Shown in pieces: positions 1 through 64,000 of a stretch of DNA of 64,000 bases (positions are counted from its first letter, which is position 1; the number at the start of each line of letters is the position of its first letter). The DNA is from a virus (taxonomy: Duplodnaviria; Heunggongvirae; Uroviricota; Caudoviricetes), in the IMG/VR virus record IMGVR_UViG_3300014208_000025, positions 52,967-116,966 of that record; one strand, 5' to 3'. The notes below the pieces were generated by a model. The model worked only from the letters and a program-made list of their open reading frames with translations, was not told the DNA's origin and ran no database searches. The position numbers were made by a program, and so were the translations under genes.

Positions 1-366
1 CTATTGGTTTCCAATTGGAGTGGTCACTTGGATTTCTTGGATAAAGACATGTGCAAGCTGTTAACAGGTGAAGTTAAGACTTTGCCGGGAGAATGTGTCA
101 ACGAATGGCTTATCAAAGAATCAGGATGGTTTACGATTGATTATACTAAGGCTGAAGAAGCAATGAAAACATGTTTTCACAACTATGGTGCATATTTGAA
201 ACGAGCCGAAGAACTTCGTGTTCGTAACACGGAAATGTTTTCCAATGCGGCAATGGATAAGGTGTTTCATGGCTATCTTGACAAATATGTTCCACAGTTT
301 TCCGTCGAAACTAAATTAGTTTTACCAAAATTAAAACGAGTCTCACCGGTATCACAATCCCTATGA
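1..366 (+). CDS. Glycosyltransferase C-terminal fragment (gene starts before window)
   Basis: Frame open from base 1; VSNWSGHLDFL segment typical of the C-terminal half of phage GT-B glycosyltransferases; heads a GT cluster. Confidence 0.6.
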   Translation, partial: LLVSNWSGHLDFLDKDMCKLLTGEVKTLPGECVNEWLIKESGWFTIDYTKAEEAMKTCFHNYGAYLKRAEELRVRNTEMFSNAAMDKVFHGYLDKYVPQFSVETKLVLPKLKRVSPVSQSL

Positions 367-1049
367 AATTGTCTTATTTAATCACATGTAGCACCGAAAC
401 TAATACATTAGGAAATTTGATAAAACGAATCGGTTATTATGTCCACGGAACAATTGATGAAATCGTCATTCTTTTTGATACAAATGCCAATGAAGAAACG
501 AAGTTAGGAGTGAATATTTATAAAAATGAAAATCCCATAAATATTCATTTAGAAACACATTCGTTGAATAACGATTACGGAGCTCATAAAAATTTTGGTA
601 ACGAACAATGTTCAGGAGATTGGATTTTTCAATGTGACGGAGACGAATTGCCATCAATTGGATTGTTAGAAAACTTAAAAACTGTTATCCAATCAAATCC
701 TGATGTTGAATTGGTTTTTGTTCCACGAATCAACGACTTTCGGGGTGTGACACCTGAACATGCTAAACAATGGGGGTGGAGATTGACGCCTTCACCAAGT
801 TATGAAAATCGTTTAGTGGTAAATTGGCCAGACTATCAAGGTCGTATTTACAAACGTGATACTACACGAATCAAATGGGATAGGAAACTACATGAAAAAA
901 TCGTGGGTCACAAACAATATAGCTTTTTACCCGCTGAAGAAGAGTGGGCTTTGTATCACGACAAGACAATTGAAACCCAGATTAAAACCAACTTGAGATA
1001 CAATCAGGTTTTTACCGAAGCTGATAACAAAGGGCATACGGTCACATAA
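363..1049 (+). CDS. GT2-family glycosyltransferase
   Basis: N-terminal MKLSYLITC strand, HKNFGNEQCSGDWIFQCDGDE (DxD-type), WPDYQGRIYK. Confidence 0.85.
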   Translation: MKLSYLITCSTETNTLGNLIKRIGYYVHGTIDEIVILFDTNANEETKLGVNIYKNENPINIHLETHSLNNDYGAHKNFGNEQCSGDWIFQCDGDELPSIGLLENLKTVIQSNPDVELVFVPRINDFRGVTPEHAKQWGWRLTPSPSYENRLVVNWPDYQGRIYKRDTTRIKWDRKLHEKIVGHKQYSFLPAEEEWALYHDKTIETQIKTNLRYNQVFTEADNKGHTVT

Positions 1050-2920
1050 TGAATATCATTATTCCATTGGGAGGTAAGGGTCAACGTTTCAAAGACCAAG
1101 ACTACCAACTACCAAAGGTGTTGGTGCCAGTTCTAGGAAAGGAAATCATTTTTTGGGTAATAGAGAATCTAAAAATAACAGACAAGGATTTCATTACCAT
1201 CATCTACAACAATGAATTGGAAAACTATCGCTTGGAAGATCGTCTGCGTAAACGATTCAATTACAAATTCCACTTCATCAAATTACCATTTCAAACCAAT
1301 GGACCGGTTGAAACCATTCTTTATGGTCTAAACAAACTTCCCAAGGAACTATTGGATGAACAACTCGTAATTCATGACGGAGATTCCTTCGTGAAGAAAA
1401 ACATTCTCTCCAGCATTCGACCTGTTGAGAACAAAATTTTCTACTTCACCACCGACGACCCCAACCCAATTTACTCCTACATCAAACTGAATTCGGAAGG
1501 CGAAGTCATGGATATTGCTGAGAAGCGTAAGATTTCCGACTGTGCCAATATCGGTTGTTACGTCTTCGACAACGGACACACGTTCATGAAATATGGCGAA
1601 CGCCTAACCATTGAATCGGGAGAGTTGTATGTGTCCTACGTTTACAAGAAAATTTTGGAAGATGGTGTCAAAGTCAATTCCACTAAGGTTCTTCTGGACG
1701 ACTTCGTATGTCTTGGAACACCCAATCAAATCGTCAATTTTTCACTAAACAACACCAGTGAAACGAAACGGTTCTGTTTTGATTTGGATAACACGTTAGT
1801 TACATATCCAAAGGTCAAAAACGATTACACTACCGTTGAACCGATTGAAAAGAACATCAAATTCTTGAAGTATCTAAAATCCAAAGGTCATACCATAATT
1901 ATCTTTACGGCAAGACGTATGTTGACCCATCAAGGAAACGTTGGGAAAATACTGGCGGATGTGGGCAAGATAACTCTCGATACTTTGACTCAGTTTGGCA
2001 TTTCTTACGACGAGCTGCATTTTGGCAAACCACACGCCGACTTTTACATTGATGATTTGGTCATTAACTCGTTTGACAACTTGGAAAAGGAAACCGGCGT
2101 TTATGTCAACAACGTTGAGCCAAGGTCATTCAATCACATAGAAGTCAAGGATAAAACCGTGGTCAAAACTTCTAACTCTGGTCTAGCGGGAGAAATGCAC
2201 TTCTATCTTCACTATCCACCGGCCCTTATGAAGTATTTCCCCAAAGTCATATCATGGAGTCCAGAACATCTTGAATTGGAAAAGATTGACGGAAATCTGT
2301 TTTCCAAAATGTATTGTCTAAAGTTGATTACACCCCAACACATTGACATGTTATTTTCGTCCTTGAATGAAATTCACAGTGTTCTTACTGATGGTTCAAA
2401 CCCTTACATTTACAGCAGTTACTCTCCCAAGTTAAGAAGTAGATATGCGGCGTATGATTATAGTCAATATCCTCACTCCAAAGAAATATTCAAGAAAATA
2501 GACGCCAAGTTGGTGGAATATCAAAACGAACAAAGAGGCGTCACAACCGTCATTCATGGAGATTTCGTATTCTCCAACATTTTTCTGACCGGACCAAATC
2601 CGGTATCGAGGTTGAAATTCATTGATATGCGAGGAAAGTTAGGAGCCGAAACTTCCATTTACGGTGATAAGTTTTATGACTATGCCAAGATGTATCAGTC
2701 TTTGATTGGTTACGACTTCATTTTGAACGACGCTACTCCAGTGTTTTTCTACATCAAGCAAAACGTTGCGTATTTTGAGGAACTGTTCATCAAACAATTT
2801 GGGAGAGAACAGTTTGAATATTTGAAATATCTTACAGCAAGTCTGTTGTTCTCACTGTTACCGTTACACAACAATAAGAAGTGTGTTGACTACTACAATC
2901 TCATTGAATATCTGATATGA
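1049..2920 (+). CDS. Three-domain fusion: sugar-phosphate nucleotidyltransferase + HAD phosphatase (capsule-biosynthesis type) + APH/choline-kinase-like kinase
   Basis: MNIIIPLGGKGQRF (NTP transferase); FCFDLDNTLV and FGKPHADFYIDD (HAD); IHGDFVFSNI and KFIDMRG (kinase catalytic loop and metal site). Confidence 0.85.
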   Translation: MNIIIPLGGKGQRFKDQDYQLPKVLVPVLGKEIIFWVIENLKITDKDFITIIYNNELENYRLEDRLRKRFNYKFHFIKLPFQTNGPVETILYGLNKLPKELLDEQLVIHDGDSFVKKNILSSIRPVENKIFYFTTDDPNPIYSYIKLNSEGEVMDIAEKRKISDCANIGCYVFDNGHTFMKYGERLTIESGELYVSYVYKKILEDGVKVNSTKVLLDDFVCLGTPNQIVNFSLNNTSETKRFCFDLDNTLVTYPKVKNDYTTVEPIEKNIKFLKYLKSKGHTIIIFTARRMLTHQGNVGKILADVGKITLDTLTQFGISYDELHFGKPHADFYIDDLVINSFDNLEKETGVYVNNVEPRSFNHIEVKDKTVVKTSNSGLAGEMHFYLHYPPALMKYFPKVISWSPEHLELEKIDGNLFSKMYCLKLITPQHIDMLFSSLNEIHSVLTDGSNPYIYSSYSPKLRSRYAAYDYSQYPHSKEIFKKIDAKLVEYQNEQRGVTTVIHGDFVFSNIFLTGPNPVSRLKFIDMRGKLGAETSIYGDKFYDYAKMYQSLIGYDFILNDATPVFFYIKQNVAYFEELFIKQFGREQFEYLKYLTASLLFSLLPLHNNKKCVDYYNLIEYLI

Positions 2921-3654
2921 AAATCGCCATCTGTATATCCGGCCATCTTAGAACATTTGAACTAACCCATCAAAGCTTACGCCGAAACGTGTTGGACAAA
3001 TACGATTGTGACGTATTCATTTCTACTTGGACAAACATCGGTAACACTCTTTACCATGAACATTATAAACCGGGGTTTGATGAAACCGACGACCGTGCAA
3101 ACATTGACCGAATCAAAGAAGTTTACACTCCAACTGGCATGTTGATTGAAGATTCAACATCGGCAGATATCAAAGCGATGAAGAAACCATTTGAAGGTCT
3201 AAAGACACGAAATAATGCGGAAATCTATCAGGTGGTTCCCATGTTTTACAAAATGTGGAACTGTAATCGGCTCAAGAAATCTCACGAAAAAAAGAATGGT
3301 TTCAAGTATGATCTTACTCTAAAATGCCGGCCTGATGTATATGTTAACAGTGTTGACATGACAAAAGGCACCGAGAAAATTCAGTTTATACCCGGACACT
3401 GTGGATACAATGACATCATCTTTTTTGGACCAAATGAAGCTATGAATGATGTGTTTGAATTGTATTCATTGTTGTCCCCAAATATGCCTTTTCATTTGGT
3501 AGAGAATGCTGAGAATATTATGTATGAACACATCATCAACAACGGGATACCACACGAAATTAGTGCGGCAGTAAACTATTTTTTCGTCAAACCTGCGGGA
3601 GTATTTGATTGTCGGGGTCAAAAAGTAATGGAACTTGGTGAACTACCGAAATAA
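2917..3654 (+). CDS. Glycosyltransferase-like protein of glycan loci
   Basis: MKIAICISGHLRTF, DVFISTW, YDLTLKCRPD, NDIIFFG pattern; ATGA-coupled within cluster. Confidence 0.6.
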   Translation: MKIAICISGHLRTFELTHQSLRRNVLDKYDCDVFISTWTNIGNTLYHEHYKPGFDETDDRANIDRIKEVYTPTGMLIEDSTSADIKAMKKPFEGLKTRNNAEIYQVVPMFYKMWNCNRLKKSHEKKNGFKYDLTLKCRPDVYVNSVDMTKGTEKIQFIPGHCGYNDIIFFGPNEAMNDVFELYSLLSPNMPFHLVENAENIMYEHIINNGIPHEISAAVNYFFVKPAGVFDCRGQKVMELGELPK

Positions 3655-3658
3655 ATAT

Positions 3659-4393
3659 ATGAACAAAAGTTTAATTGCAATTCTTCATTACAACACCGTT
3701 CACTATACGGATGCATTGTATGAAATGTTAAAACCGCATGAACGTAACGACTATGATTTAATAGTTATAGATAACGGAAGCGATTCAAACAAAACCAGTA
3801 AATATACGACTCATAGAGCGGAAGAAAACACCTGTTATGGTGGCGGGTTGGATATGGCCCTTCAATTATTTATTGATAGCTCCGAATATGATTCGTTCAC
3901 CTTGTTGAATTCGGATTTAATCGTTCATGGTTACAACTTTATAAAAGAATTGAGACATCAATTATTTTCACAAGAAGATTTAATGATTGTTTCTCCTTGT
4001 GTCATTCAACCAATACCACAACAATGTTTTTGGAAACCAATGCATTGTTGGAATTCCACAAAATTGCGTTATGTTCCATTCATTGATTATCAATGTGCGT
4101 TGATGAAACGACAATTCGCTGAAAAGATTAAATCCTTCGGTAGCAAATATGGGTGGATACAGGATTTAGTGACAGGTATTGTTTGTGAAGATAACAATTG
4201 GAAAATTGCAGTGTGTGATTGGGTGCCTATTGTTCACATCGGGAATGGAACAATAAAAGAAATTCCGAGCCAATCAAACTACAATATATTAGCTCAACAG
4301 GAACTAGATAACTATCTACGTGAACGAAATATGATAAATCGTGCCAACCAACTCAAAATTAAAGCAATAAATTACACTCACGAAAATGTCTAA
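3659..4393 (+). CDS. GT2-like glycosyltransferase
   Basis: LIVIDNGSD and LLNSDL motifs; start set at MNKSLIAIL. Confidence 0.7.
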   Translation: MNKSLIAILHYNTVHYTDALYEMLKPHERNDYDLIVIDNGSDSNKTSKYTTHRAEENTCYGGGLDMALQLFIDSSEYDSFTLLNSDLIVHGYNFIKELRHQLFSQEDLMIVSPCVIQPIPQQCFWKPMHCWNSTKLRYVPFIDYQCALMKRQFAEKIKSFGSKYGWIQDLVTGIVCEDNNWKIAVCDWVPIVHIGNGTIKEIPSQSNYNILAQQELDNYLRERNMINRANQLKIKAINYTHENV

Positions 4394-5210
4394 CAAAATC
4401 GTTTTGTATTGCAAATCTTATGCAGGAGATGTTCAGAGAGTCAAAATTCTGTTTGATTCAATCTTGAAACACAATAAGGACAAAATTCCTCTCTACCTCT
4501 CCGTCCCCGTTGAAGATGTTAAATTATTCAAAAATGTTATTGGAATATCTGAATACATTCTCGTGACCGACCAGGAAATTAGCCATTCCAACCTTTGTCA
4601 GTCGTGGAAAAATCAACAGATAATCAAAATGATGTTTTGGAAATTAGATGCGTCGGAAAATTATGTAGTGTTAGATTCTGATTCCTATTTTATTCGAGAC
4701 TTCTACATTAAGGATTTTTTGATAAACTACAAAACTCCATTGAATAATGTCGTTCCCTACACGGTTATGCACGAACAAAAAGATTTGTTTTCTTGGACTT
4801 CCAGATATGTTCAACAACTTGGTTTTGATCCGATGAAATCCTTTTCAGAATGTCGGAAACCAATAATGGATTTGTTTGACCGAAACGGGCGATTATATGA
4901 CTTTGGCCCAGTACCAGTAATTTGGTCCGCAACAGTTTGGAAAACTCTGGAAGAAGAATATATTAAACCCAACAATCTATCTTTTGAAGAACTTGTTAAT
5001 ACTGTATCTAGTGAGTTTTCATGGTATGGGGAATGGTTATTGATACGGAAACCCATTGAATTGTGGCCAATTGAACCTATGTTCAAGGTCTTTCATTATT
5101 TGCCCCAATATCACGAACACAAACAAATGGGTTATACCGAAGAAACGTTTTCCAAAAATTATTTGGGATTGGTTATGCAATCCTCAGCGGGATGCCCATT
5201 AAAATACTAA
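4386..5210 (+). CDS. GT-A-fold protein (DUF6492-like)
   Basis: WKNQQIIKM, YVVLDSDSYFIRDF, EFSWYGEW motifs. Confidence 0.6.
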   Translation: MSNKIVLYCKSYAGDVQRVKILFDSILKHNKDKIPLYLSVPVEDVKLFKNVIGISEYILVTDQEISHSNLCQSWKNQQIIKMMFWKLDASENYVVLDSDSYFIRDFYIKDFLINYKTPLNNVVPYTVMHEQKDLFSWTSRYVQQLGFDPMKSFSECRKPIMDLFDRNGRLYDFGPVPVIWSATVWKTLEEEYIKPNNLSFEELVNTVSSEFSWYGEWLLIRKPIELWPIEPMFKVFHYLPQYHEHKQMGYTEETFSKNYLGLVMQSSAGCPLKY

Positions 5211-5234
5211 GATGAACAAACCAATTGAAACAAT

Positions 5235-6761
5235 ATGTTTAATAATATGAGTCCAATAACTTTTTGTATCGGAACTTCAAATAACCTAGAGTATTTGAAA
5301 TTAGCGGTTCATTCCGTTCGAACTTACTCCCACTTCAAAGACTCACCTTTCATCGTTTATGCTGAGAACTGCACCGATGGGACGGATGAGTGGTTAAAGG
5401 AAAACTACATCAAATACAACATTACTCCACACATTGAACACAACGACATACCTAACGGTATTGGCGGAGGTATGAACTTCTGTGCGGAACGTGTGAAAAC
5501 CGAATACATCATGTTCCTGCACGCCGATATGTTTGTATCAAAAAATTGGGATTTGGAAGCATTTGTGACACATGGAAAACATCATACAGAACAAACTCCA
5601 CCATATATTTACAAACCTGTATGGGTGTCCAGTTATCGTATTCAACCAAACGTATTTCATGAAGATAGTCGTCCCGGCACGTTAGTAGTTCCAGTTGACT
5701 ATTTTGGAGAATACGCTCAAAATTTTGATGAAGCAACGTTCATTTCTTATGCTCAAGAGTTCGCCCAAGTCAACGATGTTGAGATTCGTAAAGGCGAAGG
5801 CGTCTCGGGACTAATTCGTAAAATAGATTGGGATTCCATTGGTGGTAACGACCCACGATTTAATCCGTTATCATTTGATGATATGGATTTGTTCATTCGG
5901 ATGCAAAACGCCGGGTTCAAATTTGTCTTGACTTCAAAATCCGTGGTGTATCATTTTGGAAGCCGCTCTTCAAATGGACATTTTCCAACGAACGATTTAA
6001 CACAACGTTCTCCCAAACAAAACAATTTTGAACAACGAAACCTGCAACGTTTCATTGAAAAGTGGGGGCAACCTCCACAACAAGACGACGTTGGATTCAT
6101 TAAACCAATAGAAACGATTGTAATCCAACAGTTGAAGAAAAACGTGGTATCATCGTATTCTACGATTCACCATCCAATTGAAGTCAACGAAGCAACCTAT
6201 TCAGAAATCAACTTCGATGGATCGCAAAAACCATATGAATTTTTTGAAACGTGGAAATTAATTGATGCCAATTTACCAAATACGGATTCTATCTCCTTCT
6301 TGGAAATTGGGGCTTACAAGGGATTGTGGGCCATTGCTTTTGTTGAATGGTGCAAACTACACAACAAAAAACCGATTTATACTACCGTAACCATGATTAG
6401 TCAAGACCCAAATAATCAACCACTCTACAACGTGGAAAAACATTACAAAGATGTATGTGATTGGTTACTGATAGATGCTAATTCTCAGTTAGAATCCACT
6501 AAGGCCGAAGTCATCAAGCGAGCGCCGCACTATGACTTTGTATTCATTGACGCCGACCACTCATACGATGGCGTATTGAAAGACATCCAACTATATGCTC
6601 CGTTGGCCAGAAAGCTTCTGTTCTTTCACGACATACGAACTACCAACAACGAGGGTCTTAGTGTCTATCGAGCCATTACAGATTCACAAATAAAATTGGA
6701 CTATGAAATTGCATGTGAACCGCATAATAACGTAATGGGAATTGGAATTAAGAAAATATGA
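5235..6761 (+). CDS. GT2 glycosyltransferase fused to class I SAM methyltransferase (Methyltransf_24-like)
   Basis: IMFLHADM and FDDMDLFIR (GT2); FLEIGAYKG and DFVFIDADHSYDGV...FFHDI (methyltransferase). Confidence 0.85.
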   Translation: MFNNMSPITFCIGTSNNLEYLKLAVHSVRTYSHFKDSPFIVYAENCTDGTDEWLKENYIKYNITPHIEHNDIPNGIGGGMNFCAERVKTEYIMFLHADMFVSKNWDLEAFVTHGKHHTEQTPPYIYKPVWVSSYRIQPNVFHEDSRPGTLVVPVDYFGEYAQNFDEATFISYAQEFAQVNDVEIRKGEGVSGLIRKIDWDSIGGNDPRFNPLSFDDMDLFIRMQNAGFKFVLTSKSVVYHFGSRSSNGHFPTNDLTQRSPKQNNFEQRNLQRFIEKWGQPPQQDDVGFIKPIETIVIQQLKKNVVSSYSTIHHPIEVNEATYSEINFDGSQKPYEFFETWKLIDANLPNTDSISFLEIGAYKGLWAIAFVEWCKLHNKKPIYTTVTMISQDPNNQPLYNVEKHYKDVCDWLLIDANSQLESTKAEVIKRAPHYDFVFIDADHSYDGVLKDIQLYAPLARKLLFFHDIRTTNNEGLSVYRAITDSQIKLDYEIACEPHNNVMGIGIKKI

Positions 6762-7120
6762 TACCCTATCCACTCACCGAACTAATTGATAGAATGTCCA
6801 TCTCCAAATTGAAGATGGAACGTATCGGAGAACCGCAATGTGCTAAAGAATTTCAGTGGTTGGAACGTGGGGTAGCTGAATTCAACTTTTCTGAGTTTGA
6901 CTTTTACTTCAAATCCCTGTATGATATCAATGGAAAGATTTGGGATATGGAATCGGAAATACGTAAAGGATTGGATGCCAAACTAGGTCTGGATGAAATC
7001 GGTCGGCGAGCCATCAAAATCCGCGAAGCAAACAAAACCCGCGTAGCTCTCAAGAATGAGATTGCTAAGAAGACCAAATCAGGATTTGAAGATGTCAAGA
7101 TGAATCACATATCAGCATGA
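6758..7120 (+). CDS. Small coiled-coil protein (DUF6165-like)
   Basis: ELIDRMSISKLK...INGKIWDMESEIR...NKTRVALKNEI pattern; coupled to neighbours. Confidence 0.55.
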   Translation: MIPYPLTELIDRMSISKLKMERIGEPQCAKEFQWLERGVAEFNFSEFDFYFKSLYDINGKIWDMESEIRKGLDAKLGLDEIGRRAIKIREANKTRVALKNEIAKKTKSGFEDVKMNHISA

Positions 7121-7977
7121 AAGTTTTAGTTACAGGTGGGGCTGGATTTATTGGAACCAATCTTATCATAGCCTTGAAAAAAGAGGGACATGAAGTTACC
7201 TCTATTGACAATTATTGTTCAGGTAACAAGAAGAACCATCAGCAGAGGGTGGAGTATTTGATTGGTCATACCAAAGACATATCATCCATCTGTGAAAATA
7301 CTCCCTTTGATGTCGTGTTTCATCTGGGCGAACATTCCAAGATTGTTCCCTCCTTCAAAGAGATACGAGAGGTTTGGCAATCCAATTCCGAGGGCACATT
7401 CAATGTGTTTGAGTTCTGTAAAAAGCGAAACATAAAATTGGTCTATGCTGGTTCAAGCACTCGGTTCGCTAAAGAAGGCGAAGGCCATTCACCTTATTCA
7501 TTCACCAAAGCCAAAAATTGTGACTTGATACGGTGTTATTCACAGTGGTATGGTTTGAAATATGCTATTTGTTATTTCTACAACGTATTTGGACCATATC
7601 AAGACACCTGCGACAACGGATATGAAACCGTTGTGAGTATCTTTGAAAAGCAATATGTTCAGGGGAAACCACTGACCGTTTGTGGTAACGGATTACAGAC
7701 ACGTTGTTTTACCTATGTTGAAGACATTGTTAGTGGTCTGATGAAGGCTTGGAAGTTTCAAGGCAACGAAGAATTTCAGTTGAACAACAAGAAACAATTT
7801 AGCATCCTTGAAGTTGCTAAAATGTTTTCGGATAATATCGTATTTGTTGACGCTCGGCCGGGTGATAGAATGGAGAGTAGTTCCGACTGTATCAAATCCA
7901 TGTTATTATTGGAGTGGAAAACCACCAAGGATGTTGATGAATGGATTCACAAAATACGGAAACAACATGAAGATTAA
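7117..7977 (+). CDS. NAD-dependent nucleotide-sugar epimerase/dehydratase (extended SDR)
   Basis: MKVLVTGGAGFIG, YAGSST, YSFTK (YxxxK), FYNVFGP. Confidence 0.9.
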   Translation: MKVLVTGGAGFIGTNLIIALKKEGHEVTSIDNYCSGNKKNHQQRVEYLIGHTKDISSICENTPFDVVFHLGEHSKIVPSFKEIREVWQSNSEGTFNVFEFCKKRNIKLVYAGSSTRFAKEGEGHSPYSFTKAKNCDLIRCYSQWYGLKYAICYFYNVFGPYQDTCDNGYETVVSIFEKQYVQGKPLTVCGNGLQTRCFTYVEDIVSGLMKAWKFQGNEEFQLNNKKQFSILEVAKMFSDNIVFVDARPGDRMESSSDCIKSMLLLEWKTTKDVDEWIHKIRKQHED

Positions 7978-8647
7978 AAGATACGACACCGAATTTGAAG
8001 TGGTAGATGATACCATTTGTCCAGAATTTTGGAGTAAACATCCAGAATGGGAAGCATACAACTACAGAAAAATAAGAGAACATGCCTTTTCATGTCATAC
8101 TTTTGTTAGTGTTGGAACGTGGATTGGCCCATTTACTCTCTTTGCAGCTAAACACTACGAACGAGTCATTGGGTTTGAACCGGAAAGTTTAGCCTTCAAC
8201 GAAGTATCGAGAAATGTCATTTTGAACAATTATTCCAATGTGGAGTTGAACAACGTAGCCGTGGCTAGTTTTAACGGAACTCTTCAACTGGGAGAGTGTA
8301 TCGCATGTCCAAAGGGAATGAGTCGAACTAGTTTTTTGTATGACGGTGACAAATTTTCAGTTAAATGTGAAACTCTCAGAAAAATTTATGCTGATAGAGG
8401 GTTGACCACAAGAACATGCTTAAAAATTGACATTGAAGGTGGCGAATACAACTTGTTTGATGATATTGATTTTTTCATTCAAAACAAACCAACCCTAATA
8501 GTTGAGTGTCATCAAGAATATTTGAACCCGGACCAAACTGAACATTTAAGACGTGGATTGGAAAATGTGGCTAAACATTATGATGTCCCATTTTTGTTGG
8601 AACCAATCCGAAACACTCATTGTTATTTGGAATCAACCTATGAATGA
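7967..8647 (+). CDS. FkbM-family methyltransferase
   Basis: VGTWIGPFT, VIGFEPE, LKIDIEGGE; start reassigned to MKIKRY overlapping the upstream stop. Confidence 0.85.
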   Translation: MKIKRYDTEFEVVDDTICPEFWSKHPEWEAYNYRKIREHAFSCHTFVSVGTWIGPFTLFAAKHYERVIGFEPESLAFNEVSRNVILNNYSNVELNNVAVASFNGTLQLGECIACPKGMSRTSFLYDGDKFSVKCETLRKIYADRGLTTRTCLKIDIEGGEYNLFDDIDFFIQNKPTLIVECHQEYLNPDQTEHLRRGLENVAKHYDVPFLLEPIRNTHCYLESTYE

Positions 8648-9347
8648 CATACCAATATTCATTATGAACAAAGACCGACTGGGCCCATTAAAGGACCTAG
8701 TTGAATTTCTCCAAAAAAGGAATTATTGCAACATTACTATCGTTGATAACAAATCAACCTATCCACAGTTACTTAATTGGTACAAAGTATCGGGAGCTAA
8801 AATATTCAACAATACAACTTCTGATACGGGTATTGATAGTGTGAATAGTCTTGCATACACTCACCGAATACCCGAGTTTTTACATCCAATGATGACAGGC
8901 AACTTTATTTTGACGGATAGTGATATTGTTCCTGTTTCTGAAATTCCCGTTGGATTTGTTGAAGATTTAACAGAAATATGCAACAAATATCGTCGTCACA
9001 AAGTAGGTCTTGGGTTAAAGATTGATGATGTTCCTGACCACTTCTACAACAAGAAAAAAATGTTGGATATTGAAACGATGTATTGGAAAGATGCTTTGGA
9101 AGGTGAAAAAATGTTACTTTATCCCCATCCAATTGATACTACGTTTGCCGTTTATTCTCCGGGTACGATTGCCAAATGGGGTAGTGGGGGAACATGTTTT
9201 AGAACTGGTGGAAACTATGTGGCTCGCCACATTCCTTGGTATTATGATTACAATAATTTACCAGAAGATGAAAAATACTACATCAAAAACCTAGCCCCAA
9301 ATACAGGAGCATGTTGGTCGTTGTGGGCAAAGGAAGTTGTCAAATGA
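8640..9347 (+). CDS. GT2-like glycosyltransferase
   Basis: IPIFIMNKDRL, IVDNKSTYP, ILTDSDI, PIDTTFAVY, ARHIPWY. Confidence 0.7.
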   Translation: MNDIPIFIMNKDRLGPLKDLVEFLQKRNYCNITIVDNKSTYPQLLNWYKVSGAKIFNNTTSDTGIDSVNSLAYTHRIPEFLHPMMTGNFILTDSDIVPVSEIPVGFVEDLTEICNKYRRHKVGLGLKIDDVPDHFYNKKKMLDIETMYWKDALEGEKMLLYPHPIDTTFAVYSPGTIAKWGSGGTCFRTGGNYVARHIPWYYDYNNLPEDEKYYIKNLAPNTGACWSLWAKEVVK

Positions 9348-9493
9348 AAAAGAAGTCATCCAAGAAACGTCCGATTTGTCCACGTTGTAAAACACCATGC
9401 GATACCGCAAAAACCGTCAAAGGAAAATTTTCTGGTGTTGAATGTTGGAAATGTGGATATAGTGGCAAAGTAAACACCACCGAATTTGATTAA
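9344..9493 (+). CDS. Small zinc-ribbon protein
   Basis: CPRC...CWKC; ATGA overlap with upstream stop. Confidence 0.45.
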   Translation: MKKKSSKKRPICPRCKTPCDTAKTVKGKFSGVECWKCGYSGKVNTTEFD

Positions 9494-10760
9494 ACAAATG
9501 AACGTCAGTTTCATCATCCCAACTCGTAACAATCTACCGTATTTGAAACTCGCTTACGGTAGCATTCGCAAGCACTATCCCCAAACTAAAATCATCATCT
9601 TGGATGACAACTCCACAGATGGAACAAAAGAGTGGGTTGATAGCGAAAGTGGAAAGGGTGACTCCAACACCATTTACTATCGGAACGACGAACGGCAAGT
9701 CGGTCATACCGTTCTATACGATAAAGGTGTGGAACTATGTGATAGTGAGGTATTTACGATTTTTCATGCTGACATGGTGTGTGGAGCTAACTATGTTGAA
9801 AATCTTCTGAAACACCTTAAACCACAAGGGGTTGTATCTGCTACCCGCATCGAACCACCGTTACATCCACCCGGAAAAGAGAAAATCGTCAAAGATTTTG
9901 GCACTTACGCAGAAGACTTCCAACATACCGACTTCAACACGTTTGTCAGGAATATGCAGCAGGAAGTGATTAACAAAGATATCGTAACGAAGGGTATCTT
10001 CGCTCCTTGGATGATGTATAAAGCTGACTTTCTAGCCATCGGTGGACATGACAAATATTTTGCTCCGTTTCCGTATGAAGACAGCGACATTTTTCAACGG
10101 TTCATTTTGAAAGGTTACAACATCAAACAGAGTCGTGATGCGTTCGTTTATCATTTCACCTGTCGTGGGCATCGTTGGACAGAGAAGGTTCAAAAGGATG
10201 ACCATTTCTACAAACTTTGTTGTGCCAAAAATTCACTTCACTTCATTCGTAAATGGGGAAGTTGGATTGAGAATGATGAATTTTCCTATCCCACCATCAA
10301 TCATCTCTATGATATTGGATTTGTTATTAAAAATTGTCCACCAAACTTAATAGGCATTCTTGAACCGTGGTGTTCCACTCTTTATTGTGATGCGAATATA
10401 GAAAATTACATTCAACAAATACAACCCGGTACTCCATTCGATTTAAAACAACGAGTCAAGAAATTATCGGAACCGTGGTGTAACGGAATTGTGGTGTCGT
10501 TCGATGCTACACAATTGACTAACGAACGAATTCCATTTTTAACTCAACTATCCAAAGTGTTAACTGATAGTGGAGAAATTGGAATTATGGAACATGATAT
10601 TTTCAAATTAGATATTCGAAACTTAAAAACTTATGAAGGATTATTAATAACGGCCAATGGACCAGCCGAAAAATCCATTTATCTGCCAATTTTAAAAACG
10701 GACCCCTATTGTCTAAACGAATTGTTTCGAGTGTTTGACGTTACCAAACAGTTGACATGA
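9486..10760 (+). CDS. GT2 glycosyltransferase with C-terminal extension
   Basis: SFIIPTRNN, ILDDNSTDGT, IFHADM, YEDSDIFQR, VYHFTCRG. Confidence 0.9.
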   Translation: MIKQMNVSFIIPTRNNLPYLKLAYGSIRKHYPQTKIIILDDNSTDGTKEWVDSESGKGDSNTIYYRNDERQVGHTVLYDKGVELCDSEVFTIFHADMVCGANYVENLLKHLKPQGVVSATRIEPPLHPPGKEKIVKDFGTYAEDFQHTDFNTFVRNMQQEVINKDIVTKGIFAPWMMYKADFLAIGGHDKYFAPFPYEDSDIFQRFILKGYNIKQSRDAFVYHFTCRGHRWTEKVQKDDHFYKLCCAKNSLHFIRKWGSWIENDEFSYPTINHLYDIGFVIKNCPPNLIGILEPWCSTLYCDANIENYIQQIQPGTPFDLKQRVKKLSEPWCNGIVVSFDATQLTNERIPFLTQLSKVLTDSGEIGIMEHDIFKLDIRNLKTYEGLLITANGPAEKSIYLPILKTDPYCLNELFRVFDVTKQLT

Positions 10761-11119
10761 TATGTATGGGTATGTTAATCGCACTGACGTGTCTAATCGT
10801 ATTCAATCTAATCATCTGGTTCAGAACCGATGCGTTCATTGAATATGGCAGCTTGTTAGGGTTAAGCCGTCGTTTCAAATTCAAAGAATTCCATGACAAG
10901 AAACTCATCGAGCCATATTTGTTGACTTACCCCCAATTTCTTAGGATAACTCACAATAACTTCTTCACACGTTTGATTTCATGCCCAATATGTCTATCCA
11001 TGTGGATGACCATCATTTTTTGTATCTTGGGAGGTTGCATCTACTTGTTACCTTTGATATGTGTTTCATCTTGGTTCGTCTATTATCTTATCACCTTCTT
11101 GATGGACCATGCCAAATGA
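10757..11119 (+). CDS. Membrane protein (DUF1360-like CxxC)
   Basis: Hydrophobic helices flanking LISCPICLSMW. Confidence 0.5.
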   Translation: MICMGMLIALTCLIVFNLIIWFRTDAFIEYGSLLGLSRRFKFKEFHDKKLIEPYLLTYPQFLRITHNNFFTRLISCPICLSMWMTIIFCILGGCIYLLPLICVSSWFVYYLITFLMDHAK

Positions 11120-11403
11120 GAATAAATAACTCAGGAGAATTTTTCCACTTTGTTAGAAACAATATGTTGATGGATATGGCACCAGAAGTTGCTCCGTTGA
11201 TTGTATGTATGGAAGAATTTGGAAGAATGTGTCAATGCGATTCCGTGGAAGCTAAAATTGCAAAACAGGCTCAGTGTCGGGGTTTGTATGTGGCCTTTGC
11301 TAGTAAGGCCAGAAACTACAAAGACAGACTATTCAGTAAAACCAATGATTCGGTCATTACTTTTTCAGTAGATGGACAACAAATCATTACTTTGAATCGA
11401 TAA
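11116..11403 (+). CDS. Hypothetical protein
   Basis: ATGA-coupled ORF MRINNSG..., last gene before the strand switch. Confidence 0.55.
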   Translation: MRINNSGEFFHFVRNNMLMDMAPEVAPLIVCMEEFGRMCQCDSVEAKIAKQAQCRGLYVAFASKARNYKDRLFSKTNDSVITFSVDGQQIITLNR

Positions 11404-11441
11404 GGTCAAATACTAAATCAGTTGGAATACAAACCATAAGG

Positions 11442-12185
11442 TCACTCCATCAAAATCTTTTTCCAGTTCCATACTAAAGGTTTGACAAACATTATTTTAA
11501 TTGGGGATTTAGAAACCACATATTCTTTCCCCCCATACCCATATCGTTCCATTGCTTCTTGAGGATTAGTTCTCGCCAATTCACCACGAATACCGTTTTC
11601 CTTACGCCAACTTGCTAATGGTGCTTTACGAATGGAATGGCCCGAAGTCATTCCTACTTCCACCCAATTCGATGCCCGATAAATCGATCCGTTTCGAACC
11701 ATTTTACCATTGTATTCTGTTGCCCGATCAGGCTGAACGTAAGTTTCCAACAACATCAATGGTTGACTGTATTTCTCTTCCCAACGTTTAGCTCCGACAA
11801 CGCCCAACTGTTTCAATACCTGACTTCCAGCGTTCTTCAACGTGATGTTTTTCTGAATGAAACAACAACGGCTGTTGTTTGCCAGCATACCCAAATTTCT
11901 CATTCGAGATTCTTTATTCCAACCTATGAAAGTGTCACGACACCCTATGGCAACCGTAGCTGATGAAAGCCCGATTGCTCCAATATGATTACCTGTGACC
12001 GTTTCGTAAATCAACCACCGAATATTTCGAGTCGGACTATCCGTATATTTAACATACGAATGATATGTGTCAATCGTATTGCGGAATAACTTGTTTTGGT
12101 CGGGTGTCGAACACTCCACCAAAAAAACAGGCGTCTTGATTACTTTTGTGTAGTCAACGTCAAAAAAGGACACTTCAGCAGGCAT
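11442..12185 (-). CDS. DUF4338 (DruA-like) GNAT/Mom-related protein
   Basis: HIGAIGLSSA...RDTFIGW...LANNSR...NAGSQVL...LLETYV...GSIYRASNWVEVGMTSG. Confidence 0.75.
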   Translation of the reverse strand: MPAEVSFFDVDYTKVIKTPVFLVECSTPDQNKLFRNTIDTYHSYVKYTDSPTRNIRWLIYETVTGNHIGAIGLSSATVAIGCRDTFIGWNKESRMRNLGMLANNSRCCFIQKNITLKNAGSQVLKQLGVVGAKRWEEKYSQPLMLLETYVQPDRATEYNGKMVRNGSIYRASNWVEVGMTSGHSIRKAPLASWRKENGIRGELARTNPQEAMERYGYGGKEYVVSKSPIKIMFVKPLVWNWKKILME

Positions 12186-12850
12186 AACATTATCTCTTCG
12201 TTGAGATAATTACAATCCACCAAATCCTCCACGATAATTATATTACCGTTTCGAGCTTCTCTTTCAATAACATTTTCCAATTCCAATTTATAATCAGCCT
12301 TTTCCATTACTAATGGGTCATTTTTAGATTCTTCCTCATTAGGGGCGGTATCATAACTTCTATAAAGGTCTTTATTCAATCCATAAACCCAATCTATAGG
12401 TTCCAGTTTATATTTCTTCAAATGAACTAACCAGCCATGCCATTGTTCATGTAACCATTTTTCTTCATTTGGGAAGCGAACGTCACTAATAAAGAATACG
12501 TGTTTTTCATCTACTTCTTGACAACACGTTATACCATTTTGAATTTGTTCCTCTACCTTATCAATCCAATACTTACCTTCGGTTTGAATACGTTTTCCAC
12601 AACCATGAGCAACCAAAAAAGGACGGATGAGATGTTTCTCGACAGTATCTTCCGTCCATGCACTGATACCATACTTGTCTTTTAACCAAGGGTCGAGGTC
12701 ATCTTTAAGACCACGAGCGAACGACAACGTTGAAGTTGTGTATCCATTTTTCTTTAGAATTTTTGAAGCTACCTTTACGAAGGTATCTTTGCCTGAACGG
12801 GCATAGCCCGCCACACCAATTACGTTTATCTGTTTGTTATTCGTCGTCAT
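12140..12850 (-). CDS. Deoxynucleoside monophosphate kinase
   Basis: GVAGYARSGKDT P-loop, SFARGLK, ISDVRFPNE. Confidence 0.85.
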   Translation of the reverse strand: MTTNNKQINVIGVAGYARSGKDTFVKVASKILKKNGYTTSTLSFARGLKDDLDPWLKDKYGISAWTEDTVEKHLIRPFLVAHGCGKRIQTEGKYWIDKVEEQIQNGITCCQEVDEKHVFFISDVRFPNEEKWLHEQWHGWLVHLKKYKLEPIDWVYGLNKDLYRSYDTAPNEEESKNDPLVMEKADYKLELENVIEREARNGNIIIVEDLVDCNYLNEEIMLCLLKCPFLTLTTQK

Positions 12851-13373
12851 CGGACATAAGGGTTTCTACCTCTCGGTCCGTGAGTCCAAAACCTTGACAG
12901 ATATCAAACAACTCTTTCTTGCCGGATTCGGTTTGTGAAAAAATGTTTGCGTATTCGATTGCTTCTCGTGGAGAGACTTCGAATTTTTGCATAACCAATT
13001 CAATCAGACCGGTGGAGTATTTGTGTTTCTTGGTGGCTTTAATCCAAGGGTGGAATGCCTTTGGATGTTCGGATGGAATCAAAGAGATAAGTAACAAGTA
13101 AAACTGCCGTGATGGTATTTTGTCAAAGTAACGAAACAATGTCGCAATATCATCCAACAGAGCAGGGTTCATGGATAGACCCCGAAGTATCATGAAATGG
13201 TTAAATGTCTTTAAGTCCGTCTCGGTAAGTTTATCGAAATAATCAGGGTCTTGAAACTTTTGAATTTGTTTAATGTGGTCAAATAACGTTAGACCCTTCT
13301 GATTTTGGTCTTGTTCCGGCGACATGGATTTGTCGTTTGAGGACTTTCGAGTTCTTTTTGGTTTGACGCTCAT
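12837..13373 (-). CDS. Clamp-loader small subunit (T4 gp62-like)
   Basis: LFDHIKQI...FNHFMILRGLSM...FHPWIK pattern; replication context. Confidence 0.65.
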   Translation of the reverse strand: MSVKPKRTRKSSNDKSMSPEQDQNQKGLTLFDHIKQIQKFQDPDYFDKLTETDLKTFNHFMILRGLSMNPALLDDIATLFRYFDKIPSRQFYLLLISLIPSEHPKAFHPWIKATKKHKYSTGLIELVMQKFEVSPREAIEYANIFSQTESGKKELFDICQGFGLTDREVETLMSDDDE

Positions 13374-13554
13374 TGGTTCGTAACTCTCTATAAATCTGAT
13401 TCAACGTTGATAGTAACACACTTTGATTCTGATGTAAAGAATTTATATCTCCGTCAATCCGAATGAGACGCCTTTTAATTTTGTTGATAGTCTTACGTGA
13501 CCACCAAATGTAAACGGCTAAAGTAATGGTTAGGATGATAGATACGACAATCAT
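13279..13554 (-). CDS. Small membrane-anchored coiled-coil protein
   Basis: N-terminal TM (MIVVSIILTITLAVYIWW) then heptads; ATGA-coupled to upstream ORF. Confidence 0.55.
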   Translation of the reverse strand: MIVVSIILTITLAVYIWWSRKTINKIKRRLIRIDGDINSLHQNQSVLLSTLNQIYRELRTNERQTKKNSKVLKRQIHVAGTRPKSEGSNVI

Positions 13555-13724
13555 ATCTGAATGTGATCTAATGGTCCAACCGGAGGTACATCCAAACCTT
13601 GATGGGATGGATTGATTTTGTGGTGTGGAGTTTCGCTCCAATGTTTGAACTTTTTGCTTTTCTTGAAAGCAATGTCTCGTCGGTCTTTTTTGTAACCTTT
13701 ATTTCTAGTATAAGTTCTGCCCAT
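13551..13724 (-). CDS. Small basic protein (57 aa, below ORF-track cutoff)
   Basis: Translated by hand: MGRTYTRNKGYKKDRRDIAF...; fills the gap exactly. Confidence 0.5.
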   Translation of the reverse strand: MGRTYTRNKGYKKDRRDIAFKKSKKFKHWSETPHHKINPSHQGLDVPPVGPLDHIQI

Positions 13725-13725
13725 A

Positions 13726-13932
13726 TTACATAAGTAGTGTTATGTCTTCCATATCCACATGTAAAAACTTGCCCGATTTTACACTAAAAATCATAATTTC
13801 TTCAAACTTGACTTCTTTCAAGTAACACTTCTCCATCTTGTATCTGACGGGCATACTATTTTTGACCCAATCCAAAATGTGTTCGGTATCAACGACCCAC
13901 GGCACCAGAGAACGTTTTCTTGGCTTCTTCAT
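13726..13932 (-). CDS. Hypothetical protein
   Basis: Tiles the operon between neighbours. Confidence 0.45.
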   Translation of the reverse strand: MKKPRKRSLVPWVVDTEHILDWVKNSMPVRYKMEKCYLKEVKFEEIMIFSVKSGKFLHVDMEDITLLM

Positions 13933-15076
13933 AAGTCATACCTTTGACGTTGTTGTAAAACAATTTTTCTCCATTCAAACGACCTTCAGCTTTAAGTTTC
14001 TTGTATCGGTTAATAGCTTTCGGTTTCCACCAATCCAAAACAGCCTGAACATCATTTTTGAAAAGTGGTTTCATCACCAACTGGCTTTCATCAATCTCAC
14101 CACGAAGGAAAGAGAAACCATTTTCGTAAAAACAGGAATAATAACACCCGCGTTGGTAGCCATGATGGTAAGTTGATGACTTGATTCCAGTTTCTTTGAA
14201 AATCATATTAATGACTCGCATCTTGGCCGAGGTAACTGGGCCCGAGATACCTTCTTTCTGAGTCATCTTTTCAAGATAGACATCTTTCTTGTTTTTCTTC
14301 AACCATTCATGCCAACGGTCGTAAATATCAGGGGATGGTTGGAGGTAGATTTTACCAGCACTAATACCGACACCTTTCCACCACTTGATTCCGTTATACA
14401 TTGACTCGGCACCGTACAAACTGGTTGTAGTCATTCCTACAAGGACATCATGGTATTGTTGAAAATATGCGTCACGAACAGTCGAAGTGGTCAACATAGT
14501 AGCCATGAGTTTTCCACCGAGGAAGTTGTAACCGAGGGGTTGAGTTGAAGCGATACAGGGACATTGGACGGAATGGTTGTTGGTGCCTTTACCATCCTTA
14601 GCCATCCACACGTCTCTTTTGACTCCGATGACTTCATCCCGACCCTTGAGAGCCGGCATTTCTGAAGCGATGGAAGTAAATCCCAAAATTTTACCGGATA
14701 CATCATCCACCAACAGAAACTTCATGAAACGACCCGGCGTGTTGTGATGTTCTGCGGAGTGACTATATTTGCGAAGTGTGTGCCACGTTTTGTCAAGTTC
14801 GGGAGTATTGACTCCAACCACTCGTGGTTTCAATTCTTGAATTTCTTTAACGGTGTATTTTTCATCTTGTAAATCAAGTGGCGTCCAGATTTGAGCCTTA
14901 ACCACTCCACTTTCACAGATGTCCGTTTCTTGAAGTTCTTCCCATTTCTTGTAGAAAGTGAATGCTTCAACTGACATTGATTTGAACCAATCAAGGTTTT
15001 CAATCAATCGTTTCTTTTCAGCTTCAAAGTCAAATAAACCTGAAACTCCACACAACATTAACAGTGGGTCATCCAT
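13889..15076 (-). CDS. DUF4338 (DruA-like) GNAT/Mom-related protein, long form
   Basis: PGRFMKFLLVD...ILGFTSIAS...RDEVIG...ASTQPLGYNFLGGKL...TTTSLYG...YNG. Confidence 0.7.
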   Translation of the reverse strand: MDDPLLMLCGVSGLFDFEAEKKRLIENLDWFKSMSVEAFTFYKKWEELQETDICESGVVKAQIWTPLDLQDEKYTVKEIQELKPRVVGVNTPELDKTWHTLRKYSHSAEHHNTPGRFMKFLLVDDVSGKILGFTSIASEMPALKGRDEVIGVKRDVWMAKDGKGTNNHSVQCPCIASTQPLGYNFLGGKLMATMLTTSTVRDAYFQQYHDVLVGMTTTSLYGAESMYNGIKWWKGVGISAGKIYLQPSPDIYDRWHEWLKKNKKDVYLEKMTQKEGISGPVTSAKMRVINMIFKETGIKSSTYHHGYQRGCYYSCFYENGFSFLRGEIDESQLVMKPLFKNDVQAVLDWWKPKAINRYKKLKAEGRLNGEKLFYNNVKGMTYEEAKKTFSGAVGR

Positions 15077-15082
15077 ACTTAT

Positions 15083-15111
15083 ATTGTACCAATGCAGCTT
15101 AAGCGTGTCAA
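15083..15111 (-). promoter_or_regulatory. sigma70-like promoter, apparently leaderless
   Basis: TTGACA-N17-TACAAT-N6-ATG(15076). Confidence 0.75.
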
Positions 15112-15379
15112 TCCTAAACAGATTTTATATCATTACCTAGAGCGTTCTCCGTCGGAGTTTGTTCTGTTTGATGATGAAATGGATATGCCAGTAGCATATG
15201 GTAGTCGTAATTTAGTTGATTCAATGGTTCGTAACCTATCTCCCCACATTACAGTCATTTACTACAAACGTGATATGGCCGATAAAGTTTCTTTCAAAAA
15301 GAAAATGATGTTTCAAGGAAAAAAGGAGAAATCTAACACTTCACTCCAACCCCATCCAACAGAAGGGTTACTTCCATAA
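15092..15379 (+). CDS. Hypothetical protein
   Basis: Isolated + strand ORF preceded by TACTTAT (15076-15082). Confidence 0.55.
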   Translation: MQLKRVNPKQILYHYLERSPSEFVLFDDEMDMPVAYGSRNLVDSMVRNLSPHITVIYYKRDMADKVSFKKKMMFQGKKEKSNTSLQPHPTEGLLP

Positions 15380-15542
15380 CACACTCCTTTGTGTTGGGAT
15401 TCTCACCTATTAACATCAACTCCATATCAATTTCCGTAGGGTCAAGGCTTACCCTGAGAACCTTCTTTTTCACAGTATCATAAACACCGTGAATTTTGAC
15501 ATTGACATAAACGCCTTCGGATGCCGATTTTGATTTGGGCAT
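15333..15542 (-). CDS. Hypothetical protein
   Basis: ORF co-oriented with upstream gene, protein-like composition. Confidence 0.5.
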   Translation of the reverse strand: MPKSKSASEGVYVNVKIHGVYDTVKKKVLRVSLDPTEIDMELMLIGENPNTKECVMEVTLLLDGVGVKC

Positions 15543-15554
15543 ATGTGGAAAGCG

Positions 15555-15962
15555 TTACGCCACAACGGTAATTGGCTTAGTGATGTTGGTAACAGAAGTT
15601 TGTAAAACGGAGGTTGGTGAGGTTACATGAATAATTGATACAGGTTGTGAATTCAACATGATGCCATCCGCTTTTGCCTTTTCCATCGCAAGTTGATTTA
15701 CTGGCAACATGACAAAAGCTTTGATTGGTCTTCCAAAGCCGGTGTTCTTACATCCAATTTCCACGATGGTTTTCTTCTCCTCGATTTCTTTCTTGAGGCG
15801 AACTCGTAAAGTTATTTCAATGAAATCTGGATTCAAAGTCATCAAAGCTTTATGGGCCATTGAGTCATCATATCCCGGTGAAATAACAAAATAGTCATCG
15901 TTGGGGGGCCATTTCATTATTAAGTTTGTCTTGTTTTTCCGTTGTGTTTTTCTATCGTTCAT
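15555..15962 (-). CDS. Hypothetical protein, possibly DNA-binding
   Basis: AAAGGA 5' of ATG 15962; ITLRVRLKK...GRP segment. Confidence 0.55.
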   Translation of the reverse strand: MNDRKTQRKNKTNLIMKWPPNDDYFVISPGYDDSMAHKALMTLNPDFIEITLRVRLKKEIEEKKTIVEIGCKNTGFGRPIKAFVMLPVNQLAMEKAKADGIMLNSQPVSIIHVTSPTSVLQTSVTNITKPITVVA

Positions 15963-16000
15963 AATTCCTTTGTTAGTTGTTTCTCCCACATGTTGTTGAT

Positions 16001-16029
16001 ACTGTACCACATTTTTATAGTTGTGTCAA
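16001..16029 (-). promoter_or_regulatory. sigma70-like promoter
   Basis: TTGACA-N17-TACAGT. Confidence 0.6.
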
Positions 16030-16083
16030 GTCCTGTTTTTTTGAAATTCCATTCTTTATTAGTTGATTTATATTTGCTCGAAA

Positions 16084-18363
16084 TCATTTATCATCTAAAA
16101 ATCTTTGATTTAGTGTTTTCGCTAATGCCGTAATATCTACGGGGTCAATAAATACGGAATCCCGTCCATACATCATTTCAAATTGACGACGTAAAGTATC
16201 CTTACGACTTAATGATGTTGGATTGAGATAACCGCTATTAAACCACATGTCCATCATCGTTTGATTTGAATTGATGAAATAACTGAGAATTTTTACCCCT
16301 TGAGCACGAATCTTTTCCACTTGTCGTTTCGTATGAGCAACCGCAACGGCGTCGGTGTAATTAAAGCCCGACCGATATTTGGGATTACCTGAACGCAACA
16401 TGTAATAAGGTTCTCCATCTGAAATGTTTACAAAATAATGGTCCTGTTCATCGGTTTTCTTACCTACGATAAAGTTATCCATGATGGATTCAAATGCCAA
16501 ACCTTCGGGAGTGCAACCAGAAGGTGTCAAAAAAGGAAACAACTGACGCACTTTACTGATTTTGTCCTTGGTGGAGTCATAAGCCAACACCACATACGGC
16601 AGTTCCGTTCCATCCGATAATCTGTGGGTGCAACGGAAGGATACCGACACCATCAAATTGTCAACCATTGAAGCGGCGACACAAATAGCGGTTAAACATG
16701 TCATCGTAGGATACCATTTGTCAGGAGAATTCATAGACGTGCTCGCATCCACCGAAATGTGTAGTCTAGCCTTGTTGTATTTGTGAGTCACCGTGCGATT
16801 GAAGATGTCTTCCATTCCGGCTCCGATACCAGCCAACAAACGACGTTCAATCTTACCTGAATGTTTTCGGATATACTTGGTGATGTTGACTTCACCACGG
16901 ATTTGTAGTTTCTTGCCGAGTAAGCGACCCAAAGCGACCCCTTTACAGACGGCAACATCGTTATCATCAGGAGCCTTGAATTCGTTTCCGGGTGCCTTTT
17001 CTACTGCGACCATTGGAAACACTGAGCGGCCTGACTCAATCAGTTCACGGGTCAATTTTTGAACCACGATACAATCCACAGCGGGTTGAGAAAAGTTTCC
17101 ACCACCAGCTTTTGGAATGCTTTTGCCCGTTGGTACAAGAATGATACCATTCTTTTCAATAACATCCAACATTGACTTTTCCGCCTTGGAAACGTGTTCC
17201 TTGATGGCTCGGTAGTCATGTTTCAACATGTCTTGTTGTTTTTTGAAATCCTTTTTGATGTCTTCAATCTGTTTCTTTGACAAATCAGAAATGTCACCGG
17301 GAGAATCAGGGTCAATATCTTCAAATTCATCTTCGTCGTCATCAATTGGCTTGCCCGCCTTCTTCATTTCCTTGGCTACTGCTTTGTTGATAACGACATC
17401 TACGTCGGCAGGGTCATCCCCGTTCGGTTCGTCTTCCTTTGGGTTTTCTGATTTTCCGTCTCCACCTTTTTCATTGGATGATTTACCATCTTTTTTGTCC
17501 GATGGTTTGCCTGTCATTTCAAAATGTTTTTCAAAAATGTCGTGAATTCTTTTGAGTGTTCCATCATTCTTCTGTTTTTTGAGTTTCCCAAGGCTCAATA
17601 TGATGACTTCGGCAATCTTGTAAGCTAGATTCAATCGTTCACGAGTCTTGGTAAGACGGAGGATGTTCGTCATATCCAATGTTTCGGCAATCTGCCGCAA
17701 CGCTGGAAGAGCATCCAAAACGGTTTCGGCATTGGTCAGATTGATGACACGATATTCGTAGGAACGCAGATTAGGAATCCGAAATGCCTTGGATTTCAAC
17801 GACTTGGAAATGGCTTCACTATTCCACATCTTCTTATACATCGCACTGTAATAACCACGGTAGCCGGGTGCTTCCTTGAAGATGTAGGTATCAATGTAAC
17901 GGTCTTCCACATAGTTGAACAACCATTTACAGAGATAGGCTAGTTGGTCAGTGGTGATGTTTTTCTTCTTGGCGGCGTCACGTAACGATGATGGAATGGG
18001 AAGCGGGGTGCGAATGAAAGCTGCTTTAACAACCTTGAAATCGCTCAACAGAATGTGTGCTCCTTCGTGTAGAGCAATACCAACCGACCAATCGAAATCG
18101 GTTTTTCGTCTAACCGAAGACGACAACCAAACCGCGTCACCATCGGTGAAGTTCATCATGTCCCGCCCATCATCAGAAAAATGAACGGCGATGTTTTTGT
18201 TGGTAAGAATACAAACGTAGTTTGAAATGACCCTGCGAAAGTTGGCCAATTGAATCAAGTCGGTAGTGAATTCCGCTGGCTTCTTTTTGTCAACGTGTCT
18301 CTCAACAAGTTCGTCAGTCAGCCAGAAGTCGGCAAAGGAAGATGTATTGGGGAGTTGACTCAT
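16084..18363 (-). CDS. vWA-domain protein with N-terminal HExxH metallopeptidase-like domain and acidic linker (MoxR partner)
   Basis: LHEGAHILL; NYVEDRYID; MIDAS ISVDASTSM; NISDGEP. Confidence 0.85.
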   Translation of the reverse strand: MSQLPNTSSFADFWLTDELVERHVDKKKPAEFTTDLIQLANFRRVISNYVCILTNKNIAVHFSDDGRDMMNFTDGDAVWLSSSVRRKTDFDWSVGIALHEGAHILLSDFKVVKAAFIRTPLPIPSSLRDAAKKKNITTDQLAYLCKWLFNYVEDRYIDTYIFKEAPGYRGYYSAMYKKMWNSEAISKSLKSKAFRIPNLRSYEYRVINLTNAETVLDALPALRQIAETLDMTNILRLTKTRERLNLAYKIAEVIILSLGKLKKQKNDGTLKRIHDIFEKHFEMTGKPSDKKDGKSSNEKGGDGKSENPKEDEPNGDDPADVDVVINKAVAKEMKKAGKPIDDDEDEFEDIDPDSPGDISDLSKKQIEDIKKDFKKQQDMLKHDYRAIKEHVSKAEKSMLDVIEKNGIILVPTGKSIPKAGGGNFSQPAVDCIVVQKLTRELIESGRSVFPMVAVEKAPGNEFKAPDDNDVAVCKGVALGRLLGKKLQIRGEVNITKYIRKHSGKIERRLLAGIGAGMEDIFNRTVTHKYNKARLHISVDASTSMNSPDKWYPTMTCLTAICVAASMVDNLMVSVSFRCTHRLSDGTELPYVVLAYDSTKDKISKVRQLFPFLTPSGCTPEGLAFESIMDNFIVGKKTDEQDHYFVNISDGEPYYMLRSGNPKYRSGFNYTDAVAVAHTKRQVEKIRAQGVKILSYFINSNQTMMDMWFNSGYLNPTSLSRKDTLRRQFEMMYGRDSVFIDPVDITALAKTLNQRFLDDK

Positions 18364-18548
18364 ACAGATTTAATAGCATAATTTCCAATTTTACTCCACC
18401 AATATTTTTTACAACAATACCAACAAGAGTCAACAACCATAAAATAATGGTTAAATCTTTCAATGTAACTTTTTGGATACTTTATTTGGGTATTCGCTCC
18501 ACAAAACGGACATGTGGATTCAAATGTGATTTGATGTTCTTTACTCAT
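18360..18548 (-). CDS. Small zinc-finger-like protein
   Basis: CPFC and CWYC; coupled overlaps on both sides. Confidence 0.5.
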   Translation of the reverse strand: MSKEHQITFESTCPFCGANTQIKYPKSYIERFNHYFMVVDSCWYCCKKYWWSKIGNYAIKSV

Positions 18549-19324
18549 GCAAAATTGACACGTTTTTTCTTCTCCGGGTCATTGATTGGTGACGCTACGT
18601 TAGCCGATCCAAAATCCAGATATTTTTGGATAATCTGTTTGGCATAGATACGTTCACTTTCGGCTCCTCCATCCTCACTATACAACGGATAGATAACCAT
18701 TTCGACAATTTCTTTCAAAGAAAACCCATCCAATACCAACTCTGCCATTTCGACTACGGTGCCAGTAGGAATGAAGTTCGTAATCCGAGCCTCTTCCATT
18801 TTGGATTGTTTCTTGGTATCATAAGAAATCTTGGTCAATATTTTGAAATCATCCACTTGTGATGTTGACGCCGATGGAAACAACGTCGTCAACAAACCTA
18901 ACTCTTGGTCGGCATCTAACACTTTCATTTCCACGATAACGGGGAAACGTGAAGTCAAAGCCTTATCCATGACTCGTGTGGCAGTGTATTCATTACCGAC
19001 GTTTGCCGTAGCAATAAACGTTACTCCAGATGATACATGAATAACCGAGGAATTTTCCGATTCATCTAATCTTAATGTTCTTTGAGTAGGGTCGATAACT
19101 GGCATCAGGATATTCATTCCGTCATGTGATAGTCTTGATAGTTCATCCAATAGAATTATAGAATTCGGAGTTTCTATAGCTTTTACAAACTCAGATTTAT
19201 TAAACCAAGTTCCTTTATCTTTTGAAAAAAATGTATTTCCTATAAATAATGCTCGAGCGTCTTGTGAGCTTCCACAGTTAAATTTGAATAATCTATTTTC
19301 TTTATATGTTACTTTATATTTCAT
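18545..19324 (-). CDS. MoxR/CobS-like AAA+ ATPase, C-terminal fragment (Walker B, sensor 1, Arg finger)
   Basis: FNCGSSQDARALFIG, IILLDELSR, IATANVG, LTSRF; no Walker A; ATG overlaps endonuclease stop. Confidence 0.85.
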   Translation of the reverse strand: MKYKVTYKENRLFKFNCGSSQDARALFIGNTFFSKDKGTWFNKSEFVKAIETPNSIILLDELSRLSHDGMNILMPVIDPTQRTLRLDESENSSVIHVSSGVTFIATANVGNEYTATRVMDKALTSRFPVIVEMKVLDADQELGLLTTLFPSASTSQVDDFKILTKISYDTKKQSKMEEARITNFIPTGTVVEMAELVLDGFSLKEIVEMVIYPLYSEDGGAESERIYAKQIIQKYLDFGSANVASPINDPEKKKRVNFA

Positions 19325-20073
19325 TTTGGTATTATTTTTATAAATGAATATTCCCCTTTTAGTGCTCTTTTCCAACTGATTCTTTTATTTTCGATTCCCC
19401 GAACCCTTCCCTGGGGAATTTTACTGTTGTAATTTTTTATAAATGATAAAAATTCATATCTATTAAAAAATTCATGAAAATTTCCATTCAAAGTCATTTC
19501 TATCATTATTGTATCCCATCGTTTTTTATGACTGACTCTCATTTTTTCTTTAGCTTCAACAGATGGTAAAATTCCTAAATGACTAATTCTTAATTTTTCT
19601 TTGGTTTCATCCGACAGATGTTTCCCTTTTTGATATCTACTTACCATTTTTCTAAATTCAACACTTCTAACTTTTCCATACATCGGATTATTTTTTCCGC
19701 TGTTTTGTTTGCTAAGGCGCAACTTCTCTTTTGGAGAGCTTAATGTTTTTTTAAGAGATTCACTTAATCTTTTTTTGTATTCGGGATCATCATAACTGCG
19801 GTGGTTATTCGAAGATGTTTCTCTGACTAAATTATAACAGTTTTTGTTTTTTATAGCATCTAATGTGTCAAGCCACCACAACTCTTTATTTTTCAACTCT
19901 GTTTCCGATTGGCATTCTTCCAATATTTCTTTTTTGAAATTTTGTCTTCCATATTTTTTAATGGCACAACGCAATGCCATACCCGACCCCAAATATGATT
20001 TTGTGTAAGTTTGTTGTTTTCCAATATAGTATTTTCCATTTATTAAGTTAGTTGTTTTGTATATTACCATCAT
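19321..20073 (-). CDS. GIY-YIG homing endonuclease with NUMOD3 repeats
   Basis: VIYKTTNLINGKYYIGK...YLGSG; NNPMYGK and HLSDETKEKL repeats. Confidence 0.9.
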   Translation of the reverse strand: MMVIYKTTNLINGKYYIGKQQTYTKSYLGSGMALRCAIKKYGRQNFKKEILEECQSETELKNKELWWLDTLDAIKNKNCYNLVRETSSNNHRSYDDPEYKKRLSESLKKTLSSPKEKLRLSKQNSGKNNPMYGKVRSVEFRKMVSRYQKGKHLSDETKEKLRISHLGILPSVEAKEKMRVSHKKRWDTIMIEMTLNGNFHEFFNRYEFLSFIKNYNSKIPQGRVRGIENKRISWKRALKGEYSFIKIIPK

Positions 20074-20112
20074 ATCAATCCTTTCTACGACAGTAATAAA
20101 TATATTCCAAGA

Positions 20113-20403
20113 TTACTTTTCATCTGAAAATTCCTCTACTTTCAGTATTTTTATTGAGGGGTTTAATTTTAACTCAGAAAGAGTTATATCTGAAACAACT
20201 TCGGTTTTTGTTTCGGCATAAGCCTCGGCAACCGATTGAGCCGCTTTGGTCTTTCCACTACGGGTTGGCCCGACGAGGATGATGTTTTTCCCCCGTAAAA
20301 CAGCCCGACACAAATACTTCCACGACAAACCATCAATAATCAAGTCGGTGGGTTTGAGAGTATCGCAAGTCTTTAACGTTTTTGTGAGTTCTTCGATTTC
20401 CAT
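20113..20403 (-). CDS. MoxR/CobS-like AAA+ ATPase, N-terminal fragment (Walker A)
   Basis: LRGKNIILVGPTRSGKT; ends EEFSDEK*. Confidence 0.8.
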   Translation of the reverse strand: MEIEELTKTLKTCDTLKPTDLIIDGLSWKYLCRAVLRGKNIILVGPTRSGKTKAAQSVAEAYAETKTEVVSDITLSELKLNPSIKILKVEEFSDEK

Positions 20404-20410
20404 TGTGGAC

Positions 20411-20438
20411 ATTTTACCACAACAATATAGAAAGTCAA
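20411..20438 (-). promoter_or_regulatory. sigma70-like promoter, apparently leaderless
   Basis: TTGACT-N16-TAAAAT-N7-ATG(20403). Confidence 0.65.
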
Positions 20439-20444
20439 GATGAA

Positions 20445-20801
20445 TTATTTACCAACACCCGAACCGAGTTGGGCAAGAAGTTGTGTAAGTTTATCGTTGA
20501 ATTTTGTCCACCAACCCGGACTTTGAACTTCTTTATATCCTTTTACAAATGACGGCGAATATTTATCAAGTTCACGCTCTACACCAGAGAGTTTATCTTT
20601 CACACCCCACTTCTTACCGTTTTCATACTGCCATTTTGGAGAGTGGGGTTGTAACTTGTCAGAACCAGATGTTTTTTGTGGAACATCCAAATCCCACGTC
20701 TTCGTTGGTGTGGTTGGGGGTTGCCAACGCTTTTGAGGTTCTTCATTCAAACTTTCCAGAAAAACTTTCGTTATAGCGGCTTTGATTTGCGACTCTTTCA
20801 T
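20445..20801 (-). CDS. Hypothetical protein with N-terminal amphipathic helix/E motif
   Basis: MKESQIKAAITKVFLESLNEE. Confidence 0.65.
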   Translation of the reverse strand: MKESQIKAAITKVFLESLNEEPQKRWQPPTTPTKTWDLDVPQKTSGSDKLQPHSPKWQYENGKKWGVKDKLSGVERELDKYSPSFVKGYKEVQSPGWWTKFNDKLTQLLAQLGSGVGK

Positions 20802-21968
20802 TTACTTACGAAGACGGAATTTCTTGGTAGCTGGTAAATCAGTCTTGAGTTTATCCGCTCCGTCATCCTTCTTGATCTTTGGTGGTTTGACATGAGGGGT
20901 CTTCTCAATGTTCTTGTTCTTGGAATCAGGGTCTTTTCCCGGTTCCGTTACCTGTTTCAAAGGTTGGTCGGGTTGGTCTTCTTCCTTGGAAACGGCTTTC
21001 TCGTTGTAATTCTTATCGTCCCGTTTGGTGTCTTTGATTTTGGCATCTTCACCATTTTTCTTTTCACCACGATTTTTGATGTCGGTTTGAATTGGGCCGG
21101 CAGCCTTCTTGATAACGTCCCGGTCTTCATAGTGGTCGAGGGATTTCTTTTTGGCCGCATCCGTTTTGTTTTCCAAAGTTCCGAAATTAGCCTTGACGAA
21201 ATCCTTGACTTGTTCCCAAGTTACTGCAATCACACGAATACGGTCAGCCAGTTTTATCATCGCATCAATATCAAAGTTATTCTCAAACTTTGGTGTAATA
21301 CGAACGCTCAACAAATTGTTGGCGGACACTACCAAGTCATTGCGGTCATCCCAATAGACATCCCAATCGGCGTTGATACCATGAACAATCGTTTCCAACT
21401 CCTTGCAAAGTTTGGTGTTGTTCTTGTCAAGTCTCTCATTTCCATCCTTTGCAAAGCCCTTTTGAACCTTTTCCGTTTCTTCCTTGTCCGGTTCTGGTTT
21501 AGTGCCCGTGGAAATTTCCTTCAAAACGTTGCGGACAACTTTCCTCAGAGATTCTTTCAGGCGAATACGTGGGTCGTTCTCAGCTTTGACTTCAGCAATA
21601 CACTCACGGACTAGGGATTGGAATTTTTGTTTTTCGGTTTTCATGTGTTGGTTCTCCTGAAATCTATCTCTTGGTTCGTTCTGAGTTGGTTCAATTGGGT
21701 TTTGTTGTCTGATGCCGGGCTTTAAATGTTTCACAATATCATAGACATTAACGCCTACTTCGGTTGTGTCATACAGCGGCCCCTTGATGGTTTCACCCGT
21801 TTCTGAATCCACATACTGAACGACCTTCGGGCCAATGGAATTTTTCTTCAATTGTTCTACCGCCTGTTCAAATGACTTGGTTGTATTAATGGCAACTATT
21901 TCACGCTTATGCTTGGAGGCATTCTCATGGTCTATGACAACGGTTTTACTTTGATTGTTCTCGTTCAT
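20802..21968 (-). CDS. Hypothetical charged protein, putative virion/head-associated
   Basis: FQSLVRECIAE and LKESLRKVVRNVLKE motifs; TATTTATA upstream. Confidence 0.7.
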   Translation of the reverse strand: MNENNQSKTVVIDHENASKHKREIVAINTTKSFEQAVEQLKKNSIGPKVVQYVDSETGETIKGPLYDTTEVGVNVYDIVKHLKPGIRQQNPIEPTQNEPRDRFQENQHMKTEKQKFQSLVRECIAEVKAENDPRIRLKESLRKVVRNVLKEISTGTKPEPDKEETEKVQKGFAKDGNERLDKNNTKLCKELETIVHGINADWDVYWDDRNDLVVSANNLLSVRITPKFENNFDIDAMIKLADRIRVIAVTWEQVKDFVKANFGTLENKTDAAKKKSLDHYEDRDVIKKAAGPIQTDIKNRGEKKNGEDAKIKDTKRDDKNYNEKAVSKEEDQPDQPLKQVTEPGKDPDSKNKNIEKTPHVKPPKIKKDDGADKLKTDLPATKKFRLRK

Positions 21969-22009
21969 GGTGACTTTATACGATTCGTCAATCTATAAAT
22001 ATCACAGAA

Positions 22010-22789
22010 CTAACTAAAAAAGGAATTTTCGGTGGGGTTTTCTACCACTATCTCTTGGATGTTGTCCGCGTAAGTAGTATTCTTGGGATAAGGTTGAAAA
22101 GGGTGTTTAAGATTGGCTAGAATGCGTTTCTTTTCAATTTTGTTACCCAGCAGACACACATACCGATGTTTGGTGGATTCTTTCTTACGCCAGAAAGTGT
22201 GACCGATGCGTTTTTTCAAATGCTCAATGTTGCAGGAATTGTAGGTGGAAGTGACCGTTCGGGAGTGAATCCACTTGTAAGGCGGCCCAACCAACGAGAT
22301 TGAAAAGTTGGGCATCAAAGCCAGTGACGAGTTGCCTTGGTAATGAAACCCACAGGCTTGATAAATCGTGCCGTGATGACCATACTCGTTGTCGGCATAG
22401 GTAATAACGGCTTTGATGTGAGGAAATTTCTTGCGGATAAAGGCGAGAGCTTTGGTGAGACAATAACTTTCAATATTACTGCCGTAGCCGTCGTGGATAA
22501 ACAGGCGAGTCAGTTCAAATACTTCATCAACCTTTATCAGTTCAGAAACGGATTCAGCGGCAGACCGCCCAACAGGTTGACCGAAAACCATACAACCGAT
22601 GTATTTTTCTTCTTTGGCGTCAACAAATACACAATCAACATCGGTGACAAAGAAAATTCCGTAGGCAACTTGACACAAAGACCACTTGTGAGAATAGTGA
22701 TTCTTCACAATCATGTCTTCTGCAAGGCTTTTTTCTACTTCACGGACAACAATCTTTGTGGGGTTGAAAAACTCTTTTTCTACGGACAT
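22010..22789 (-). CDS. Mom-like adenine-modification acetyltransferase (GNAT fold)
   Basis: NHYSH, GCMVFG, ELTRL, NIESY, VITYAD...GHHGTIYQACGFHYQG. Confidence 0.8.
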   Translation of the reverse strand: MSVEKEFFNPTKIVVREVEKSLAEDMIVKNHYSHKWSLCQVAYGIFFVTDVDCVFVDAKEEKYIGCMVFGQPVGRSAAESVSELIKVDEVFELTRLFIHDGYGSNIESYCLTKALAFIRKKFPHIKAVITYADNEYGHHGTIYQACGFHYQGNSSLALMPNFSISLVGPPYKWIHSRTVTSTYNSCNIEHLKKRIGHTFWRKKESTKHRYVCLLGNKIEKKRILANLKHPFQPYPKNTTYADNIQEIVVENPTENSFFS

Positions 22790-22795
22790 GACACC

Positions 22796-22823
22796 ATTGT
22801 AACCAATTTTGGGGAATTGTCAA
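22796..22823 (-). promoter_or_regulatory. sigma70-like promoter, apparently leaderless
   Basis: TTGACA-N16-TACAAT-N6-ATG(22789). Confidence 0.75.
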
Positions 22824-22829
22824 CTAAAA

Positions 22830-23303
22830 TTATGGGTCCAGTTTCTTGGTATTGAGGTCAAGTTGTCGCCTTTGTGATTCCAATGATGTTCGACTTGATT
22901 CGAGTAATTTCTCAATATTCTTCAAACGGATTTCCAGTTCAGCATGTTTAACCATATCTAGTTGAATATACGAATCTATGTGAAGTTGCATCAACTGACG
23001 AATTATACTTTCGTGTTCGGCAATTTTTATAGTGTTTAATCCAATTTGTTTTTCGTTTTCAATCAAAACCACTTGGTTTTGTTGCATTAACGCCAAAGTC
23101 TTATCAATTAAAGTGAGTGAACTGTTAACTTGACCTTGAACTTCATTGTTGGATTTAACGTACGCGTCAAACTTATCAACGGTAACATAGTGAGAGTTGG
23201 CCCACATGACCAAAATCAAGAAAAAAACTATACCAATATCCTTGACCCAGGAGAAGTTGTCTCGTATAAATTTAAACATATTTTTTTTATTGAATTTACT
23301 CAT
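22830..23303 (-). CDS. Membrane-anchored coiled-coil protein
   Basis: TM segment IGIVFFLILVMWA then heptads. Confidence 0.65.
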   Translation of the reverse strand: MSKFNKKNMFKFIRDNFSWVKDIGIVFFLILVMWANSHYVTVDKFDAYVKSNNEVQGQVNSSLTLIDKTLALMQQNQVVLIENEKQIGLNTIKIAEHESIIRQLMQLHIDSYIQLDMVKHAELEIRLKNIEKLLESSRTSLESQRRQLDLNTKKLDP

Positions 23304-23325
23304 ACAACTATAAACGTTGCACATT

Positions 23326-23350
23326 TATAAATATAAAAATGAATGTGTAA
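23326..23350 (-). repeat. 25-bp regulatory direct repeat, copy 1 (copy 2 at 23840-23864)
   Basis: TATAAATATnnAAATGAATGTGTAA on + strand, 23/25 identical. Confidence 0.8.
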
Positions 23351-23399
23351 AAATAAAAAAAGTGATATATCTAACTACATTTCGGAAACGTAATTACGT

Positions 23400-23834
23400 T
23401 TACTTAACCCCTTGAACAGATGGTGTTGGTAAAAAATTCATATTAGAAGAAACTGGTGTGAAGTTATATCTGAAAAATCCAACCAATGATATAATCAATC
23501 CTATAATAGCAATTATAGTAGAAATATTGGTGGACATTTGAGACGCTTTACCATCCATTGTAGCTTTCGATTCCCGTAACACTCGAATGTCTTCGTTTAG
23601 TCTCGAAAGTGTGGAATTATATTCACTCCGAACCACGAAAGTCGATGTTTGGTCTTTCAATTGGTTTCGGAATTCGTTCATTCCCTCTAATCTTCTTTCC
23701 ATTGCAGAGGCAGCAATAGCAGTAGATTTTTCCAGATTACTAGCGACAATCGTAGTCGCTTTTTCTAAATCACGAAGCCGAGTTTCAAAATATTCTTTGA
23801 GTGATATATCATTTAATGTTTTTTTCTCATTCAT
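23400..23834 (-). CDS. Coiled-coil protein with C-terminal TM helix (holin-like topology)
   Basis: RRLEGMNEFRNQLKDQ coiled coil; IIAIIGLIISLVGFF. Confidence 0.65.
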   Translation of the reverse strand: MNEKKTLNDISLKEYFETRLRDLEKATTIVASNLEKSTAIAASAMERRLEGMNEFRNQLKDQTSTFVVRSEYNSTLSRLNEDIRVLRESKATMDGKASQMSTNISTIIAIIGLIISLVGFFRYNFTPVSSNMNFLPTPSVQGVK

Positions 23835-23839
23835 ACACC

Positions 23840-23864
23840 TATAAATATGGAAATGAATGTGTAA
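23840..23864 (-). repeat. 25-bp regulatory direct repeat, copy 2
   Basis: Matches 23326-23350. Confidence 0.8.
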
Positions 23865-23900
23865 GTATTAAAAATTAAGTGTATTACATTTTTTGGTTAA

Positions 23901-26480
23901 TTACGAACAAGCCGAATATCCACATTGAAGGCACAACTTGCATCCATTTTGATATACCAATTTTGATTTGCAAGTCGGACACGTTTCCGATGATACAGAA
24001 TTTTCTTTGACATATTTTTTCAATATTCGAGAAATTACCTTTGAAAATGTCATTAAATCTCCTTGTGTTTTTGATAATTGGTCACAGATAAAACTTATAT
24101 CACTACCATGTCTCAACGCACATGAAATCATCCGTGTTAACGCATCTGCATTATCATCGCTATGACCATTGGTTAGATGATATTCCTCGCCATCGGTGGT
24201 AATAAACGAGTATGTTTGATGTGATACTTTTACAATTTTTCCTTTTTCTGATTCAATTTTATTTCTGAAATTAACACCGGTAAACACTTCATACAAATCA
24301 TTCCCTAAAAATCCCAACGCAACATATATGTTTTCCTTTTTGTAGTGTGCAGCATAAATTTCTCCAGATAACTCCTTCGGTCGTTTTGGAGATGTTGTTT
24401 TAACTATTCTTGGAGCTTCTGTGTTAATATTAGATATAAGAACGCCACTTCTACAACCATCACGATAGACAGTTATTCCTTTACAACCATTCTTCCATGC
24501 CGTTTCATAAATTACCGCTACTTCATTTTCGGTTGCAGAATGAGGTAAATTAACAGTTGAACTAATAGAATGGTCAATGTGTTTTTGAATTACTGATTGA
24601 AGTAACACTCTTTGTTTCCAATTTATATCAGCGGCACAACATTTATACCACGGCGATTTTTTAACATCGGTTTCATTGTTTATATCCATCCACCTTTTAA
24701 GTTGGGAATGATACACAGTAAAATGTTGCCACGAATCTCCCTTTCCATCTACAAAATCCACCTTGGCATTTTTGTCTCCGGGATTAATTTTCTTTCTTCG
24801 TGTATATGATAAAGAATAAACGGGTTCTCCACTAGAACTTGTTTGGGCAAATATACTTGGAGTTCCTGTAGGGGCCAACGTTAACAACCCAATGTTACGT
24901 CTTCCATATTTTGAAAATTTCTTGTACAAGTCAGGATTTTCAGATTTAATTTGAAGTAAAAATTCGCTATTTTTTTCAATTTCCCAATCCCAAATTGGAA
25001 ATGTCCCTAATTCTTTTGCCATATCACAACTAGAATTAAATGCGGAATGTTTAAACTTCATCATTACATCGTCAACAAATTTAATAGCTTCATCAGAATC
25101 GAATTTAATATCCAAAGAAGCTAACATATCGGCTAATGCAGTTATACCCAATCCCGTGCGTCTTCCATTAACGGCTTTTGTTTTTACACGTTTCCACAAA
25201 TCCAATTCATTCTGTTTTAGTGATATATCTTCAGGATCGGATTTTATTTTGGAAATAATTTTGTCAACTTTTTCAATTTCCAGATCAATTAAATCATCCA
25301 TTAATCGTTGTCCTATTTCAACATATTCATTAAACAAATCAAAATCAAATGATGATTTTTTGGTAAATGGGTCTTTAACAAAAGACAACAAATTAACAAC
25401 CATTAGTCTGCAACTGTCATCGGCACACAAAGGAATTTCCCCGCAGGGATTGGTACAAATCGTTCCAAAACCCTGTTTTTCATAACAATCTACTGCATTG
25501 TATTTAATCATTCTATCCCAAAAAATAATCCCCGGCTCAGCACTTTGCCAAGCCATATGAACGATTTTTTTCCATGCATTCTTAGCATTAACAATTTTTC
25601 GTATTTTTGGATTTTCTGAATCTATTGGAAATCGTTGTTCGTAATTAGTGTTGTTTTCTACAGCATTCAAAAATTCGTTAGACAACGCTACGGATACATT
25701 GGCTCCTGTAACTTTTGTTCTATCCAATTTCATAGAAACAAAATCTAATTTGTTTGGGTTATAGTAGCATGACAGAGTAACAATATCCCTTTCTCCCCGC
25801 TCTTTATTTCCTTTAATAACGATCTCTTCAGGTTTTGTCCACGAAATATCAGTTGCTTCAGGTATAATAACACATTCAGGATGATGAATATTTAACATTT
25901 CCATTAACGCTCCTCTTCTACCATTTTGTCCAACTTCTCTAATTGTATTAGAATATCTTTCAGAAAACGAAAGAATTCCTGTAGAAGTTCTTGAGGCATT
26001 AGTAGTTGGGGTACCTGACGGGCGAAGATTTGACAAATTAGTTCCTACCCCGCCACGTCTTTTTGAAAGCTGAGCAATATTTTCATCGACTCGACAAATT
26101 CCGCCATAACTATCTTTAGGAGAATCGGTAACAAAACAATTAGATAATGAAAGTATTTGAATATCATTACCTATTCCAGTCATGGGAGAACTTTGAGGAA
26201 TCAAATACTTAAACTTGTCAAATAGAAAGAATATTTTTTCTTCTGACAAAGGAGTTTTAAATTTTTGTTTTTCAACACGGGCAAATTCTTTTGCCATGCG
26301 ACGATGCATCATTTCAGGAGAATTTTCCAACAAATTTCCATCCAAATCTCTCAACGCATTTGCATCAAGAAATGTTTTAGCGGCCATTTCATCTCCATTG
26401 AAATATTGTTTGGATGTTTCGTATGCTTCTTCAAATGTAAACTTTATTTTAGATTCTATTTGTTTTTCGTTAACGTTCAT
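23901..26480 (-). CDS. nrdJ: Class II (adenosylcobalamin-dependent) ribonucleotide reductase
   Basis: LSNCFV, RRGGVG, TNPCGEIPL, GLGITAL, LAPTGT, DHSISSTVN, GITVYRDGCR; C-terminal CxxC...CxxC. Confidence 0.92.
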   Translation of the reverse strand: MNVNEKQIESKIKFTFEEAYETSKQYFNGDEMAAKTFLDANALRDLDGNLLENSPEMMHRRMAKEFARVEKQKFKTPLSEEKIFFLFDKFKYLIPQSSPMTGIGNDIQILSLSNCFVTDSPKDSYGGICRVDENIAQLSKRRGGVGTNLSNLRPSGTPTTNASRTSTGILSFSERYSNTIREVGQNGRRGALMEMLNIHHPECVIIPEATDISWTKPEEIVIKGNKERGERDIVTLSCYYNPNKLDFVSMKLDRTKVTGANVSVALSNEFLNAVENNTNYEQRFPIDSENPKIRKIVNAKNAWKKIVHMAWQSAEPGIIFWDRMIKYNAVDCYEKQGFGTICTNPCGEIPLCADDSCRLMVVNLLSFVKDPFTKKSSFDFDLFNEYVEIGQRLMDDLIDLEIEKVDKIISKIKSDPEDISLKQNELDLWKRVKTKAVNGRRTGLGITALADMLASLDIKFDSDEAIKFVDDVMMKFKHSAFNSSCDMAKELGTFPIWDWEIEKNSEFLLQIKSENPDLYKKFSKYGRRNIGLLTLAPTGTPSIFAQTSSSGEPVYSLSYTRRKKINPGDKNAKVDFVDGKGDSWQHFTVYHSQLKRWMDINNETDVKKSPWYKCCAADINWKQRVLLQSVIQKHIDHSISSTVNLPHSATENEVAVIYETAWKNGCKGITVYRDGCRSGVLISNINTEAPRIVKTTSPKRPKELSGEIYAAHYKKENIYVALGFLGNDLYEVFTGVNFRNKIESEKGKIVKVSHQTYSFITTDGEEYHLTNGHSDDNADALTRMISCALRHGSDISFICDQLSKTQGDLMTFSKVISRILKKYVKENSVSSETCPTCKSKLVYQNGCKLCLQCGYSACS

Positions 26481-26611
26481 AGTAGTTCATAAATCGATTC
26501 TGTTATTCGTAAGGGATAATTAGAAAATCATTTTTCTAAAACACAGTCACAATAGTAAATTTTTTTTCACGTTTCGCTTTTGTTTGGGTACCGGAAAAAA
26601 CGTCTATCATT

Positions 26612-28006
26612 TTAATCGTCGTCAACAAAACCACGATTCTTTTTCATCTTGTTCCATTGGTCACGCATCGCGTCTTTACCAGTATCTTCAGCATCTTTAA
26701 ATTTTTGTTGAACTTCAATACCTTCGGGAGATTCAGGATCATAAACCCGAATATCTCCGTTGCAAGAGTTGAAATATGTTGGGAAAGTCATTCCGTCGGC
26801 ACCAAAACGATTCTTGATTACGTGAATACGTGCAGTTGAACCTTGTTTATCTTCCATCTTACGTGACAACGAGAACACAAAGTCGCCAGTCATAATCTTG
26901 CGATAGGAATCGGCAACGTTATGGGCCTGAATAGTATCCGCCTCGTGAGCACCCCGGTGGGCTTGTGACGCTGACCAAACTGGAATTTGAAGTTCACCAG
27001 CTACAGCTCGTAATTCTTCATAGACACTACCAGCCTCGCTATAGGAATTGGCATTTTTGTCTGCCATCGCCGGTCTTAGCAAGTCAGCATAGTCAACGAT
27101 AATCACGTCAATCTTAATACCCGTCAACATCTGAATACGATCAATGTGCATTTTGATTGCCATTGGAGCTATTGTTTTAATGGGAAAGTATTTGATGAAC
27201 AGACGACCGGGGACTTCTTCAATTTTCTGCCTGACGGTATCCACATGATTACGAATGTCTTGGAAGTCAATGCCTGTGAAACAACTATCATATCGAAGTC
27301 CGACATAGTTTTCATTCAATTCCAAGGTGACGTGAAGAACGTTTTTTCCGTTCTTCATGGCTTCGGCACCAATCTTCGATAGCAACCACGATTTTCCAGC
27401 ACCAGCAGGGGCAACCACGAAGCCAAGTTCGCCTTTAGCCAAACCACCATCCAACAAGTCATCAATTACCTTCCAATTGGTCTTGACACTTTCACGACAC
27501 ATTTCACTCATACGCTTGTCAACGTCTTGAAAGTATTCGTGTCCGAGATTTCTTTCCGACCCTGCCTTCATGGCTTCATCAATGACTTTCTTGATGTTGT
27601 CGTATTGACCCAGCTTCAAATAGTCAGTTGATACCCAAATAGCACGCTTGAGTTTCTGGTTCTTACAGAATTCCAAAAACTGAACTTTAACGAACGCAAT
27701 ATCAGTATCATTGATACGAAGATATACCGCCTTCAATTGTTCTTTAATGGATGCCTTTAAGACATCATTATCAACCGAATCCAGTTTGACTTTGAATACG
27801 TTAAACGTGGGTGCGCATTTATACTGGACAAAATACTCTTTTATCAAATCAATTATCCACCGATTCGAATCCGATTCAAAATAGACCGAATCAAGGATAT
27901 CAAATATTTGTTCTAAAAAAAGTTTATCGGTTAAAAGAGCCGATATTGATTTACTTTGAAACTCGCCGCCAAATTTTTGAAGTGTGTCTGTTTCTATTTC
28001 ATCCAT
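26612..28006 (-). CDS. dnaB: Replicative DnaB/gp41-type helicase
   Basis: GLAKGELGFVVAPAGAGKS, LELNE, IVDYADL, WSASQAHR, KNRFGADG. Confidence 0.9.
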   Translation of the reverse strand: MDEIETDTLQKFGGEFQSKSISALLTDKLFLEQIFDILDSVYFESDSNRWIIDLIKEYFVQYKCAPTFNVFKVKLDSVDNDVLKASIKEQLKAVYLRINDTDIAFVKVQFLEFCKNQKLKRAIWVSTDYLKLGQYDNIKKVIDEAMKAGSERNLGHEYFQDVDKRMSEMCRESVKTNWKVIDDLLDGGLAKGELGFVVAPAGAGKSWLLSKIGAEAMKNGKNVLHVTLELNENYVGLRYDSCFTGIDFQDIRNHVDTVRQKIEEVPGRLFIKYFPIKTIAPMAIKMHIDRIQMLTGIKIDVIIVDYADLLRPAMADKNANSYSEAGSVYEELRAVAGELQIPVWSASQAHRGAHEADTIQAHNVADSYRKIMTGDFVFSLSRKMEDKQGSTARIHVIKNRFGADGMTFPTYFNSCNGDIRVYDPESPEGIEVQQKFKDAEDTGKDAMRDQWNKMKKNRGFVDDD

Positions 28007-28084
28007 ATGATTTTGTTTGTTGTTAAAGGGTACTTTACACGACGGGCATCAGAAGTAAACTTCTTATACCCATTCCGACCTTTT

Positions 28085-28768
28085 TTAATTTGTCCGTGAT
28101 TGATATGAAGCAATCGTATTGACCCATTTCAAAAAATCCGCATCCGTCATATCCATCTTCATTTGATTTATTGATTTGTGAATCCATCTTACATTTCCAT
28201 CCACGTATCCTTTTGAAGAATCAATTCTATCAATCGAAGCGGTTTGATTTTTTCTGGTCAAACCATTTCCAAACACTATATCAACATTGCTTAATGCACA
28301 TTTTTGTTTCTGTTTAACAAACAATTCCCACATATCTTTTTGAGTTATCTTAAACTCCAACGCACGTTTATCAGCACCATTTTTAATTCCCCACCAATAA
28401 CTTCCAGAAATTCTTTCATATGCTGCATGTTTCCATAAACATCCACATGATTTCGTATATCCGTTGGACATACTATTTCCCTTAAAAATTCCAGTCTTGC
28501 CGCAGTCACATTTACAAATCCAATACGTCCCTTTATTTTTTTTGGGGCACTCTTCCATCGAAGCCTTTCGAATCACAACAAGTTTTCCAAATCGATGATT
28601 ACATAACTCATGTGTTCCAATTTCAGATTTGCCACGTCTTGGAATTCCATATTTAACCATTAAATACCAAATCTTTTTCTGAGTTACATTACACTTTTTT
28701 GATATTTCTTTGGTATTCAATCCGTTTTGGCAATACTCTCTTTCTAAATATTTTTCATCTATTATCAT
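28085..28768 (-). CDS. HNH-type homing endonuclease
   Basis: RFGKLVVI, WICKCDCG, SCGC, SIDRIDSSKGYVDGNVRWIHKSINQMK. Confidence 0.8.
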   Translation of the reverse strand: MIIDEKYLEREYCQNGLNTKEISKKCNVTQKKIWYLMVKYGIPRRGKSEIGTHELCNHRFGKLVVIRKASMEECPKKNKGTYWICKCDCGKTGIFKGNSMSNGYTKSCGCLWKHAAYERISGSYWWGIKNGADKRALEFKITQKDMWELFVKQKQKCALSNVDIVFGNGLTRKNQTASIDRIDSSKGYVDGNVRWIHKSINQMKMDMTDADFLKWVNTIASYQSRTN

Positions 28769-28871
28769 ATAAAATCCACGTTTTTCATTCTAACCCACTA
28801 CATATTCTCAGACTGAAATCCTCGGTATGAGAGGCCAAGTCTTTAACTCTAACTAAAGAAAGGTAAAACAT

Positions 28872-29771
28872 ATGTCCTACGATATAAATATCACCGTCAA
28901 TGGAAATCGTTGTAAACAATTTTCATTCCAAAACAAAACATTCATCGAAGCCAAACAAGGTTCTGAATATGTCATTGAAATTAAAAACAATTATTACAAA
29001 CGTATTCTTGCCGTAGCAGCCGTTGACGGGCTGAACGTTTTAACCGGCAAAACCGCATCCGAAGCTGATTCGGGCTACATCATCGACTCCTATCACGCCG
29101 AGAAAATCAAAGGTTTCCGTTTCTCAGACGATGAATGGGCCATGTTCAAATTCGGTTACAAATTCAACGGCAAAACTTACGCTCAATCAAAGAACGATGG
29201 TTCAGAGATGAACTGTGGTGTCATTGGAGTTCGTTTGTTTTACGAACAGGAACCAATAGTGATTTACAACACTCCAATAGTCACTTGGAATATACCTTCA
29301 CCAACACCGATTCCACAGTCTCCTTGGCCTATGTGGGGAACTACCATATGTGGTGGAATCAGTAACCCATCAAATGGCGGCACATCATATACGGCTAACG
29401 TCAACTTCATGGCCTCCGCTGCAAATTCTTCTAATTCTTCCGACGGGCTTTGTGGAAGCACCATGCAAAATAGTTGCCTCCGTAGTAGCGGAGCCAAAAG
29501 TCGTTCATCGAACAAAATGAAAGCGATGAATTTGTCGTCCCCGGAACCAAAAAGTTTTGACATGGGCACCGAATGGGGTCGCAAAGAACAAAGCAAAGTT
29601 CATACCGTCAACTTTGAAAAAGGTTGTCTGGCTCACTCACTCGACATTTACTACGCCAGTCGTGAATCGTTGATTGAAATGGGCGTTCCATTCAACAATA
29701 ACATCAAAGTAAATCTTCCTCAGAGCTTCCCTGAGAAGTATGCCAAGCCACCGAAAAACTGGGTAGGCTAA
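28872..29771 (+). CDS. Conserved-looking hypothetical protein, beta-rich N-terminus
   Basis: AAVDGLNVLTG, KGFR, GVIGVRLF, IYYASRESLIEMGV; AAGG RBS. Confidence 0.7.
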   Translation: MSYDINITVNGNRCKQFSFQNKTFIEAKQGSEYVIEIKNNYYKRILAVAAVDGLNVLTGKTASEADSGYIIDSYHAEKIKGFRFSDDEWAMFKFGYKFNGKTYAQSKNDGSEMNCGVIGVRLFYEQEPIVIYNTPIVTWNIPSPTPIPQSPWPMWGTTICGGISNPSNGGTSYTANVNFMASAANSSNSSDGLCGSTMQNSCLRSSGAKSRSSNKMKAMNLSSPEPKSFDMGTEWGRKEQSKVHTVNFEKGCLAHSLDIYYASRESLIEMGVPFNNNIKVNLPQSFPEKYAKPPKNWVG

Positions 29772-29802
29772 CCAACCGAATCAACGAAGAGGACGCCGGC
29801 GT

Positions 29803-30009
29803 TTATCTGCGGATGTCTTCTTTGATTTTCTGATGGTATTCTTTTTCTTCCCACGAACCATCTTTACCGATTTTTTCCCAGAAGGTCGTGATTTTGATAG
29901 TCGGGTCATCAACAGCTTCTTTGGCGGCTTTTCGTTTTTCGTAGTTACGGATACGAGAGCTACCTTTCGCATCGGCACCGCTTCGAGGATTTGTGGATTC
30001 TTCTCCCAT
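29803..30009 (-). CDS. Hypothetical protein (frame uncertain)
   Basis: Competes with overlapping 29781-30125 ORF. Confidence 0.3.
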   Translation of the reverse strand: MGEESTNPRSGADAKGSSRIRNYEKRKAAKEAVDDPTIKITTFWEKIGKDGSWEEKEYHQKIKEDIRR

Positions 30010-30128
30010 TTGATTCTTAGTCTTTTAGTGAGTGGTCGTCCACAATATGAAGAAACTTTGGTTGATAACTCGACTTTCCATTCGGCGAGTTGTTTCTTGG
30101 TTTTCAGTTTGGATGATTGTGCCACTGT

Positions 30129-31196
30129 TCATTCCTTTATGAAACTATCCAGTTTTTGAAAACATTCATTTATCCATGTTGGGTAATTGGGAATGTTATT
30201 CCATAGTTTATCCTCAGCAATCATCTTACCCAACTGAAACCGATTCAATTTTGGTAGGGGCTTATCCAACACGTCTTTGACATGAAGTTGAGCGAAAGTT
30301 TGGAGTTGAGTATCTGTCAATTGCATCAATTCGTGGTTTCGCAACACATCCGACCAGTGTTCAACGATATTGGAATAGACCTTTAACTTATCGTTATTCG
30401 TTACGGCATGGTCGTACAAACGCTGTAAAGTAGCCTTTTCGTCTCGGAGGAAGGGGAAAGCCTTCAAAACGGTCTTTAGACCGCAACCTTTAATTCCTGG
30501 AATATTGTCGGAATCATCACCATCCAAGGTTCGATAGAGCACCAAATTCTGAGGCATCATCCCATATTCGTTAAGAACGTTAGCTTCAGCGTAAAGTTGT
30601 TTCTTGGTTGGACTCCAAACGTTAACGTGTTCATTGACCAGTTGGAGAAAATCCTTGTCCGAAGACATGATATAGACCTTCCAATCTTTGAAGTAATCAA
30701 CTGTAAGATGGGCGATGGTGTCATCCGCTTCCACATTATCCAAAGATATCATATTGACGGGAAGTTCTTGGAGATAAATGACCAACCGTTGAAGTTGTTT
30801 TTTTAAACTGGCTTCTTCATCACCTAACGCGGAATCGTCATAGATGCGATTGAGACGAACCTTGGTGTGTTTGTGAGCCTTGTAATCAGGGTAAATCTTA
30901 CGGCGTTTTATTGAACCACCCGGTCCATCAAACACGATTACACAACGGTCGGGTTTGAGAAGTTTGATAGCATGTCCGACACTTTTGAGGAAGCCGGACA
31001 TTCCTCCAGTATGTAAACCGTCTTCATTGAGCGTCGGGATGGCCGCGAAAGCCCTGATGAACAAATTATACCCGTCGATTAACAAAACTTCTTTCTTTGT
31101 AGAAGCAGATAGCCCATTTTCTTGATTCAACTTCTTTTCCGATTTGAGATTTTCCCAAATAGAAAAAAGTTTTGATTTATCTGATTCATTTAACAT
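30129..31196 (-). CDS. 5'-3' exonuclease / RNase H (T4 rnh, PolA N-domain family)
   Basis: LLIDGYN, VFDG, EADD, SSDKDFLQ, GDDSDNIPGIKGCGLKT. Confidence 0.92.
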   Translation of the reverse strand: MLNESDKSKLFSIWENLKSEKKLNQENGLSASTKKEVLLIDGYNLFIRAFAAIPTLNEDGLHTGGMSGFLKSVGHAIKLLKPDRCVIVFDGPGGSIKRRKIYPDYKAHKHTKVRLNRIYDDSALGDEEASLKKQLQRLVIYLQELPVNMISLDNVEADDTIAHLTVDYFKDWKVYIMSSDKDFLQLVNEHVNVWSPTKKQLYAEANVLNEYGMMPQNLVLYRTLDGDDSDNIPGIKGCGLKTVLKAFPFLRDEKATLQRLYDHAVTNNDKLKVYSNIVEHWSDVLRNHELMQLTDTQLQTFAQLHVKDVLDKPLPKLNRFQLGKMIAEDKLWNNIPNYPTWINECFQKLDSFIKE

Positions 31197-32017
31197 AAAA
31201 GTGATTTAACATATCCGATTTTATCCTGACAATCATTCCAATCTTGTTCCCACACAATAACCGTATTATATCCTCTTTTCTTTGCTACGTCAAGTTTTTG
31301 TAAATCTCGTGTCCAAATTTCATGAGCATACATTTGTCTTGCTTTGTCATAATGGTCTTTATCGTAACGTCGGGGGTCCAAATGCCAATATGTTCCATTG
31401 AATTCTACAATTAGGTTTTTTCCTTTTACAAGTATGTCATATGGTTTGCCATTGATTAGATATTCATCTTCAACGTCAAATCCTAAAGACGCTACAATTG
31501 ACATTACTTCTAATTGACCTTTGCTCGAAAATGATTTAACTCTGTTGTTGTAATCTCCATTTTTCCACTTCTGTAAAAAAATTTGAGACATTTTTTCTTT
31601 TGATTCAACAGAATGTGGATTCCAACCGCCTCCTTTACGTCGTGAAACAACTCGTTTCTTTTTTACCTCGGGCGTTTGACTTTTTCCAACGCAATTATCC
31701 AACATCAACCTACGAGACAATTTCCGCCTATCATCATTTTCTTTCCAATGGTCAATGTTTGATTCACGTATTTTTTGTTTTGTCTCTTTAGAAACTTCAT
31801 GTCCTAACGTAGAATGACCGCCAAGTTTCGCCAGACGTTGACGATAAACATCAATCAAATTTTGTTTTCCGTATTTATCATAAATGAGATTACGAAGACG
31901 GATGATTCGTTTGCTTCCCAACCCCTTAGATTTCAACAATCCATTAAATCCAATTATAGATTCATCAGATATGAACTGCCGATAACATTCATCCACTAAA
32001 TTTTGTAAGTTTTCCAT
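31190..32017 (-). CDS. Homing-endonuclease-like protein (NUMOD3 + Vsr/DUF559-like nuclease)
   Basis: SKETKQKIR repeats; YDILV...IVEFNGTYWH...VWEQDW. Confidence 0.75.
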   Translation of the reverse strand: MENLQNLVDECYRQFISDESIIGFNGLLKSKGLGSKRIIRLRNLIYDKYGKQNLIDVYRQRLAKLGGHSTLGHEVSKETKQKIRESNIDHWKENDDRRKLSRRLMLDNCVGKSQTPEVKKKRVVSRRKGGGWNPHSVESKEKMSQIFLQKWKNGDYNNRVKSFSSKGQLEVMSIVASLGFDVEDEYLINGKPYDILVKGKNLIVEFNGTYWHLDPRRYDKDHYDKARQMYAHEIWTRDLQKLDVAKKRGYNTVIVWEQDWNDCQDKIGYVKSLLC

Positions 32018-32071
32018 ATGTCAATACATATAAAGACATCACGGCAAAACTCCTAATAAACGTGGAATTAT

Positions 32072-32254
32072 TTACCAGTTTTTATGTCTTAAATTGTGTG
32101 GGATTTTCTTATCAATTGAAAAAATAATTGGAAAACAGGGAATGATACACACATAAAACGTGTATCGTTCTGAATCGGTTTCCAACGTAGTTGTTCGGCT
32201 GGTCGTCCAATAAAGACCTACCCAAATATCTCGTGGTTCAAATTTTACTTTCAT
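32072..32254 (-). CDS. Hypothetical protein
   Basis: KFEPRDIWVGLYW...YVCIIPCFPI; ATGA-coupled. Confidence 0.55.
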   Translation of the reverse strand: MKVKFEPRDIWVGLYWTTSRTTTLETDSERYTFYVCIIPCFPIIFSIDKKIPHNLRHKNW

Positions 32255-32532
32255 TTAGCATCTTTCGGTATGTTACAGGTACAGTGACTATCAGGTTCAA
32301 GATTGTTATGACGACCACAACCACCTTGATGTTCCTTGCAGAACTTTCCAATGTAACAGTTGCACTTCTGTTTCTGTGCCCGTTCTACGGCAATATCGTG
32401 AAACTCCAAAATACAATCCTTGCCAAACTTTTCAATCGTGCTCCAATCAACGGTGTAAGTATATGACTTTCCATTTGGAAGTTTGACGGTTAAATCAAGG
32501 TCGTGAGGCACCGTTTCTGGTTTGATTGGCAT
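32251..32532 (-). CDS. Hypothetical Cys-rich protein
   Basis: C-terminal Cys/His cluster; tiles operon. Confidence 0.5.
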   Translation of the reverse strand: MPIKPETVPHDLDLTVKLPNGKSYTYTVDWSTIEKFGKDCILEFHDIAVERAQKQKCNCYIGKFCKEHQGGCGRHNNLEPDSHCTCNIPKDAK

Positions 32533-32538
32533 AAGGTA

Positions 32539-32724
32539 TCAACTATTCTCACGGGCCGCGTAATCTTGAGCGTCTTGAGCCGAGTCAAATACCAACTCCG
32601 CTGCATCCGTCATTTGCCGATACAATCCGGGGTGAATGTAATGTTGCCAGTAATCATCTTCACAGTTATCGTTGATGACTCGTTCAATAGCGGTTTCCAA
32701 TTTGGCTTTTAGTCGTGTGTCCAT
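32539..32724 (-). CDS. Hypothetical protein
   Basis: Tiles operon. Confidence 0.5.
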   Translation of the reverse strand: MDTRLKAKLETAIERVINDNCEDDYWQHYIHPGLYRQMTDAAELVFDSAQDAQDYAARENS

Positions 32725-32727
32725 ATG

Positions 32728-32874
32728 TTACTTCTTTTTAAGTCGAATCATTTCGTGTTTCAACAATTTTTCCAAAGTATTCCATCCCAAATAAAACCAT
32801 TTTTTACGAAGGGCGTAATCTTTTTTTGTGAATCCACTTCCCTTCATGTATTCTTCAAAGGTATAGGTTTTCAT
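32728..32874 (-). CDS. Small protein (48 aa, below cutoff)
   Basis: Hand translation MKTYTFEEYMKG...; 3-nt gaps to both neighbours. Confidence 0.45.
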   Translation of the reverse strand: MKTYTFEEYMKGSGFTKKDYALRKKWFYLGWNTLEKLLKHEMIRLKKK

Positions 32875-32877
32875 AAT

Positions 32878-34011
32878 TTAATCGTCGTCAATTACACTAT
32901 CATCTACCGACACTTCTTCTTCAATTTTGGAGTTTGGGTCCCGGTATTTCATGATTTGCTTGTTACAAATCCACATGTAAACCTCTTCTTTAAAAGCTTC
33001 ATCGGTGTTGACCTTTTCAACAAACTCCGCCGTAGAAAGTTTTATGTCACCTGACGCCATCTTGAATGTCCAACCAGCCTTGGTACCTGAAATGAAACCA
33101 TTGTCTTTCAAATATTCAATCCAACTCTTGAGGTCTTGAATACCTGAATCAAAGTGGATTTCAAACATGGCCAATCGTTTCGGTGGCCCCATACGATTCT
33201 TGGTGACGACCGCTTTACAACTATTTCCAATCACTACCTTTTCAGTATTCTTGATGGCACCAACACTGCCCAAACGAACACGAACGGAAGCGGCGAAACC
33301 CATTGCCTTTCCACCCGGCACGATAAACTTGTCACCAAATGCCTTGGCATCCATGTTCATACGAAGTTGGTTGGTGAACACTACGAGAATACGTTGCGAC
33401 CCAATCAAGCCAGTGATTTTACGAAGGGCCATGCTGATGATGATTGCCTTCTGAGTGTTGTAGCCTTTAGTGCCGTGTTCTGATTCCATTTCCGAAGCAC
33501 TTGAAGCTTGAGCCAACGAGTCAACGACAATAGTGCAGATGCGGTCTTTGTTTGACTTACGAACGACGCCGATGATTTCTTCAATCTTGGTGAAGATTTC
33601 TTCCACCGTAACCAATTTGACATAGGGTAGGGTTTTCAAATCCACACCCACCGCCGTCCAGAAAGCCGGAGCCGCGGCATATTCCGTATCAATCATGACG
33701 CCGACGCCGCCCATCTTTTGGGTGTTGGCCAGAATGTGGGCTGCAATCAATGATTTGCCTGTTCCTTCAAGGCCGTTCAATTCACAAATACGACCGACCG
33801 GCAACCCCCCATAAGGGCGATTTGAAATGGCCAAGTCAAGGAGAGTTGACCCCGTTGAAATCCAATCGGATACCATTTGTGGATCATCCTTACCATCCAA
33901 GAAGCACGCTACTTCCGCACCATCTTTCTGTGACTTGTTGAGAGTTGAAACGATAAGGTCTGACAATTCATCCCTATCGGTTGTTTTGCGTTCTATTGCT
34001 TTTTTGGCCAT
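32878..34011 (-). CDS. recA: RecA/UvsX recombinase
   Basis: WISTGSTLLD, GLEGTGKS, IDTE, VVDS, TNQLR, KNRMGPP; no intein. Confidence 0.93.
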   Translation of the reverse strand: MAKKAIERKTTDRDELSDLIVSTLNKSQKDGAEVACFLDGKDDPQMVSDWISTGSTLLDLAISNRPYGGLPVGRICELNGLEGTGKSLIAAHILANTQKMGGVGVMIDTEYAAAPAFWTAVGVDLKTLPYVKLVTVEEIFTKIEEIIGVVRKSNKDRICTIVVDSLAQASSASEMESEHGTKGYNTQKAIIISMALRKITGLIGSQRILVVFTNQLRMNMDAKAFGDKFIVPGGKAMGFAASVRVRLGSVGAIKNTEKVVIGNSCKAVVTKNRMGPPKRLAMFEIHFDSGIQDLKSWIEYLKDNGFISGTKAGWTFKMASGDIKLSTAEFVEKVNTDEAFKEEVYMWICNKQIMKYRDPNSKIEEEVSVDDSVIDDD

Positions 34012-34018
34012 AAGTTTA

Positions 34019-34294
34019 TTATTCTTTTTTCCAATCGTCTTCTGGAGGTTCAATTACTTTATTCATACCATCTAACAATTTTTCTTGAACTGTTTTTTCA
34101 TGTGGTTTGTAATACCATCCATAAATGGATTCCCCACGAATTTGTGTTTCACGATTTTCACCTTTTATTTGAAAAATGTGGCCGGGAGTTTTCAACGTTG
34201 CTATGATGGCGTTGACTGTAGATTCAAGTCTATCTTCACTTACACATAGAGTGTAAGAATTCCCCGGCATTAAAATAACAAAGTCGTATAACAT
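34019..34294 (-). CDS. Hypothetical protein
   Basis: ORF between ssb and recA. Confidence 0.55.
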   Translation of the reverse strand: MLYDFVILMPGNSYTLCVSEDRLESTVNAIIATLKTPGHIFQIKGENRETQIRGESIYGWYYKPHEKTVQEKLLDGMNKVIEPPEDDWKKE

Positions 34295-34374
34295 ATTTTT
34301 AATTTAAATTGTAACTAGAATGTTACCCCATTACGAGGTAACACTCAAGTTATTTTAACTGTTGATCAATCTTT

Positions 34375-35274
34375 TTAAGTATTAAAGAGTGAATCAAACG
34401 CCTTCGTCAGGTCTTGGGCGGTTGCAGCTTTGGCTGCTGATGGGGAAACAATTGACGCCGGAGTTGCTTCAATCGCTTGGGGCGGAATTGTTACTTGAGC
34501 AACATTAACCGATGTTGGTGCTTTTACCGGTGCAGTAGCCGCAGCAATCTGTTCCTCGGTTGGTTCAACCACGTTGGATTCTTCTTCCTGACCTTGGGAT
34601 GCCTTCTTGAGATAATCCTCAAGAGCAGCACTCAATACTTCGTAAGTTGGAACTTCATACACGTCAAGCATGTTTGGTTGCTTGGTGGTAATCAACTCTA
34701 GGAGTTCCTTGGCCTTTGGATTGGTCGGATCAATGACCGGACGTGGCTTTGGCTTCACCATGATGGTTGTTTCAGGATAATCCTTGTTAACTTCCTTGGC
34801 GGTCTTGAACTCCACTTGGATATCGTAACCTTCCGTTAGACTGGTGATGTCGCCGTAATCTGGCTCACTCATGGTTTGCATGAGTTGCTTATAGATTTGG
34901 ACGCCGAAACCCCAGAAACGGACTCCTTTTTCTTCTTCACCACGAACGATAACCGGAACGTAAGTTCTCAACTTTGGTTCGATTTCACGACCTTGCTTCC
35001 AAGTATCGCTGTTTTTCTTGAGACGGTCGGACAATTCAACGATGGGGTCTGCCTTGTTGAAACTGGAGGGCGACAAGTAATTTTTGCCGGCGAAGTCATA
35101 GTGGAACTTCAACTGGATGAACGGGTCATCAGGTTGGTGTTGGTAAGGAACAATTCTTACAACTTGTTTACCAGCGACGGGTTTCCAAATGGTGTCTTTA
35201 GTCTTGGATTGGGATTTGCCTTTCTTCTCGAAGGAGGCGAGGCGTGCCTTTATTTTTTCTAGGTTAAGTGCCAT
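34375..35274 (-). CDS. Single-stranded DNA-binding protein (gp32-like)
   Basis: IWKP...VRIVPY...FHY...DPIVE...RFWGFG..IY...DYGDIT...GYDI; flexible tail. Confidence 0.85.
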   Translation of the reverse strand: MALNLEKIKARLASFEKKGKSQSKTKDTIWKPVAGKQVVRIVPYQHQPDDPFIQLKFHYDFAGKNYLSPSSFNKADPIVELSDRLKKNSDTWKQGREIEPKLRTYVPVIVRGEEEKGVRFWGFGVQIYKQLMQTMSEPDYGDITSLTEGYDIQVEFKTAKEVNKDYPETTIMVKPKPRPVIDPTNPKAKELLELITTKQPNMLDVYEVPTYEVLSAALEDYLKKASQGQEEESNVVEPTEEQIAAATAPVKAPTSVNVAQVTIPPQAIEATPASIVSPSAAKAATAQDLTKAFDSLFNT

Positions 35275-35461
35275 AATTAGCTCTTTCTCTTTAATTGTTT
35301 AAGTAAGAATCCAATCGTTAACTTTAAATAGTTAAGTCTCGTTTCTTACCTTATACATAGAAGAGGATAAATGAAAAACGAGCAGAAATCAACGTATAAA
35401 AAACTCCAAAAGTAATTTTATTTGAGCGTTTTCCCAAAGTCACTGATATACAAAAAGTCTG

Positions 35462-35857
35462 TTACGAAACAATTTCCAAGAGCCGAATTGGGAGGGTACG
35501 AATGGATGGGTTGCCCGTAACAATCAACACGTCACTATACAGATTCCATTCGATAACATACGTCTTATCAAAGACTCCGCCGTTTTCATCCTTGATGATT
35601 TGATTCATTGCATTCAAAGTGTACAACGTATTGGTTTGCTTCTTACGATGAATGGAAATCGTGTTCGGAAACTTGGGAAAGTCCCGACCCACATTCAGAA
35701 TGTTGTAGGTTACAAACACTTCATCGGGAGACGCTACGTTGGTGAATACAAAAAACTTGTTGTTGTAAACGGTGTAGAATTTCTTGATGTCTTCGATGGT
35801 CTGTTTGAATGACTTTACATTACTGAACGTGCAGAGTAATTGCCTCTTGTCGTTCAT
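35462..35857 (-). CDS. Hypothetical protein
   Basis: QLLCTF, HRKKQTNTLYTLNAMN. Confidence 0.7.
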   Translation of the reverse strand: MNDKRQLLCTFSNVKSFKQTIEDIKKFYTVYNNKFFVFTNVASPDEVFVTYNILNVGRDFPKFPNTISIHRKKQTNTLYTLNAMNQIIKDENGGVFDKTYVIEWNLYSDVLIVTGNPSIRTLPIRLLEIVS

Positions 35858-36564
35858 GATTTCTTGTATTTCTTCAACTGCTCAATCAAATATGCTGGGC
35901 CACTATAAGCCACCCATTCACAAATCTGTTCCAACATGTAGTCGTCACCTTTCAACATATTCTTGATTAGGTTTTTGTCAGCTTCTTTTTCAGCTTGCGA
36001 CTTTTGTTCTGGTGGTGGTAACTCAGTTGGTTCAATAGGCGGTTCTTCTGGTTCGGTAGATTGTTGGGGCGCCGCCGTGGTTGCGGCAGTTGGTGTTTCG
36101 GCTGGTGGGGGTGCAGCATCCGGTGTGGCAGGGCCGGCTGGTTCAGCCGCAGGGGTGGCTGCTTGTGATACTGGCAAACTCGTTTTGGTATCGGCCTTTG
36201 GTTGGGGAGCCGTGGCAGGCTTTGGGTCGGCACTCGCGGGTTGATCAGCGAACACATTGGAGGCTTGTTTCGTTGGGTCATCTTCAAAATGAGTACCACG
36301 TTTAATGGCATCCGCTTTGTATTCAGGAGTCGGGAACGTTACGAGAATTCCTTTTGCGTTGTAAGCCTGTCTTTCGGGATACTTTCCTTCCAGAACTTTA
36401 TTACAGAACTCAATGACGGAGGATTCTGCAATGCCCTTCTTAACGAAGTATTCACGCAATACCTCCATGTGTATGTCTTCCTCAATCGAAAATGTTCCAT
36501 TCTCAATACGTGGGTCTAACGATACACTGCTCAAAACCTTTTCAAAAATACTATGCTTCATCAC
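35854..36564 (-). CDS. Hypothetical protein with Pro/Ala/Thr-rich linker
   Basis: Long low-complexity stretch; TATTTATT upstream. Confidence 0.7.
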   Translation of the reverse strand: MMKHSIFEKVLSSVSLDPRIENGTFSIEEDIHMEVLREYFVKKGIAESSVIEFCNKVLEGKYPERQAYNAKGILVTFPTPEYKADAIKRGTHFEDDPTKQASNVFADQPASADPKPATAPQPKADTKTSLPVSQAATPAAEPAGPATPDAAPPPAETPTAATTAAPQQSTEPEEPPIEPTELPPPEQKSQAEKEADKNLIKNMLKGDDYMLEQICEWVAYSGPAYLIEQLKKYKKS

Positions 36565-36593
36565 AGTAATAAATATATTTCAAAATCCCAAAA

Positions 36594-37940
36594 TTAAGGG
36601 TAAATCTGAGACACTGAATCGTAGTTTTCTCCAAGATAGACCTTAATGGGAAAGCGGTCGTTCATCTTCATAATTGTCATTAGGTCATTCAAGACGGGGG
36701 AGCCGTCATCTTTGTGGAAGTCAAAGAGAATAGAATCGTAGGTGTAAAGGACGGCTTTGGATTTCTTAGCTGTCAAATATTTGTTGACTGCTGCCAAAGC
36801 CGGAATAGCGATTTCGGTTTCGGTGGCTTGGAGAATGTAATTGAATAACTTGCTCGGATTGGGGTCGAGAACGTGTTTGTCGGTGATTTTCCGTTTGAAT
36901 ACGGGCGTCAAAACACGGCCCGTCTTTTGAAACTCTTTCCAATTCGTATCAATGAAGGATTTCAGACGGGCGAAATACTTGATGTGTTCAAACTGCTCTT
37001 CCACCCCACCATATAACTGGCGGAACGTCATCTTCTTGGTTTCATCCAATTCGTAACTGCCCAACTTCGTTCTGCCAAAATACATTTCCCCAAGGTAGTT
37101 GTAAATGTCAACGTCAATAGACAGGGGAAACTTTATCAAATGACAGATGATTCTTGGGTGAAACGCGGAATAGTCAACCAACACCATCTTGCCCAACTTA
37201 CCAAAGCGGGATGTGAAACTCTGTCTTACCCCATTGTCTTTATTCAACGCGGCGTAATTCACATTATCAAAGTGATTGCTCGGGCGGCCCGTGGCCGTGT
37301 AGATGTTGTATTGACTGAAAACGGTGTTGGGCAACGGTATTCTGGCTGCGAAGTATTTGGAGAAAATGTCTGTATCAATGTGGATACCATTTTTTTCCAA
37401 GGTGGCCAAGGTTTCAATGATGACATCATTTTCTTTCAAATACCCATCATCTAGTTCGCCCGGACGAAACTCGTCACACATGGCATCAAACGTTTCTTGA
37501 TGTTTAAGAATGGGAACGACATTATTCAAGCCTTTGGTTCCCGACAACGTGCGATAGATTATTCGGTGAGCCAATGTTTCAAACTTGGATTCATCAATGG
37601 TCGTGCCGTCATCCAACAACTTATACAAATTCACATCCAGAAGGTTGGTAATGGGCAACGTTTGAATGAACGACTTTTTATCGAAGACCCACTTCCGATT
37701 CTTGAGGGCCGATAAATCTTGGCAGAAACGGTCTTTGGTTATGTTCACAACTTCATCGCCATGTTTCCACGAGAAGTGATGGGTAATTTTTGTAGCGGTG
37801 TCCCGAATCAATACTGCCGTTACCTCACTGGCAACCGGATGAACATCATGGTCAAGCATGACGACAAACAACACAAGGTCTTTACCGTGTTCTGTAACCG
37901 TTTTCAGGAAATTCGTGTAATGATTGGAATGCTCCACCAT
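36594..37940 (-). CDS. polA: Compact family A DNA polymerase
   Basis: TATGRPS, VDYSAFHPR (motif A), KKMTFRQLYG (motif B), NYILQAT, YTYDSILFD (motif C). Confidence 0.85.
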   Translation of the reverse strand: MVEHSNHYTNFLKTVTEHGKDLVLFVVMLDHDVHPVASEVTAVLIRDTATKITHHFSWKHGDEVVNITKDRFCQDLSALKNRKWVFDKKSFIQTLPITNLLDVNLYKLLDDGTTIDESKFETLAHRIIYRTLSGTKGLNNVVPILKHQETFDAMCDEFRPGELDDGYLKENDVIIETLATLEKNGIHIDTDIFSKYFAARIPLPNTVFSQYNIYTATGRPSNHFDNVNYAALNKDNGVRQSFTSRFGKLGKMVLVDYSAFHPRIICHLIKFPLSIDVDIYNYLGEMYFGRTKLGSYELDETKKMTFRQLYGGVEEQFEHIKYFARLKSFIDTNWKEFQKTGRVLTPVFKRKITDKHVLDPNPSKLFNYILQATETEIAIPALAAVNKYLTAKKSKAVLYTYDSILFDFHKDDGSPVLNDLMTIMKMNDRFPIKVYLGENYDSVSQIYP

Positions 37941-37946
37941 CACGTT

Positions 37947-37974
37947 ATGATACGAGTTCTACTGAAATTGTCAA
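37947..37974 (-). promoter_or_regulatory. sigma70-like promoter, apparently leaderless
   Basis: TTGACA-N16-TATCAT-N6-ATG(37940); -35 box contains the upstream gene's TGA. Confidence 0.7.
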
Positions 37975-40655
37975 CTTTTATTACTTCGGAGATTTCCGAG
38001 TACTTCATTAACAACACGTTGACGATGTTCGAAATCATCTTCTGGCCACGAACCATCTTTGTTTGGACCGGGAACTCTGCGTTTGATGTAACTTCTTAGG
38101 GGAGTGAATTGAGCCTGAATCATCGTTTCCCAATTACCGGATTCAAGGCTTTGAGTAACATTTGTTATACGAAATATGATATTTTTGTGACTATATGGTG
38201 CCGGTAGATTCTTTATGAGGAAGTATTGGAACGTTCGTAAACCACCAATACCCAAAAGCGTCAACTCCAATGTAATGTTTGGTTGAACCGCACAATATTT
38301 TTGATTATTGTCTTCATCTTTGTCATCCAACATTTGTCTTAACAATTGTTTTCCATCAGCTCCGGGCAAAACCAACTTGACGACTTCTTTTTTGCCTTTT
38401 CGGTCGGCCGAATTAAACGGTGGAACTGTGGAATCGTAAAAAGTCATTTGTAGTGAACCATCATCACTGTCGGCTTGGTTAAGAGTCTGAACCGATACAA
38501 CCGAATCGGCACGTTGATGGGCAGCCGTCGTCATTTTTTCAATATCATCTGATGGGTCTGTGGCGCTGGGTTTGGGCGGAGCATTTATCGCATCCCTATA
38601 ACCAAACGATATAGAGTCATCTTTATCAATAAACGAGTATTTAGAATCCTTATTATTGGCTCCTGCAAACATAGAACGAATTGCAACCGCGTTATTCAAT
38701 GTAGGTCGGAACTTGATTGATTTGATGATACTATCAGCATCTCCATAATCAAAAACATACATCAAATCGTCATTCGTCGTTTTTCCACTACGCAATTTTT
38801 TCAAGTTTCCAACGTATTTTCGGTCGGTAATGGTCATGGTGTTTTCAACTTCCACGAGGACCAAATCCCAAAACCCATCAACCGAATCCATTAGAAGTTG
38901 AAGTATGTCTTTGTAGATTTCCACAAATGTAGCAGGCGTAACATTCGGCGTCAACCCCTTTTCAACAGAGTCTTTGAAAGCTTCACAACTAATATAGATG
39001 TTGGAAAGAAGTCCGGAAAAATCCTTTTCTACAAAATTGCCGGACAAACCATTTGGACTATCTGGTAGTTGAACCTCCACATCCGATGGGAATGCCCACG
39101 AGCCCGGTGCAGCCCCCTTTACAGGAACCCAAAAATTTCGCATCATGTTTATTGGAGCATCCAAATCGTTTCTATAACATACCTTATTCAACGATTGATA
39201 CATCGTCGTTCGTAATGTTTCATCTGCCTTGGTATTAGCTGGGATTTCTTTAATGTATTGATTGCTGTAATCGGACTTCCCATCAGTTGAACCATATTTT
39301 GCCTTTCCCAACAACCCATAGTGATATTTCGGAGCCTGAGCGTTGGGTATCAGCACGCGGGAATCGCACGAAATCAGATTTGGATGTCCACCAATAACCG
39401 TGTTCATAATGTCAACTGTGAACATTGGTTTCGGGCCAGCGCCGGGCAACTTGGAAAAGTGGTTGAGTATTTCTATCGCCAACCCCATGTTAATCCAGAG
39501 GTTATTTATACCCTTATCTTGAACAGGTTTATCAAAATCTCCAGCAACAGGACTGCCAAAATCACCATACTCCGTTGGTGGCCTTCCTGAAAATACTCCG
39601 TGAACATAAGGGGTTCGCATTCCAATAACATCGGGGCCTCCGTTTAACAATAACGGAGTTAAAATGTCTTTCCAAATAACGTAATTTGGATTTTTGTCCG
39701 CCAACCCTATTATTTTTGTAAGTGGGTCGGCTGTATTTGATAAATCTTTGATTAGTCTCCATGTAGCATCATCTGAAAGAAACTCCTTGAGACTCTTAAA
39801 CTTACCACTTAAAGTATCGTTCTTTGAGTCGGTGTTGCTATTGATTATTAAAGACATGTTTTTAGCAATACCAGCATATAAACGGTCTTTGGAAGTGATT
39901 TCGGTTGAACAGATAATTTTGTTTCCTTCAATGTTGAAATTGAAATTACTAATGGTGCCGTAGATAACATCGTAATTGCCTCTCGAATTTAATATGTTAG
40001 TATAGAGTGGGGAAGCATTTTCCCACAAATCCATCAACTCTGATCTATCATATAAGGGAACTAATGAAATGGGATTAAAGTGATTCCACCCCCACTCCAA
40101 CATAACAGTGATTCCCGGTATCAAAAAATATGGGGTCATGTATTCCAACTGTTTCCAAGAAAAACACACCCATTCAACAGTAGCACGTCGGAAATATTCC
40201 TTCTGTATTATGGCTTCCATTCTGGATATTTCAGGAGTCGGTACATGAATTGGATAATTCCCATCCTTTGGAGTTATTAAAGAATTATCAATAATGTGAG
40301 GAACTCCAGAATCACCCTGATGAATTCCGGGAGTGTAACCAATAACTTGATAGGCTGGGTTTGTAGGCGTTGGTTGATTAAATCCGTAGGTCTTGTAGAA
40401 ACCCTTTCCACTATTGAACACAAAACGTGGATTTTTGAATTGTCCTTTTTCATCAACCGGCCCACCACTATTAGAGCACATGCGAATCCACGAAACCATA
40501 GGACCACGATATTTGTTCCAGTCACCATATTTACCCCAACTGGCGTTCGGATTTGAAACGGCAGAAAAGCTACGATTCACTTTCCGTCTTTCCAATTCAG
40601 ATTGTAATTCTGACGGGATATTATTGGGTTGCCAAGGTATGATTGGAGCAGACAT
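37971..40655 (-). CDS. Baseplate hub / tail-associated protein
   Basis: C-terminal LTLLGIGGLRTFQYF...FRITNVTQSLESGNWET; tail context. Confidence 0.65.
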   Translation of the reverse strand: MSAPIIPWQPNNIPSELQSELERRKVNRSFSAVSNPNASWGKYGDWNKYRGPMVSWIRMCSNSGGPVDEKGQFKNPRFVFNSGKGFYKTYGFNQPTPTNPAYQVIGYTPGIHQGDSGVPHIIDNSLITPKDGNYPIHVPTPEISRMEAIIQKEYFRRATVEWVCFSWKQLEYMTPYFLIPGITVMLEWGWNHFNPISLVPLYDRSELMDLWENASPLYTNILNSRGNYDVIYGTISNFNFNIEGNKIICSTEITSKDRLYAGIAKNMSLIINSNTDSKNDTLSGKFKSLKEFLSDDATWRLIKDLSNTADPLTKIIGLADKNPNYVIWKDILTPLLLNGGPDVIGMRTPYVHGVFSGRPPTEYGDFGSPVAGDFDKPVQDKGINNLWINMGLAIEILNHFSKLPGAGPKPMFTVDIMNTVIGGHPNLISCDSRVLIPNAQAPKYHYGLLGKAKYGSTDGKSDYSNQYIKEIPANTKADETLRTTMYQSLNKVCYRNDLDAPINMMRNFWVPVKGAAPGSWAFPSDVEVQLPDSPNGLSGNFVEKDFSGLLSNIYISCEAFKDSVEKGLTPNVTPATFVEIYKDILQLLMDSVDGFWDLVLVEVENTMTITDRKYVGNLKKLRSGKTTNDDLMYVFDYGDADSIIKSIKFRPTLNNAVAIRSMFAGANNKDSKYSFIDKDDSISFGYRDAINAPPKPSATDPSDDIEKMTTAAHQRADSVVSVQTLNQADSDDGSLQMTFYDSTVPPFNSADRKGKKEVVKLVLPGADGKQLLRQMLDDKDEDNNQKYCAVQPNITLELTLLGIGGLRTFQYFLIKNLPAPYSHKNIIFRITNVTQSLESGNWETMIQAQFTPLRSYIKRRVPGPNKDGSWPEDDFEHRQRVVNEVLGNLRSNKS

Positions 40656-40656
40656 T

Positions 40657-41373
40657 TTACGTTAATTCCTTTTTAGAAATTACATTATACAATTTTTTTC
40701 GTTGTTCATCATATCTCCAAAATTCAAACGGTTGAATTTCTTTCAATATAATATTCTGTCTATACACATCTTTCTTTTTTAGATTTCCAAAAACATCATA
40801 ATGATATGGTTCATCATATTCAAAAACGATATTTTTATGTTTATCATAACCATCTAAAAGATAACCTGCTACTTGATGTTCTTCAAAATTATTGTTCAGA
40901 GCATGTTTCAGATTCCAACCGTTTTTAATATTCAAACCATCTATAAAATCACAAGCAGTTTTACTATAAGACATAAGTTTTCCGTTAATCTTTGACCTAA
41001 CAAAATTCAAAGTTCTTTCTCTTAATTTTTTTCTATATTCATCAGATTTATGTATTTTTCTCATTCTTTCATTATAGTCTTTATTTTTCCACATCTTTTT
41101 ATGAGTTAAACTACATTTTTTTCTATAACTCAAAGATTTTAATATCATTAACATTTTATCTCTGTTTTCTTTCCACTGATTTTTTGCCTTTATTTTAGCA
41201 TTATTCTTAAATTGTTCGGTTTTCCATAAAGACCGGTCAATAACTTTTGAGGATTTTTTAGATGAGCAATTCCAACATAATGAATTTTTTTTGATAGCAA
41301 CCAAAAACGAACGTTTATATGAATACGTCTGTTCACTCCCACATTTAGGACATGTTTTTGTAAACTCGTTCAT
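40657..41373 (-). CDS. Homing-endonuclease-like protein (Zn ribbon + PD-(D/E)xK-like)
   Basis: CPKC..CWNC; LDGYDKHKNIVFEYDEPYH. Confidence 0.7.
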   Translation of the reverse strand: MNEFTKTCPKCGSEQTYSYKRSFLVAIKKNSLCWNCSSKKSSKVIDRSLWKTEQFKNNAKIKAKNQWKENRDKMLMILKSLSYRKKCSLTHKKMWKNKDYNERMRKIHKSDEYRKKLRERTLNFVRSKINGKLMSYSKTACDFIDGLNIKNGWNLKHALNNNFEEHQVAGYLLDGYDKHKNIVFEYDEPYHYDVFGNLKKKDVYRQNIILKEIQPFEFWRYDEQRKKLYNVISKKELT

Positions 41374-41378
41374 ATAAC

Positions 41379-41675
41379 TTATTTATTAATTTGATGAAAT
41401 TGGACCAAAATTTCGTTTATGTTGGCCGAAATTCTTAGTTGTAAACCGGGCGGCACGCTCATCCGAGCTTTGCCGAGATTGTTTGCCAACGCAATGACCC
41501 ACCACAACGTAGGGTCGCCGTAATACTTATAGGCGAGTGAATCTAAATAGTCGCCTTCGTTGGATATGACTATAGTATCACTAGGACTTGCGTTGATTTG
41601 TGGATATTGAGTTGTGGTGTAAACTCGTTTTCCATCAAATCGTTGCATCATTGGTGTTGACTCGTATCGTTTCAT
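41379..41675 (-). CDS. LysM/gpX-like baseplate protein
   Basis: EGDYLDSLAYKYYGDPTLWWVIALAN. Confidence 0.85.
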   Translation of the reverse strand: MKRYESTPMMQRFDGKRVYTTTQYPQINASPSDTIVISNEGDYLDSLAYKYYGDPTLWWVIALANNLGKARMSVPPGLQLRISANINEILVQFHQINK

Positions 41676-41677
41676 GA

Positions 41678-43762
41678 TTATCCCTCGGTTGTGACTATTG
41701 CAGCATCAAATTGTGTTACATTAGGCAAATATGGTTCGTTCCCTGTGACAAAGATGTTGGAATCCGTATCCGATGTAGGAGCATGTCCAAAATGAGAACC
41801 TCCAACAACCGCTCGTTCCTTTTCAAGCAGATTACACGAAATAGCAATTTCTGCCTCTCTTGGAAACTGAGCATACTTTTTACCGATGTTAGGAGAACGA
41901 ATGATGCCGTTCAAGTATGACCACTTCTCAGAATTAAGTTCGGTCAAGGTTTCCCATGCAGCATCATCTGGAATATTGACATTGATGGAGGTAATGACAA
42001 TCGGTTGAAATTTATACATGTCACCAATGGTCAACATAAACATCGGTGGCACAATGAAACGACTGTAGCGGTTATCCCCAAACTTGGCTCCGGTGGTATA
42101 GTTTGATGGTTTGACCGCTGACGCCATGTAGTTCACTTTCTTCCAAGTCGGTAGCAACTCAATCAGACTTGAAATCACGATGTTGAAGGTGAATGACAAC
42201 GTGCGACTGAATCCGTTGTAGGAATACAGTTGGTCAGCCCGACCGATGAAACGAAGTTCATCCCAGAATGCGGTGCCGCCTTCGGAGATACCCTTGACGG
42301 TGGCACGAAACGGAATGTATTTCTGATTAACGACATCATAGAAAAAGAAGGCTATCAAGTCGTCTTCGTATGGTTTGTATTCCGTGTAGTTGGGGTATTC
42401 CTTACTAGCAGCAAACTTTTTATCCTTCCCGATAACACCGATTTGATTCAAAGCATCCGATGTAAAACTGGTTGCCATGCGAATGGTATTGGTTGGGGAA
42501 ACACTACGGTCAACGGTTCGTGGCGTGTTTCTTACTCGGTCATATTCAAGTAGGGCATTATTCTTTATAGGGTCAATACTATTGTAACCCATGAAATCAG
42601 GAGTGTTCTTTGGAAACGACATCAACTTGGAATTGATATCTGTTTCAGCCGTATAGGTGACGCTCAGTTTTGGATTGAATCTGTCCAACACTTTTTGGAG
42701 AGCTGTATTGACTTGGGCAATTCGTTCCGATTGAGTATCGTCAAACTTGGATTCGTATTTTCTACGGCTGGTGGAATACTCGGTGTGTAATGGAACGATG
42801 GTTTGAATGGTTGAAGTTCCCGACGCATCCTTCTTGTAAAGAGCGTTGGGGTAATACTTGACAGTCAAAGCAACAACACTTCCATACTTGTCATAGTAAT
42901 CCAACTTGCCTTTGCTGTCACGCATGATTTTGTAACTAGCATCATCACCACGATATTTGGTACCTGACTGACTTGGAGCACCCCCAAAATAAGATTGAAA
43001 CGTTCCTTTAATGGATTCAAACAAACCTTGTAACCCCAACGATGGAACGGCTCCACCTTTCCATTTAAGGTCAAACTTGGTGGTAGCTGACTTCGCTCCA
43101 CCACCACGAATCAAACCTTTAGCTTGACCGATGGCTTCTTTGGAAAGAACTGACGTGGCCGTATCCGTGGTTGATTTTCCGTAATCGGTTGTGCTTTGAG
43201 GCGTTGCAAAGCCCGATTCAAAACTGATACCAATACTTGACGCTAAGGAGTTTACTATGCCGGTTAGAATGTTTCCTTCAATATGTCTGCGTGGATGGTC
43301 GCCCAATCCCAAAGTGGCCGATTGAACAACGGCGAGGATTGGAGAAAGTGGATTATACATCCGAGTTTCATCAAAAAGATTCATCCGTTGCAGACCGAAC
43401 TGTTTAGCATTGTAAAGAATTCCTTGTGGGGAAACTGTAAACTTTGCCACCCGTACTGTATCATCTATGACTTCGGGAATGTTTACAGCGGAGGCCAACG
43501 TTTTGGCAATCGTCGGCAAACGATTGAATGCAGAATTCTGTGCTGCGTCGGGGTAACGATAGATGAATGGTTGCTTGTTTGGAAAGACACCAAAGATGTT
43601 ATCCCCTTGGGTATAAGGCGAGAAACGATGCCACAAGTTTTCCTTGTTATATTGCCACAACAGACTAATCTTGCCCGGACCCGGAACGGTGGGATAGTTC
43701 GGGGGAACATTCTTCACCTTTTCAGGGAATCCTACGACTGAGTTGATTTGGTCAATTCTCAT
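41678..43762 (-). CDS. Baseplate/tail-tube initiator protein (gp48/gp54-like C-domain)
   Basis: FRATVKGISE...W....IGRADQLYSYNGFSRTLSFTF; start at TAATG overlap. Confidence 0.65.
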   Translation of the reverse strand: MRIDQINSVVGFPEKVKNVPPNYPTVPGPGKISLLWQYNKENLWHRFSPYTQGDNIFGVFPNKQPFIYRYPDAAQNSAFNRLPTIAKTLASAVNIPEVIDDTVRVAKFTVSPQGILYNAKQFGLQRMNLFDETRMYNPLSPILAVVQSATLGLGDHPRRHIEGNILTGIVNSLASSIGISFESGFATPQSTTDYGKSTTDTATSVLSKEAIGQAKGLIRGGGAKSATTKFDLKWKGGAVPSLGLQGLFESIKGTFQSYFGGAPSQSGTKYRGDDASYKIMRDSKGKLDYYDKYGSVVALTVKYYPNALYKKDASGTSTIQTIVPLHTEYSTSRRKYESKFDDTQSERIAQVNTALQKVLDRFNPKLSVTYTAETDINSKLMSFPKNTPDFMGYNSIDPIKNNALLEYDRVRNTPRTVDRSVSPTNTIRMATSFTSDALNQIGVIGKDKKFAASKEYPNYTEYKPYEDDLIAFFFYDVVNQKYIPFRATVKGISEGGTAFWDELRFIGRADQLYSYNGFSRTLSFTFNIVISSLIELLPTWKKVNYMASAVKPSNYTTGAKFGDNRYSRFIVPPMFMLTIGDMYKFQPIVITSINVNIPDDAAWETLTELNSEKWSYLNGIIRSPNIGKKYAQFPREAEIAISCNLLEKERAVVGGSHFGHAPTSDTDSNIFVTGNEPYLPNVTQFDAAIVTTEG

Positions 43763-44343
43763 TAAACGATATTGCTCCACATTCGGTCAACAGAGTTAAA
43801 TCTCCAAAACCGTTTTGGCTTTAGGACACTGATTATTTTTTGTTGCCTTAACAAATCTTTTGTCTTTTGTTGTAACCCAAAATGATATTTAGTATCAAAC
43901 TCCAAGACCGTTCCATTTCGACGGTCGTAACCATCAACATAAAACAAATCATTTTCAGTTTTAATTGAGTAATTTGGTTCAAAGTTAAACCCCAATTTAT
44001 TCCATTTTTCTAACAATTCCAATTGACCAACATCACACTTTACTTTTAACCATTTAGAAGCAAACAACGCATCTATATGTTTCTTCCGAACATCTGGCCT
44101 GTGCATTGCTTTTTTAACTAACAGAGAAGTTTTTTGACGATTCATTTCATTACCATAAAATTTGGTTTGGGCGCAAGATTGACCGAGAATATATTGAATA
44201 TTCGTTTTTCTCTTTATAGCTATTTGTTTGTTGGCACAAAAATTACATACTCTGTTTTTTGAACATGCGTCATTGTAATGCCCACGATGTCTATAAACTA
44301 ACATTCTTGGGCAATTAGGACATTTTCGTGTAAATTGTTTCAT
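43762..44343 (-). CDS. Homing-endonuclease-like protein (same family as 40657-41373)
   Basis: CPNC..CNFC; VDGYDRRNGTVLEFDTKYH. Confidence 0.7.
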   Translation of the reverse strand: MKQFTRKCPNCPRMLVYRHRGHYNDACSKNRVCNFCANKQIAIKRKTNIQYILGQSCAQTKFYGNEMNRQKTSLLVKKAMHRPDVRKKHIDALFASKWLKVKCDVGQLELLEKWNKLGFNFEPNYSIKTENDLFYVDGYDRRNGTVLEFDTKYHFGLQQKTKDLLRQQKIISVLKPKRFWRFNSVDRMWSNIV

Positions 44344-44356
44344 ACATCAATAAGTA

Positions 44357-46828
44357 TTACACCAACGCTCCTCGGAACTCTAAAGCTCTACCGGTGGCTA
44401 CATCAATTCTTTGACCGTCAATACTAACGACCGCTCTTAAATTTCCACTAGCAAATCCAGCCGTCAATTTATCAATCGCTCCAACCACCATATCCAATTT
44501 CTTCAACACTTCTTCGTTGGATGGAATGATGGTTGATTTGATGTCGTTGGCTCTAATGGCCGAATCTGGAGCCGAAGTAACTTTATCAGCCGTAACAGTC
44601 GGTCTTACAATATTCCCGACCGCAGTTCCGATGTTCTTAAACAGACCACCAACAAACGGTATCTCTTTTATGAGATTCCATGCCATTTTGAAGGGTGATA
44701 CCAACAGATTGATAAGCATGGATTGAACGGCTTCCAATCCTTTGACAATCAGCAAGCCAAGGGTACTAGGAGATTGACCCAAAAACCATTTTCCAAGCCA
44801 AGCCCAAAAATCCTTAAACGGTTGTGCCAATGCTCCGAATATTGCGTTGCCCGCCGAAGCAAGACCTTTTACGATGGCTCCCGGCAAACCGAAAAACAAA
44901 TCATTGATGGTCGTCCACAACGCTCTGACCACTGCACCGATGGCTCTAAGTATCAATTTTCCATTGAACGCGAGAAACCCTTTCGTTCCCATCAACACGG
45001 GGTCATTCAATATCTTTCGTATCTCTTTCCAGATGTTGATGACAAAGAATAACGGGGCCAACATCTTGAAAATCTTACCAGCCCAACCCCCAAGGGTTTT
45101 AAGAATTCCGGATGTAAGACCACTCATTTTGGCAACAAATCCCGTTGCTTTTCCAAACTTACTTCCGATACTTGTCAACCTAAGTCCGAGATTTGTTACC
45201 CACGTCCAATTCTTTGCCGCTCCAATATAACCAACAAGTTTGCCTACATACGACAGAGTTTTTCCCATCAAAGAAAAAACACCAGCAATTGGAATGCTTA
45301 GGGCCAAAATAGTACCAAGGTTGTTGGCAACAAAACCAAGAATCTCATCAATGTATGGAAGAAATCTTTCACTTAACTGCATAACAATTTTATTCCACGA
45401 TTGAGATATTGAAGTCAAACGACTTTGATTCGCTTGAGCTGTAAGTTGATTACGAACTATTTCTCCATAATTTTTAGCTTGAGATGCGGTAGCCTTAGCT
45501 ATATCATCCTGTAACTTCTTACGAGCTTTTAAGGCCGGGTCTTTGTTTAGAGCCTTTTCAATTTCAGCTCGTTCTTTATCTGCCAACAACATAGCCTGAA
45601 CTTCTTCCACACTTTTACCGAGAGCTACCGCGATGCTCTGTTTTGTAAACAAATCACGTTCGTCAAAACGAGATGCCTTTGCAAGTCTCAACAACTCCTT
45701 TTGTAATCCAATATTATCCCCAGCATAGGCTAAATCACGAGCTCGCTGAAGATTCAACGATTCTCCCATCAATACCGATGCTTCCATTTCGGCCACGACG
45801 CTTTTTTGGAAATCTACCAACGATTCGGCGGATTTTGCTGTGGATTGAAGAGACGTTCCTAATTTTTTCGCTTCAATTGCTGCCTTTATGAGTTGAATTG
45901 GAGTTCGTGACAAGAACCTCAAACTGTTTGCTGATGCAGTTGCCACATCCTGCATTACTTCACCCAGATTTGTGCCGGAAACATCTGACGCATATTGGGT
46001 AAACAACAACATGTTTCGTTGAGCCGCCATCGTAGTTCCGCCGACCATGCCCATCGTTTTTAGAAACTCAGCAGAAGTTTTCTCTGCAATACCAACTTGA
46101 GCTGCCATGATAGACATGTCAACACCCAACTCTTTAGTAACACCACGAGTCGTTCCAATCACACTCGCTACAGCTATCTGTGAATCGTAAAAATTCTTTG
46201 CAGTTACTCCAATGTTGGCAAATTCAACTGCGACCGCTCTTGCATCTTCGGTTATTTTTTGAGTAAAGGGTCTTGTTGCACCCATCGCTTTTCTAAATTC
46301 CCAAGCGGATTCATCCAGTTTTACGAAGACCTCAAAAATCTTTTTGAACAAATCCAAGACTATTGTAGCTACAGCTAACATTGGATTTGTTTTTAACAAT
46401 CCGAACAACGTTCTTGTTTTGGTTAATACACCACCAATTCCAGTATTCCCTGCTAACGTCATCCAACCCGATTTTACTAGATTTGTTTTAGCTAGATTGT
46501 CTGCTTGTAACTTGGTGAAGGCCGCCAAGTTGGCTTTAGCCTCAATCATTTTTACCAACGAATCATTTGTAACAGCATTGCCTGTTTTCAACCGGTTTAT
46601 GATGGTTGCTCTCGCATCTAAAACCTTTTTCTCTAGTTTTGCCTCTTCGGTGAGATTTCCCAACGCATCTTTTTGAGTGGCCAAAATCTTCCGTTCTATG
46701 CTCAAAACCGCTGATGCTTGGGTTAGAAGGGCGGGGTCTTTCTTCAAATCCACAATTTTGTTAAGTTCCTCAGCAATGTTGCGTGAAAGTTCCAGTTCTT
46801 CTTTTAATGTTGGTATTGGTGATGCCAT
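44357..46828 (-). CDS. Tape measure protein
   Basis: 823 aa helical Ala/Leu/Gly-rich, W/F-punctuated C-terminal half, ends AVVSIDGQRI; downstream of chaperones. Confidence 0.8.
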   Translation of the reverse strand: MASPIPTLKEELELSRNIAEELNKIVDLKKDPALLTQASAVLSIERKILATQKDALGNLTEEAKLEKKVLDARATIINRLKTGNAVTNDSLVKMIEAKANLAAFTKLQADNLAKTNLVKSGWMTLAGNTGIGGVLTKTRTLFGLLKTNPMLAVATIVLDLFKKIFEVFVKLDESAWEFRKAMGATRPFTQKITEDARAVAVEFANIGVTAKNFYDSQIAVASVIGTTRGVTKELGVDMSIMAAQVGIAEKTSAEFLKTMGMVGGTTMAAQRNMLLFTQYASDVSGTNLGEVMQDVATASANSLRFLSRTPIQLIKAAIEAKKLGTSLQSTAKSAESLVDFQKSVVAEMEASVLMGESLNLQRARDLAYAGDNIGLQKELLRLAKASRFDERDLFTKQSIAVALGKSVEEVQAMLLADKERAEIEKALNKDPALKARKKLQDDIAKATASQAKNYGEIVRNQLTAQANQSRLTSISQSWNKIVMQLSERFLPYIDEILGFVANNLGTILALSIPIAGVFSLMGKTLSYVGKLVGYIGAAKNWTWVTNLGLRLTSIGSKFGKATGFVAKMSGLTSGILKTLGGWAGKIFKMLAPLFFVINIWKEIRKILNDPVLMGTKGFLAFNGKLILRAIGAVVRALWTTINDLFFGLPGAIVKGLASAGNAIFGALAQPFKDFWAWLGKWFLGQSPSTLGLLIVKGLEAVQSMLINLLVSPFKMAWNLIKEIPFVGGLFKNIGTAVGNIVRPTVTADKVTSAPDSAIRANDIKSTIIPSNEEVLKKLDMVVGAIDKLTAGFASGNLRAVVSIDGQRIDVATGRALEFRGALV

Positions 46829-46888
46829 ACAGGTTTTCTATTATCTATAAATAGTGGGAAGTGGAAGGATTTGATGCCGTTTTTAAGA

Positions 46889-46916
46889 TTGACAAACGAA
46901 TCTGTTGATGTATAAT
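46889..46916 (+). promoter_or_regulatory. Consensus sigma70 promoter, apparently leaderless
   Basis: TTGACA-N16-TATAAT-N6-ATG(46923). Confidence 0.8.
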
Positions 46917-46922
46917 ATGACT

Positions 46923-47135
46923 ATGTTAGCTTTACTTCAACTTATTGGAATCGTTTTGGGTGTTGCCCTCATCGTTCTTTATTTCCATTCGTGTCTGTTT
47001 GGAACGTGGAAAGAAAACTTTTCCAAAGATGGTTTGAAAAAACATGCGAAAGATTTAGGCATCTTTCTCGTTATTGGTGCAGCGTTAATGGTGGGGTGGG
47101 AAATTGTAAAATCCACCTTTTCCAAAAAGAAATAG
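46923..47135 (+). CDS. Small two-TM membrane protein, antisense to tail module
   Basis: Two hydrophobic helices, basic tail; own promoter. Confidence 0.7.
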   Translation: MLALLQLIGIVLGVALIVLYFHSCLFGTWKENFSKDGLKKHAKDLGIFLVIGAALMVGWEIVKSTFSKKK

Positions 47136-47136
47136 G

Positions 47137-47412
47137 TCATTTCTTGCTAACCGTTGGTTTCGGAGCGACCCTTGGGGTTGACGACGGGCCATCTTCGCCT
47201 CTACTATCACTCGATTGTTTGGCTTCCCTTTCCTTCTGTTCAATCAACATTTTGATGTTGAAGTAACGAAGAAACACCGGCATGGAATAGATTTCATCGT
47301 GGGTGAAGCCACCATTGGCGTTGTAAACCAAGTGGAAGATTTCTTGATGAATCCGAAACTTATCCTCAGGCGTCAATGTCAGGCCATAGAAAGGAAACCC
47401 CAATCGGGACAT
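47137..47412 (-). CDS. Tail/baseplate assembly chaperone, downstream ORF (possible frameshift extension)
   Basis: FYGLT...IHQEIFHLVY...GGFTHDEIYSMPVFLRYF; overlaps upstream ORF in +1 frame. Confidence 0.65.
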   Translation of the reverse strand: MSRLGFPFYGLTLTPEDKFRIHQEIFHLVYNANGGFTHDEIYSMPVFLRYFNIKMLIEQKEREAKQSSDSRGEDGPSSTPRVAPKPTVSKK

Positions 47413-48220
47413 CACTTCTCCTTTCATATGTGCATTCGCTACATTTGAAATCGAATGACATATCAATATCAGGATTGTGTTCCCTCATGTGTTTTCTCAA
47501 AGCGAGACTGTCTTTGGCGGATAGTTGCGGTGAATCAACGAACTTACGGATGGCTGCCCTATCTGAATTGCCGTTGACGGAAGTAAGTAAAAACTTGAGT
47601 CGGGTGGTAAGGTCGGAAGAAGAATCCTTTGACAATCTCTTGAGTTGGATGAGTTCCGATTCAATTCCCGATTCATCATTTTGACAAAGAAGTTTGTAGG
47701 TCAAATCAATCCCCGATGGAGTTTTGAAATCAAATGAGTTGACACCCTTTTGGTGTTCATCAAAATTGAATGGTTTGGAGTTAAGTTCGGCAAGGTTAAT
47801 CTTCACCTTGTTTTGTGCATTACATTGAGGACAGGTAATGGTTACAGGATAATCGTCACCGTAAGCCAATCTACGAATGGCAATGAAAATGGCGTTCTTG
47901 TCAGGCACTAGAATGTCAGAAATTTTGATATCTTTGTTGACCAGCAACGATTCGAGAAGTTTATCCAATACCTTGCCCTTTTTGATTAGTTCTTGGTTGG
48001 CCAGAATGTCTTCTTCCTTAGCCGTCATCTGTTTAATTTCGATTTCCCCGGTCGCCAATGGGTGTCCTTCGGGATAAAACCAACCCTTCGTTGGTAGGGG
48101 AACAACTTCAGTTGGATACTTGACTTCTTGTTTTTGGGAAGCAACAGTTGCAGCATTAGCTACAAAGTCGGGAATGGCAATAGTGGGCCTCTTAATTGGA
48201 ATATTTTCGTTGGTTGACAT
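47366..48220 (-). CDS. Baseplate hub / tail assembly chaperone (gp26-like)
   Basis: VVPLPTKGWFYP, MTAKEEDIL, IRRLAYG, CPQC, CSEC, FLWP. Confidence 0.75.
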   Translation of the reverse strand: MSTNENIPIKRPTIAIPDFVANAATVASQKQEVKYPTEVVPLPTKGWFYPEGHPLATGEIEIKQMTAKEEDILANQELIKKGKVLDKLLESLLVNKDIKISDILVPDKNAIFIAIRRLAYGDDYPVTITCPQCNAQNKVKINLAELNSKPFNFDEHQKGVNSFDFKTPSGIDLTYKLLCQNDESGIESELIQLKRLSKDSSSDLTTRLKFLLTSVNGNSDRAAIRKFVDSPQLSAKDSLALRKHMREHNPDIDMSFDFKCSECTYERRSDVPIGVSFLWPDIDA

Positions 48221-48279
48221 AACAGTTCTATTAATCTTTCATGACCATACATAGAAAGATAAGAAGATTTTTCCTTTTT

Positions 48280-48648
48280 TTAATCTCTGTAGAACATGTT
48301 CAAAAGATGTTTTTCTTCTTCGGTCAGACCAAATGGAACGAGATTACCTCCGGAATGTTTTACGGATTCATCACTACCATCGGTACTAGCATAGACACCC
48401 ATGTTTTCATTATTCCGTTTCAACTTGTCCACGATTTCTTTCTCTATTTGTTTTTCCGATTCCATTTCACGAATCGCAGATTTCATACCCTCACGCACGG
48501 CTCGTTCCATTGTAACGGATGATTGTTTTTCAACGATGCGTTCCTTTTCAATGATGATGGGTTGGGAAAGTCGTTTGAGCATGAAGTAAAGAATGACGCC
48601 CATGACCGAAACTAAAACCAGTATGATGACCAGATATAACCAAAACAT
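48280..48648 (-). CDS. Membrane-anchored hypothetical protein
   Basis: N-terminal TM helix. Confidence 0.6.
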   Translation of the reverse strand: MFWLYLVIILVLVSVMGVILYFMLKRLSQPIIIEKERIVEKQSSVTMERAVREGMKSAIREMESEKQIEKEIVDKLKRNNENMGVYASTDGSDESVKHSGGNLVPFGLTEEEKHLLNMFYRD

Positions 48649-48650
48649 AT

Positions 48651-49679
48651 TTATACCGCCGGAGCGGAGGCAATAGATTTATTTAACGTATCAAGCTCTT
48701 TTCTCTTATCCAAAATTTTGAATTTCTTATCCTTTAAATCTGCTTCTTTCCATTTCTTATCCGCTTTCAATATTTTGTCTTCTCTTTCGGCAGAAGCTTT
48801 TTGCTTTAATAAGTCTGTTTTGGTTTGTTGGGAAGTAGTAGTATCTGTAGGTAATCCAATATTAGATGTGTTCGGGTCTAAACCAGAAGGTGTCATTGAT
48901 GGCGGAGGCATAAACTCTTCCAACATTTCCTTCACGATTTCCTTGATGGTCTGTTGAAGTTTTTCTTTGTTATCGGTTGGAGGCATCGGAGTCTGTGGTG
49001 GCTTTTCAGTTCTTACCAACGAAGCGAGTGAGGGCATTGCGACTGGTGATTGTTCCGTGTCCGAACTAGAATGAGCCAATTTGAATTTGTTGGTCAATTC
49101 CTGAAACAAACTGATATCAAACCAACCGAAGGCCCACTGAAAGAATTTCTTCTTTTGTTCATCGGTATATTGTGGCGATCCCAAGGCTTTACGAACGTTG
49201 GTCGTAGAAATTGGTTTACCTTCAATCATGTTGTCATCCATAATTTGGACATAACCATGTATTTCAAATGACTTCATGGTTGACTCGTTCCCTCTGTAAG
49301 GTTGGAAATACGAAGGTTTATTATTGTTATCATTCCATACCGGTTTGTTTTCAACTGTAGAAACATGAATACGCAGGGTATCCCATTCTTTTTGGTTGAG
49401 AACGAATACGGCAGTCGTATGTTTGGAAGAGAATTTCTGAAAAATTTCAACAGGGCGATGCCAGTCTTCAACCTTGACGACATGACTAGCAGGAACACCA
49501 TGACGAACCCAGATGTTTTCCTTTTCACCGAAATTCAATGGAGCTTCGGGAGTTGGAGTTTTACTGGTTGTAACTACAAATGTTTCTGGTCCGACCAACT
49601 GCCTCAATTTCTTATAGACATACAAATGTCCACGATGCGGCGGCTGGAAGTTTCCAGGATATATTCCCACGACTTTCAC
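48651..49679 (-). CDS. HIGH-superfamily (cytidylyl/adenylyl)transferase with C-terminal extra module
   Basis: GIYPGNFQPPHRGH, ISTTNVRKAL; GTG start overlapping endonuclease stop. Confidence 0.75.
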   Translation of the reverse strand: MKVVGIYPGNFQPPHRGHLYVYKKLRQLVGPETFVVTTSKTPTPEAPLNFGEKENIWVRHGVPASHVVKVEDWHRPVEIFQKFSSKHTTAVFVLNQKEWDTLRIHVSTVENKPVWNDNNNKPSYFQPYRGNESTMKSFEIHGYVQIMDDNMIEGKPISTTNVRKALGSPQYTDEQKKKFFQWAFGWFDISLFQELTNKFKLAHSSSDTEQSPVAMPSLASLVRTEKPPQTPMPPTDNKEKLQQTIKEIVKEMLEEFMPPPSMTPSGLDPNTSNIGLPTDTTTSQQTKTDLLKQKASAEREDKILKADKKWKEADLKDKKFKILDKRKELDTLNKSIASAPAV

Positions 49680-50428
49680 AAAATTTCCTTTTTCAATTTT
49701 CTTAATACCCAAGATTTTTTAATATTATCTCTATGTTTTTGCCTATTTTCTTCACTCATATTCTTATATCCTTCACTAACCGAACCTCCATGTAATTTTT
49801 TTACTACATCATTTTCGTAAAATTTTTTCATTGATTGACTTTTTTTCTTTTTACTTTCATCCGATTGATGCGTTCCTTGTAAATGATTATTTCCTTTATG
49901 AGAGTCACTCATTTTTCTTTTTGTTTCTTCGGTATGTTTTTTTCCAAACATGGGATGATTTTCTCCCTGTTTTATCATACTTAATTTTTTTCTAGTTTCT
50001 ATTGATAATGTTTTTCCAAACATAGGATGATTAGACCCACTATTTATATCGCTTAACAATTTTTTTGTTTCTTTACTACGAATCTTTCCTCTATTGCCAT
50101 CACCTATTCTTTTTCTGGTTTCTGAATTCATTTCTATTTTACCAGCAACCAATGACAAATTATACAACTTTTCCGATTTCTTAAAATCATCAATGTATTT
50201 TTGTTCGGTGGTTAACAAATCAGATTCATTACAAACTTCAACGATTGAAAAGATAAAACTCTTTTCTCCATGTTTGTTCCACGACCGTTGAAGATAACAG
50301 TTGTCATGAGTATTATGTCTTAGTCTTTTCTTATGGTCTATCCATCTCCGTTTAATGTTGTTACTGCTACCAAAATAATGTTTTCCATTAACCACGTTTG
50401 TTATTTCATAAACTCCTATGATTTTCAT
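49676..50428 (-). CDS. GIY-YIG homing endonuclease with NUMOD3 repeats
   Basis: GVYEITNVVNGKHYFGSS; HPMFGK repeats. Confidence 0.9.
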   Translation of the reverse strand: MKIIGVYEITNVVNGKHYFGSSNNIKRRWIDHKKRLRHNTHDNCYLQRSWNKHGEKSFIFSIVEVCNESDLLTTEQKYIDDFKKSEKLYNLSLVAGKIEMNSETRKRIGDGNRGKIRSKETKKLLSDINSGSNHPMFGKTLSIETRKKLSMIKQGENHPMFGKKHTEETKRKMSDSHKGNNHLQGTHQSDESKKKKSQSMKKFYENDVVKKLHGGSVSEGYKNMSEENRQKHRDNIKKSWVLRKLKKEIL

Positions 50429-50429
50429 G

Positions 50430-50828
50430 TTATTTTATAGATTTCAGAAATTTATCTATACCTTGTTTTCCATATCTTTGTATGAATTCATCAAATGCTC
50501 GCTGACATTCTTCATTTTCACAATCGGAATGAACATACTCCGATTGCGGAGGTTGTTCATTTGGCCAATAAACTGGATGTGGAATTTTGTCGGCACCAGT
50601 TTTACCACACAACCCACAAACATCATCAACATTTTCTTTTACAAAAGGAGTTCTTTTTGTTAATCTTGGGTCGGTTAAAGCATCCCGTTCCGGTTTAATA
50701 TAAGTTCCACCCACGGCAGTCTGTTGAGATTCATATGAACCACCACCCATAGTTGGTTCACTATTGTCTTCATTTACAAGAGTGGTCAAGACTTCCTTGA
50801 TAAGTTGTTTGAGTTGAAATTCCTTCAT
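50430..50828 (-). CDS. Hypothetical modular protein with helix/E motif
   Basis: MKEFQLKQLIKEVL...VNE; FVKE then CGLC module. Confidence 0.6.
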   Translation of the reverse strand: MKEFQLKQLIKEVLTTLVNEDNSEPTMGGGSYESQQTAVGGTYIKPERDALTDPRLTKRTPFVKENVDDVCGLCGKTGADKIPHPVYWPNEQPPQSEYVHSDCENEECQRAFDEFIQRYGKQGIDKFLKSIK

Positions 50829-50842
50829 ATCTATAAATATCC

Positions 50843-51463
50843 TTACGTTTTCCATTCTTCACCATCTTTATCTTTGGTGGCTCCGCCTCTTAATACCGCC
50901 CATGTCTTATGAAGGGTTTCAGCCGCATCTTGTTTGGTCTTAAATTTATTCTTGCCGCCTTGTTTGATACGTTTCTTGCCTTCGGGAGTATCCACCATAC
51001 GAATGACATAACCATCATGGGCCGATTCAATGAGGCCCAAGTAAACCGTTCCGTAGGAAACGTCAACCGGCGTTCCAAAGCCTGATATGTTGGCGAGCCA
51101 TTTGAATTCGTCGAATTTGTAGGTCATTTTAGATTCTTTAACAATATCTCTTTTAATAGCATTTTTTTCAATGTTCCATATCTCTATACGCCGGCGATCT
51201 ATAAGATGTTCAAATCTATGATTTCTTAGCCAAAATTCAGATTTTCTTCCAAATTTTCTACTTCTTCTAATATCTTCGGGAGATACAACTTGACTCCCCA
51301 TATATGTAAAATTCATACTCGCAAGAACGTCACCGATACCTTGATTATATTCATGAACCAAAATATCCAAATCATTTTCTGATTTACCTTTAGTTTTAAC
51401 CGAACCTACTATTCTACCACCAATTTTTTCAGCATACGGTTTAGATTCTTGATATGTCCACAT
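50843..51463 (-). CDS. Minimal Pol-beta-type nucleotidyltransferase plus second module
   Basis: IVGSVKTKGKSENDLDILV; IVKE junction. Confidence 0.6.
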   Translation of the reverse strand: MWTYQESKPYAEKIGGRIVGSVKTKGKSENDLDILVHEYNQGIGDVLASMNFTYMGSQVVSPEDIRRSRKFGRKSEFWLRNHRFEHLIDRRRIEIWNIEKNAIKRDIVKESKMTYKFDEFKWLANISGFGTPVDVSYGTVYLGLIESAHDGYVIRMVDTPEGKKRIKQGGKNKFKTKQDAAETLHKTWAVLRGGATKDKDGEEWKT

Positions 51464-51474
51464 AGATATAAATA

Positions 51475-52317
51475 TCAATCAAAATTCAAGGATGGATGGT
51501 ATTTCTGATGACAATCACCACACAATGTTACTCCTGATACTTTTTGTTGAATGTGGTAATCTACAACAGCATCAGATATCATCTTTTTTATTTCAAAATC
51601 TTTCAACATTTCTTCGGTAACTTCTACGAGATGTTTTTTGATGATTTCAGACATATATTCTTTATCGTGATGAATATGAAGTTTTCCATTCGATTCTCCA
51701 CATTCTTTACATCTAAACCCATCTCTTACCAAAATTGGAAATTTCCATTCTTTGTAAAGGCGTCGGTCAGCATATACTGTTGGATAAATGTTACTTCTTC
51801 CATCTATCCATTGGGAATGTTGCGACCCATGTAAAGTAGGAACAATTCCATTCAATCTATTTTTATGCATCAGTTCCTCACGGCGTTTTAATTCCTGTGG
51901 GTTTGATTGAATGCCTTCTGACGTTTTTATCCCATTAACTTTTACACGAACATCCGATTCTTTTGTTAGTCCCGAATTCCACGTTGTAAGTTCTCCGGAA
52001 TTGAATTTCTTGATTCGGGTTTCCAAGGATTTTTTTAATGCTTCTGGGTTGTTTCCCCAGTTATTCGTTACACGACTCTGATGCCCAGCAACATATCGTC
52101 TAAACCCTTTAAGTTGATGTGACCATTTTACTTGATTTTCACATCCACATTGACACATTGGCCATTTTCCATCTAAATAAAAATCAACATAGAATTGAGT
52201 AGAATTTATTTTGTGTTGACGACTAACGTGCCTTCTCAAAGCATCATAGGATTTGAATCTAACACGTAATGGGTTGTTATCTTTGGTGTCGTTACATTGT
52301 TTACATTCGTATTCCAT
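51475..52317 (-). CDS. HNH homing endonuclease with N-terminal C2H2 finger
   Basis: CKQC...HVSRQH; CQCGC; CKECG...LHIHH...TLCGDCHQKYH. Confidence 0.85.
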   Translation of the reverse strand: MEYECKQCNDTKDNNPLRVRFKSYDALRRHVSRQHKINSTQFYVDFYLDGKWPMCQCGCENQVKWSHQLKGFRRYVAGHQSRVTNNWGNNPEALKKSLETRIKKFNSGELTTWNSGLTKESDVRVKVNGIKTSEGIQSNPQELKRREELMHKNRLNGIVPTLHGSQHSQWIDGRSNIYPTVYADRRLYKEWKFPILVRDGFRCKECGESNGKLHIHHDKEYMSEIIKKHLVEVTEEMLKDFEIKKMISDAVVDYHIQQKVSGVTLCGDCHQKYHPSLNFD

Positions 52318-52322
52318 AAATC

Positions 52323-52359
52323 AAACTCTCCTTACCACCATAAGTAGTAAGGAGAGTTT
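52323..52359 (-). promoter_or_regulatory. RBS-sequestering hairpin with TACTTAT at its apex
   Basis: 13-bp perfect stem AAACTCTCCTTAC/GTAAGGAGAGTTT (17 bp with G-U) containing AAGGAG. Confidence 0.75.
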
Positions 52360-52417
52360 TGAAAGGATGATTATTCTTTTCAACGATAACGCCCTATTAG
52401 CGTTATCATTCAGTAGG

Positions 52418-52909
52418 TTAATATTGCAGGATGCAATAATCGTAACTGAGTGTCACGGTAATTCCAAGTGGGTCGCCGGTGTTTGTCCAGTCAAGCGATT
52501 GGAAATCCAAATCAGTTGGGAATGCACCTTTGTAGGTCCATTCTTCTACCTTGTCACCGACAGGCCCAAGAACATTAACGGTAATGTCTTTCTTGTAGAA
52601 ATCCATATACCCGTCACGTCCCGTTACGGACTCGTGTGAAAGTCGGAGCCACTCCATTACCGCTTGGGCACCCGAAGGAACAATCGGATCATACAACTCC
52701 ATTGTGACTGGTTGCCAAATCGTCTTGCCCTTGTAATAACGTTGTAAGTTGATATGGTCAAGAGCTTTTCTTTCGCTGGAAACCTTTGGTCGGTCAACCT
52801 TGCGAATGACGAATGATGGTATTCCGTCAAGATACATGATGAAACGATGTTGAGTCTTTGGTTCAAAGGCCGTCCAAAATATTTCGTTCGAATTTAACAG
52901 GTCAGCCAT
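52418..52909 (-). CDS. Tail tube protein (T4 gp19-like)
   Basis: FEPKTQHRF, W.PVTMELYDP, SGAQAVMEW, GRDGYMDFYKKD, TLSYDY. Confidence 0.9.
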   Translation of the reverse strand: MADLLNSNEIFWTAFEPKTQHRFIMYLDGIPSFVIRKVDRPKVSSERKALDHINLQRYYKGKTIWQPVTMELYDPIVPSGAQAVMEWLRLSHESVTGRDGYMDFYKKDITVNVLGPVGDKVEEWTYKGAFPTDLDFQSLDWTNTGDPLGITVTLSYDYCILQY

Positions 52910-52977
52910 AAAATTATCCTTTTTGAATTGATTATGATGTGTGTCATCGTATAATAACTATTTCAAAAAATAAAAAA

Positions 52978-53005
52978 TTGACACTATTCGACGTTTTTGT
53001 ATAAT
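52978..53005 (+). promoter_or_regulatory. Consensus sigma70 promoter
   Basis: TTGACA-N16-TATAAT. Confidence 0.75.
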
Positions 53006-53032
53006 TATGAACAGCATTCAAACCATATACAT

Positions 53033-54499
53033 ATGAAACCTAAAATTTGTCCAACCTGTAATACGGAATTTCCACCTAAAAGAACAAGTCAGCAACACTG
53101 TTCTAAAACATGCGGACAATTAAACCCTGCCACTAAAGAAAAAATTGTTTGTAGTCAAAAAATAACAAGTCAAAAAAAATACGGTGTTGACCATCCAATG
53201 AAAACTTCGGAGGTGGTTTCTAATTTCAAAAAATCTATGATTCAAAAATATGGTGTTGAACATGCTTTACAAAATCCCACATTCATAAAAAAATCATTTG
53301 ATACAAAAACAGAAAGATACGGAGATGGAAATTACAATAATGAAGAACAAATGAAACAAACTTGTTTGAAATTATATGGTGTTGATAATGCTAGAAAATC
53401 TAAAAATATAATTGAACAATGTAACGAAACGATTAGGAAAAAACACTATCAATATTTAACAGATTACAGTAAACTTAAAAACATACAATTGCTTTTTTCT
53501 GAGAGAGATTATACTGGATATCATTTCGGAAAAAAATATAGATTCAAATGTTTAACATGTTTAAAAGAATTTGAAACTGATGTTTACAAACCCCATCATA
53601 TTTTTTGCGAGATTTGTAATCCCACGGATGCGGACACTTTGGAGAATGAAATATTCAAATATGTAGCATCTCTTCTTCCAAGTTCTACTATTATAAAACG
53701 AAACGACCGAACAATTCTTCTTGGAAAAGAACTGGACATTTACATTCCCACATTAAAATTAGCTATAGAAATAAACGGTTTGTATTGGCATTCTGAAAGC
53801 GGCCGGGGCATCAACAAAAACTATCATCTAAACAAATACAAAAATTCGTTATTTCATGGAGTCCGACTAATTCATATATTTGAAAACGAGTGGATTCACA
53901 AGAAAGAAATAATACAATCCATACTTAGAAATACATTAAAATCAAATGTAAATAAACTTTATGCTAGACAATGTATCATAAAAGTTGTTTCTTCTACTGA
54001 AAAACAAAAATTTTTAACTACAAACCATATTCAAGGAAACGATAAATCATCAACTTCTTTTGGGTTGTATAATAATGGTGAACTCGTTTCTATTATGACA
54101 TTCGGGAAATCACGGTTCGATAAAAAAATAGAATATGAAATGATTCGATATTGTAATAAACTTAATTGTTCGGTTATCGGAGGAGCATCTAAATTATTTA
54201 AACATTTTTTGAAGACTGTCAAACCAAATTCAATATTGAGTTATTCTGACAAAAGGTTTTTCAGTGGAAATATTTATGGAAATTTAGGCTTTGAGTTTAA
54301 TTCCAATACTCCCCCAAATTATCACTATATCAGTAACGATTACAAAACTCTTTATAGTAGAATGTCATTTCAAAAACACAAACTTAAATCTATATTGCCT
54401 ATTTTTGATGAAACGCTTTCAGAATGGGAAAATATGAAAAATAATGGATATGATAGAATCTGGGATTGTGGACATACCAAATGGGTGTTCAAATCTTAG
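53033..54499 (+). CDS. Hef-like homing endonuclease with C-terminal Mom-like GNAT domain
   Basis: KYGV repeats; ELDIY...AIEINGLYWH...HIFENEW; ELVSIMTFG...GGASKLF...SYSD...IWDCG. Confidence 0.75.
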   Translation: MKPKICPTCNTEFPPKRTSQQHCSKTCGQLNPATKEKIVCSQKITSQKKYGVDHPMKTSEVVSNFKKSMIQKYGVEHALQNPTFIKKSFDTKTERYGDGNYNNEEQMKQTCLKLYGVDNARKSKNIIEQCNETIRKKHYQYLTDYSKLKNIQLLFSERDYTGYHFGKKYRFKCLTCLKEFETDVYKPHHIFCEICNPTDADTLENEIFKYVASLLPSSTIIKRNDRTILLGKELDIYIPTLKLAIEINGLYWHSESGRGINKNYHLNKYKNSLFHGVRLIHIFENEWIHKKEIIQSILRNTLKSNVNKLYARQCIIKVVSSTEKQKFLTTNHIQGNDKSSTSFGLYNNGELVSIMTFGKSRFDKKIEYEMIRYCNKLNCSVIGGASKLFKHFLKTVKPNSILSYSDKRFFSGNIYGNLGFEFNSNTPPNYHYISNDYKTLYSRMSFQKHKLKSILPIFDETLSEWENMKNNGYDRIWDCGHTKWVFKS

Positions 54500-54520
54500 A
54501 ATCGATGAACTACCCACCCG

Positions 54521-55717
54521 CTAAAGCAGGTGGGTTTCCGCTCCAACCAATTGCCCATTATTTCTAATAGGTCTTACATCAGGACAAGCGACTAACCTCG
54601 TAGTTCCTACGATTAAATTACTTCCTTGTTTAAGGATATTCAGTGAGGCATTCAAATCTCTATCCAAGTTCTTTTGGCATCGTGGGCATTCCCATTCTCG
54701 TTGGTCTAATGTTAGACCTTCGTTAATGTATCCACAATGATTACAGGTTTTAGAGGATGGAAAGTATCGGTCAATCTTAACAACCTTTCTTCCATACCAA
54801 CCCGCTTTATAGGTTATCTGTCTCACAAGTTCTCCCCAAGAAGCATCTCCAATAGATTTAGATAGGCAATGATTAGACATCATATTCTTCACGGACAAAT
54901 CTTCCAGACAGATTACTTGATTTTCGTTAATCAGTTTAGATGTTATTTGGTGAAGGTGATTATGACGGATGTTGGCAATCTTTACTTGGACTTTACCAAC
55001 TTTCAATCGTGCTTTGTCTCTACCTTTGGAACCTTTCTTGGTTCTACTCAACTCTTTCTGTCTCAATCTTAATTGTTTTTCATATTGTTTTGTTGTCTTT
55101 ATGTTTGGAAATGTTTGTCCGTCAGAGCATACGACCAATGACTTAATACCTAAATCTATTCCAATCATTCTATCGGTTTTAGGTTTGGGTTCAATGGTTC
55201 GGGTCACTCCAATACAAGCATAGTATTGTCCTGCTTTGTTTCGGGTGATGGTAGCATAGTTAATATCACCTTCAATCTCACGATGTAGGTCAATCTTAAT
55301 GCCTTCCTTAAACTTTGGAAAGTGTATTCGTTTGTTCTCAATGGTGACGAATTGTGGAATACGAAATGACTGCTTATTCTTCTTGGACTTAAATCTTGGG
55401 AACTTGGCAAGTTTCTTAAAGAAACGATTGTATGCTCCGTCCAAATGTTTTATGGCGTGTTGTAGTGATTGTGAATTACATTCATTCAACCATTCAGTTT
55501 CTTCTTTGGACTTAATCTGTGTGAGTTCCTTTGCCATATCCACATAAGTCAATGTTTTCTTGGCAAGTTGTTTTTCTTTCGCTTCGAGATAGAACTTGGT
55601 TCTCCTGTCAAGGAATAGGTTATAGACAAAACGAATACAACCAAAGTGTTTGGACAACAGGACTTCTTGTTCCTTTGTAGGAGTTAAGCGAAGTTTGTAT
55701 GTGTATTCCTGTTTCAT
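54521..55717 (-). CDS. tnpB: RNA-guided endonuclease TnpB
   Basis: HTH (LLSKHFGCIRFVYN), RuvC GIDLG, LEDL, DRDLNA, Zn ribbon CNHC..CPRC. Confidence 0.95.
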   Translation of the reverse strand: MKQEYTYKLRLTPTKEQEVLLSKHFGCIRFVYNLFLDRRTKFYLEAKEKQLAKKTLTYVDMAKELTQIKSKEETEWLNECNSQSLQHAIKHLDGAYNRFFKKLAKFPRFKSKKNKQSFRIPQFVTIENKRIHFPKFKEGIKIDLHREIEGDINYATITRNKAGQYYACIGVTRTIEPKPKTDRMIGIDLGIKSLVVCSDGQTFPNIKTTKQYEKQLRLRQKELSRTKKGSKGRDKARLKVGKVQVKIANIRHNHLHQITSKLINENQVICLEDLSVKNMMSNHCLSKSIGDASWGELVRQITYKAGWYGRKVVKIDRYFPSSKTCNHCGYINEGLTLDQREWECPRCQKNLDRDLNASLNILKQGSNLIVGTTRLVACPDVRPIRNNGQLVGAETHLL

Positions 55718-56115
55718 CCTTGTGATTTAATGTATTCCAAAATGGTTTGGGTAGAGACATCTCCCGTAGAACATACAAAATATCCATCTGACCAGAAAGT
55801 GTGTTTCTTCCAAAAATGTTGTTTCAACTCATTAGAATAATGTTTCCATATATTCCAAGTGGTTTCTTGTTTAAGATATTGAACTAACGATGTAGGAGAA
55901 AGAGTAGGTGGAACATCAACTAACAAATGGACATGGTCTGTGTCGGTATTCATCATATCCACAACGACATCATTCTTTTTACAGACATCCATACAAAACT
56001 GCTTAATATCATCAGCAATCATTCCTACAAGGATTGACTTACGATATTTACAAACGAAAACAAGATGTAGTTTTAATAGATACTTGCTTCTGTTCTTTGT
56101 ATGGTATTTCTTCAT
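55714..56115 (-). CDS. tnpA: Y1 HUH transposase TnpA
   Basis: LHLVFVCKYR, DHVHLLV, FWSDGYF, EYIKSQ. Confidence 0.95.
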   Translation of the reverse strand: MKKYHTKNRSKYLLKLHLVFVCKYRKSILVGMIADDIKQFCMDVCKKNDVVVDMMNTDTDHVHLLVDVPPTLSPTSLVQYLKQETTWNIWKHYSNELKQHFWKKHTFWSDGYFVCSTGDVSTQTILEYIKSQG

Positions 56116-56193
56116 CTGTTAATACATATATTCCAAAAGTGAAAAGAGTATAACATATTTGGAATTATTTTCAAGTTATTATATTGTCACCAT

Positions 56194-57924
56194 TCATCCC
56201 ACTCCCTCAAAGGAAGTGGGTTTTCTGGTGACGGAAAGATAAATGCTTGTTATTTTTGGATTCTTAACATCATACTTTTTGTGTAAATATGATTTAACTT
56301 CTTCCAATTGTTTAGTTGATGGATATTCCCACCAAAACAATTCATTAACATCAGACCTATAACGCCAACGAATCATTGTACTCAAATCCTTATACAACGA
56401 TTCGTGATCCGATGTTAACTTTCCCGTGAATTTTTTAGAACTAATATTCAATTCGTTGTCAACAACACCAATTAAAATATACGATGTGGGATCAATTTTT
56501 TTAGAATGTATTTCTTCTAATTTTTCAGGATGGGAGTCATACCATGTAGGCGTTCCGTAAATGGATTTACCTTGTCCGGCCCGCACGGTATCTACACTTG
56601 CCATTACTACTTGTTTTGGTCTTTGAGTTACACCTAAATTCTTCCGCAACCATTGCAGGACTTCTTCCTTTTCATCCTCTTCGGGAGTATCCCACCAATA
56701 TAAAATATTCAAATCGTAACGAAAACGCCATGATCGGTATTCTTTAGAATGATAATCGGGGAACAATAACATATGACCTGCTGCTTTCGGAGTTGCCTTT
56801 CGACCAACCACTTTCAATTTTGGTGTTACGATTCCAACGTAAAGATTTCCAACCCCTACATTTTCATTAATGCGATGAGCCGAAATAAAAAAATCCATTC
56901 GACTATATGATTCTTTGGGATTAACTACTCCGTATTTGTTACGAAGGTAATCCAAGGTGGTATCTCGTATATCGACTACTTTTCGAGTATCTGCAATTTG
57001 GCGTATGTCTGTTTGCCACCAATAGAGTGTATTATTAGATGATTTGTAACGCCAATGAATTTCAATGTTGTTAGTGTCATAGTTGGGAGAATGGAGATTT
57101 TCATGATGCACTTTATCACCAATCATATCTTTTTGAGCCATCACTTGAAAACTATCATTTGTTATTCCTACTACAAGAAACGGAGGTTTTTCTACACCAA
57201 CTTCCGTAATACTAACTGACTTGTCATAAAGGGTATTGATGGCATCCTTGAGTTTGGTGATGACTTCTGTGTGCCGTAACGCTTTGAAGACAAGATTTTC
57301 TGTGCTGAATTCACCCACTTGTTCCAGTCCGGCGTTTCGATAGTTCTTCAACGCCTTCATCAATTTCTTGAGTTTTTCAACATCCCGATCCTCCACAAAT
57401 TCGTCAACCATCTTTTTGATTTTACGATACTTTTCTTTAATTTTTTCTTTGTCAATGTCAATCTGTTGACGGTCAGGGGTCTTCAACCAAACACCCTTCA
57501 AAAGGGAATAGATGGTTGACCCCTTACGAGCTTGAGCGGGAGTGCTATTCTTTTCCGTCTGATCTTGAAGATAGACTTCAACAGGATGACCCTTGATAGA
57601 GATTTCGTGACTATTATTCCAACCAGCGCCCAACCCATCCATGAATTGGCGAGCATGTTCGGGAGCAATGTTTTCCTTGGTAATGTCAACAATAATATGC
57701 AAATCAAGGTCGCTAGTCGGTGTCCAATTGTAATTGGTGGTTGACCCAAGAAAAAGAATATCAATGATGGGAGCTTTGAGTTTTGTGTTCCGATAGAAGT
57801 CCTGTGCCACTTTCAGCAGACTAACCTTGACATCAGGATTGAGAACTATGTTTTCATCCCAAATTTTCGGGTCAAGAGTGCTATTGTAGATTTTAAACTT
57901 TACTTCTTGAAGTCCGGCAATCAT
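56194..57924 (-). CDS. Pol-beta-superfamily nucleotidyltransferase followed by three WR[YF]...WW repeats; last 14 codons IS-derived
   Basis: LGSTTNYNW...SDLDLHIIVD, VEVYLQD; three repeats. Confidence 0.8.
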   Translation of the reverse strand: MIAGLQEVKFKIYNSTLDPKIWDENIVLNPDVKVSLLKVAQDFYRNTKLKAPIIDILFLGSTTNYNWTPTSDLDLHIIVDITKENIAPEHARQFMDGLGAGWNNSHEISIKGHPVEVYLQDQTEKNSTPAQARKGSTIYSLLKGVWLKTPDRQQIDIDKEKIKEKYRKIKKMVDEFVEDRDVEKLKKLMKALKNYRNAGLEQVGEFSTENLVFKALRHTEVITKLKDAINTLYDKSVSITEVGVEKPPFLVVGITNDSFQVMAQKDMIGDKVHHENLHSPNYDTNNIEIHWRYKSSNNTLYWWQTDIRQIADTRKVVDIRDTTLDYLRNKYGVVNPKESYSRMDFFISAHRINENVGVGNLYVGIVTPKLKVVGRKATPKAAGHMLLFPDYHSKEYRSWRFRYDLNILYWWDTPEEDEKEEVLQWLRKNLGVTQRPKQVVMASVDTVRAGQGKSIYGTPTWYDSHPEKLEEIHSKKIDPTSYILIGVVDNELNISSKKFTGKLTSDHESLYKDLSTMIRWRYRSDVNELFWWEYPSTKQLEEVKSYLHKKYDVKNPKITSIYLSVTRKPTSFEGVG

Positions 57925-60074
57925 TACTTCTTTCGTTTCTGAAACAACATCCGTTCCAAAACATTCTTGGTTCGGGAAATGGTTTCTTGGGTCACACCCA
58001 AAGAGGTTTTTTCTAATGTATTATCAGAAACGCTTTTTGGGGTGCCACGATGAAACTTAACCAACGTCTCAGCATATTTATTAATCTCTTTGAACTTATC
58101 CAACGCTTCACGGGGAGACATTTCCGATGTCCGTGAAACAGCCGCATGAGAAATGGCGGCGATACTATTGATAAACTGTTGTTCTTCTTGTTCAGAATAT
58201 TCCTTCAAGACTTCATGTACCGATTCTTTGAGCATACTATGGAGTTTATCCTTTGAAGTTGACCCTTTGGCTTCATACAATGGTTTGCCAAGAGATATGT
58301 TATCTTGTTGTTTCTTCTTGGCTATATTCCAAAGATGCATGGCATTACGTCGGTTATATTCTCCACTTGGAACCACATCCCCAACTTTGTAAATAAATCC
58401 GTAATTTTTTAGAGGTTCGCCAGTGTATTTATGAAGACCATCAAGATTGTCACGTTCCCATTCTTTTACAGTATCGTATTGTTTCAAAGTTTCATCGGGT
58501 AATTGCCAAGTAGTTTCTTTAACCAATCCCTTTGATTTGGTGATGGTGGATTTCTCGTTATCGGGATTCCATTTGTGGCCACACTTGCATTGGTGAACCG
58601 TAGGATTTGATGAATTCAAAACTTGGCCTTCGCCTGCCTTGGCAACCATACCACACTGAGGACATTTCTCACCGACATAATCATCCACCCATTTTTCGTA
58701 ATCGGCATTTTCCGACATGCCGCCACCAACCGATGGCAATCCTGCCATTGAATCGGGTTTACCACCCTTGTATAAATCAACCAAGTTTTTGTCCGAACCG
58801 GGTTCGGTTGCACGACCTGTTGGGCCTTCTTTGTTTGTGTCTCCCGAAGTGTTACCTATGTCGGCCCACATTTCCGATACAATTTCATTGATAATATCTT
58901 TGATGATTGACTTTACTTCTGATTCAGTAATGGTTTCAAACTTCACCGTCCATCGAGCGCCTCTGAAAGCTTTCTTGGGGTCTTTGGACATATCTCCAGC
59001 ACCGTAACCTTCTCTGAATTTCATATTAGAATATTCGTTTCCTTTTATTCCATAATACCCATCATAATATCCTTGTGAATATGCTTTCTGGTTTGGGGAT
59101 GGGCCAGCTTTTAATCCCAGCGGTTTTTGACTTAACGATTTATCAGTTTTGCCATTTTGTAATCCGTCTTCATATGCGGAAACTGGAGATACCCAATCTG
59201 TTGATGCTTCGTTTGTAGTTTCTTTGTAACCAACCGGCACTTCGGCCTTGGAATTGGAATCACGAATAAACGCCCGAATACCACCTTCGTAATGTTGTTG
59301 AACACCACGGAGGATTTCTTCATCACTCATATCAGGAAGGTCTTCATCGTCTTTCCATTGACAATCGGCAGCCCAATCACGCATCTGTTTAATCAGTTCA
59401 GGATTTTCGGTCGCAAAGCGAATGACAGAGCCGGGAGCACCTTGAGCGATAATAGATTGACCAGACGAAGTTTGAGTGTGGTTGACTTCTGTTTTGACTT
59501 CTTTGTAATCATGTATTCGCGGTGTAGTTCCAAACCGTTTCCAATCAAAATTAAGACTTGACGGATCGTGAACACCTTCCGGCTCATCATCTAATTGGTC
59601 GTGTGGTTCTTTTTTCTTCTCAATTCCATCCGGGTCCCGCCGTTGTTTTAACTTTATTATTCGAGACATTCCGTAGCCTTCTTGTAATTCCTCGTTTTCA
59701 TAATATTCCCAAGCATCTTTGATCGGAGGTTTGCCTTCACGTTTTCTGAAATCGTTAGCTTGTTGAATATGATATCCTCCGAATTCTTTGTTAAAAACAC
59801 CGATTAACACTTTTAAGTCGTTAGTTTCCTTAACTCTTTTGGCAATAGCTTTTCTCAAAGCAACAATCAACCTCAATGATGGGTCATCAAGATTAGCAAT
59901 ATCCAGCATTTTTAGATACAAATCATTTCCATCAGCACTCACTACTTCTGGAGTGGAGTCTTCCATGCTTTCTTCAAAGGGAACATCATAACCTTCATTG
60001 GTCAATTCTTCGGTTACGATTTCTTTCAAAATTTTGTTTAGTTCAGATGATTTCATATGGCATTTTTGGTTCAT
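57924..60074 (-). CDS. Large modular protein, putative head-packaged polyprotein
   Basis: Three amphipathic helix/E motifs, repeated E-GY[GD] junctions, CPQC..CKC finger. Confidence 0.7.
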   Translation of the reverse strand: MNQKCHMKSSELNKILKEIVTEELTNEGYDVPFEESMEDSTPEVVSADGNDLYLKMLDIANLDDPSLRLIVALRKAIAKRVKETNDLKVLIGVFNKEFGGYHIQQANDFRKREGKPPIKDAWEYYENEELQEGYGMSRIIKLKQRRDPDGIEKKKEPHDQLDDEPEGVHDPSSLNFDWKRFGTTPRIHDYKEVKTEVNHTQTSSGQSIIAQGAPGSVIRFATENPELIKQMRDWAADCQWKDDEDLPDMSDEEILRGVQQHYEGGIRAFIRDSNSKAEVPVGYKETTNEASTDWVSPVSAYEDGLQNGKTDKSLSQKPLGLKAGPSPNQKAYSQGYYDGYYGIKGNEYSNMKFREGYGAGDMSKDPKKAFRGARWTVKFETITESEVKSIIKDIINEIVSEMWADIGNTSGDTNKEGPTGRATEPGSDKNLVDLYKGGKPDSMAGLPSVGGGMSENADYEKWVDDYVGEKCPQCGMVAKAGEGQVLNSSNPTVHQCKCGHKWNPDNEKSTITKSKGLVKETTWQLPDETLKQYDTVKEWERDNLDGLHKYTGEPLKNYGFIYKVGDVVPSGEYNRRNAMHLWNIAKKKQQDNISLGKPLYEAKGSTSKDKLHSMLKESVHEVLKEYSEQEEQQFINSIAAISHAAVSRTSEMSPREALDKFKEINKYAETLVKFHRGTPKSVSDNTLEKTSLGVTQETISRTKNVLERMLFQKRKK

Positions 60075-60273
60075 TACTATAAATAGTGATTTGCAACTCA
60101 TTTATCAATACAGATTACTGTATGATATTAAAATAACAATTTTTAACTTGACACCATTCCGAATTCCCATATTCTGTACTTCCTGAAAAGCTGGACTGCT
60201 TACTGAAAGACAAAGCTAAAAGCTAAAGAGGATAATAAAAGAGTACAAGTTAAAGCTGTACACTGTACAAAAA

Positions 60274-60480
60274 TCAATCCGACAGTAGTATTTTGACGTG
60301 ATGAGTTAAAATGCGATGTCGGATTTCTTTAACGTAGTCGGGATATTCAACAGAATTTATTTCTTCCCAAGCACTGGAACTATTGGGTTGACCATAACTC
60401 GGTCCTTCCCGAGTATGCTCCAAATTGTTGTCATTGTATTCAACAAATTCAGGAGCATTCAATGAATTTTTATGCTTCAT
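60274..60480 (-). CDS. Hypothetical protein
   Basis: Co-oriented short ORF. Confidence 0.4.
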   Translation of the reverse strand: MKHKNSLNAPEFVEYNDNNLEHTREGPSYGQPNSSSAWEEINSVEYPDYVKEIRHRILTHHVKILLSD

Positions 60481-60577
60481 AACTCACAGGAATAAATAGT
60501 TTTGCCGTGTATGTTAATAAATGATTTCAGTCCTACCAGTAAAACTTTTTTTGAAGATTTTAGAACGTTTTGATTTT

Positions 60578-61798
60578 TTACAGTATAGAAAAATGTTCTC
60601 TCGGTAACGGTTTGGTCAACGCCAGTTTGGCGGGCAAACCAAGTCGTCTGGAAGATTCCAATTCATTGGCCACTGATTTTCCGGTACCATCCTCGGAGTC
60701 AACAATCAAATAGTTCAATGGAATATGTTTTACTTTTACAATTGTATCTTCACCTTTTTCATTAGCAAACCAACGGGCATCCTCACTATCTGTCGTCAGA
60801 TACAAATACTTCATTTGACCTAAATTTCCTCCTTGATTCCATTTGTTCGGTTGCCAACCATTAACTACCAAATTCTTACCACTAGATGCCGATGTTCCAT
60901 GATACATGGTCATGGTTGTGGATTTGGATTTGACAACTTCCAACAATTCAATTTCCTTTGCGGTATTACCATCACGCAATGTATATTTGTTTTCAATGGC
61001 GAAATTCTTCAACTCACGTATTTGTTTTGATGTAACTGTTTGATTGATTCCATACGTGAAAAACAGAATACGATTACCCGTATCAACGGTTACACGAACA
61101 TATCCTTGATCGCGAGCTATCTCATAAACATCTTCGGGTTCCAGAAGAGAACCATAAGGGTCAATTGGATAACCGTCGTCATTTACTTCATAACCATCTG
61201 GAAATTGTAGAGTATCAATGACCCATTGAATGTGGTCGTTTACTTCAATCAACGAACCACCTTCTGACAACCAATAATTTTTGATTCCCGAACCAATCCA
61301 TTCCGTTAAACGTTCCGCTCGGGAATTACGGGCCACAATATCTTCAAGTTTTTTACCATCATGTTGCAGCAATGCCTTCAATCCAAAATGTAATGGTTTT
61401 GGAAACTGACCAAACTTAAACCATTTGAAACCGTCAATTTCCCACTCGTTAGCTTGGTTTGGTCTTGGAGTAAATTCATCATCCACTACAATTAGAAAGT
61501 TGTGATATTCAAACCCGGATGGATGTTTGAAAACATAAAGTGGTATGATTTCTCGGATGGTGTTAGAACTGACTCCCGTTTCTTCTTCAAACTCATTCAG
61601 AGCTGCATCTTCGGGTGAAAGTTCAGAATCAATTGCTCCGCCCCAAGTTCCCCATGAATTCGGTTCTTCAACATTTTCACTACGAAGCTGTATCAACATC
61701 CGACCCGTAGTTCGAGCCATAATAAGCGAACCAGCACCCCGCCGGCCCCAAAAGCCGGTTTCTTCTCGTGCTCTATCATGTTCTAGCTCGTCGTTCAT
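60578..61798 (-). CDS. Nudix hydrolase + unknown domain + ADP-ribosyltransferase-like domain
   Basis: GGAIDSELSPEDAALNEFEEETG (Nudix box); MYHGTS...YLYLTTDSEDARWFA (ART). Confidence 0.75.
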   Translation of the reverse strand: MNDELEHDRAREETGFWGRRGAGSLIMARTTGRMLIQLRSENVEEPNSWGTWGGAIDSELSPEDAALNEFEEETGVSSNTIREIIPLYVFKHPSGFEYHNFLIVVDDEFTPRPNQANEWEIDGFKWFKFGQFPKPLHFGLKALLQHDGKKLEDIVARNSRAERLTEWIGSGIKNYWLSEGGSLIEVNDHIQWVIDTLQFPDGYEVNDDGYPIDPYGSLLEPEDVYEIARDQGYVRVTVDTGNRILFFTYGINQTVTSKQIRELKNFAIENKYTLRDGNTAKEIELLEVVKSKSTTMTMYHGTSASSGKNLVVNGWQPNKWNQGGNLGQMKYLYLTTDSEDARWFANEKGEDTIVKVKHIPLNYLIVDSEDGTGKSVANELESSRRLGLPAKLALTKPLPREHFSIL

Positions 61799-62421
61799 AC
61801 TTGTCGTTCCGCGTTGATTTGATGTGTGATTTTCTGGTCAGTCACATTATCATCTACTATTACATATTTGACAAAAATCGTTGACCCCGGTAGGAAACGT
61901 ATCTCTTGTTCCAAGTCTCCAATGGACATGTCCATTCTTGCATGAATCGTTCCCGGCCAATCCACAACATCTAAATCAATATTCGCTTCATAGACACAAG
62001 TGAAATGTGGTTCGCCAATGTGTTCGCCCCAATGAGCTTCAGCAGCCGTATCTACAATGGCCCAATAAACACCAAGCGGATTCAACTTTCTTGGGTCGAG
62101 AGTTCTTGGAATAACGATTTCTCTCCAACAAGGTTTTCCATCCAAATATTTGTAATCCAATAGGATATCCTCATAACGATTCAATTGCTCCCCACGAATT
62201 ATTGCGTCGATTTCATCATCATCAATTTTATGTTGATGGTCATTACGAATGTAATCGACTTCTGCTTTGTAACCGTCTGACATTTGAATATCACGCCACA
62301 CTTTCTCAAAAGAGGGCACCTTATTGGAGCTCTTAATGTGAGCCTTTTTCAGCAAGGTATCCTTTTTGAATTCCTTCTGTTTTTTGCTTCCTTCAAACAG
62401 TATAGATTTAAGTTTTATCAT
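61795..62421 (-). CDS. Putative ADP-ribosyltransferase-fold protein
   Basis: CWRE...LGVYWA...AEAHWG...EQEIRF; N-terminal MIKLKSILFE. Confidence 0.45.
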   Translation of the reverse strand: MIKLKSILFEGSKKQKEFKKDTLLKKAHIKSSNKVPSFEKVWRDIQMSDGYKAEVDYIRNDHQHKIDDDEIDAIIRGEQLNRYEDILLDYKYLDGKPCWREIVIPRTLDPRKLNPLGVYWAIVDTAAEAHWGEHIGEPHFTCVYEANIDLDVVDWPGTIHARMDMSIGDLEQEIRFLPGSTIFVKYVIVDDNVTDQKITHQINAERQV

Positions 62422-63488
62422 ATCTGTTTTAACACTTTTATTTTTGGAATTCCACGTTGCACAGCAGCCGCCAAACGATGTCCGCCATCAATGATGGTGT
62501 TATCCTTCTCTACGACAATTGGCGGGAACTCTCGTTGTGACCCGGCCAAAACATCCACCTTAGCAGGTTCAACATGCCATTCACTTTCAGGAATGGTATT
62601 TGGGTCAACCTCAATACATTTGAAGATACCCGTAACTCTATGGTCATCTGCAAATTCACCGTGTTGGCCGTAGATGTAATCCAACACGTCACCATCGGAA
62701 TAATACTTACCCACTTGAAAATCGGTAGCTAATGGATGTTCGGAAACACTGTATCCACCCTTGTCCTTGAATCTGTGTAGAATCTTTTCAATCTCCATCT
62801 CTTTCAAAGTATCTAACGATTCTTTGAGAAATCGTTTTGTATTTTCAGACAATTTTCCAGGAATGATAATCCCTTTTACATCCATGTCTCGGAGTTTACT
62901 TAACGTCATTGTTCCACCTTCCACAAACCATTTGGCCATAGCTCCTGACCCATGAACGAAGTTTAGAATTTGGTCAATGGCAATCAAACGTTCTTCATCG
63001 GTATCAGACTTGTAACCCTTTTCAAGAAGTTTGTATAAGCTACGTGAAGCATCTGAATATCTTCCCAAGCCCGGACCTTCCCAATCTATTGAGCTGCGAC
63101 CCCAATCAACATTGGACCGGTCAGAAATGAACACCGCCCAACGTTCCCAATCTTTCCGTGTAATGTCTTTGTATTCGTCATGACCAAAAAATTCAGGTTC
63201 CTTACCATCGGTGATGTCAGTTTGAATGATAATTTTGAGAACACAATTCTTCACAATCTGCCAGATGTTTTCCAATTTTTTTTCGTCAATCCTTCCATAT
63301 TTGGCATAGGTGTTCCAGACAACAATCAAATCACGAGCCGGAATCAACTTCCACGATTGATGTTTTTGGCCGGAAAACCATTCATTCTCAATTTCTTCTT
63401 TCACATCCTCAATATCAGTCATGAAGGTTCTATCATCTATAGACTCTTTGATAACATTCAAAATAGTAAGTTTTAGAGTAGGATTCAT
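62418..63488 (-). CDS. Two-module protein with C-terminal ParB/sulfiredoxin-like domain
   Basis: FPPIVVE...IIDGGHRLAAA..RG; junction FLKESLDTLKE. Confidence 0.7.
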   Translation of the reverse strand: MNPTLKLTILNVIKESIDDRTFMTDIEDVKEEIENEWFSGQKHQSWKLIPARDLIVVWNTYAKYGRIDEKKLENIWQIVKNCVLKIIIQTDITDGKEPEFFGHDEYKDITRKDWERWAVFISDRSNVDWGRSSIDWEGPGLGRYSDASRSLYKLLEKGYKSDTDEERLIAIDQILNFVHGSGAMAKWFVEGGTMTLSKLRDMDVKGIIIPGKLSENTKRFLKESLDTLKEMEIEKILHRFKDKGGYSVSEHPLATDFQVGKYYSDGDVLDYIYGQHGEFADDHRVTGIFKCIEVDPNTIPESEWHVEPAKVDVLAGSQREFPPIVVEKDNTIIDGGHRLAAAVQRGIPKIKVLKQI

Positions 63489-63925
63489 TAGATAACCTTG
63501 ACTAGTTTTTTTGAAATGACTTGTTCAGTGGGATTCGTTATAACTACCGAAATGTTCGACCCCTGACGAAATCCATGTGAATGTTCAATCCGATTGGTGT
63601 AAGCATAGGAATTGTGTCGGAGATTTGTGGAATCTTCAATATGTGGGTCTTCATCAAATAAAACATCGGAAATACTTCCAAGTGATACTTCCAATTCATA
63701 AACATAGAACTTCTTGAATTCGTAGTGTTTTTTTGTTTTCATATTCTTAATAATATCCATTGCTTGTTGAATTGACCCCACATGTAAAGAAGCATCATAC
63801 GGTTCAAAATTAGAACTCTCCGAAGCATGGTAACACATAATCGTTTTGGCGTGTCTCAATTGTTGAAATGTGGTCAACGGATTGAGTTTCAAACCCTCAC
63901 ATAGAAGTGTTGTCAACTTTACCAT
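63488..63925 (-). CDS. Putative ADP-ribosyltransferase-like protein
   Basis: CYHAS...F...LHVGSIQQA; N-terminal MVKLTTLLCE. Confidence 0.5.
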   Translation of the reverse strand: MVKLTTLLCEGLKLNPLTTFQQLRHAKTIMCYHASESSNFEPYDASLHVGSIQQAMDIIKNMKTKKHYEFKKFYVYELEVSLGSISDVLFDEDPHIEDSTNLRHNSYAYTNRIEHSHGFRQGSNISVVITNPTEQVISKKLVKVI

Positions 63926-63951
63926 ACAAATAAATATGAAATCAAATCAAC

Positions 63952-63984
63952 AAAAAGACCCCCAACTTTCATTGAGGGCCTTTT
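63952..63984 (-). terminator. Rho-independent terminator of a gene ending at or beyond the window edge
   Basis: Minus strand AAAAGGCCCTCAA-TGAAAG-TTGGGGGTCTTTTT; both mismatches are G-U pairs on this strand only. Confidence 0.7.
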
Positions 63985-64000
63985 CGTTGTGTTTAGTTAA

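Follow-up and report, generated by a model that had tools for sequence, protein, structure and literature searches.

A phage AAA+ ATPase gene split by a free-standing GIY-YIG endonuclease gene, with tail and head peptides that may hold its two products together

We analysed a stretch of 64,000 nucleotides (hereafter the window, at its full length) from a 279-kb (jumbo) phage and, on the basis of sequence comparison and modelling, we consider it probable that it encodes an unspliced two-piece ATPase of the Aeh1 NrdA type, whose fragments are clipped together by a cassette-borne module of about 44 aa. All three ORFs of the split locus lie on the minus strand, in the order N-fragment, GIY-YIG/NUMOD3 endonuclease, C-fragment (Table 1).

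Table 1. Features of the split ATPase locus, given as positions in the window
Feature	Position	Strand	Description
N-fragment ORF	20113-20412	(-)	99 aa, Walker A GPTRSGKT
N-fragment core, residues 1-65	20218..20412	(-)	helix a0, strand b1, Walker A GPTRSGKT, helix a1
N-fragment tail, residues 66-99 + stop	20113..20217	(-)	acidic; counterpart absent from intact homologs
Spacer, 39 nt	20074..20112	(-)	conserved motif and AAAGGA ribosome-binding site before endonuclease ATG
Endonuclease ORF	19321-20073	(-)	250 aa, GIY-YIG/NUMOD3, free-standing
C-fragment ORF	18545-19324	(-)	259 aa, Walker B ILLDE
C-fragment head, residues 1-11	19292..19324	(-)	basic, KYKVTYK-type strand
C-fragment residues 12-100	19025..19291	(-)	b2, Walker B ILLDE, ends just before sensor 1; donor-type, co-converted
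C-fragment residues 101-259 + stop	18545..19024	(-)	backbone part: sensor 1, arginine finger, lid domain
Cassette core	19196..20228	(-)	replaces 122 bp of intact allele L169; minimal stretch, delimited by blastn
Downstream partner gene	16084..18363	(-)	759 aa; syntenic in all relatives

An earlier sequence-only reading of this DNA had placed the Walker A and Walker B motifs in separate ORFs with a GIY-YIG gene between them, and both the ORFs and the motifs bear this out; the coordinate at which that reading ended, 20403, is the second in-frame ATG of the N-fragment ORF. The overlap that it proposed between the C-fragment start and the endonuclease stop was likewise confirmed, as an ATGA at 19321-19324, the two ORFs overlapping by 4 nt. 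The string ATGAAA...AAGTAA, which had been pointed out at both junctions, is indeed present, but it is read in different frames and is missing in relatives with other tail ends. It arises from the codings 'DEK-stop' and 'MKYKV' as a by-product, and as a target duplication or element repeat it was rejected, being out of frame at the two sites and unconserved.

Judged by its motifs, profile matches and modelled fold, the split enzyme is a NorQ/CbbQ-class MoxR AAA+ ATPase. The AAA_5 family (cutoff 22) is matched with 31.4 bits by the C-fragment and with 60.9 bits by the intact homolog P0060. GPTRSGKT in the N-fragment, as well as ILLDE, T-A-N and R126 in the C-fragment, are all invariant in the split forms; specifically, Walker B, sensor 1 (T106, A107, N108) and R126 do not vary across 14 C-fragments. 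A Foldseek search, in which the query was the model of the fused homolog P0044 described below and not the window's own protein, gave NorQ and CbbQ structures as top matches (E 4e-15, TM 0.81-0.84 by target length). These NorQ/NorD and CbbQ/CbbO systems (PDB 9qh4, 9qh6, 6l1q) resemble the phage ATPase in fold, in the AAA_5 match and in having a large downstream partner gene, although sequence identity to the phage enzyme is only 17-20% and the cellular NorQ/CbbQ-type enzymes are single polypeptides, whereas the phage ATPase is encoded as two fragments. The 759-aa partner, whose gene carries a MIDAS-like DxSxS motif, is presumably a NorD/CbbO-like protein with a VWA domain; since Pfam and PDB sequence searches with it returned zero matches, and the domain is undetectable by sequence, we only infer the VWA assignment.

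Relatives of the locus came from a scan of viral contigs with the C-fragment and from a large protein database; neither megablast of the locus against phage records nor a pattern search with the N-fragment over viral contigs gave a match. By aligning the fragments with 158 uninterrupted homologs, we found nothing that corresponds to the final 34 residues of the N-fragment or to the initial 10-13 of the C-fragment; in the uninterrupted homologs a loop of 3-5 residues occupies the break position. This agrees with the sequence-only reading, which had noticed about 34 extra residues on the N side and about 10 on the C side where it expected a short loop. tblastn overlaps suggesting a duplicated end of helix a1 on both fragments were dropped, as the multiple alignment puts the head inside the insert.

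At least 35 distinct N-fragments of split loci (39-87% identity) have the tail in conserved form, and in 35 of them positions L78, L81, I89 and E93 reach a frequency of 0.91 or higher and the commonest residue has a mean frequency of 0.62 in the tail vs 0.73 in the N-core. With pN at 0.14-0.42 vs pS at 0.65-0.82 (synonymous sites being saturated), the tail is, to judge from these ratios, under purifying selection. The head is conserved in 14 C-fragments, and the mean net charge is -3.7 for tails and +4.6 for heads. The possibility, raised at the outset, that the tags are random and the locus is decaying is countered by the conservation in at least 35 lineages and by the selection on the tail. 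As to the same tags at other split genes, no sign of them was seen: from 1.84 billion representatives, a profile made of the tail alone retrieved only N-fragments of this family and a few repetitive or very short proteins, a profile of 37 positions having little reach.

By comparing the window with intact and filled alleles, a mosaic becomes apparent. A low-GC tract extends over approximately 19130-20200 (25-33% vs 40-47%). Residues 23-55 of the N-fragment are 91-100% identical to the intact allele P0060, and the DNA of this fragment matches the intact allele L169 at 76-85% identity as far as about codon 55, after which the identity falls. Residues 12-100 of the C-fragment show an amino acid identity of 85-100% to L004 and of 41-75% to P0060, while residues 101-259 are 75-100% identical to P0060 and 30-70% to L004; the corresponding DNA is 57-67% identical to L169 over codons 12-100 and about 90% from codon 100 onward. 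Expressed as backbone and segment 2, the window is 92% and 65% identical to P0060, and 62% and 90% to L004. The mosaic is repeated in the pairs L004/P0055 (97% in the backbone, 67% in segment 2), L087/P0171 (97% and 69%), L167/P0148 (92% and 68%) and L176/P0130 (92% and 69%). Near codon 100 of the C-fragment, DNA identity to the intact allele, about 60% before, rises to about 90% in window/L169 as well as in L087/L185, and the breakpoints coincide when these intact alleles (L169, L185) are compared with filled ones.

AU tests were applied to groups that had been named after the identities had been seen. On the backbone, a single clade of split forms was rejected (delta lnL 1111, p 7e-4), as was one clade of all 13 forms (delta lnL 1399, p 6e-6), with 13 state changes for 13 rows; on segment 2, one clade of split forms was not rejected (p 0.51). 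The tests support repeated transfer of the cassette between backbones. In conclusion, these comparisons show one low-GC cassette that comprises the tail, the spacer, the endonuclease and the head followed by about 100 codons, and that has repeatedly entered different intact alleles lacking the tail, through homing with co-conversion.

The endonuclease matches NUMOD3 (34.3 bits vs a cutoff of 20.4) and the PHROG 314 'homing endonuclease' family (E 1.9e-31), and its matches to the Pfam families GIY-YIG and SegE stay below their cutoffs (17.7 vs 22.6 and 22.8 vs 25), with the GIY and YIG motifs visible at the N-terminus. Its omega is about 0.12-0.21 between four loci. The motif of the spacer (GTTGGAATATAYTTAT-like, 20096-20111, minus strand) occurs in 3 copies in the window vs 0.2 expected and is probably a promoter. 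It is conserved in the eight loci that have this endonuclease, including L177 with its degenerate copy of the gene, and is only partly kept in L174, whose endonuclease is of another type, namely a different GIY-YIG gene, 37% identical, at the same site.

Among relatives with the same split, the endonuclease is intact, degenerate or absent, and its presence varies even among close ones. In L177 its catalytic domain is deleted, and in L164/L165, L166 and L172 the split and the module are found with no endonuclease, the two ATPase genes being kept apart by spacers of 22-67 nt with a stop and a new ATG. In these lineages the split and the module persist beyond the endonuclease, which is degenerate or absent.

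The same loci can be given another origin, in which the split came first: the ancestral ATPase would already have had the 44-aa insert and been in two genes, a GIY-YIG gene would have settled in the gap later, and the tails would belong to the ATPase from the start rather than come with the endonuclease. We consider this unlikely while giving it some weight. Gaps between genes are the usual place for free-standing endonucleases, two different GIY-YIG genes occupy this gap, and in L172 segment 2 clusters with the backbone of the same locus; a precedent is offered by gene 43 of phage 25 vs 44RR (PMC2988022). Endonuclease-free split loci exist, and the 22-nt spacer of L164 is readable as an unoccupied landing site, in which GGTTG precedes 17 nt resembling the endonuclease 3' end. 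However, the backbone of L164 lies near intact tail-less alleles (its nearest intact N-core neighbours are at a tree distance of 0.06) and its segment 2 is of the cassette type, a mosaic that fits import with an endonuclease followed by loss; such a loss is seen in progress in L177. In addition, the insert is absent from every intact homolog except the cassette-type P0044. This alternative concerns only the origin of the split: it would leave unchanged both the import of the window's cassette into a P0060-like backbone and the supposed working of the module.

The natural fused form, P0044 (locus L171), known from one 5-kb contig only, has tail and head contiguous and joined in frame. Its AlphaFold2 model has a mean pLDDT of 91 (85-92 in the insert) and contains the elements E63-69, H72-80, E84-88 and E93-99, followed by b2 as E103-107. 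In this model the module is a compact unit of strand-helix-strand plus a strand, with the break position in the last hairpin turn, and the beta-alpha-beta + beta topology that the sequence-only reading had attributed to the tags is reproduced. Because N- and C-fragments stood in separate rows of the alignment used, the tail-head pairing is what the network predicts for a single sequence and does not derive from covariation. AlphaFold2 of the N-fragment by itself gave the tail as helices only, and a complex prediction with three chains (the C-fragment, N residues 1-62, and the tail, 63-99, as partner) had a score of 0.02 with the mark at 0.32, which we count neither for nor against association, the separate tail chain being perhaps a poor design.

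In the mechanism that we propose, the ATPase would be made as two polypeptides because the free-standing endonuclease gene sits in the a1-b2 loop. The N-fragment would supply b1, Walker A and a1, and the C-fragment b2-b5 (with Walker B, sensor 1 and the arginine finger) together with the lid domain. The acidic 34-aa tail (strand-helix-strand) and the basic head of about 11 aa (strand) would be the halves of the 44-aa module; the head strand would pair with the tail, helped by the opposite charge, and this pairing would hold the fragments so that b1 and the P-loop slot into the sheet of the C-fragment and form a composite ATP site. Binding of the fragments to each other and ATPase activity are accordingly features that the two-piece enzyme is predicted to have. 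Each cassette insertion splits the gene and delivers the module at once, and in one lineage the module halves are joined in frame. Whether endonuclease and module are one co-evolved mobile 'split-and-staple' unit is a broader claim, on which we are evenly divided. Such a unit would home into a catalytic core without intron or intein, each event giving a working two-piece gene, and the staple would persist after the death of the endonuclease and could be re-fused. If this is true, endonuclease traffic would give rise to stable gene fission and supply proteins with new insert domains.

The module may, by analogy with Aeh1, act at a hexamer or partner interface and not as a simple clip. A stronger form of this idea, to which we give less weight than to an early split, holds that the module was selected for another job, contact with a neighbouring hexamer subunit or with the 759-aa partner, and that the fragments associate through the AAA+ core alone. 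The strand order of the AAA+ sheet is 5-1-4-3-2, so that b1, coming from the N-fragment, must in any case lie between strands of the C-fragment; moreover, the fused P0044 retains the module although it needs no joining. In Aeh1, tail-less fragments still form a heterodimer, the tails being unneeded for fragment association and needed for a higher-order assembly step, in that they act on dimerisation (PMC3045599). Against this reading, the module is confined to split forms and one fused derivative (0/158 intact proteins), the break always falls inside it, its halves are oppositely charged, and the predicted fold pairs one strand from each fragment.

The sequence-only reading had also stated that there are no intein termini and no room for a group I core, and our searches sustain it. 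An Rfam scan over 18000-21000 up to E 10 returned no intron family; the endonuclease gene has 39 nt upstream and the 4 nt overlap downstream, and in the endonuclease-free relatives the short spacers are all that separates the two genes. A Hint/intein family search (E up to 0.01-1) gave no match, and tail and head form an insert, kept in the fused protein, of only about 44 aa, with no conserved Cys, Ser or Thr nucleophile at either junction: the first tail residue is Ser or Ala, unconserved, and the residue following the head is Leu, Phe or Pro. These data suggest that nothing is spliced at the locus.

The same data make it very improbable that tail and head are a shrunken, non-splicing remnant of a split intein, that is, a 'fractured gene' devoid of splicing chemistry. 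Mini-inteins need roughly 130 aa, a size far above that of the insert, and one helix with three strands is the fold predicted for it, to be added to the missing family match and to the unconserved junction residues. This origin would nonetheless account for the order N-piece, endonuclease, C-piece, which matches that of fractured genes (PMC2677866), and it was raised by Crona et al. for the Aeh1 tails (PMC3045599). Finally, although many phage endonuclease genes sit in group I introns or inteins, restoration of the gene by RNA or protein splicing, or decay of the locus into a pseudogene, has a practically negligible probability, given the lack of an Rfam intron family up to E 10, the stop and new ATG in the relatives' spacers and, against decay, the purifying selection that acts on the two fragments, whose catalytic motifs stay invariant across many lineages.

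Several known systems share features with the window. The T4 topoisomerase locus gene 39/mobA/gene 60 likewise has a free-standing endonuclease splitting an enzyme that is contiguous in relatives (PMC2988022, PMC3045599). The products of genes 39 and 60 both have charged tail-like extensions of putative role, gene 60 also has a 50-nt translational bypass, and no comparative evidence of a mobile tail-bearing cassette is described for them. Fractured genes (Dassa et al. 2009, PMC2677866) have the same gene order as the window, come mostly from phage metagenomes, and contain an endonuclease that brings its own control elements; however, the peptides that flank it are halves of a split intein and serve to ligate the exteins, whereas those of the window are far too short, have no intein motifs and stay in the mature or fused protein. 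In Aeromonas phage 25 (gene 43A/seg/43B) and 44RR, as in the relatives of the window, a split gene is found whether or not an endonuclease occupies the gap, and the role of the endonuclease in causing the split is equally uncertain (PMC2988022); there the enzyme is a DNA polymerase, the 44RR spacer is untranslated, and no conserved tail module is described. How endonuclease-split polypeptides assemble has been presented as an open structure-function question in a review of T4-type mobile elements (PMC2988022). In the ATPase family every state needed for studying this question occurs in nature (intact and tail-less; split with a predicted-active, dead or absent endonuclease; re-fused). Its module is of small size and modelled with confidence, and the enzyme is easy to assay.

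In Aeh1 nrdA-a/mobE/nrdA-b, as in the window, a free-standing homing endonuclease gene splits an enzyme between adjacent strands of its catalytic core with no RNA or protein splicing, the endonuclease gene and the start of the downstream fragment overlap, the GC content of the insert is low, and oppositely charged tails, absent from contiguous homologs, stand at the break. This arrangement of Aeromonas phage Aeh1 is reportedly that of Friedrich et al. 2007. The two cases differ in that Aeh1 combines a ribonucleotide reductase with an HNH endonuclease and the window an AAA+ ATPase with a GIY-YIG endonuclease, and the charge polarity is reversed, the N tail of the window being acidic. Only for Aeh1 has an essential role of the tails been shown experimentally. 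The tails derived from the mobE insertion were found to be essential and proposed as a general mechanism (Crona et al. 2011, PMC3045599); they were termed a molecular antidote brought by the insertion, and further cases were predicted (PMC3045599). Aeh1 stands for one genome and, presumably, a transposition that happened once, whereas tails of the window type occur in at least 35 lineages and, unlike in Aeh1, their cassette is seen in many backbones, with the endonuclease intact, degenerate or lost, and in a fused form. Tails that travel with an endonuclease as a unit into many backbones support the view that, next to introns and inteins, such tails offer selfish nuclease genes a third general means of residing within coding sequence without doing harm. 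In conclusion, the concept of insertion-derived assembly tails is already published (Crona et al. 2011, PMC3045599), and the split ATPase is a well-sampled further case of it.

The 279-kb viral record that contains the window carries a single copy of the NorQ/CbbQ-type AAA+ ATPase gene, divided into an N-fragment and a C-fragment by an endonuclease gene whose TGA is overlapped by the C-fragment ATG. The endonuclease ORF matches PHROG 314 'homing endonuclease' with an E value of 1.9e-31, and GIY and YIG motifs are visible at its N-terminus, with Pfam GIY-YIG scores below the cutoffs. The ATPase is followed by a 62-aa ORF and then by a 759-aa gene. Viral contigs and metagenomes abound in uninterrupted homologs of 300-430 aa, followed downstream by the large gene seen in the window. 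In a multiple alignment with 158 such proteins, whose helix a1 and strand b2 are linked by 3-5 residues, nothing corresponds to the C-terminal 34 residues of the N-fragment (tail) or to the first 10-13 of the C-fragment (head); therefore, the extra lengths of about 34 and about 10 aa proposed in the sequence-only reading are correct.

Positions of the split ATPase genes and of neighbouring or related features (window coordinates unless a locus is named)
Feature	Position	Strand	Remarks
N-fragment ORF	20113-20412	minus	99 aa, stop-terminated, Walker A
Spacer, N-fragment to endonuclease		minus	39 nt
Endonuclease ORF	19321-20073	minus	250 aa; NUMOD3 above cutoff; PHROG 314
C-fragment ORF	18545-19324	minus	259 aa; Walker B; Pfam AAA_5 above cutoff
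62-aa ORF	18360-18548	minus	CxxC...CxxCC spacing, weak CpXC match, GC 28-33%
759-aa partner gene	16084-18363	minus	beside ATPase in all relatives (synteny)
Motif GTTGGAATATAYTTAT	20096-20111, 36569-36584, 56122-56137	minus	each between minus-strand genes
Mom-like gene	22010-22789	minus	
Mom-like gene, relatives	L086:87-893; L176:62-1974; L177:710-1486; L185:522-1301		
Distant GIY-YIG/NUMOD3-like ORFs	G000:C1 (279-kb genome) 102735-103382 (= window 49769-50416), 214429-214770, 153486-153971, 147324-147536, 142199-142594, 534-752		E 1.7e-11 to 5e-4
Additional ORF, L087	L087:3243-3473		76 aa
Endonuclease remnant, L177	L177:2699-3470		catalytic part deleted
Mel-JY01 homolog	L001:3035-4717		560 aa

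An Rfam scan of positions 18000-21000 returned no intron family up to E 10, and no intein or Hint family matched either fragment or the fused relative. In split relatives free of the endonuclease, the N-gene stop lies 22, 42 or 67 nt from the C-gene ATG, a layout that is plainly one of two genes. As intein features are absent, the split ATPase does not qualify as a fractured gene as defined by Dassa et al. 2009 (PMC2677866).

Four N-fragment queries against 5.8 billion proteins matched about 38 different sequences, 91-108 aa long. Thirty-five of these, 39-87% identical to the N-fragment of the window, were aligned: the commonest residue reaches a mean frequency of 0.62 in the tail versus 0.73 in the ATPase core, four tail positions are at 0.91 or above, and the tail is conserved nearly as well as the core. 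In the four loci compared at the DNA level, synonymous sites are saturated everywhere (pS 0.6-0.8), the non-synonymous divergence of the tail is 0.14-0.42 and omega for the endonuclease is about 0.12-0.21. A KYKVTYK-type head starts all 14 C-fragments, in which no variation occurs in Walker B, sensor 1 or R126. Tails are acidic and heads basic, with mean net charges of -3.7 and +4.6, respectively. By these measures, both tail and head are conserved and under selection.

The arrangement of the two extensions was modelled with AlphaFold2 on P0044, the fused form at locus L171, in which tail and head are joined in frame inside a 347-aa ATPase. The model (101-row alignment) has a mean pLDDT of 91, and NorQ and CbbQ structures are its best matches over the whole chain. 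The insert is predicted to fold as strand 63-69, helix 72-80, strand 84-88 and strand 93-99, followed by b2 at 103-107 (pLDDT 85-92), and the break site of the split forms corresponds to the turn between its last two strands. This model, a prediction for one natural fused sequence, reproduces the beta-alpha-beta + beta topology foreseen for the tags. Folded alone, the N-fragment is predicted to contain helices only.

Comparison with L169, a related phage locus carrying the intact tail-less allele P0060, showed 76-79% DNA identity on both flanks, between which 1033 bp of the window (20228-19196) replace 122 bp of L169. At the protein level, C-fragment residues 1-100 are 85-100% like the split locus L004 and 41-75% like P0060, while residues 101-259 display the reverse pattern, being closer to P0060 than to L004. 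Near codon 100, window/L169 and the independent pair L087/L185 both show a jump in DNA identity to the intact allele, from about 60% to about 90%, and on the other flank the identity drops at N-codon 55-60 in the two pairs alike. A low-GC tract (25-33% versus 40-47%) coincides with the exchanged stretch. In five split genes the backbone is 92-97% identical to intact alleles, and segment 2, the donor-type part of the C-fragment up to about residue 100, is only 65-69% identical and clusters with other split genes. On the backbone, 13/13 split or fused forms are separate changes of state. In AU tests, whose groups were named once identities were known and whose effect is very large, forcing these forms together on the backbone costs 1111-1399 log-likelihood units (p 7e-4 and 6e-6); for segment 2, the test does not reject placing the ten type-1 cassettes in one clade (p 0.51). 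Repeated homing is the simplest reading of this pattern: the nuclease would cut intact ATPase alleles, and repair would then copy the tail, the nuclease gene, the head and roughly the next 300 bp downstream.

The window, L004, L005, L087, L167, L175 and L176 each contain an intact endonuclease of about 250 aa, while L174 bears at the same site a different GIY-YIG gene (204 aa, 37% identical). In L087 an additional ORF separates the C-fragment from the endonuclease gene, and for this reason the C-fragment start is 218 nt away from the endonuclease stop, with no overlap. L177 is a snapshot of endonuclease decay, in which the catalytic GIY-YIG part has been deleted, leaving a short N-terminal remnant and ORFs of 174 and 55 aa, with intact ATPase fragments on both flanks. 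The endonuclease is absent from L164/L165, L166 and L172. The module of tail plus head is retained in all of these states, as well as in the fused form.

As to the origin of the split, the nuclease may have caused it, or may have colonised the gap of an ATPase gene split beforehand. The L164 spacer, which resembles 5 nt from the start of the conserved spacer joined to the final 17 nt of the nuclease gene, is compatible with a deletion scar as well as with an empty site, and the same doubt about which came first surrounds phage 25 gene 43 (PMC2988022). In P0044, a cassette-type segment 2, 93% identical to that of the nuclease-bearing L175, lies within a backbone that matches an intact allele at 88% identity, which favours re-fusion after nuclease loss for this one contig.

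The neighbourhood of the ATPase is conserved. The 759-aa partner has no sequence match in Pfam, PHROG or PDB; it bears a MIDAS-like DxSxS motif, its middle part is long, acidic and of low complexity, and its VWA domain is putative. The 62-aa ORF, wedged between the C-fragment and the partner, is missing in the intact L169, where these two genes overlap, and possibly represents a further small insertion. The window and several relatives carry a Mom-like gene for DNA modification (Pfam Mom, E 1.5e-41), located two or three genes upstream of the ATPase. The motif GTTGGAATATAYTTAT, with three copies in the window versus 0.2 expected (up to 2 mismatches), is conserved directly after the N-fragment stop in the eight loci with this endonuclease, is only partly conserved in L174, and is a candidate phage promoter or control element. 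With six additional, distant GIY-YIG/NUMOD3-like ORFs, the 279-kb phage appears heavily colonised by endonuclease genes. The homolog of the cultured cyanophage Microcystis phage Mel-JY01 is extended at its N-terminus by about 250 aa, an extension absent from the window's family, and a marine subfamily (L062-L083, L172) has a shorter one of about 95 aa.

In Aeh1 nrdA, the tails created by mobE insertion are essential for activity; they were termed a molecular antidote, their opposite charges were noted, similar tails were described on T4 gp39 and gp60, and further overlooked cases were predicted (Crona et al. 2011, PMC3045599). The split ATPase is a case of the predicted kind, in a different enzyme and with a different nuclease family. 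To the Aeh1 example it adds comparative evidence that was lacking there, namely tails that are conserved across many lineages, co-mobile with the nuclease and kept after its loss, together with a fused form.

Follow-up and report, generated by a model that had tools for sequence, protein, structure and literature searches.

T4-like leader peptides mark a cluster of probable head cargo proteins in an uncultured T4-like jumbo phage

The six proteins encoded at positions 56194..63925 of the window—the 64,000-nucleotide stretch analyzed here, part of a 279-kb IMG/VR contig from an uncultured T4-like jumbo phage—are, in our judgment, probably head cargo, which would be loaded by short N-terminal leaders (tags), trimmed or cut by the prohead protease, and injected with the DNA. 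This reading follows from tags that sit on unrelated enzymes and end in the cutting motif of the protease. It had been put forward in a preliminary description of this DNA and is supported, as all of its parts that can be checked in silico agree.

All six proteins are encoded on the minus strand (Table 1). The genome bears gp20, gp23, UvsX, and gp32 homologues as T4-like markers and is not phiKZ-like; among cultured phages, its closest relative infects Flavobacterium. A tail sheath gene adjoins the cluster, as it does in the related loci L007 and L015, and the tagged genes are located among late structural genes.

Table 1 Features of the cluster and of tagged genes elsewhere in the window. A slash marks the putative cut.
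Feature	Position	Strand	Remarks
Promoter-like TATTTAT	63930..63936	-	4 nt before the start codon (ATG) of the operon's first gene; identical in relative L011
145-aa protein	63488..63925	-	start 63925; tag MVKLTTLLCE (63896-63925), then small ART-fold domain (CYHAS...)
356-aa two-module protein	62418..63488	-	start 63488; tag MNPTLKLTILNVIKE (63444-63488); N-module residues 16-215
356-aa joint KLSE/N and tag-like helix	62799-62855	-	NTKRFLKESLDTLKE, residues 216-230
356-aa C-module	62421-62798	-	tentatively ParB/Srx-like; invariant IIDGGHRLAAA
208-aa protein	61795..62421	-	start 62421; tag MIKLKSILFE (62392-62421); helical N-domain; ART-fold domain residues ~91-208
406-aa untagged three-module protein	60578..61798	-	Nudix 20-142; middle module 167-283; ART fold 293-406
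406-aa joint RLTE	61301-61312	-	residues 163-166
406-aa joint ELLE	60938-60949	-	residues 284-287
68-aa ORF, conserved, untagged	60274..60480	-	own TATTTAT upstream
Promoter-like TATTTATA	60078..60085	-	22 nt upstream of 710-aa gene start
710-aa multi-module protein	57924..60056	-	start 60056; tag MKSSELNKILKEIVTE (60009-60056)
710-aa joint LQE/G			residues 125-127
710-aa joint ITE/S, then tag-like helix	58872-58931	-	SEVKSIIKDIINEIVSE, residues 379-395
710-aa Cys4-type zinc ribbon			residues 465-494
710-aa joint VKE/T			residues 514-516
710-aa joint LYE/A, then tag-like helix	58200-58280	-	KDKLHSMLKESVHEVLKE, residues 602-619
576-aa protein	56194..57924	-	MIAGLQE/V; probable Pol-beta-type nucleotidyltransferase, residues 8-238, motif GSx12DLD
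132-aa protein	50430..50828	-	start 50828; tag MKEFQLKQLIKEVL..VNE
388-aa gene	20802-21968	-	internal tag-like RIRLKESLRKVVRNVLKE
118-aa protein	20445..20801	-	start 20801; tag MKESQIKAAITKVFLE; directly after 388-aa gene

Leader peptides

The shared tag of the preliminary description is confirmed, and all peptides that it quoted occur on the minus strand where it had placed them. Four of the six cluster proteins are tagged (145, 356, 208, and 710 aa), and beyond the tag the tagged proteins are unrelated to one another. Genome-wide, M-[IV]-[KRH]-L-[KT]-x-x-[LIVM] opens 13 ORFs—mostly as MIKLKxLLxE—and a longer amphipathic tag, MKxSQLKxL[IV]KxV[LI]xE, is found on seven further ORFs; the two may be regarded as related forms of one leader, a 10-mer and a 15–16-mer helix. 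In the six-frame translation, ATG precedes 13 of the 48 matches to [IV][KRH]L[KT]xx[LIVM] at an ATG frequency of 2% (p = 6e-12), and each of these 13 opens an ORF, two of which have just 25 and 34 codons. The helical hydrophobic moment is 0.56 for the tags versus 0.43 for other N-termini (p = 2e-5). Only these specific tag families are significant, however: the generic x-x-E ending is common, as a loose definition (hydrophobic-x-E ending at residues 7–21) applies to 78 of 318 proteins, or 25% of N-termini, RNR and an exonuclease included.

A proper tag is missing in two cluster proteins, namely the Nudix protein (406 aa), which starts with MNDELEHD, and the nucleotidyltransferase protein (576 aa), which bears only the seven-residue MIAGLQE; elsewhere in the genome, three MIKLK proteins lack the Glu at position 10. 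For the 208-aa protein, MIK...E occupies residues 1–10 in 19/20 homologues, exceptions being N-terminally truncated or devoid of E10. The start of the 145-aa protein is confirmed by an orthologue in L011 with the same upstream sequence, and the 710-aa protein truly starts 15 codons into the longest ORF.

For many tagged genes, translation is coupled and a Shine-Dalgarno sequence is missing; this would suit a likeness of gene starts at the DNA or RNA level, such as an adaptor for recombination or an element of translation initiation, rather than a peptide signal. Yet residues are kept while codons are free, with six different codons used for the Leu at position 4, and internal tag copies lie far from any start codon. 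The synonymous variation of the codons hence points to selection on the peptide and largely refutes this explanation, which we regard as exceedingly improbable.

Prohead protease and head genes

A gp21-like protease, which the preliminary description had proposed to look for, is present: a Peptidase_S77 homologue is encoded at genome positions 156369-156986 (90 bits), and the blocks GELDHP and GISSRG of its catalytic region are conserved with T4 gp21. The genes flanking it (370, 309, and 269 aa) are tagged, and the N-terminus of the 132-aa protein resembles that of the adjoining 269-aa protein; in T4, the protease gene is flanked by the genes of gp67, gp68, and gp22. The scaffold starts with MINSELLKE/A and has an [LIVM]-x-E density of 4.5 per 100 aa (98th percentile), the protease one of 4.4. 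In the major capsid protein (MCP), LIEE/A aligns with the T4 gp23 cut LTE/A.

As read from NC_000866, the T4 propeptides are MAKINELLRE/S for gp24, MELITELFDE/D for Alt, and ..FLTE/A for gp23, and the phage tags resemble the 10-residue propeptides of gp24 and Alt. In the T4 CTS rule, positions 4 and 7 serve targeting and positions 8 and 10 processing (PMC9026906); the tags bear hydrophobic residues at 4, 7, and 8 and Glu at 10. In relatives, unrelated cargo retains the tag: MIKLK tags are found on other cargo in L007 and L011–L017, and Flavobacterium phage immuto has MKKSQL..II.E tags, one of them on a 73-aa gene located between those for portal and protease.

The leader is short, and AF2 gives the 10-mer no structure (pLDDT < 50), as might be expected if the leader signaled degradation or timing, addressed a chaperone or a membrane, or formed an oligomerization helix, its likeness to T4 then being convergent. 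Such another purpose is very unlikely, since the tags match T4 propeptides position by position, a cognate protease is encoded, head-core genes bear the same leader, and the tagged genes lie among the late structural genes.

Cargo domains

The cargo calls of the preliminary description stand to different degrees: the Nudix domain of the 406-aa protein is confirmed (Pfam NUDIX, 55 bits), the three ART-like domains—of the 145-aa and 208-aa proteins and the 406-aa C-terminus—hold at fold level, the nucleotidyltransferase of the 576-aa protein is probable, and the ParB/Srx assignment of the 356-aa C-module is weak. For the last, phrog_8071 (E 6.6e-4) is the sole ParB support, and Pfam and PDB sequence searches returned no match.

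The ESM Atlas model of the 145-aa protein reaches TM 0.60–0.62 to ART-PolyVal, PARP, DUF3990, and RES clusters; the protein matches phrog_11632, and hhalign against the 406-aa C-terminal family was negative. The ART-fold domain of the 208-aa protein is R-S-E-like, with an invariant CWR (R100) and E171-x-E173. Its AF2 model (pLDDT 83, tag residues 1–15 unstructured) places ART toxins on top in Foldseek (E ~0.1) and pertussis S1 on top VIA-wide (Z 5.9, rmsd 3.7, 106 aligned), with CARDS at Z 5.2 and TreX at Z 5.1—modest matches, all with Z < 6, that suggest the ART fold. The C-domain of the 406-aa protein (AF2 pLDDT 96–98) appears Tpt1/PARP-like, matching Tpt1/KptA in Foldseek (E 4e-4, probability 1.0), and members of its family are also part of proteins as long as 3038 aa. 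The 576-aa protein matches phrog_36119 (149 bits), with Pfam NTP_transf_2 and MTPAP matches below cut-off; a fold search with its repeats returned no match. Homologues of the 68-aa ORF occupy the corresponding position in L013 and L015, and a family search with it gave no match.

Several tagged genes that flank the protease lack an enzyme-like domain, and T4 gp67, gp68, and gp22 behave as prohead core or scaffold accessories that are degraded or retained in the head. That the tagged proteins are of this kind and their enzyme-like domains not delivered effectors is nevertheless improbable: the Nudix, nucleotidyltransferase, and three ART folds of the cluster conserve residues of catalytic type and have no evident assembly role, and T4 Alt is itself an ART that is packaged and injected.

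Module exchange at the joints

Domain borders had been noted at ITE, RLTE, ELLE, and IVKE, and it is at such [LIV]-x-E joints—RLTE, ELLE, ITE, VKE, and LSE—that relatives have exchanged, lost, split, or fused modules. The motif has a background frequency of 1.7 per 100 aa, which makes any single predicted cut weak. In the 406-aa protein, RLTE and ELLE lie in low-confidence AF2 linkers (157–172 and 284–291); the middle module is missing in homologue P0025 and loci L013 and L016, with breaks at or near both joints, and L014 and L015 match in Nudix residues 4–166 only, followed by an unrelated C-terminal part. Across the C-domain family, [LIVMF]-x-E stands 8–11 residues before the HGT motif in 53/98 members versus a 33% baseline (p = 2e-5), and members that stand alone bear leaders of T4 type, for instance MKNFQTFIIE. 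The 356-aa C-module family (alignment A4) has four different N-parts, joined at LSE/N, LFE/K, IAE/I, and VNE/S or VNE/N, and the N-module stands alone behind MIKLADIIYE in L014 and L015.

With tblastn, the 710-aa protein breaks in relatives into pieces at 121/124, 375, and 514/524, in differing order, and its N-terminal tag and first module align to internal residues 200–295 of the 785-aa homologue in L007. Among the best 25 of 29 internal tag-PSSM matches in the genome are two in this protein, one ranked second. In the 576-aa protein, ITE/, INE/, and LEE/ each precede one of three ~105-aa repeats that follow the nucleotidyltransferase (repeat alignment), and the first residue of leaderless orthologues is precisely the one that follows the putative cut.

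Alternatively, tags might load the head while the long proteins stay whole, the internal helices and joints being relics of gene fusion. Internal tags in L013 do keep a Met-Lys start (TMKQSELNQILREIIAE, TMKEFRSIVKELINE), as fused genes would, [LIV]-x-E is frequent by chance, and, for published polyvalent proteins, either injection of the intact chain or processing by peptidases of their own is assumed (PMC5512222). Still, the joints sit in low-confidence linkers, the motif precedes the ART domain at constant spacing across many unrelated architectures and occupies 3/3 repeat linkers of the 576-aa protein, and the N-terminal copies must already be removed by the same protease. We therefore consider this alternative unlikely, and cutting of the chains into separate modules would be the better reading.

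Promoter-like motif

Of the late motif ascribed to several genes, a TATTTAT(A) in coding direction stands; it is not T4's TATAAATA. It is commoner in the structural half (18/98 versus 17/274 genes, p = 9e-4), is not found upstream of the MCP, scaffold, and portal genes, and recurs as TATTTATA 4 nt upstream of the 132-aa gene.

Comparison with known systems

The CTS as a loading device for varied proteins is already published for T-even phages: in T4, the propeptides of the internal proteins IPI/IPII/IPIII, Alt, and gp24 are removed by gp21 (PMC9026906, PMC9958956, PMC3012670). The present putative system shares with it a 10–19-residue N-terminal leader on otherwise unrelated proteins, the residue pattern at 4, 7, 8, and 10, a predicted cut after [L/I]-x-E with a cognate S77 protease, an ADP-ribosyltransferase within the cargo, and similar leaders on head-core genes beside the protease. 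Unlike T4 with its handful, this phage has ~20 tagged proteins and two leader classes, one a 16-residue amphipathic helix, without sequence identity to T4's leaders; its cargo is mostly enzymes, and several cargo proteins are multi-module chains in which leader-like helices and cut motifs separate modules that are shuffled among relatives. The phage probably infects a member of Bacteroidota or some other non-enteric bacterium.

Polyvalent proteins of phages and conjugative elements (Iyer, Burroughs, Anand, de Souza, Aravind 2017; PMC5512222) likewise join dissimilar effector domains (ART, ParB-like, Nudix, nucleotidyltransferases) in one polypeptide, adjoin virion genes, and are predicted to be injected. 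However, they are anchored by MuF/portal fusion or carry built-in zincin-like peptidases, whereas here a T4-type leader and, presumably, the prohead protease take this part; neither a MuF nor a peptidase domain was found, and the chains are shorter (2–5 modules). In phiKZ-like giant phages, cleavage after Glu affects many of the proteins inside the head, and incorporation is believed to be guided by the propeptides (PMC9026906). Their gp21-related proteases (phiKZ gp175, SPN3US gp245) also recognize a three-residue motif ending in Glu, but this motif is S/A/G-x-E and the propeptides are long rather than one common short leader.

By analogy with the T4 CTS, the leaders would bind the scaffolding core during prohead assembly and thereby enclose the attached proteins. 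The gp21-type protease would then cut after the Glu of [LIV]-x-E to remove the leader, and probably also at exposed inter-module linkers, releasing separate enzymes: three ART-fold domains, a Nudix domain, a nucleotidyltransferase, a ParB-like domain, and further modules. At infection, this cargo might exit with the DNA and serve takeover or counter-defence by acting on NAD/ADP-ribose, RNA, or DNA targets of the host. As address and joints are generic, modules would be swappable between genes and phages.

Cluster layout and genome context

The six cargo genes—named here by the length of their products: 145, 356, 208, 406, 710, and 576 aa—are co-oriented, fill the entire cluster, and adjoin the tail sheath gene. 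Translational coupling divides them into two groups, one of 145-356-208-406 aa and one of 710-576 aa; the conserved ORF of 68 aa (MKHKNSLNAPEFVEYNDNNLEH...) between these is untagged and holds the same inter-operon position in the IMG/VR relatives L013 and L015. The 710-aa and 576-aa genes meet in a simple TAATG overlap, and the idea that a frameshift fuses them was rejected. Immediately downstream of the cluster, and within the phage genome, sits an IS200/IS605 element consisting of a TnpA Y1 transposase (125 bits) and a TnpB with OrfB_IS605 and Cas12f-like TNB domains.

Several genes of this region had been described as carrying the late motif. A recurring upstream element does exist: TATTTAT(A), read in the coding direction, lies 4–30 nt ahead of the ATG and precedes both cluster operons, the 68-aa ORF, the gene at 50828, and a 388-aa gene at 21968. 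Genes of the structural half have it three times as often as those of the rest of the genome (18/98 vs 17/274, p = 9e-4), and it is a plausible candidate promoter. It is the reverse of T4's TATAAATA and not identical to the T4 late motif, and it is absent from the regions upstream of the capsid, scaffold, and portal genes.

The source contig is a viral IMG/VR record of 279,228 bp, within which the window occupies bases 52967-116966; the complete genome probably measures ~350 kb, since homologues of the window proteins are located on a contig of 351,839 bp. It encodes T4-type replication genes (UvsX, a gp32-like SSB, a DnaB-type helicase, and RNR) as well as T4-type structural genes (a gp23-like capsid protein, a gp20-like portal, and the large terminase). 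The terminase shows 49% identity to Flavobacterium phage vB_FspM_immuto and 48% to Microcystis phage Mel-JY01. Among GenBank phages, megablast with the cluster and with a 20-kb stretch of the window gave zero matches, and no close published genome was found. The portal gene appears to contain, near residues ~100–430, an inserted stretch bearing HNH-like motifs, either an intein or a segment like a homing endonuclease. Genome-wide, Shine-Dalgarno sequences are nearly absent from tagged and untagged genes alike, and start codons often overlap the previous stop (ATGA or TAATG), which fits a Bacteroidota-type or cyanobacterial host.

Coordinates of the features discussed (L003 and L004, pieces of the same genome; L009, Flavobacterium phage immuto)
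Feature	Position	Strand	Remark
Cargo cluster	window 56194-63925	−	six genes
68-aa ORF	window 60274-60480	−	
IS200/IS605 element	window 54521-56115	−	
NMNAT-type protein, 353 aa	window 48651-49712	−	
616-aa protein	genome 32099-33949, outside the window	−	far from the structural region
Tiny tagged ORF, 34 codons	L003:6678-6782 = genome 136678	+	tag, then stop
Tiny tagged ORF, 25 codons	L003:7925-8002 = genome 137925	+	tag, then stop
Prohead protease gene	genome 156369-156986		
Portal gene, 1011 aa	L004:10030-13065 = genome 160030-163065	−	
immuto third-leader protein	L009 (MW353177) 4793-5341		leader motif
immuto third-leader protein	L009 (MW353177) 18618-19619		leader motif
immuto third-leader protein	L009 (MW353177) 19619-19918		leader motif

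Leader families

The preliminary description started from unrelated proteins that share a short N-terminal helix ending in Glu. This observation is real; all peptides quoted for it are present in the sequence, and a crude gene call over the whole genome extends the tag pattern well beyond the window. Two classes can be distinguished. Class A comprises 13 ORFs starting with M-[IV]-[KRH]-L-[KT]-x-x-[LIVM], the majority as MIKLKxLLxE, and class B comprises seven further ORFs with the longer start MKxSQLKxL[IV]KxV[LI]xE. In a six-frame translation, 13 of the 48 matches to the class A core follow an ATG, at an ATG frequency of 2% (p = 6e-12). The helical hydrophobic moment of the tags exceeds that of other N-termini (0.56 vs 0.43, p = 2e-5), above all for class B. 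The proteins behind the tags are otherwise unrelated: all-against-all BLASTP of 25 proteins returned three weak pairs only.

Such similarity of gene starts could also stem from a signal at the nucleic acid level. Leu4 of class A, however, is encoded by all six Leu codons with free synonymous variation. Hence, selection acts on the peptide and not on DNA or RNA—this variation at conserved residues largely excludes a nucleic acid signal and leaves it extremely improbable.

The looser definition of the tag as a helix ending in x-x-E does not discriminate, as hydrophobic-x-E ending at residues 7–21 is found in 25% of proteins, among them RNR and an exonuclease. Within the cluster, the Nudix (406-aa) protein bears no tag, and the leader of the nucleotidyltransferase (576-aa) protein has just seven residues. 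Two tiny ORFs, counted among the 13 of class A, bear the perfect tags MIRLTPMLTE and MIKLKSLISE; such ORFs may have decayed from tagged genes, or may be leaders severed from the ORFs that follow.

Tag-like segments also occur inside proteins. Because the initiator Met dominated an HMM scan of the six-frame translation, in which internal copies went undetected, a Met-free PSSM was used instead. It yielded 29 internal matches vs ~16 in shuffled sequences; since helix periodicity is lost on shuffling, this excess is no more than suggestive. The strongest internal match of the genome, RIRNMVKEVLKE, covers residues ~238–249 of a 616-aa protein, which may be another jointed chain. A strong tag-like helix, LQQTIKEIVKEMLEE, is likewise found at residues ~250–265 of a 353-aa NMNAT-type cytidylyltransferase-like protein without an N-terminal tag, where it separates the enzyme domain from the C-terminal part.

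Leaders of both classes recur in relatives. Phage immuto, a cultured relative that grows on Flavobacterium sp. LMO8, carries MKKSQL..II.E-type leaders on at least six proteins, including that of a 73-aa gene between portal and protease, and the IMG/VR relatives L007 and L011–L017 carry MIKLK leaders on many different proteins, with six within 20 kb in L012. Among homologues of the 208-aa protein, MIK...E at residues 1–10 is kept in 19 of 20. The L015 orthologue of the first module of the 356-aa protein bears the leader MIKLADIIYE where this genome has MNPTLKLTILNVIKE, and the junction E↓SI(G/D)DR is conserved (↓, presumed cut). This swap at a conserved junction indicates that the two leader classes are interchangeable. 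In immuto, three otherwise different proteins share a leader of a third type, M(E/A)(N/D)(T)F(D/N)L(K/R)(K/S)FL(V/T)ENKL, which includes L-x-E.

Comparison with T4 head processing

The preliminary description had invoked the T4 prohead protease gp21 and proposed locating its counterpart. One is present: a Peptidase_S77 (PF03420) homologue scoring 90 bits at a cut-off of 27, which retains the GELDHP and GISSRG blocks when compared with gp21. T4 propeptides are 10 and 65 residues long (PMC9958956). The T4 records give the N-termini of gp24 (MAKINELLRE↓S), Alt (MELITELFDE↓D), and gp22 (MLKEQLIAE↓A) as well as the cut site of gp23 (..SFLTE↓AEIGG); the class A tag equals the 10-residue propeptides in length and pattern. 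In the T4 capsid targeting sequence (CTS), residues 4 and 7 serve targeting and residues 8 and 10 processing (PMC9026906), positions that are occupied in class A by Leu4, Ile/Leu7, Leu/Ile8, and Glu10. MIKLKSILFE and MVKLTTLLCE fit this rule exactly, and class B fits once aligned at Glu. In T4, an Asp as residue 10 prevents cutting and leaves targeting intact. Glu10 is missing from three MIKLK proteins encoded in other parts of the genome. That the leader has some other role altogether is improbable.

The head proteins of this phage show corresponding features. Its capsid protein has ..KQLIEE↓ATATG aligned to the T4 gp23 cut, and its scaffold, encoded at genome 144555-146018, starts with MINSELLKE↓A. 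The density of [LIVM]-x-E reaches 4.5 per 100 residues in the scaffold—the 98th percentile of the proteome—and 4.4 per 100 residues in the protease, as expected for proteins that are digested themselves. Tagged genes (370, 309, and 269 aa) flank the protease and occupy the places of T4 genes 67, 68, and 22. Read from this placement, the tagged proteins could be assembly accessories only, which we consider quite unlikely for a set that includes the enzyme-like cargo of the cluster.

Three sequence-level hallmarks of T4-type CTS/gp21 cargo are found here as well: an S77 protease, a leader fitting the rule, and unrelated proteins bearing it. From sequence, we class the putative system with the CTS/internal-protein system of T4, as a novel version. 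Packaging of the tagged proteins into the head and trimming by the prohead protease is the reading that we favor, and it is somewhat more likely than not.

Predicted cargo domains

Of the enzymatic domains that had been proposed, the Nudix domain of the 406-aa protein is secure (Pfam NUDIX, 55 bits, cut-off 21.1); its box GGAIDSE..NEFEEETGV is present, with Asn where Arg is usual. For the nucleotidyltransferase, which requires G-[GS]-x(9-13)-D-x-[DE] plus a family model match to be called Pol-beta-type, the 576-aa protein provides the motif GSx12DLD (GSTTNYNWTPTSDLDLH) and a match to phrog_36119 (149 bits; a family without function assigned), while its Pfam scores of 17.9 and 16.8 bits stay below the cut-off.

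Three ART-like domains—the 406-aa C-terminus, the 208-aa protein, and the 145-aa protein—are supported at fold level. ARTs of the H-Y-E type (Tpt1/PARP-like) carry an H-G-[ST] motif, Tpt1 proper an Arg-His-Arg-Arg tetrad, and ARTs of the R-S-E type a catalytic Arg, Ser-Thr-Ser, and Glu-x-Glu. The 406-aa C-domain, modeled by AF2 with a pLDDT of 96–98, matches Tpt1/KptA in Foldseek (E 4e-4, probability 1.0), members of its family match the Pfam models PARP, ART-PolyVal, and Tpt1, and H300-G-T is nearly invariant. By its model, we place it at fold level among ARTs of the H-Y-E type, without extending the label to Tpt1 proper. For the 208-aa protein (AF2 pLDDT 83), ART toxins top the Foldseek (E ~0.1) and VIA-wide results; the best fold match, pertussis S1, has modest scores (Z 5.9, rmsd 3.7, 106 residues aligned). 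All 21 sequences compared share R100 and E171-x-E173; a Ser-Thr-Ser motif was not identified in this protein. The Atlas model of the 145-aa protein aligns to ART-PolyVal, PARP, DUF3990, and RES clusters with TM 0.60–0.62. Since hhalign detected no relation to the C-domain family of the 406-aa protein (probability 0.1), this call is taken from the Atlas structure search alone.

The proposed ParB/Srx domain is backed by phrog_8071 (E 6.6e-4 over 44 residues) and an invariant IIDGGHRLAAA, and by nothing else: PDB sequences searched with phmmer and with a six-sequence profile gave zero matches, as did Pfam searches of all homologues. Pfam searches of nine sub-domains at E up to 10 returned nothing useful, the 576-aa repeats had no usable match in the ESM Atlas and no support for an ART-like label, and no assignable fold was found for most of the 710-aa protein.

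Injected multidomain polyvalent proteins with ART, ParB-like, and Nudix domains have been predicted before (PMC5512222), but as proteins held by MuF or portal anchors and equipped with peptidases of their own. They combine at least two biochemically disparate effector domains per chain and neighbor virion genes (PMC5512222); likewise, Nudix and ART fold share the 406-aa chain, and the predicted nucleotidyltransferase and the repeats share the 576-aa chain, beside the tail sheath gene. Pfam and PHROG gave no match to a MuF/portal anchor or built-in peptidase in the six proteins, with much of the 710-aa protein being without a fold.

Modules and joints

The AF2 model of the 406-aa protein has low-confidence linkers at residues 157–172 and 284–291, which contain RLTE (163–166) and ELLE (284–287). 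The middle module is missing from P0025, L013, and L016, which break at or near these joints; L014/L015 match Nudix residues 4–166 only and continue with a VNE↓S joint and an unrelated C-terminal part, and P0026 attaches the same C-domain to other N-terminal modules. A stand-alone paralogue, MIKLKEVLED..MYHGG, has an N-terminal tag to which the segment ahead of ELLE can be aligned.

The C-module of the 356-aa protein is attached to four different N-parts, at LSE↓N, LFE↓K, IAE↓I, and VNE↓S/N, and one of these partners is a stand-alone tagged protein in L007. The tag and first module of the 710-aa protein align to internal residues 200–295 of a 785-aa homologue; its pieces in relatives differ in order and break at 121/124, 375, and 514/524, beside LQE127, ITE378, and VKE516. 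Two of its linkers are full tag-like helices, ranking 2 and 25 among the 29 internal PSSM matches of the genome. The 576-aa protein contains three repeats of ~105 residues, preceded by ITE, INE, or LEE, respectively, and its leaderless orthologues start exactly one residue past MIAGLQE↓.

Single [LIV]-x-E sites are frequent by chance. In the 406-aa C-domain family, surveyed in 133 cluster representatives, 53 of 98 cases have an [LIVMF]-x-E no more than 22 residues upstream (baseline 33%, p = 2e-5), most often 8–11 residues ahead of the catalytic-type His. Leaders such as MKNFQTFIIE and MKTFLEYITE are found on stand-alone members, and the domain also occurs in proteins of up to 3038 residues.

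These joints might be where the prohead protease dices the chains, a step to which we give somewhat less than an even chance. The main rival holds that the chains are packaged yet stay whole, with the internal tags as relics of gene fusion. The internal tags of L013, which retain a Met-Lys start, speak in its favor; still, we consider it unlikely.

Implications

As far as sequence analysis reaches, the interpretation of the preliminary description is supported. Tagged proteins would be targeted to the capsid in a T4-like manner, the prohead protease would trim their leaders and then probably cut the inter-module linkers, and the cargo would be delivered along with the DNA. For environmental T4-like jumbo phages, we tentatively suggest that the protease might double as a dicer: one leader would load a string of mutually unrelated enzyme modules, and the [LIV]-x-E linkers would act both as in-head cuts, allowing modules to be injected separately, and as breakpoints for exchange among genes and among phages. 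Dicing, if true, would provide a combinatorial plug-in payload far larger than T4's three internal proteins. In the literature searched, neither CTS-type leaders common to large sets of enzymes nor protease-jointed chains were reported for distant T4-like jumbo phages.

If confirmed, the T4 capsid-targeting principle would not be confined to three small T-even proteins, and the strong modularity of these genes would be accounted for. A simple sequence rule could predict injected effectors in metagenomic phages, and natural address and linker parts would be at hand for putting foreign proteins into phage heads. The cargo here includes, as domain-level predictions, ADP-ribosyltransferases, Nudix, and nucleotidyltransferases. 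With its three ART-fold proteins and a Nudix/Tpt1-like fusion, this set suggests that phage and host defenses clash early over the chemistry of NAD, ADP-ribose, or RNA ends. Large environmental phages would then generally deliver enzyme sets at DNA entry—before phage gene expression.
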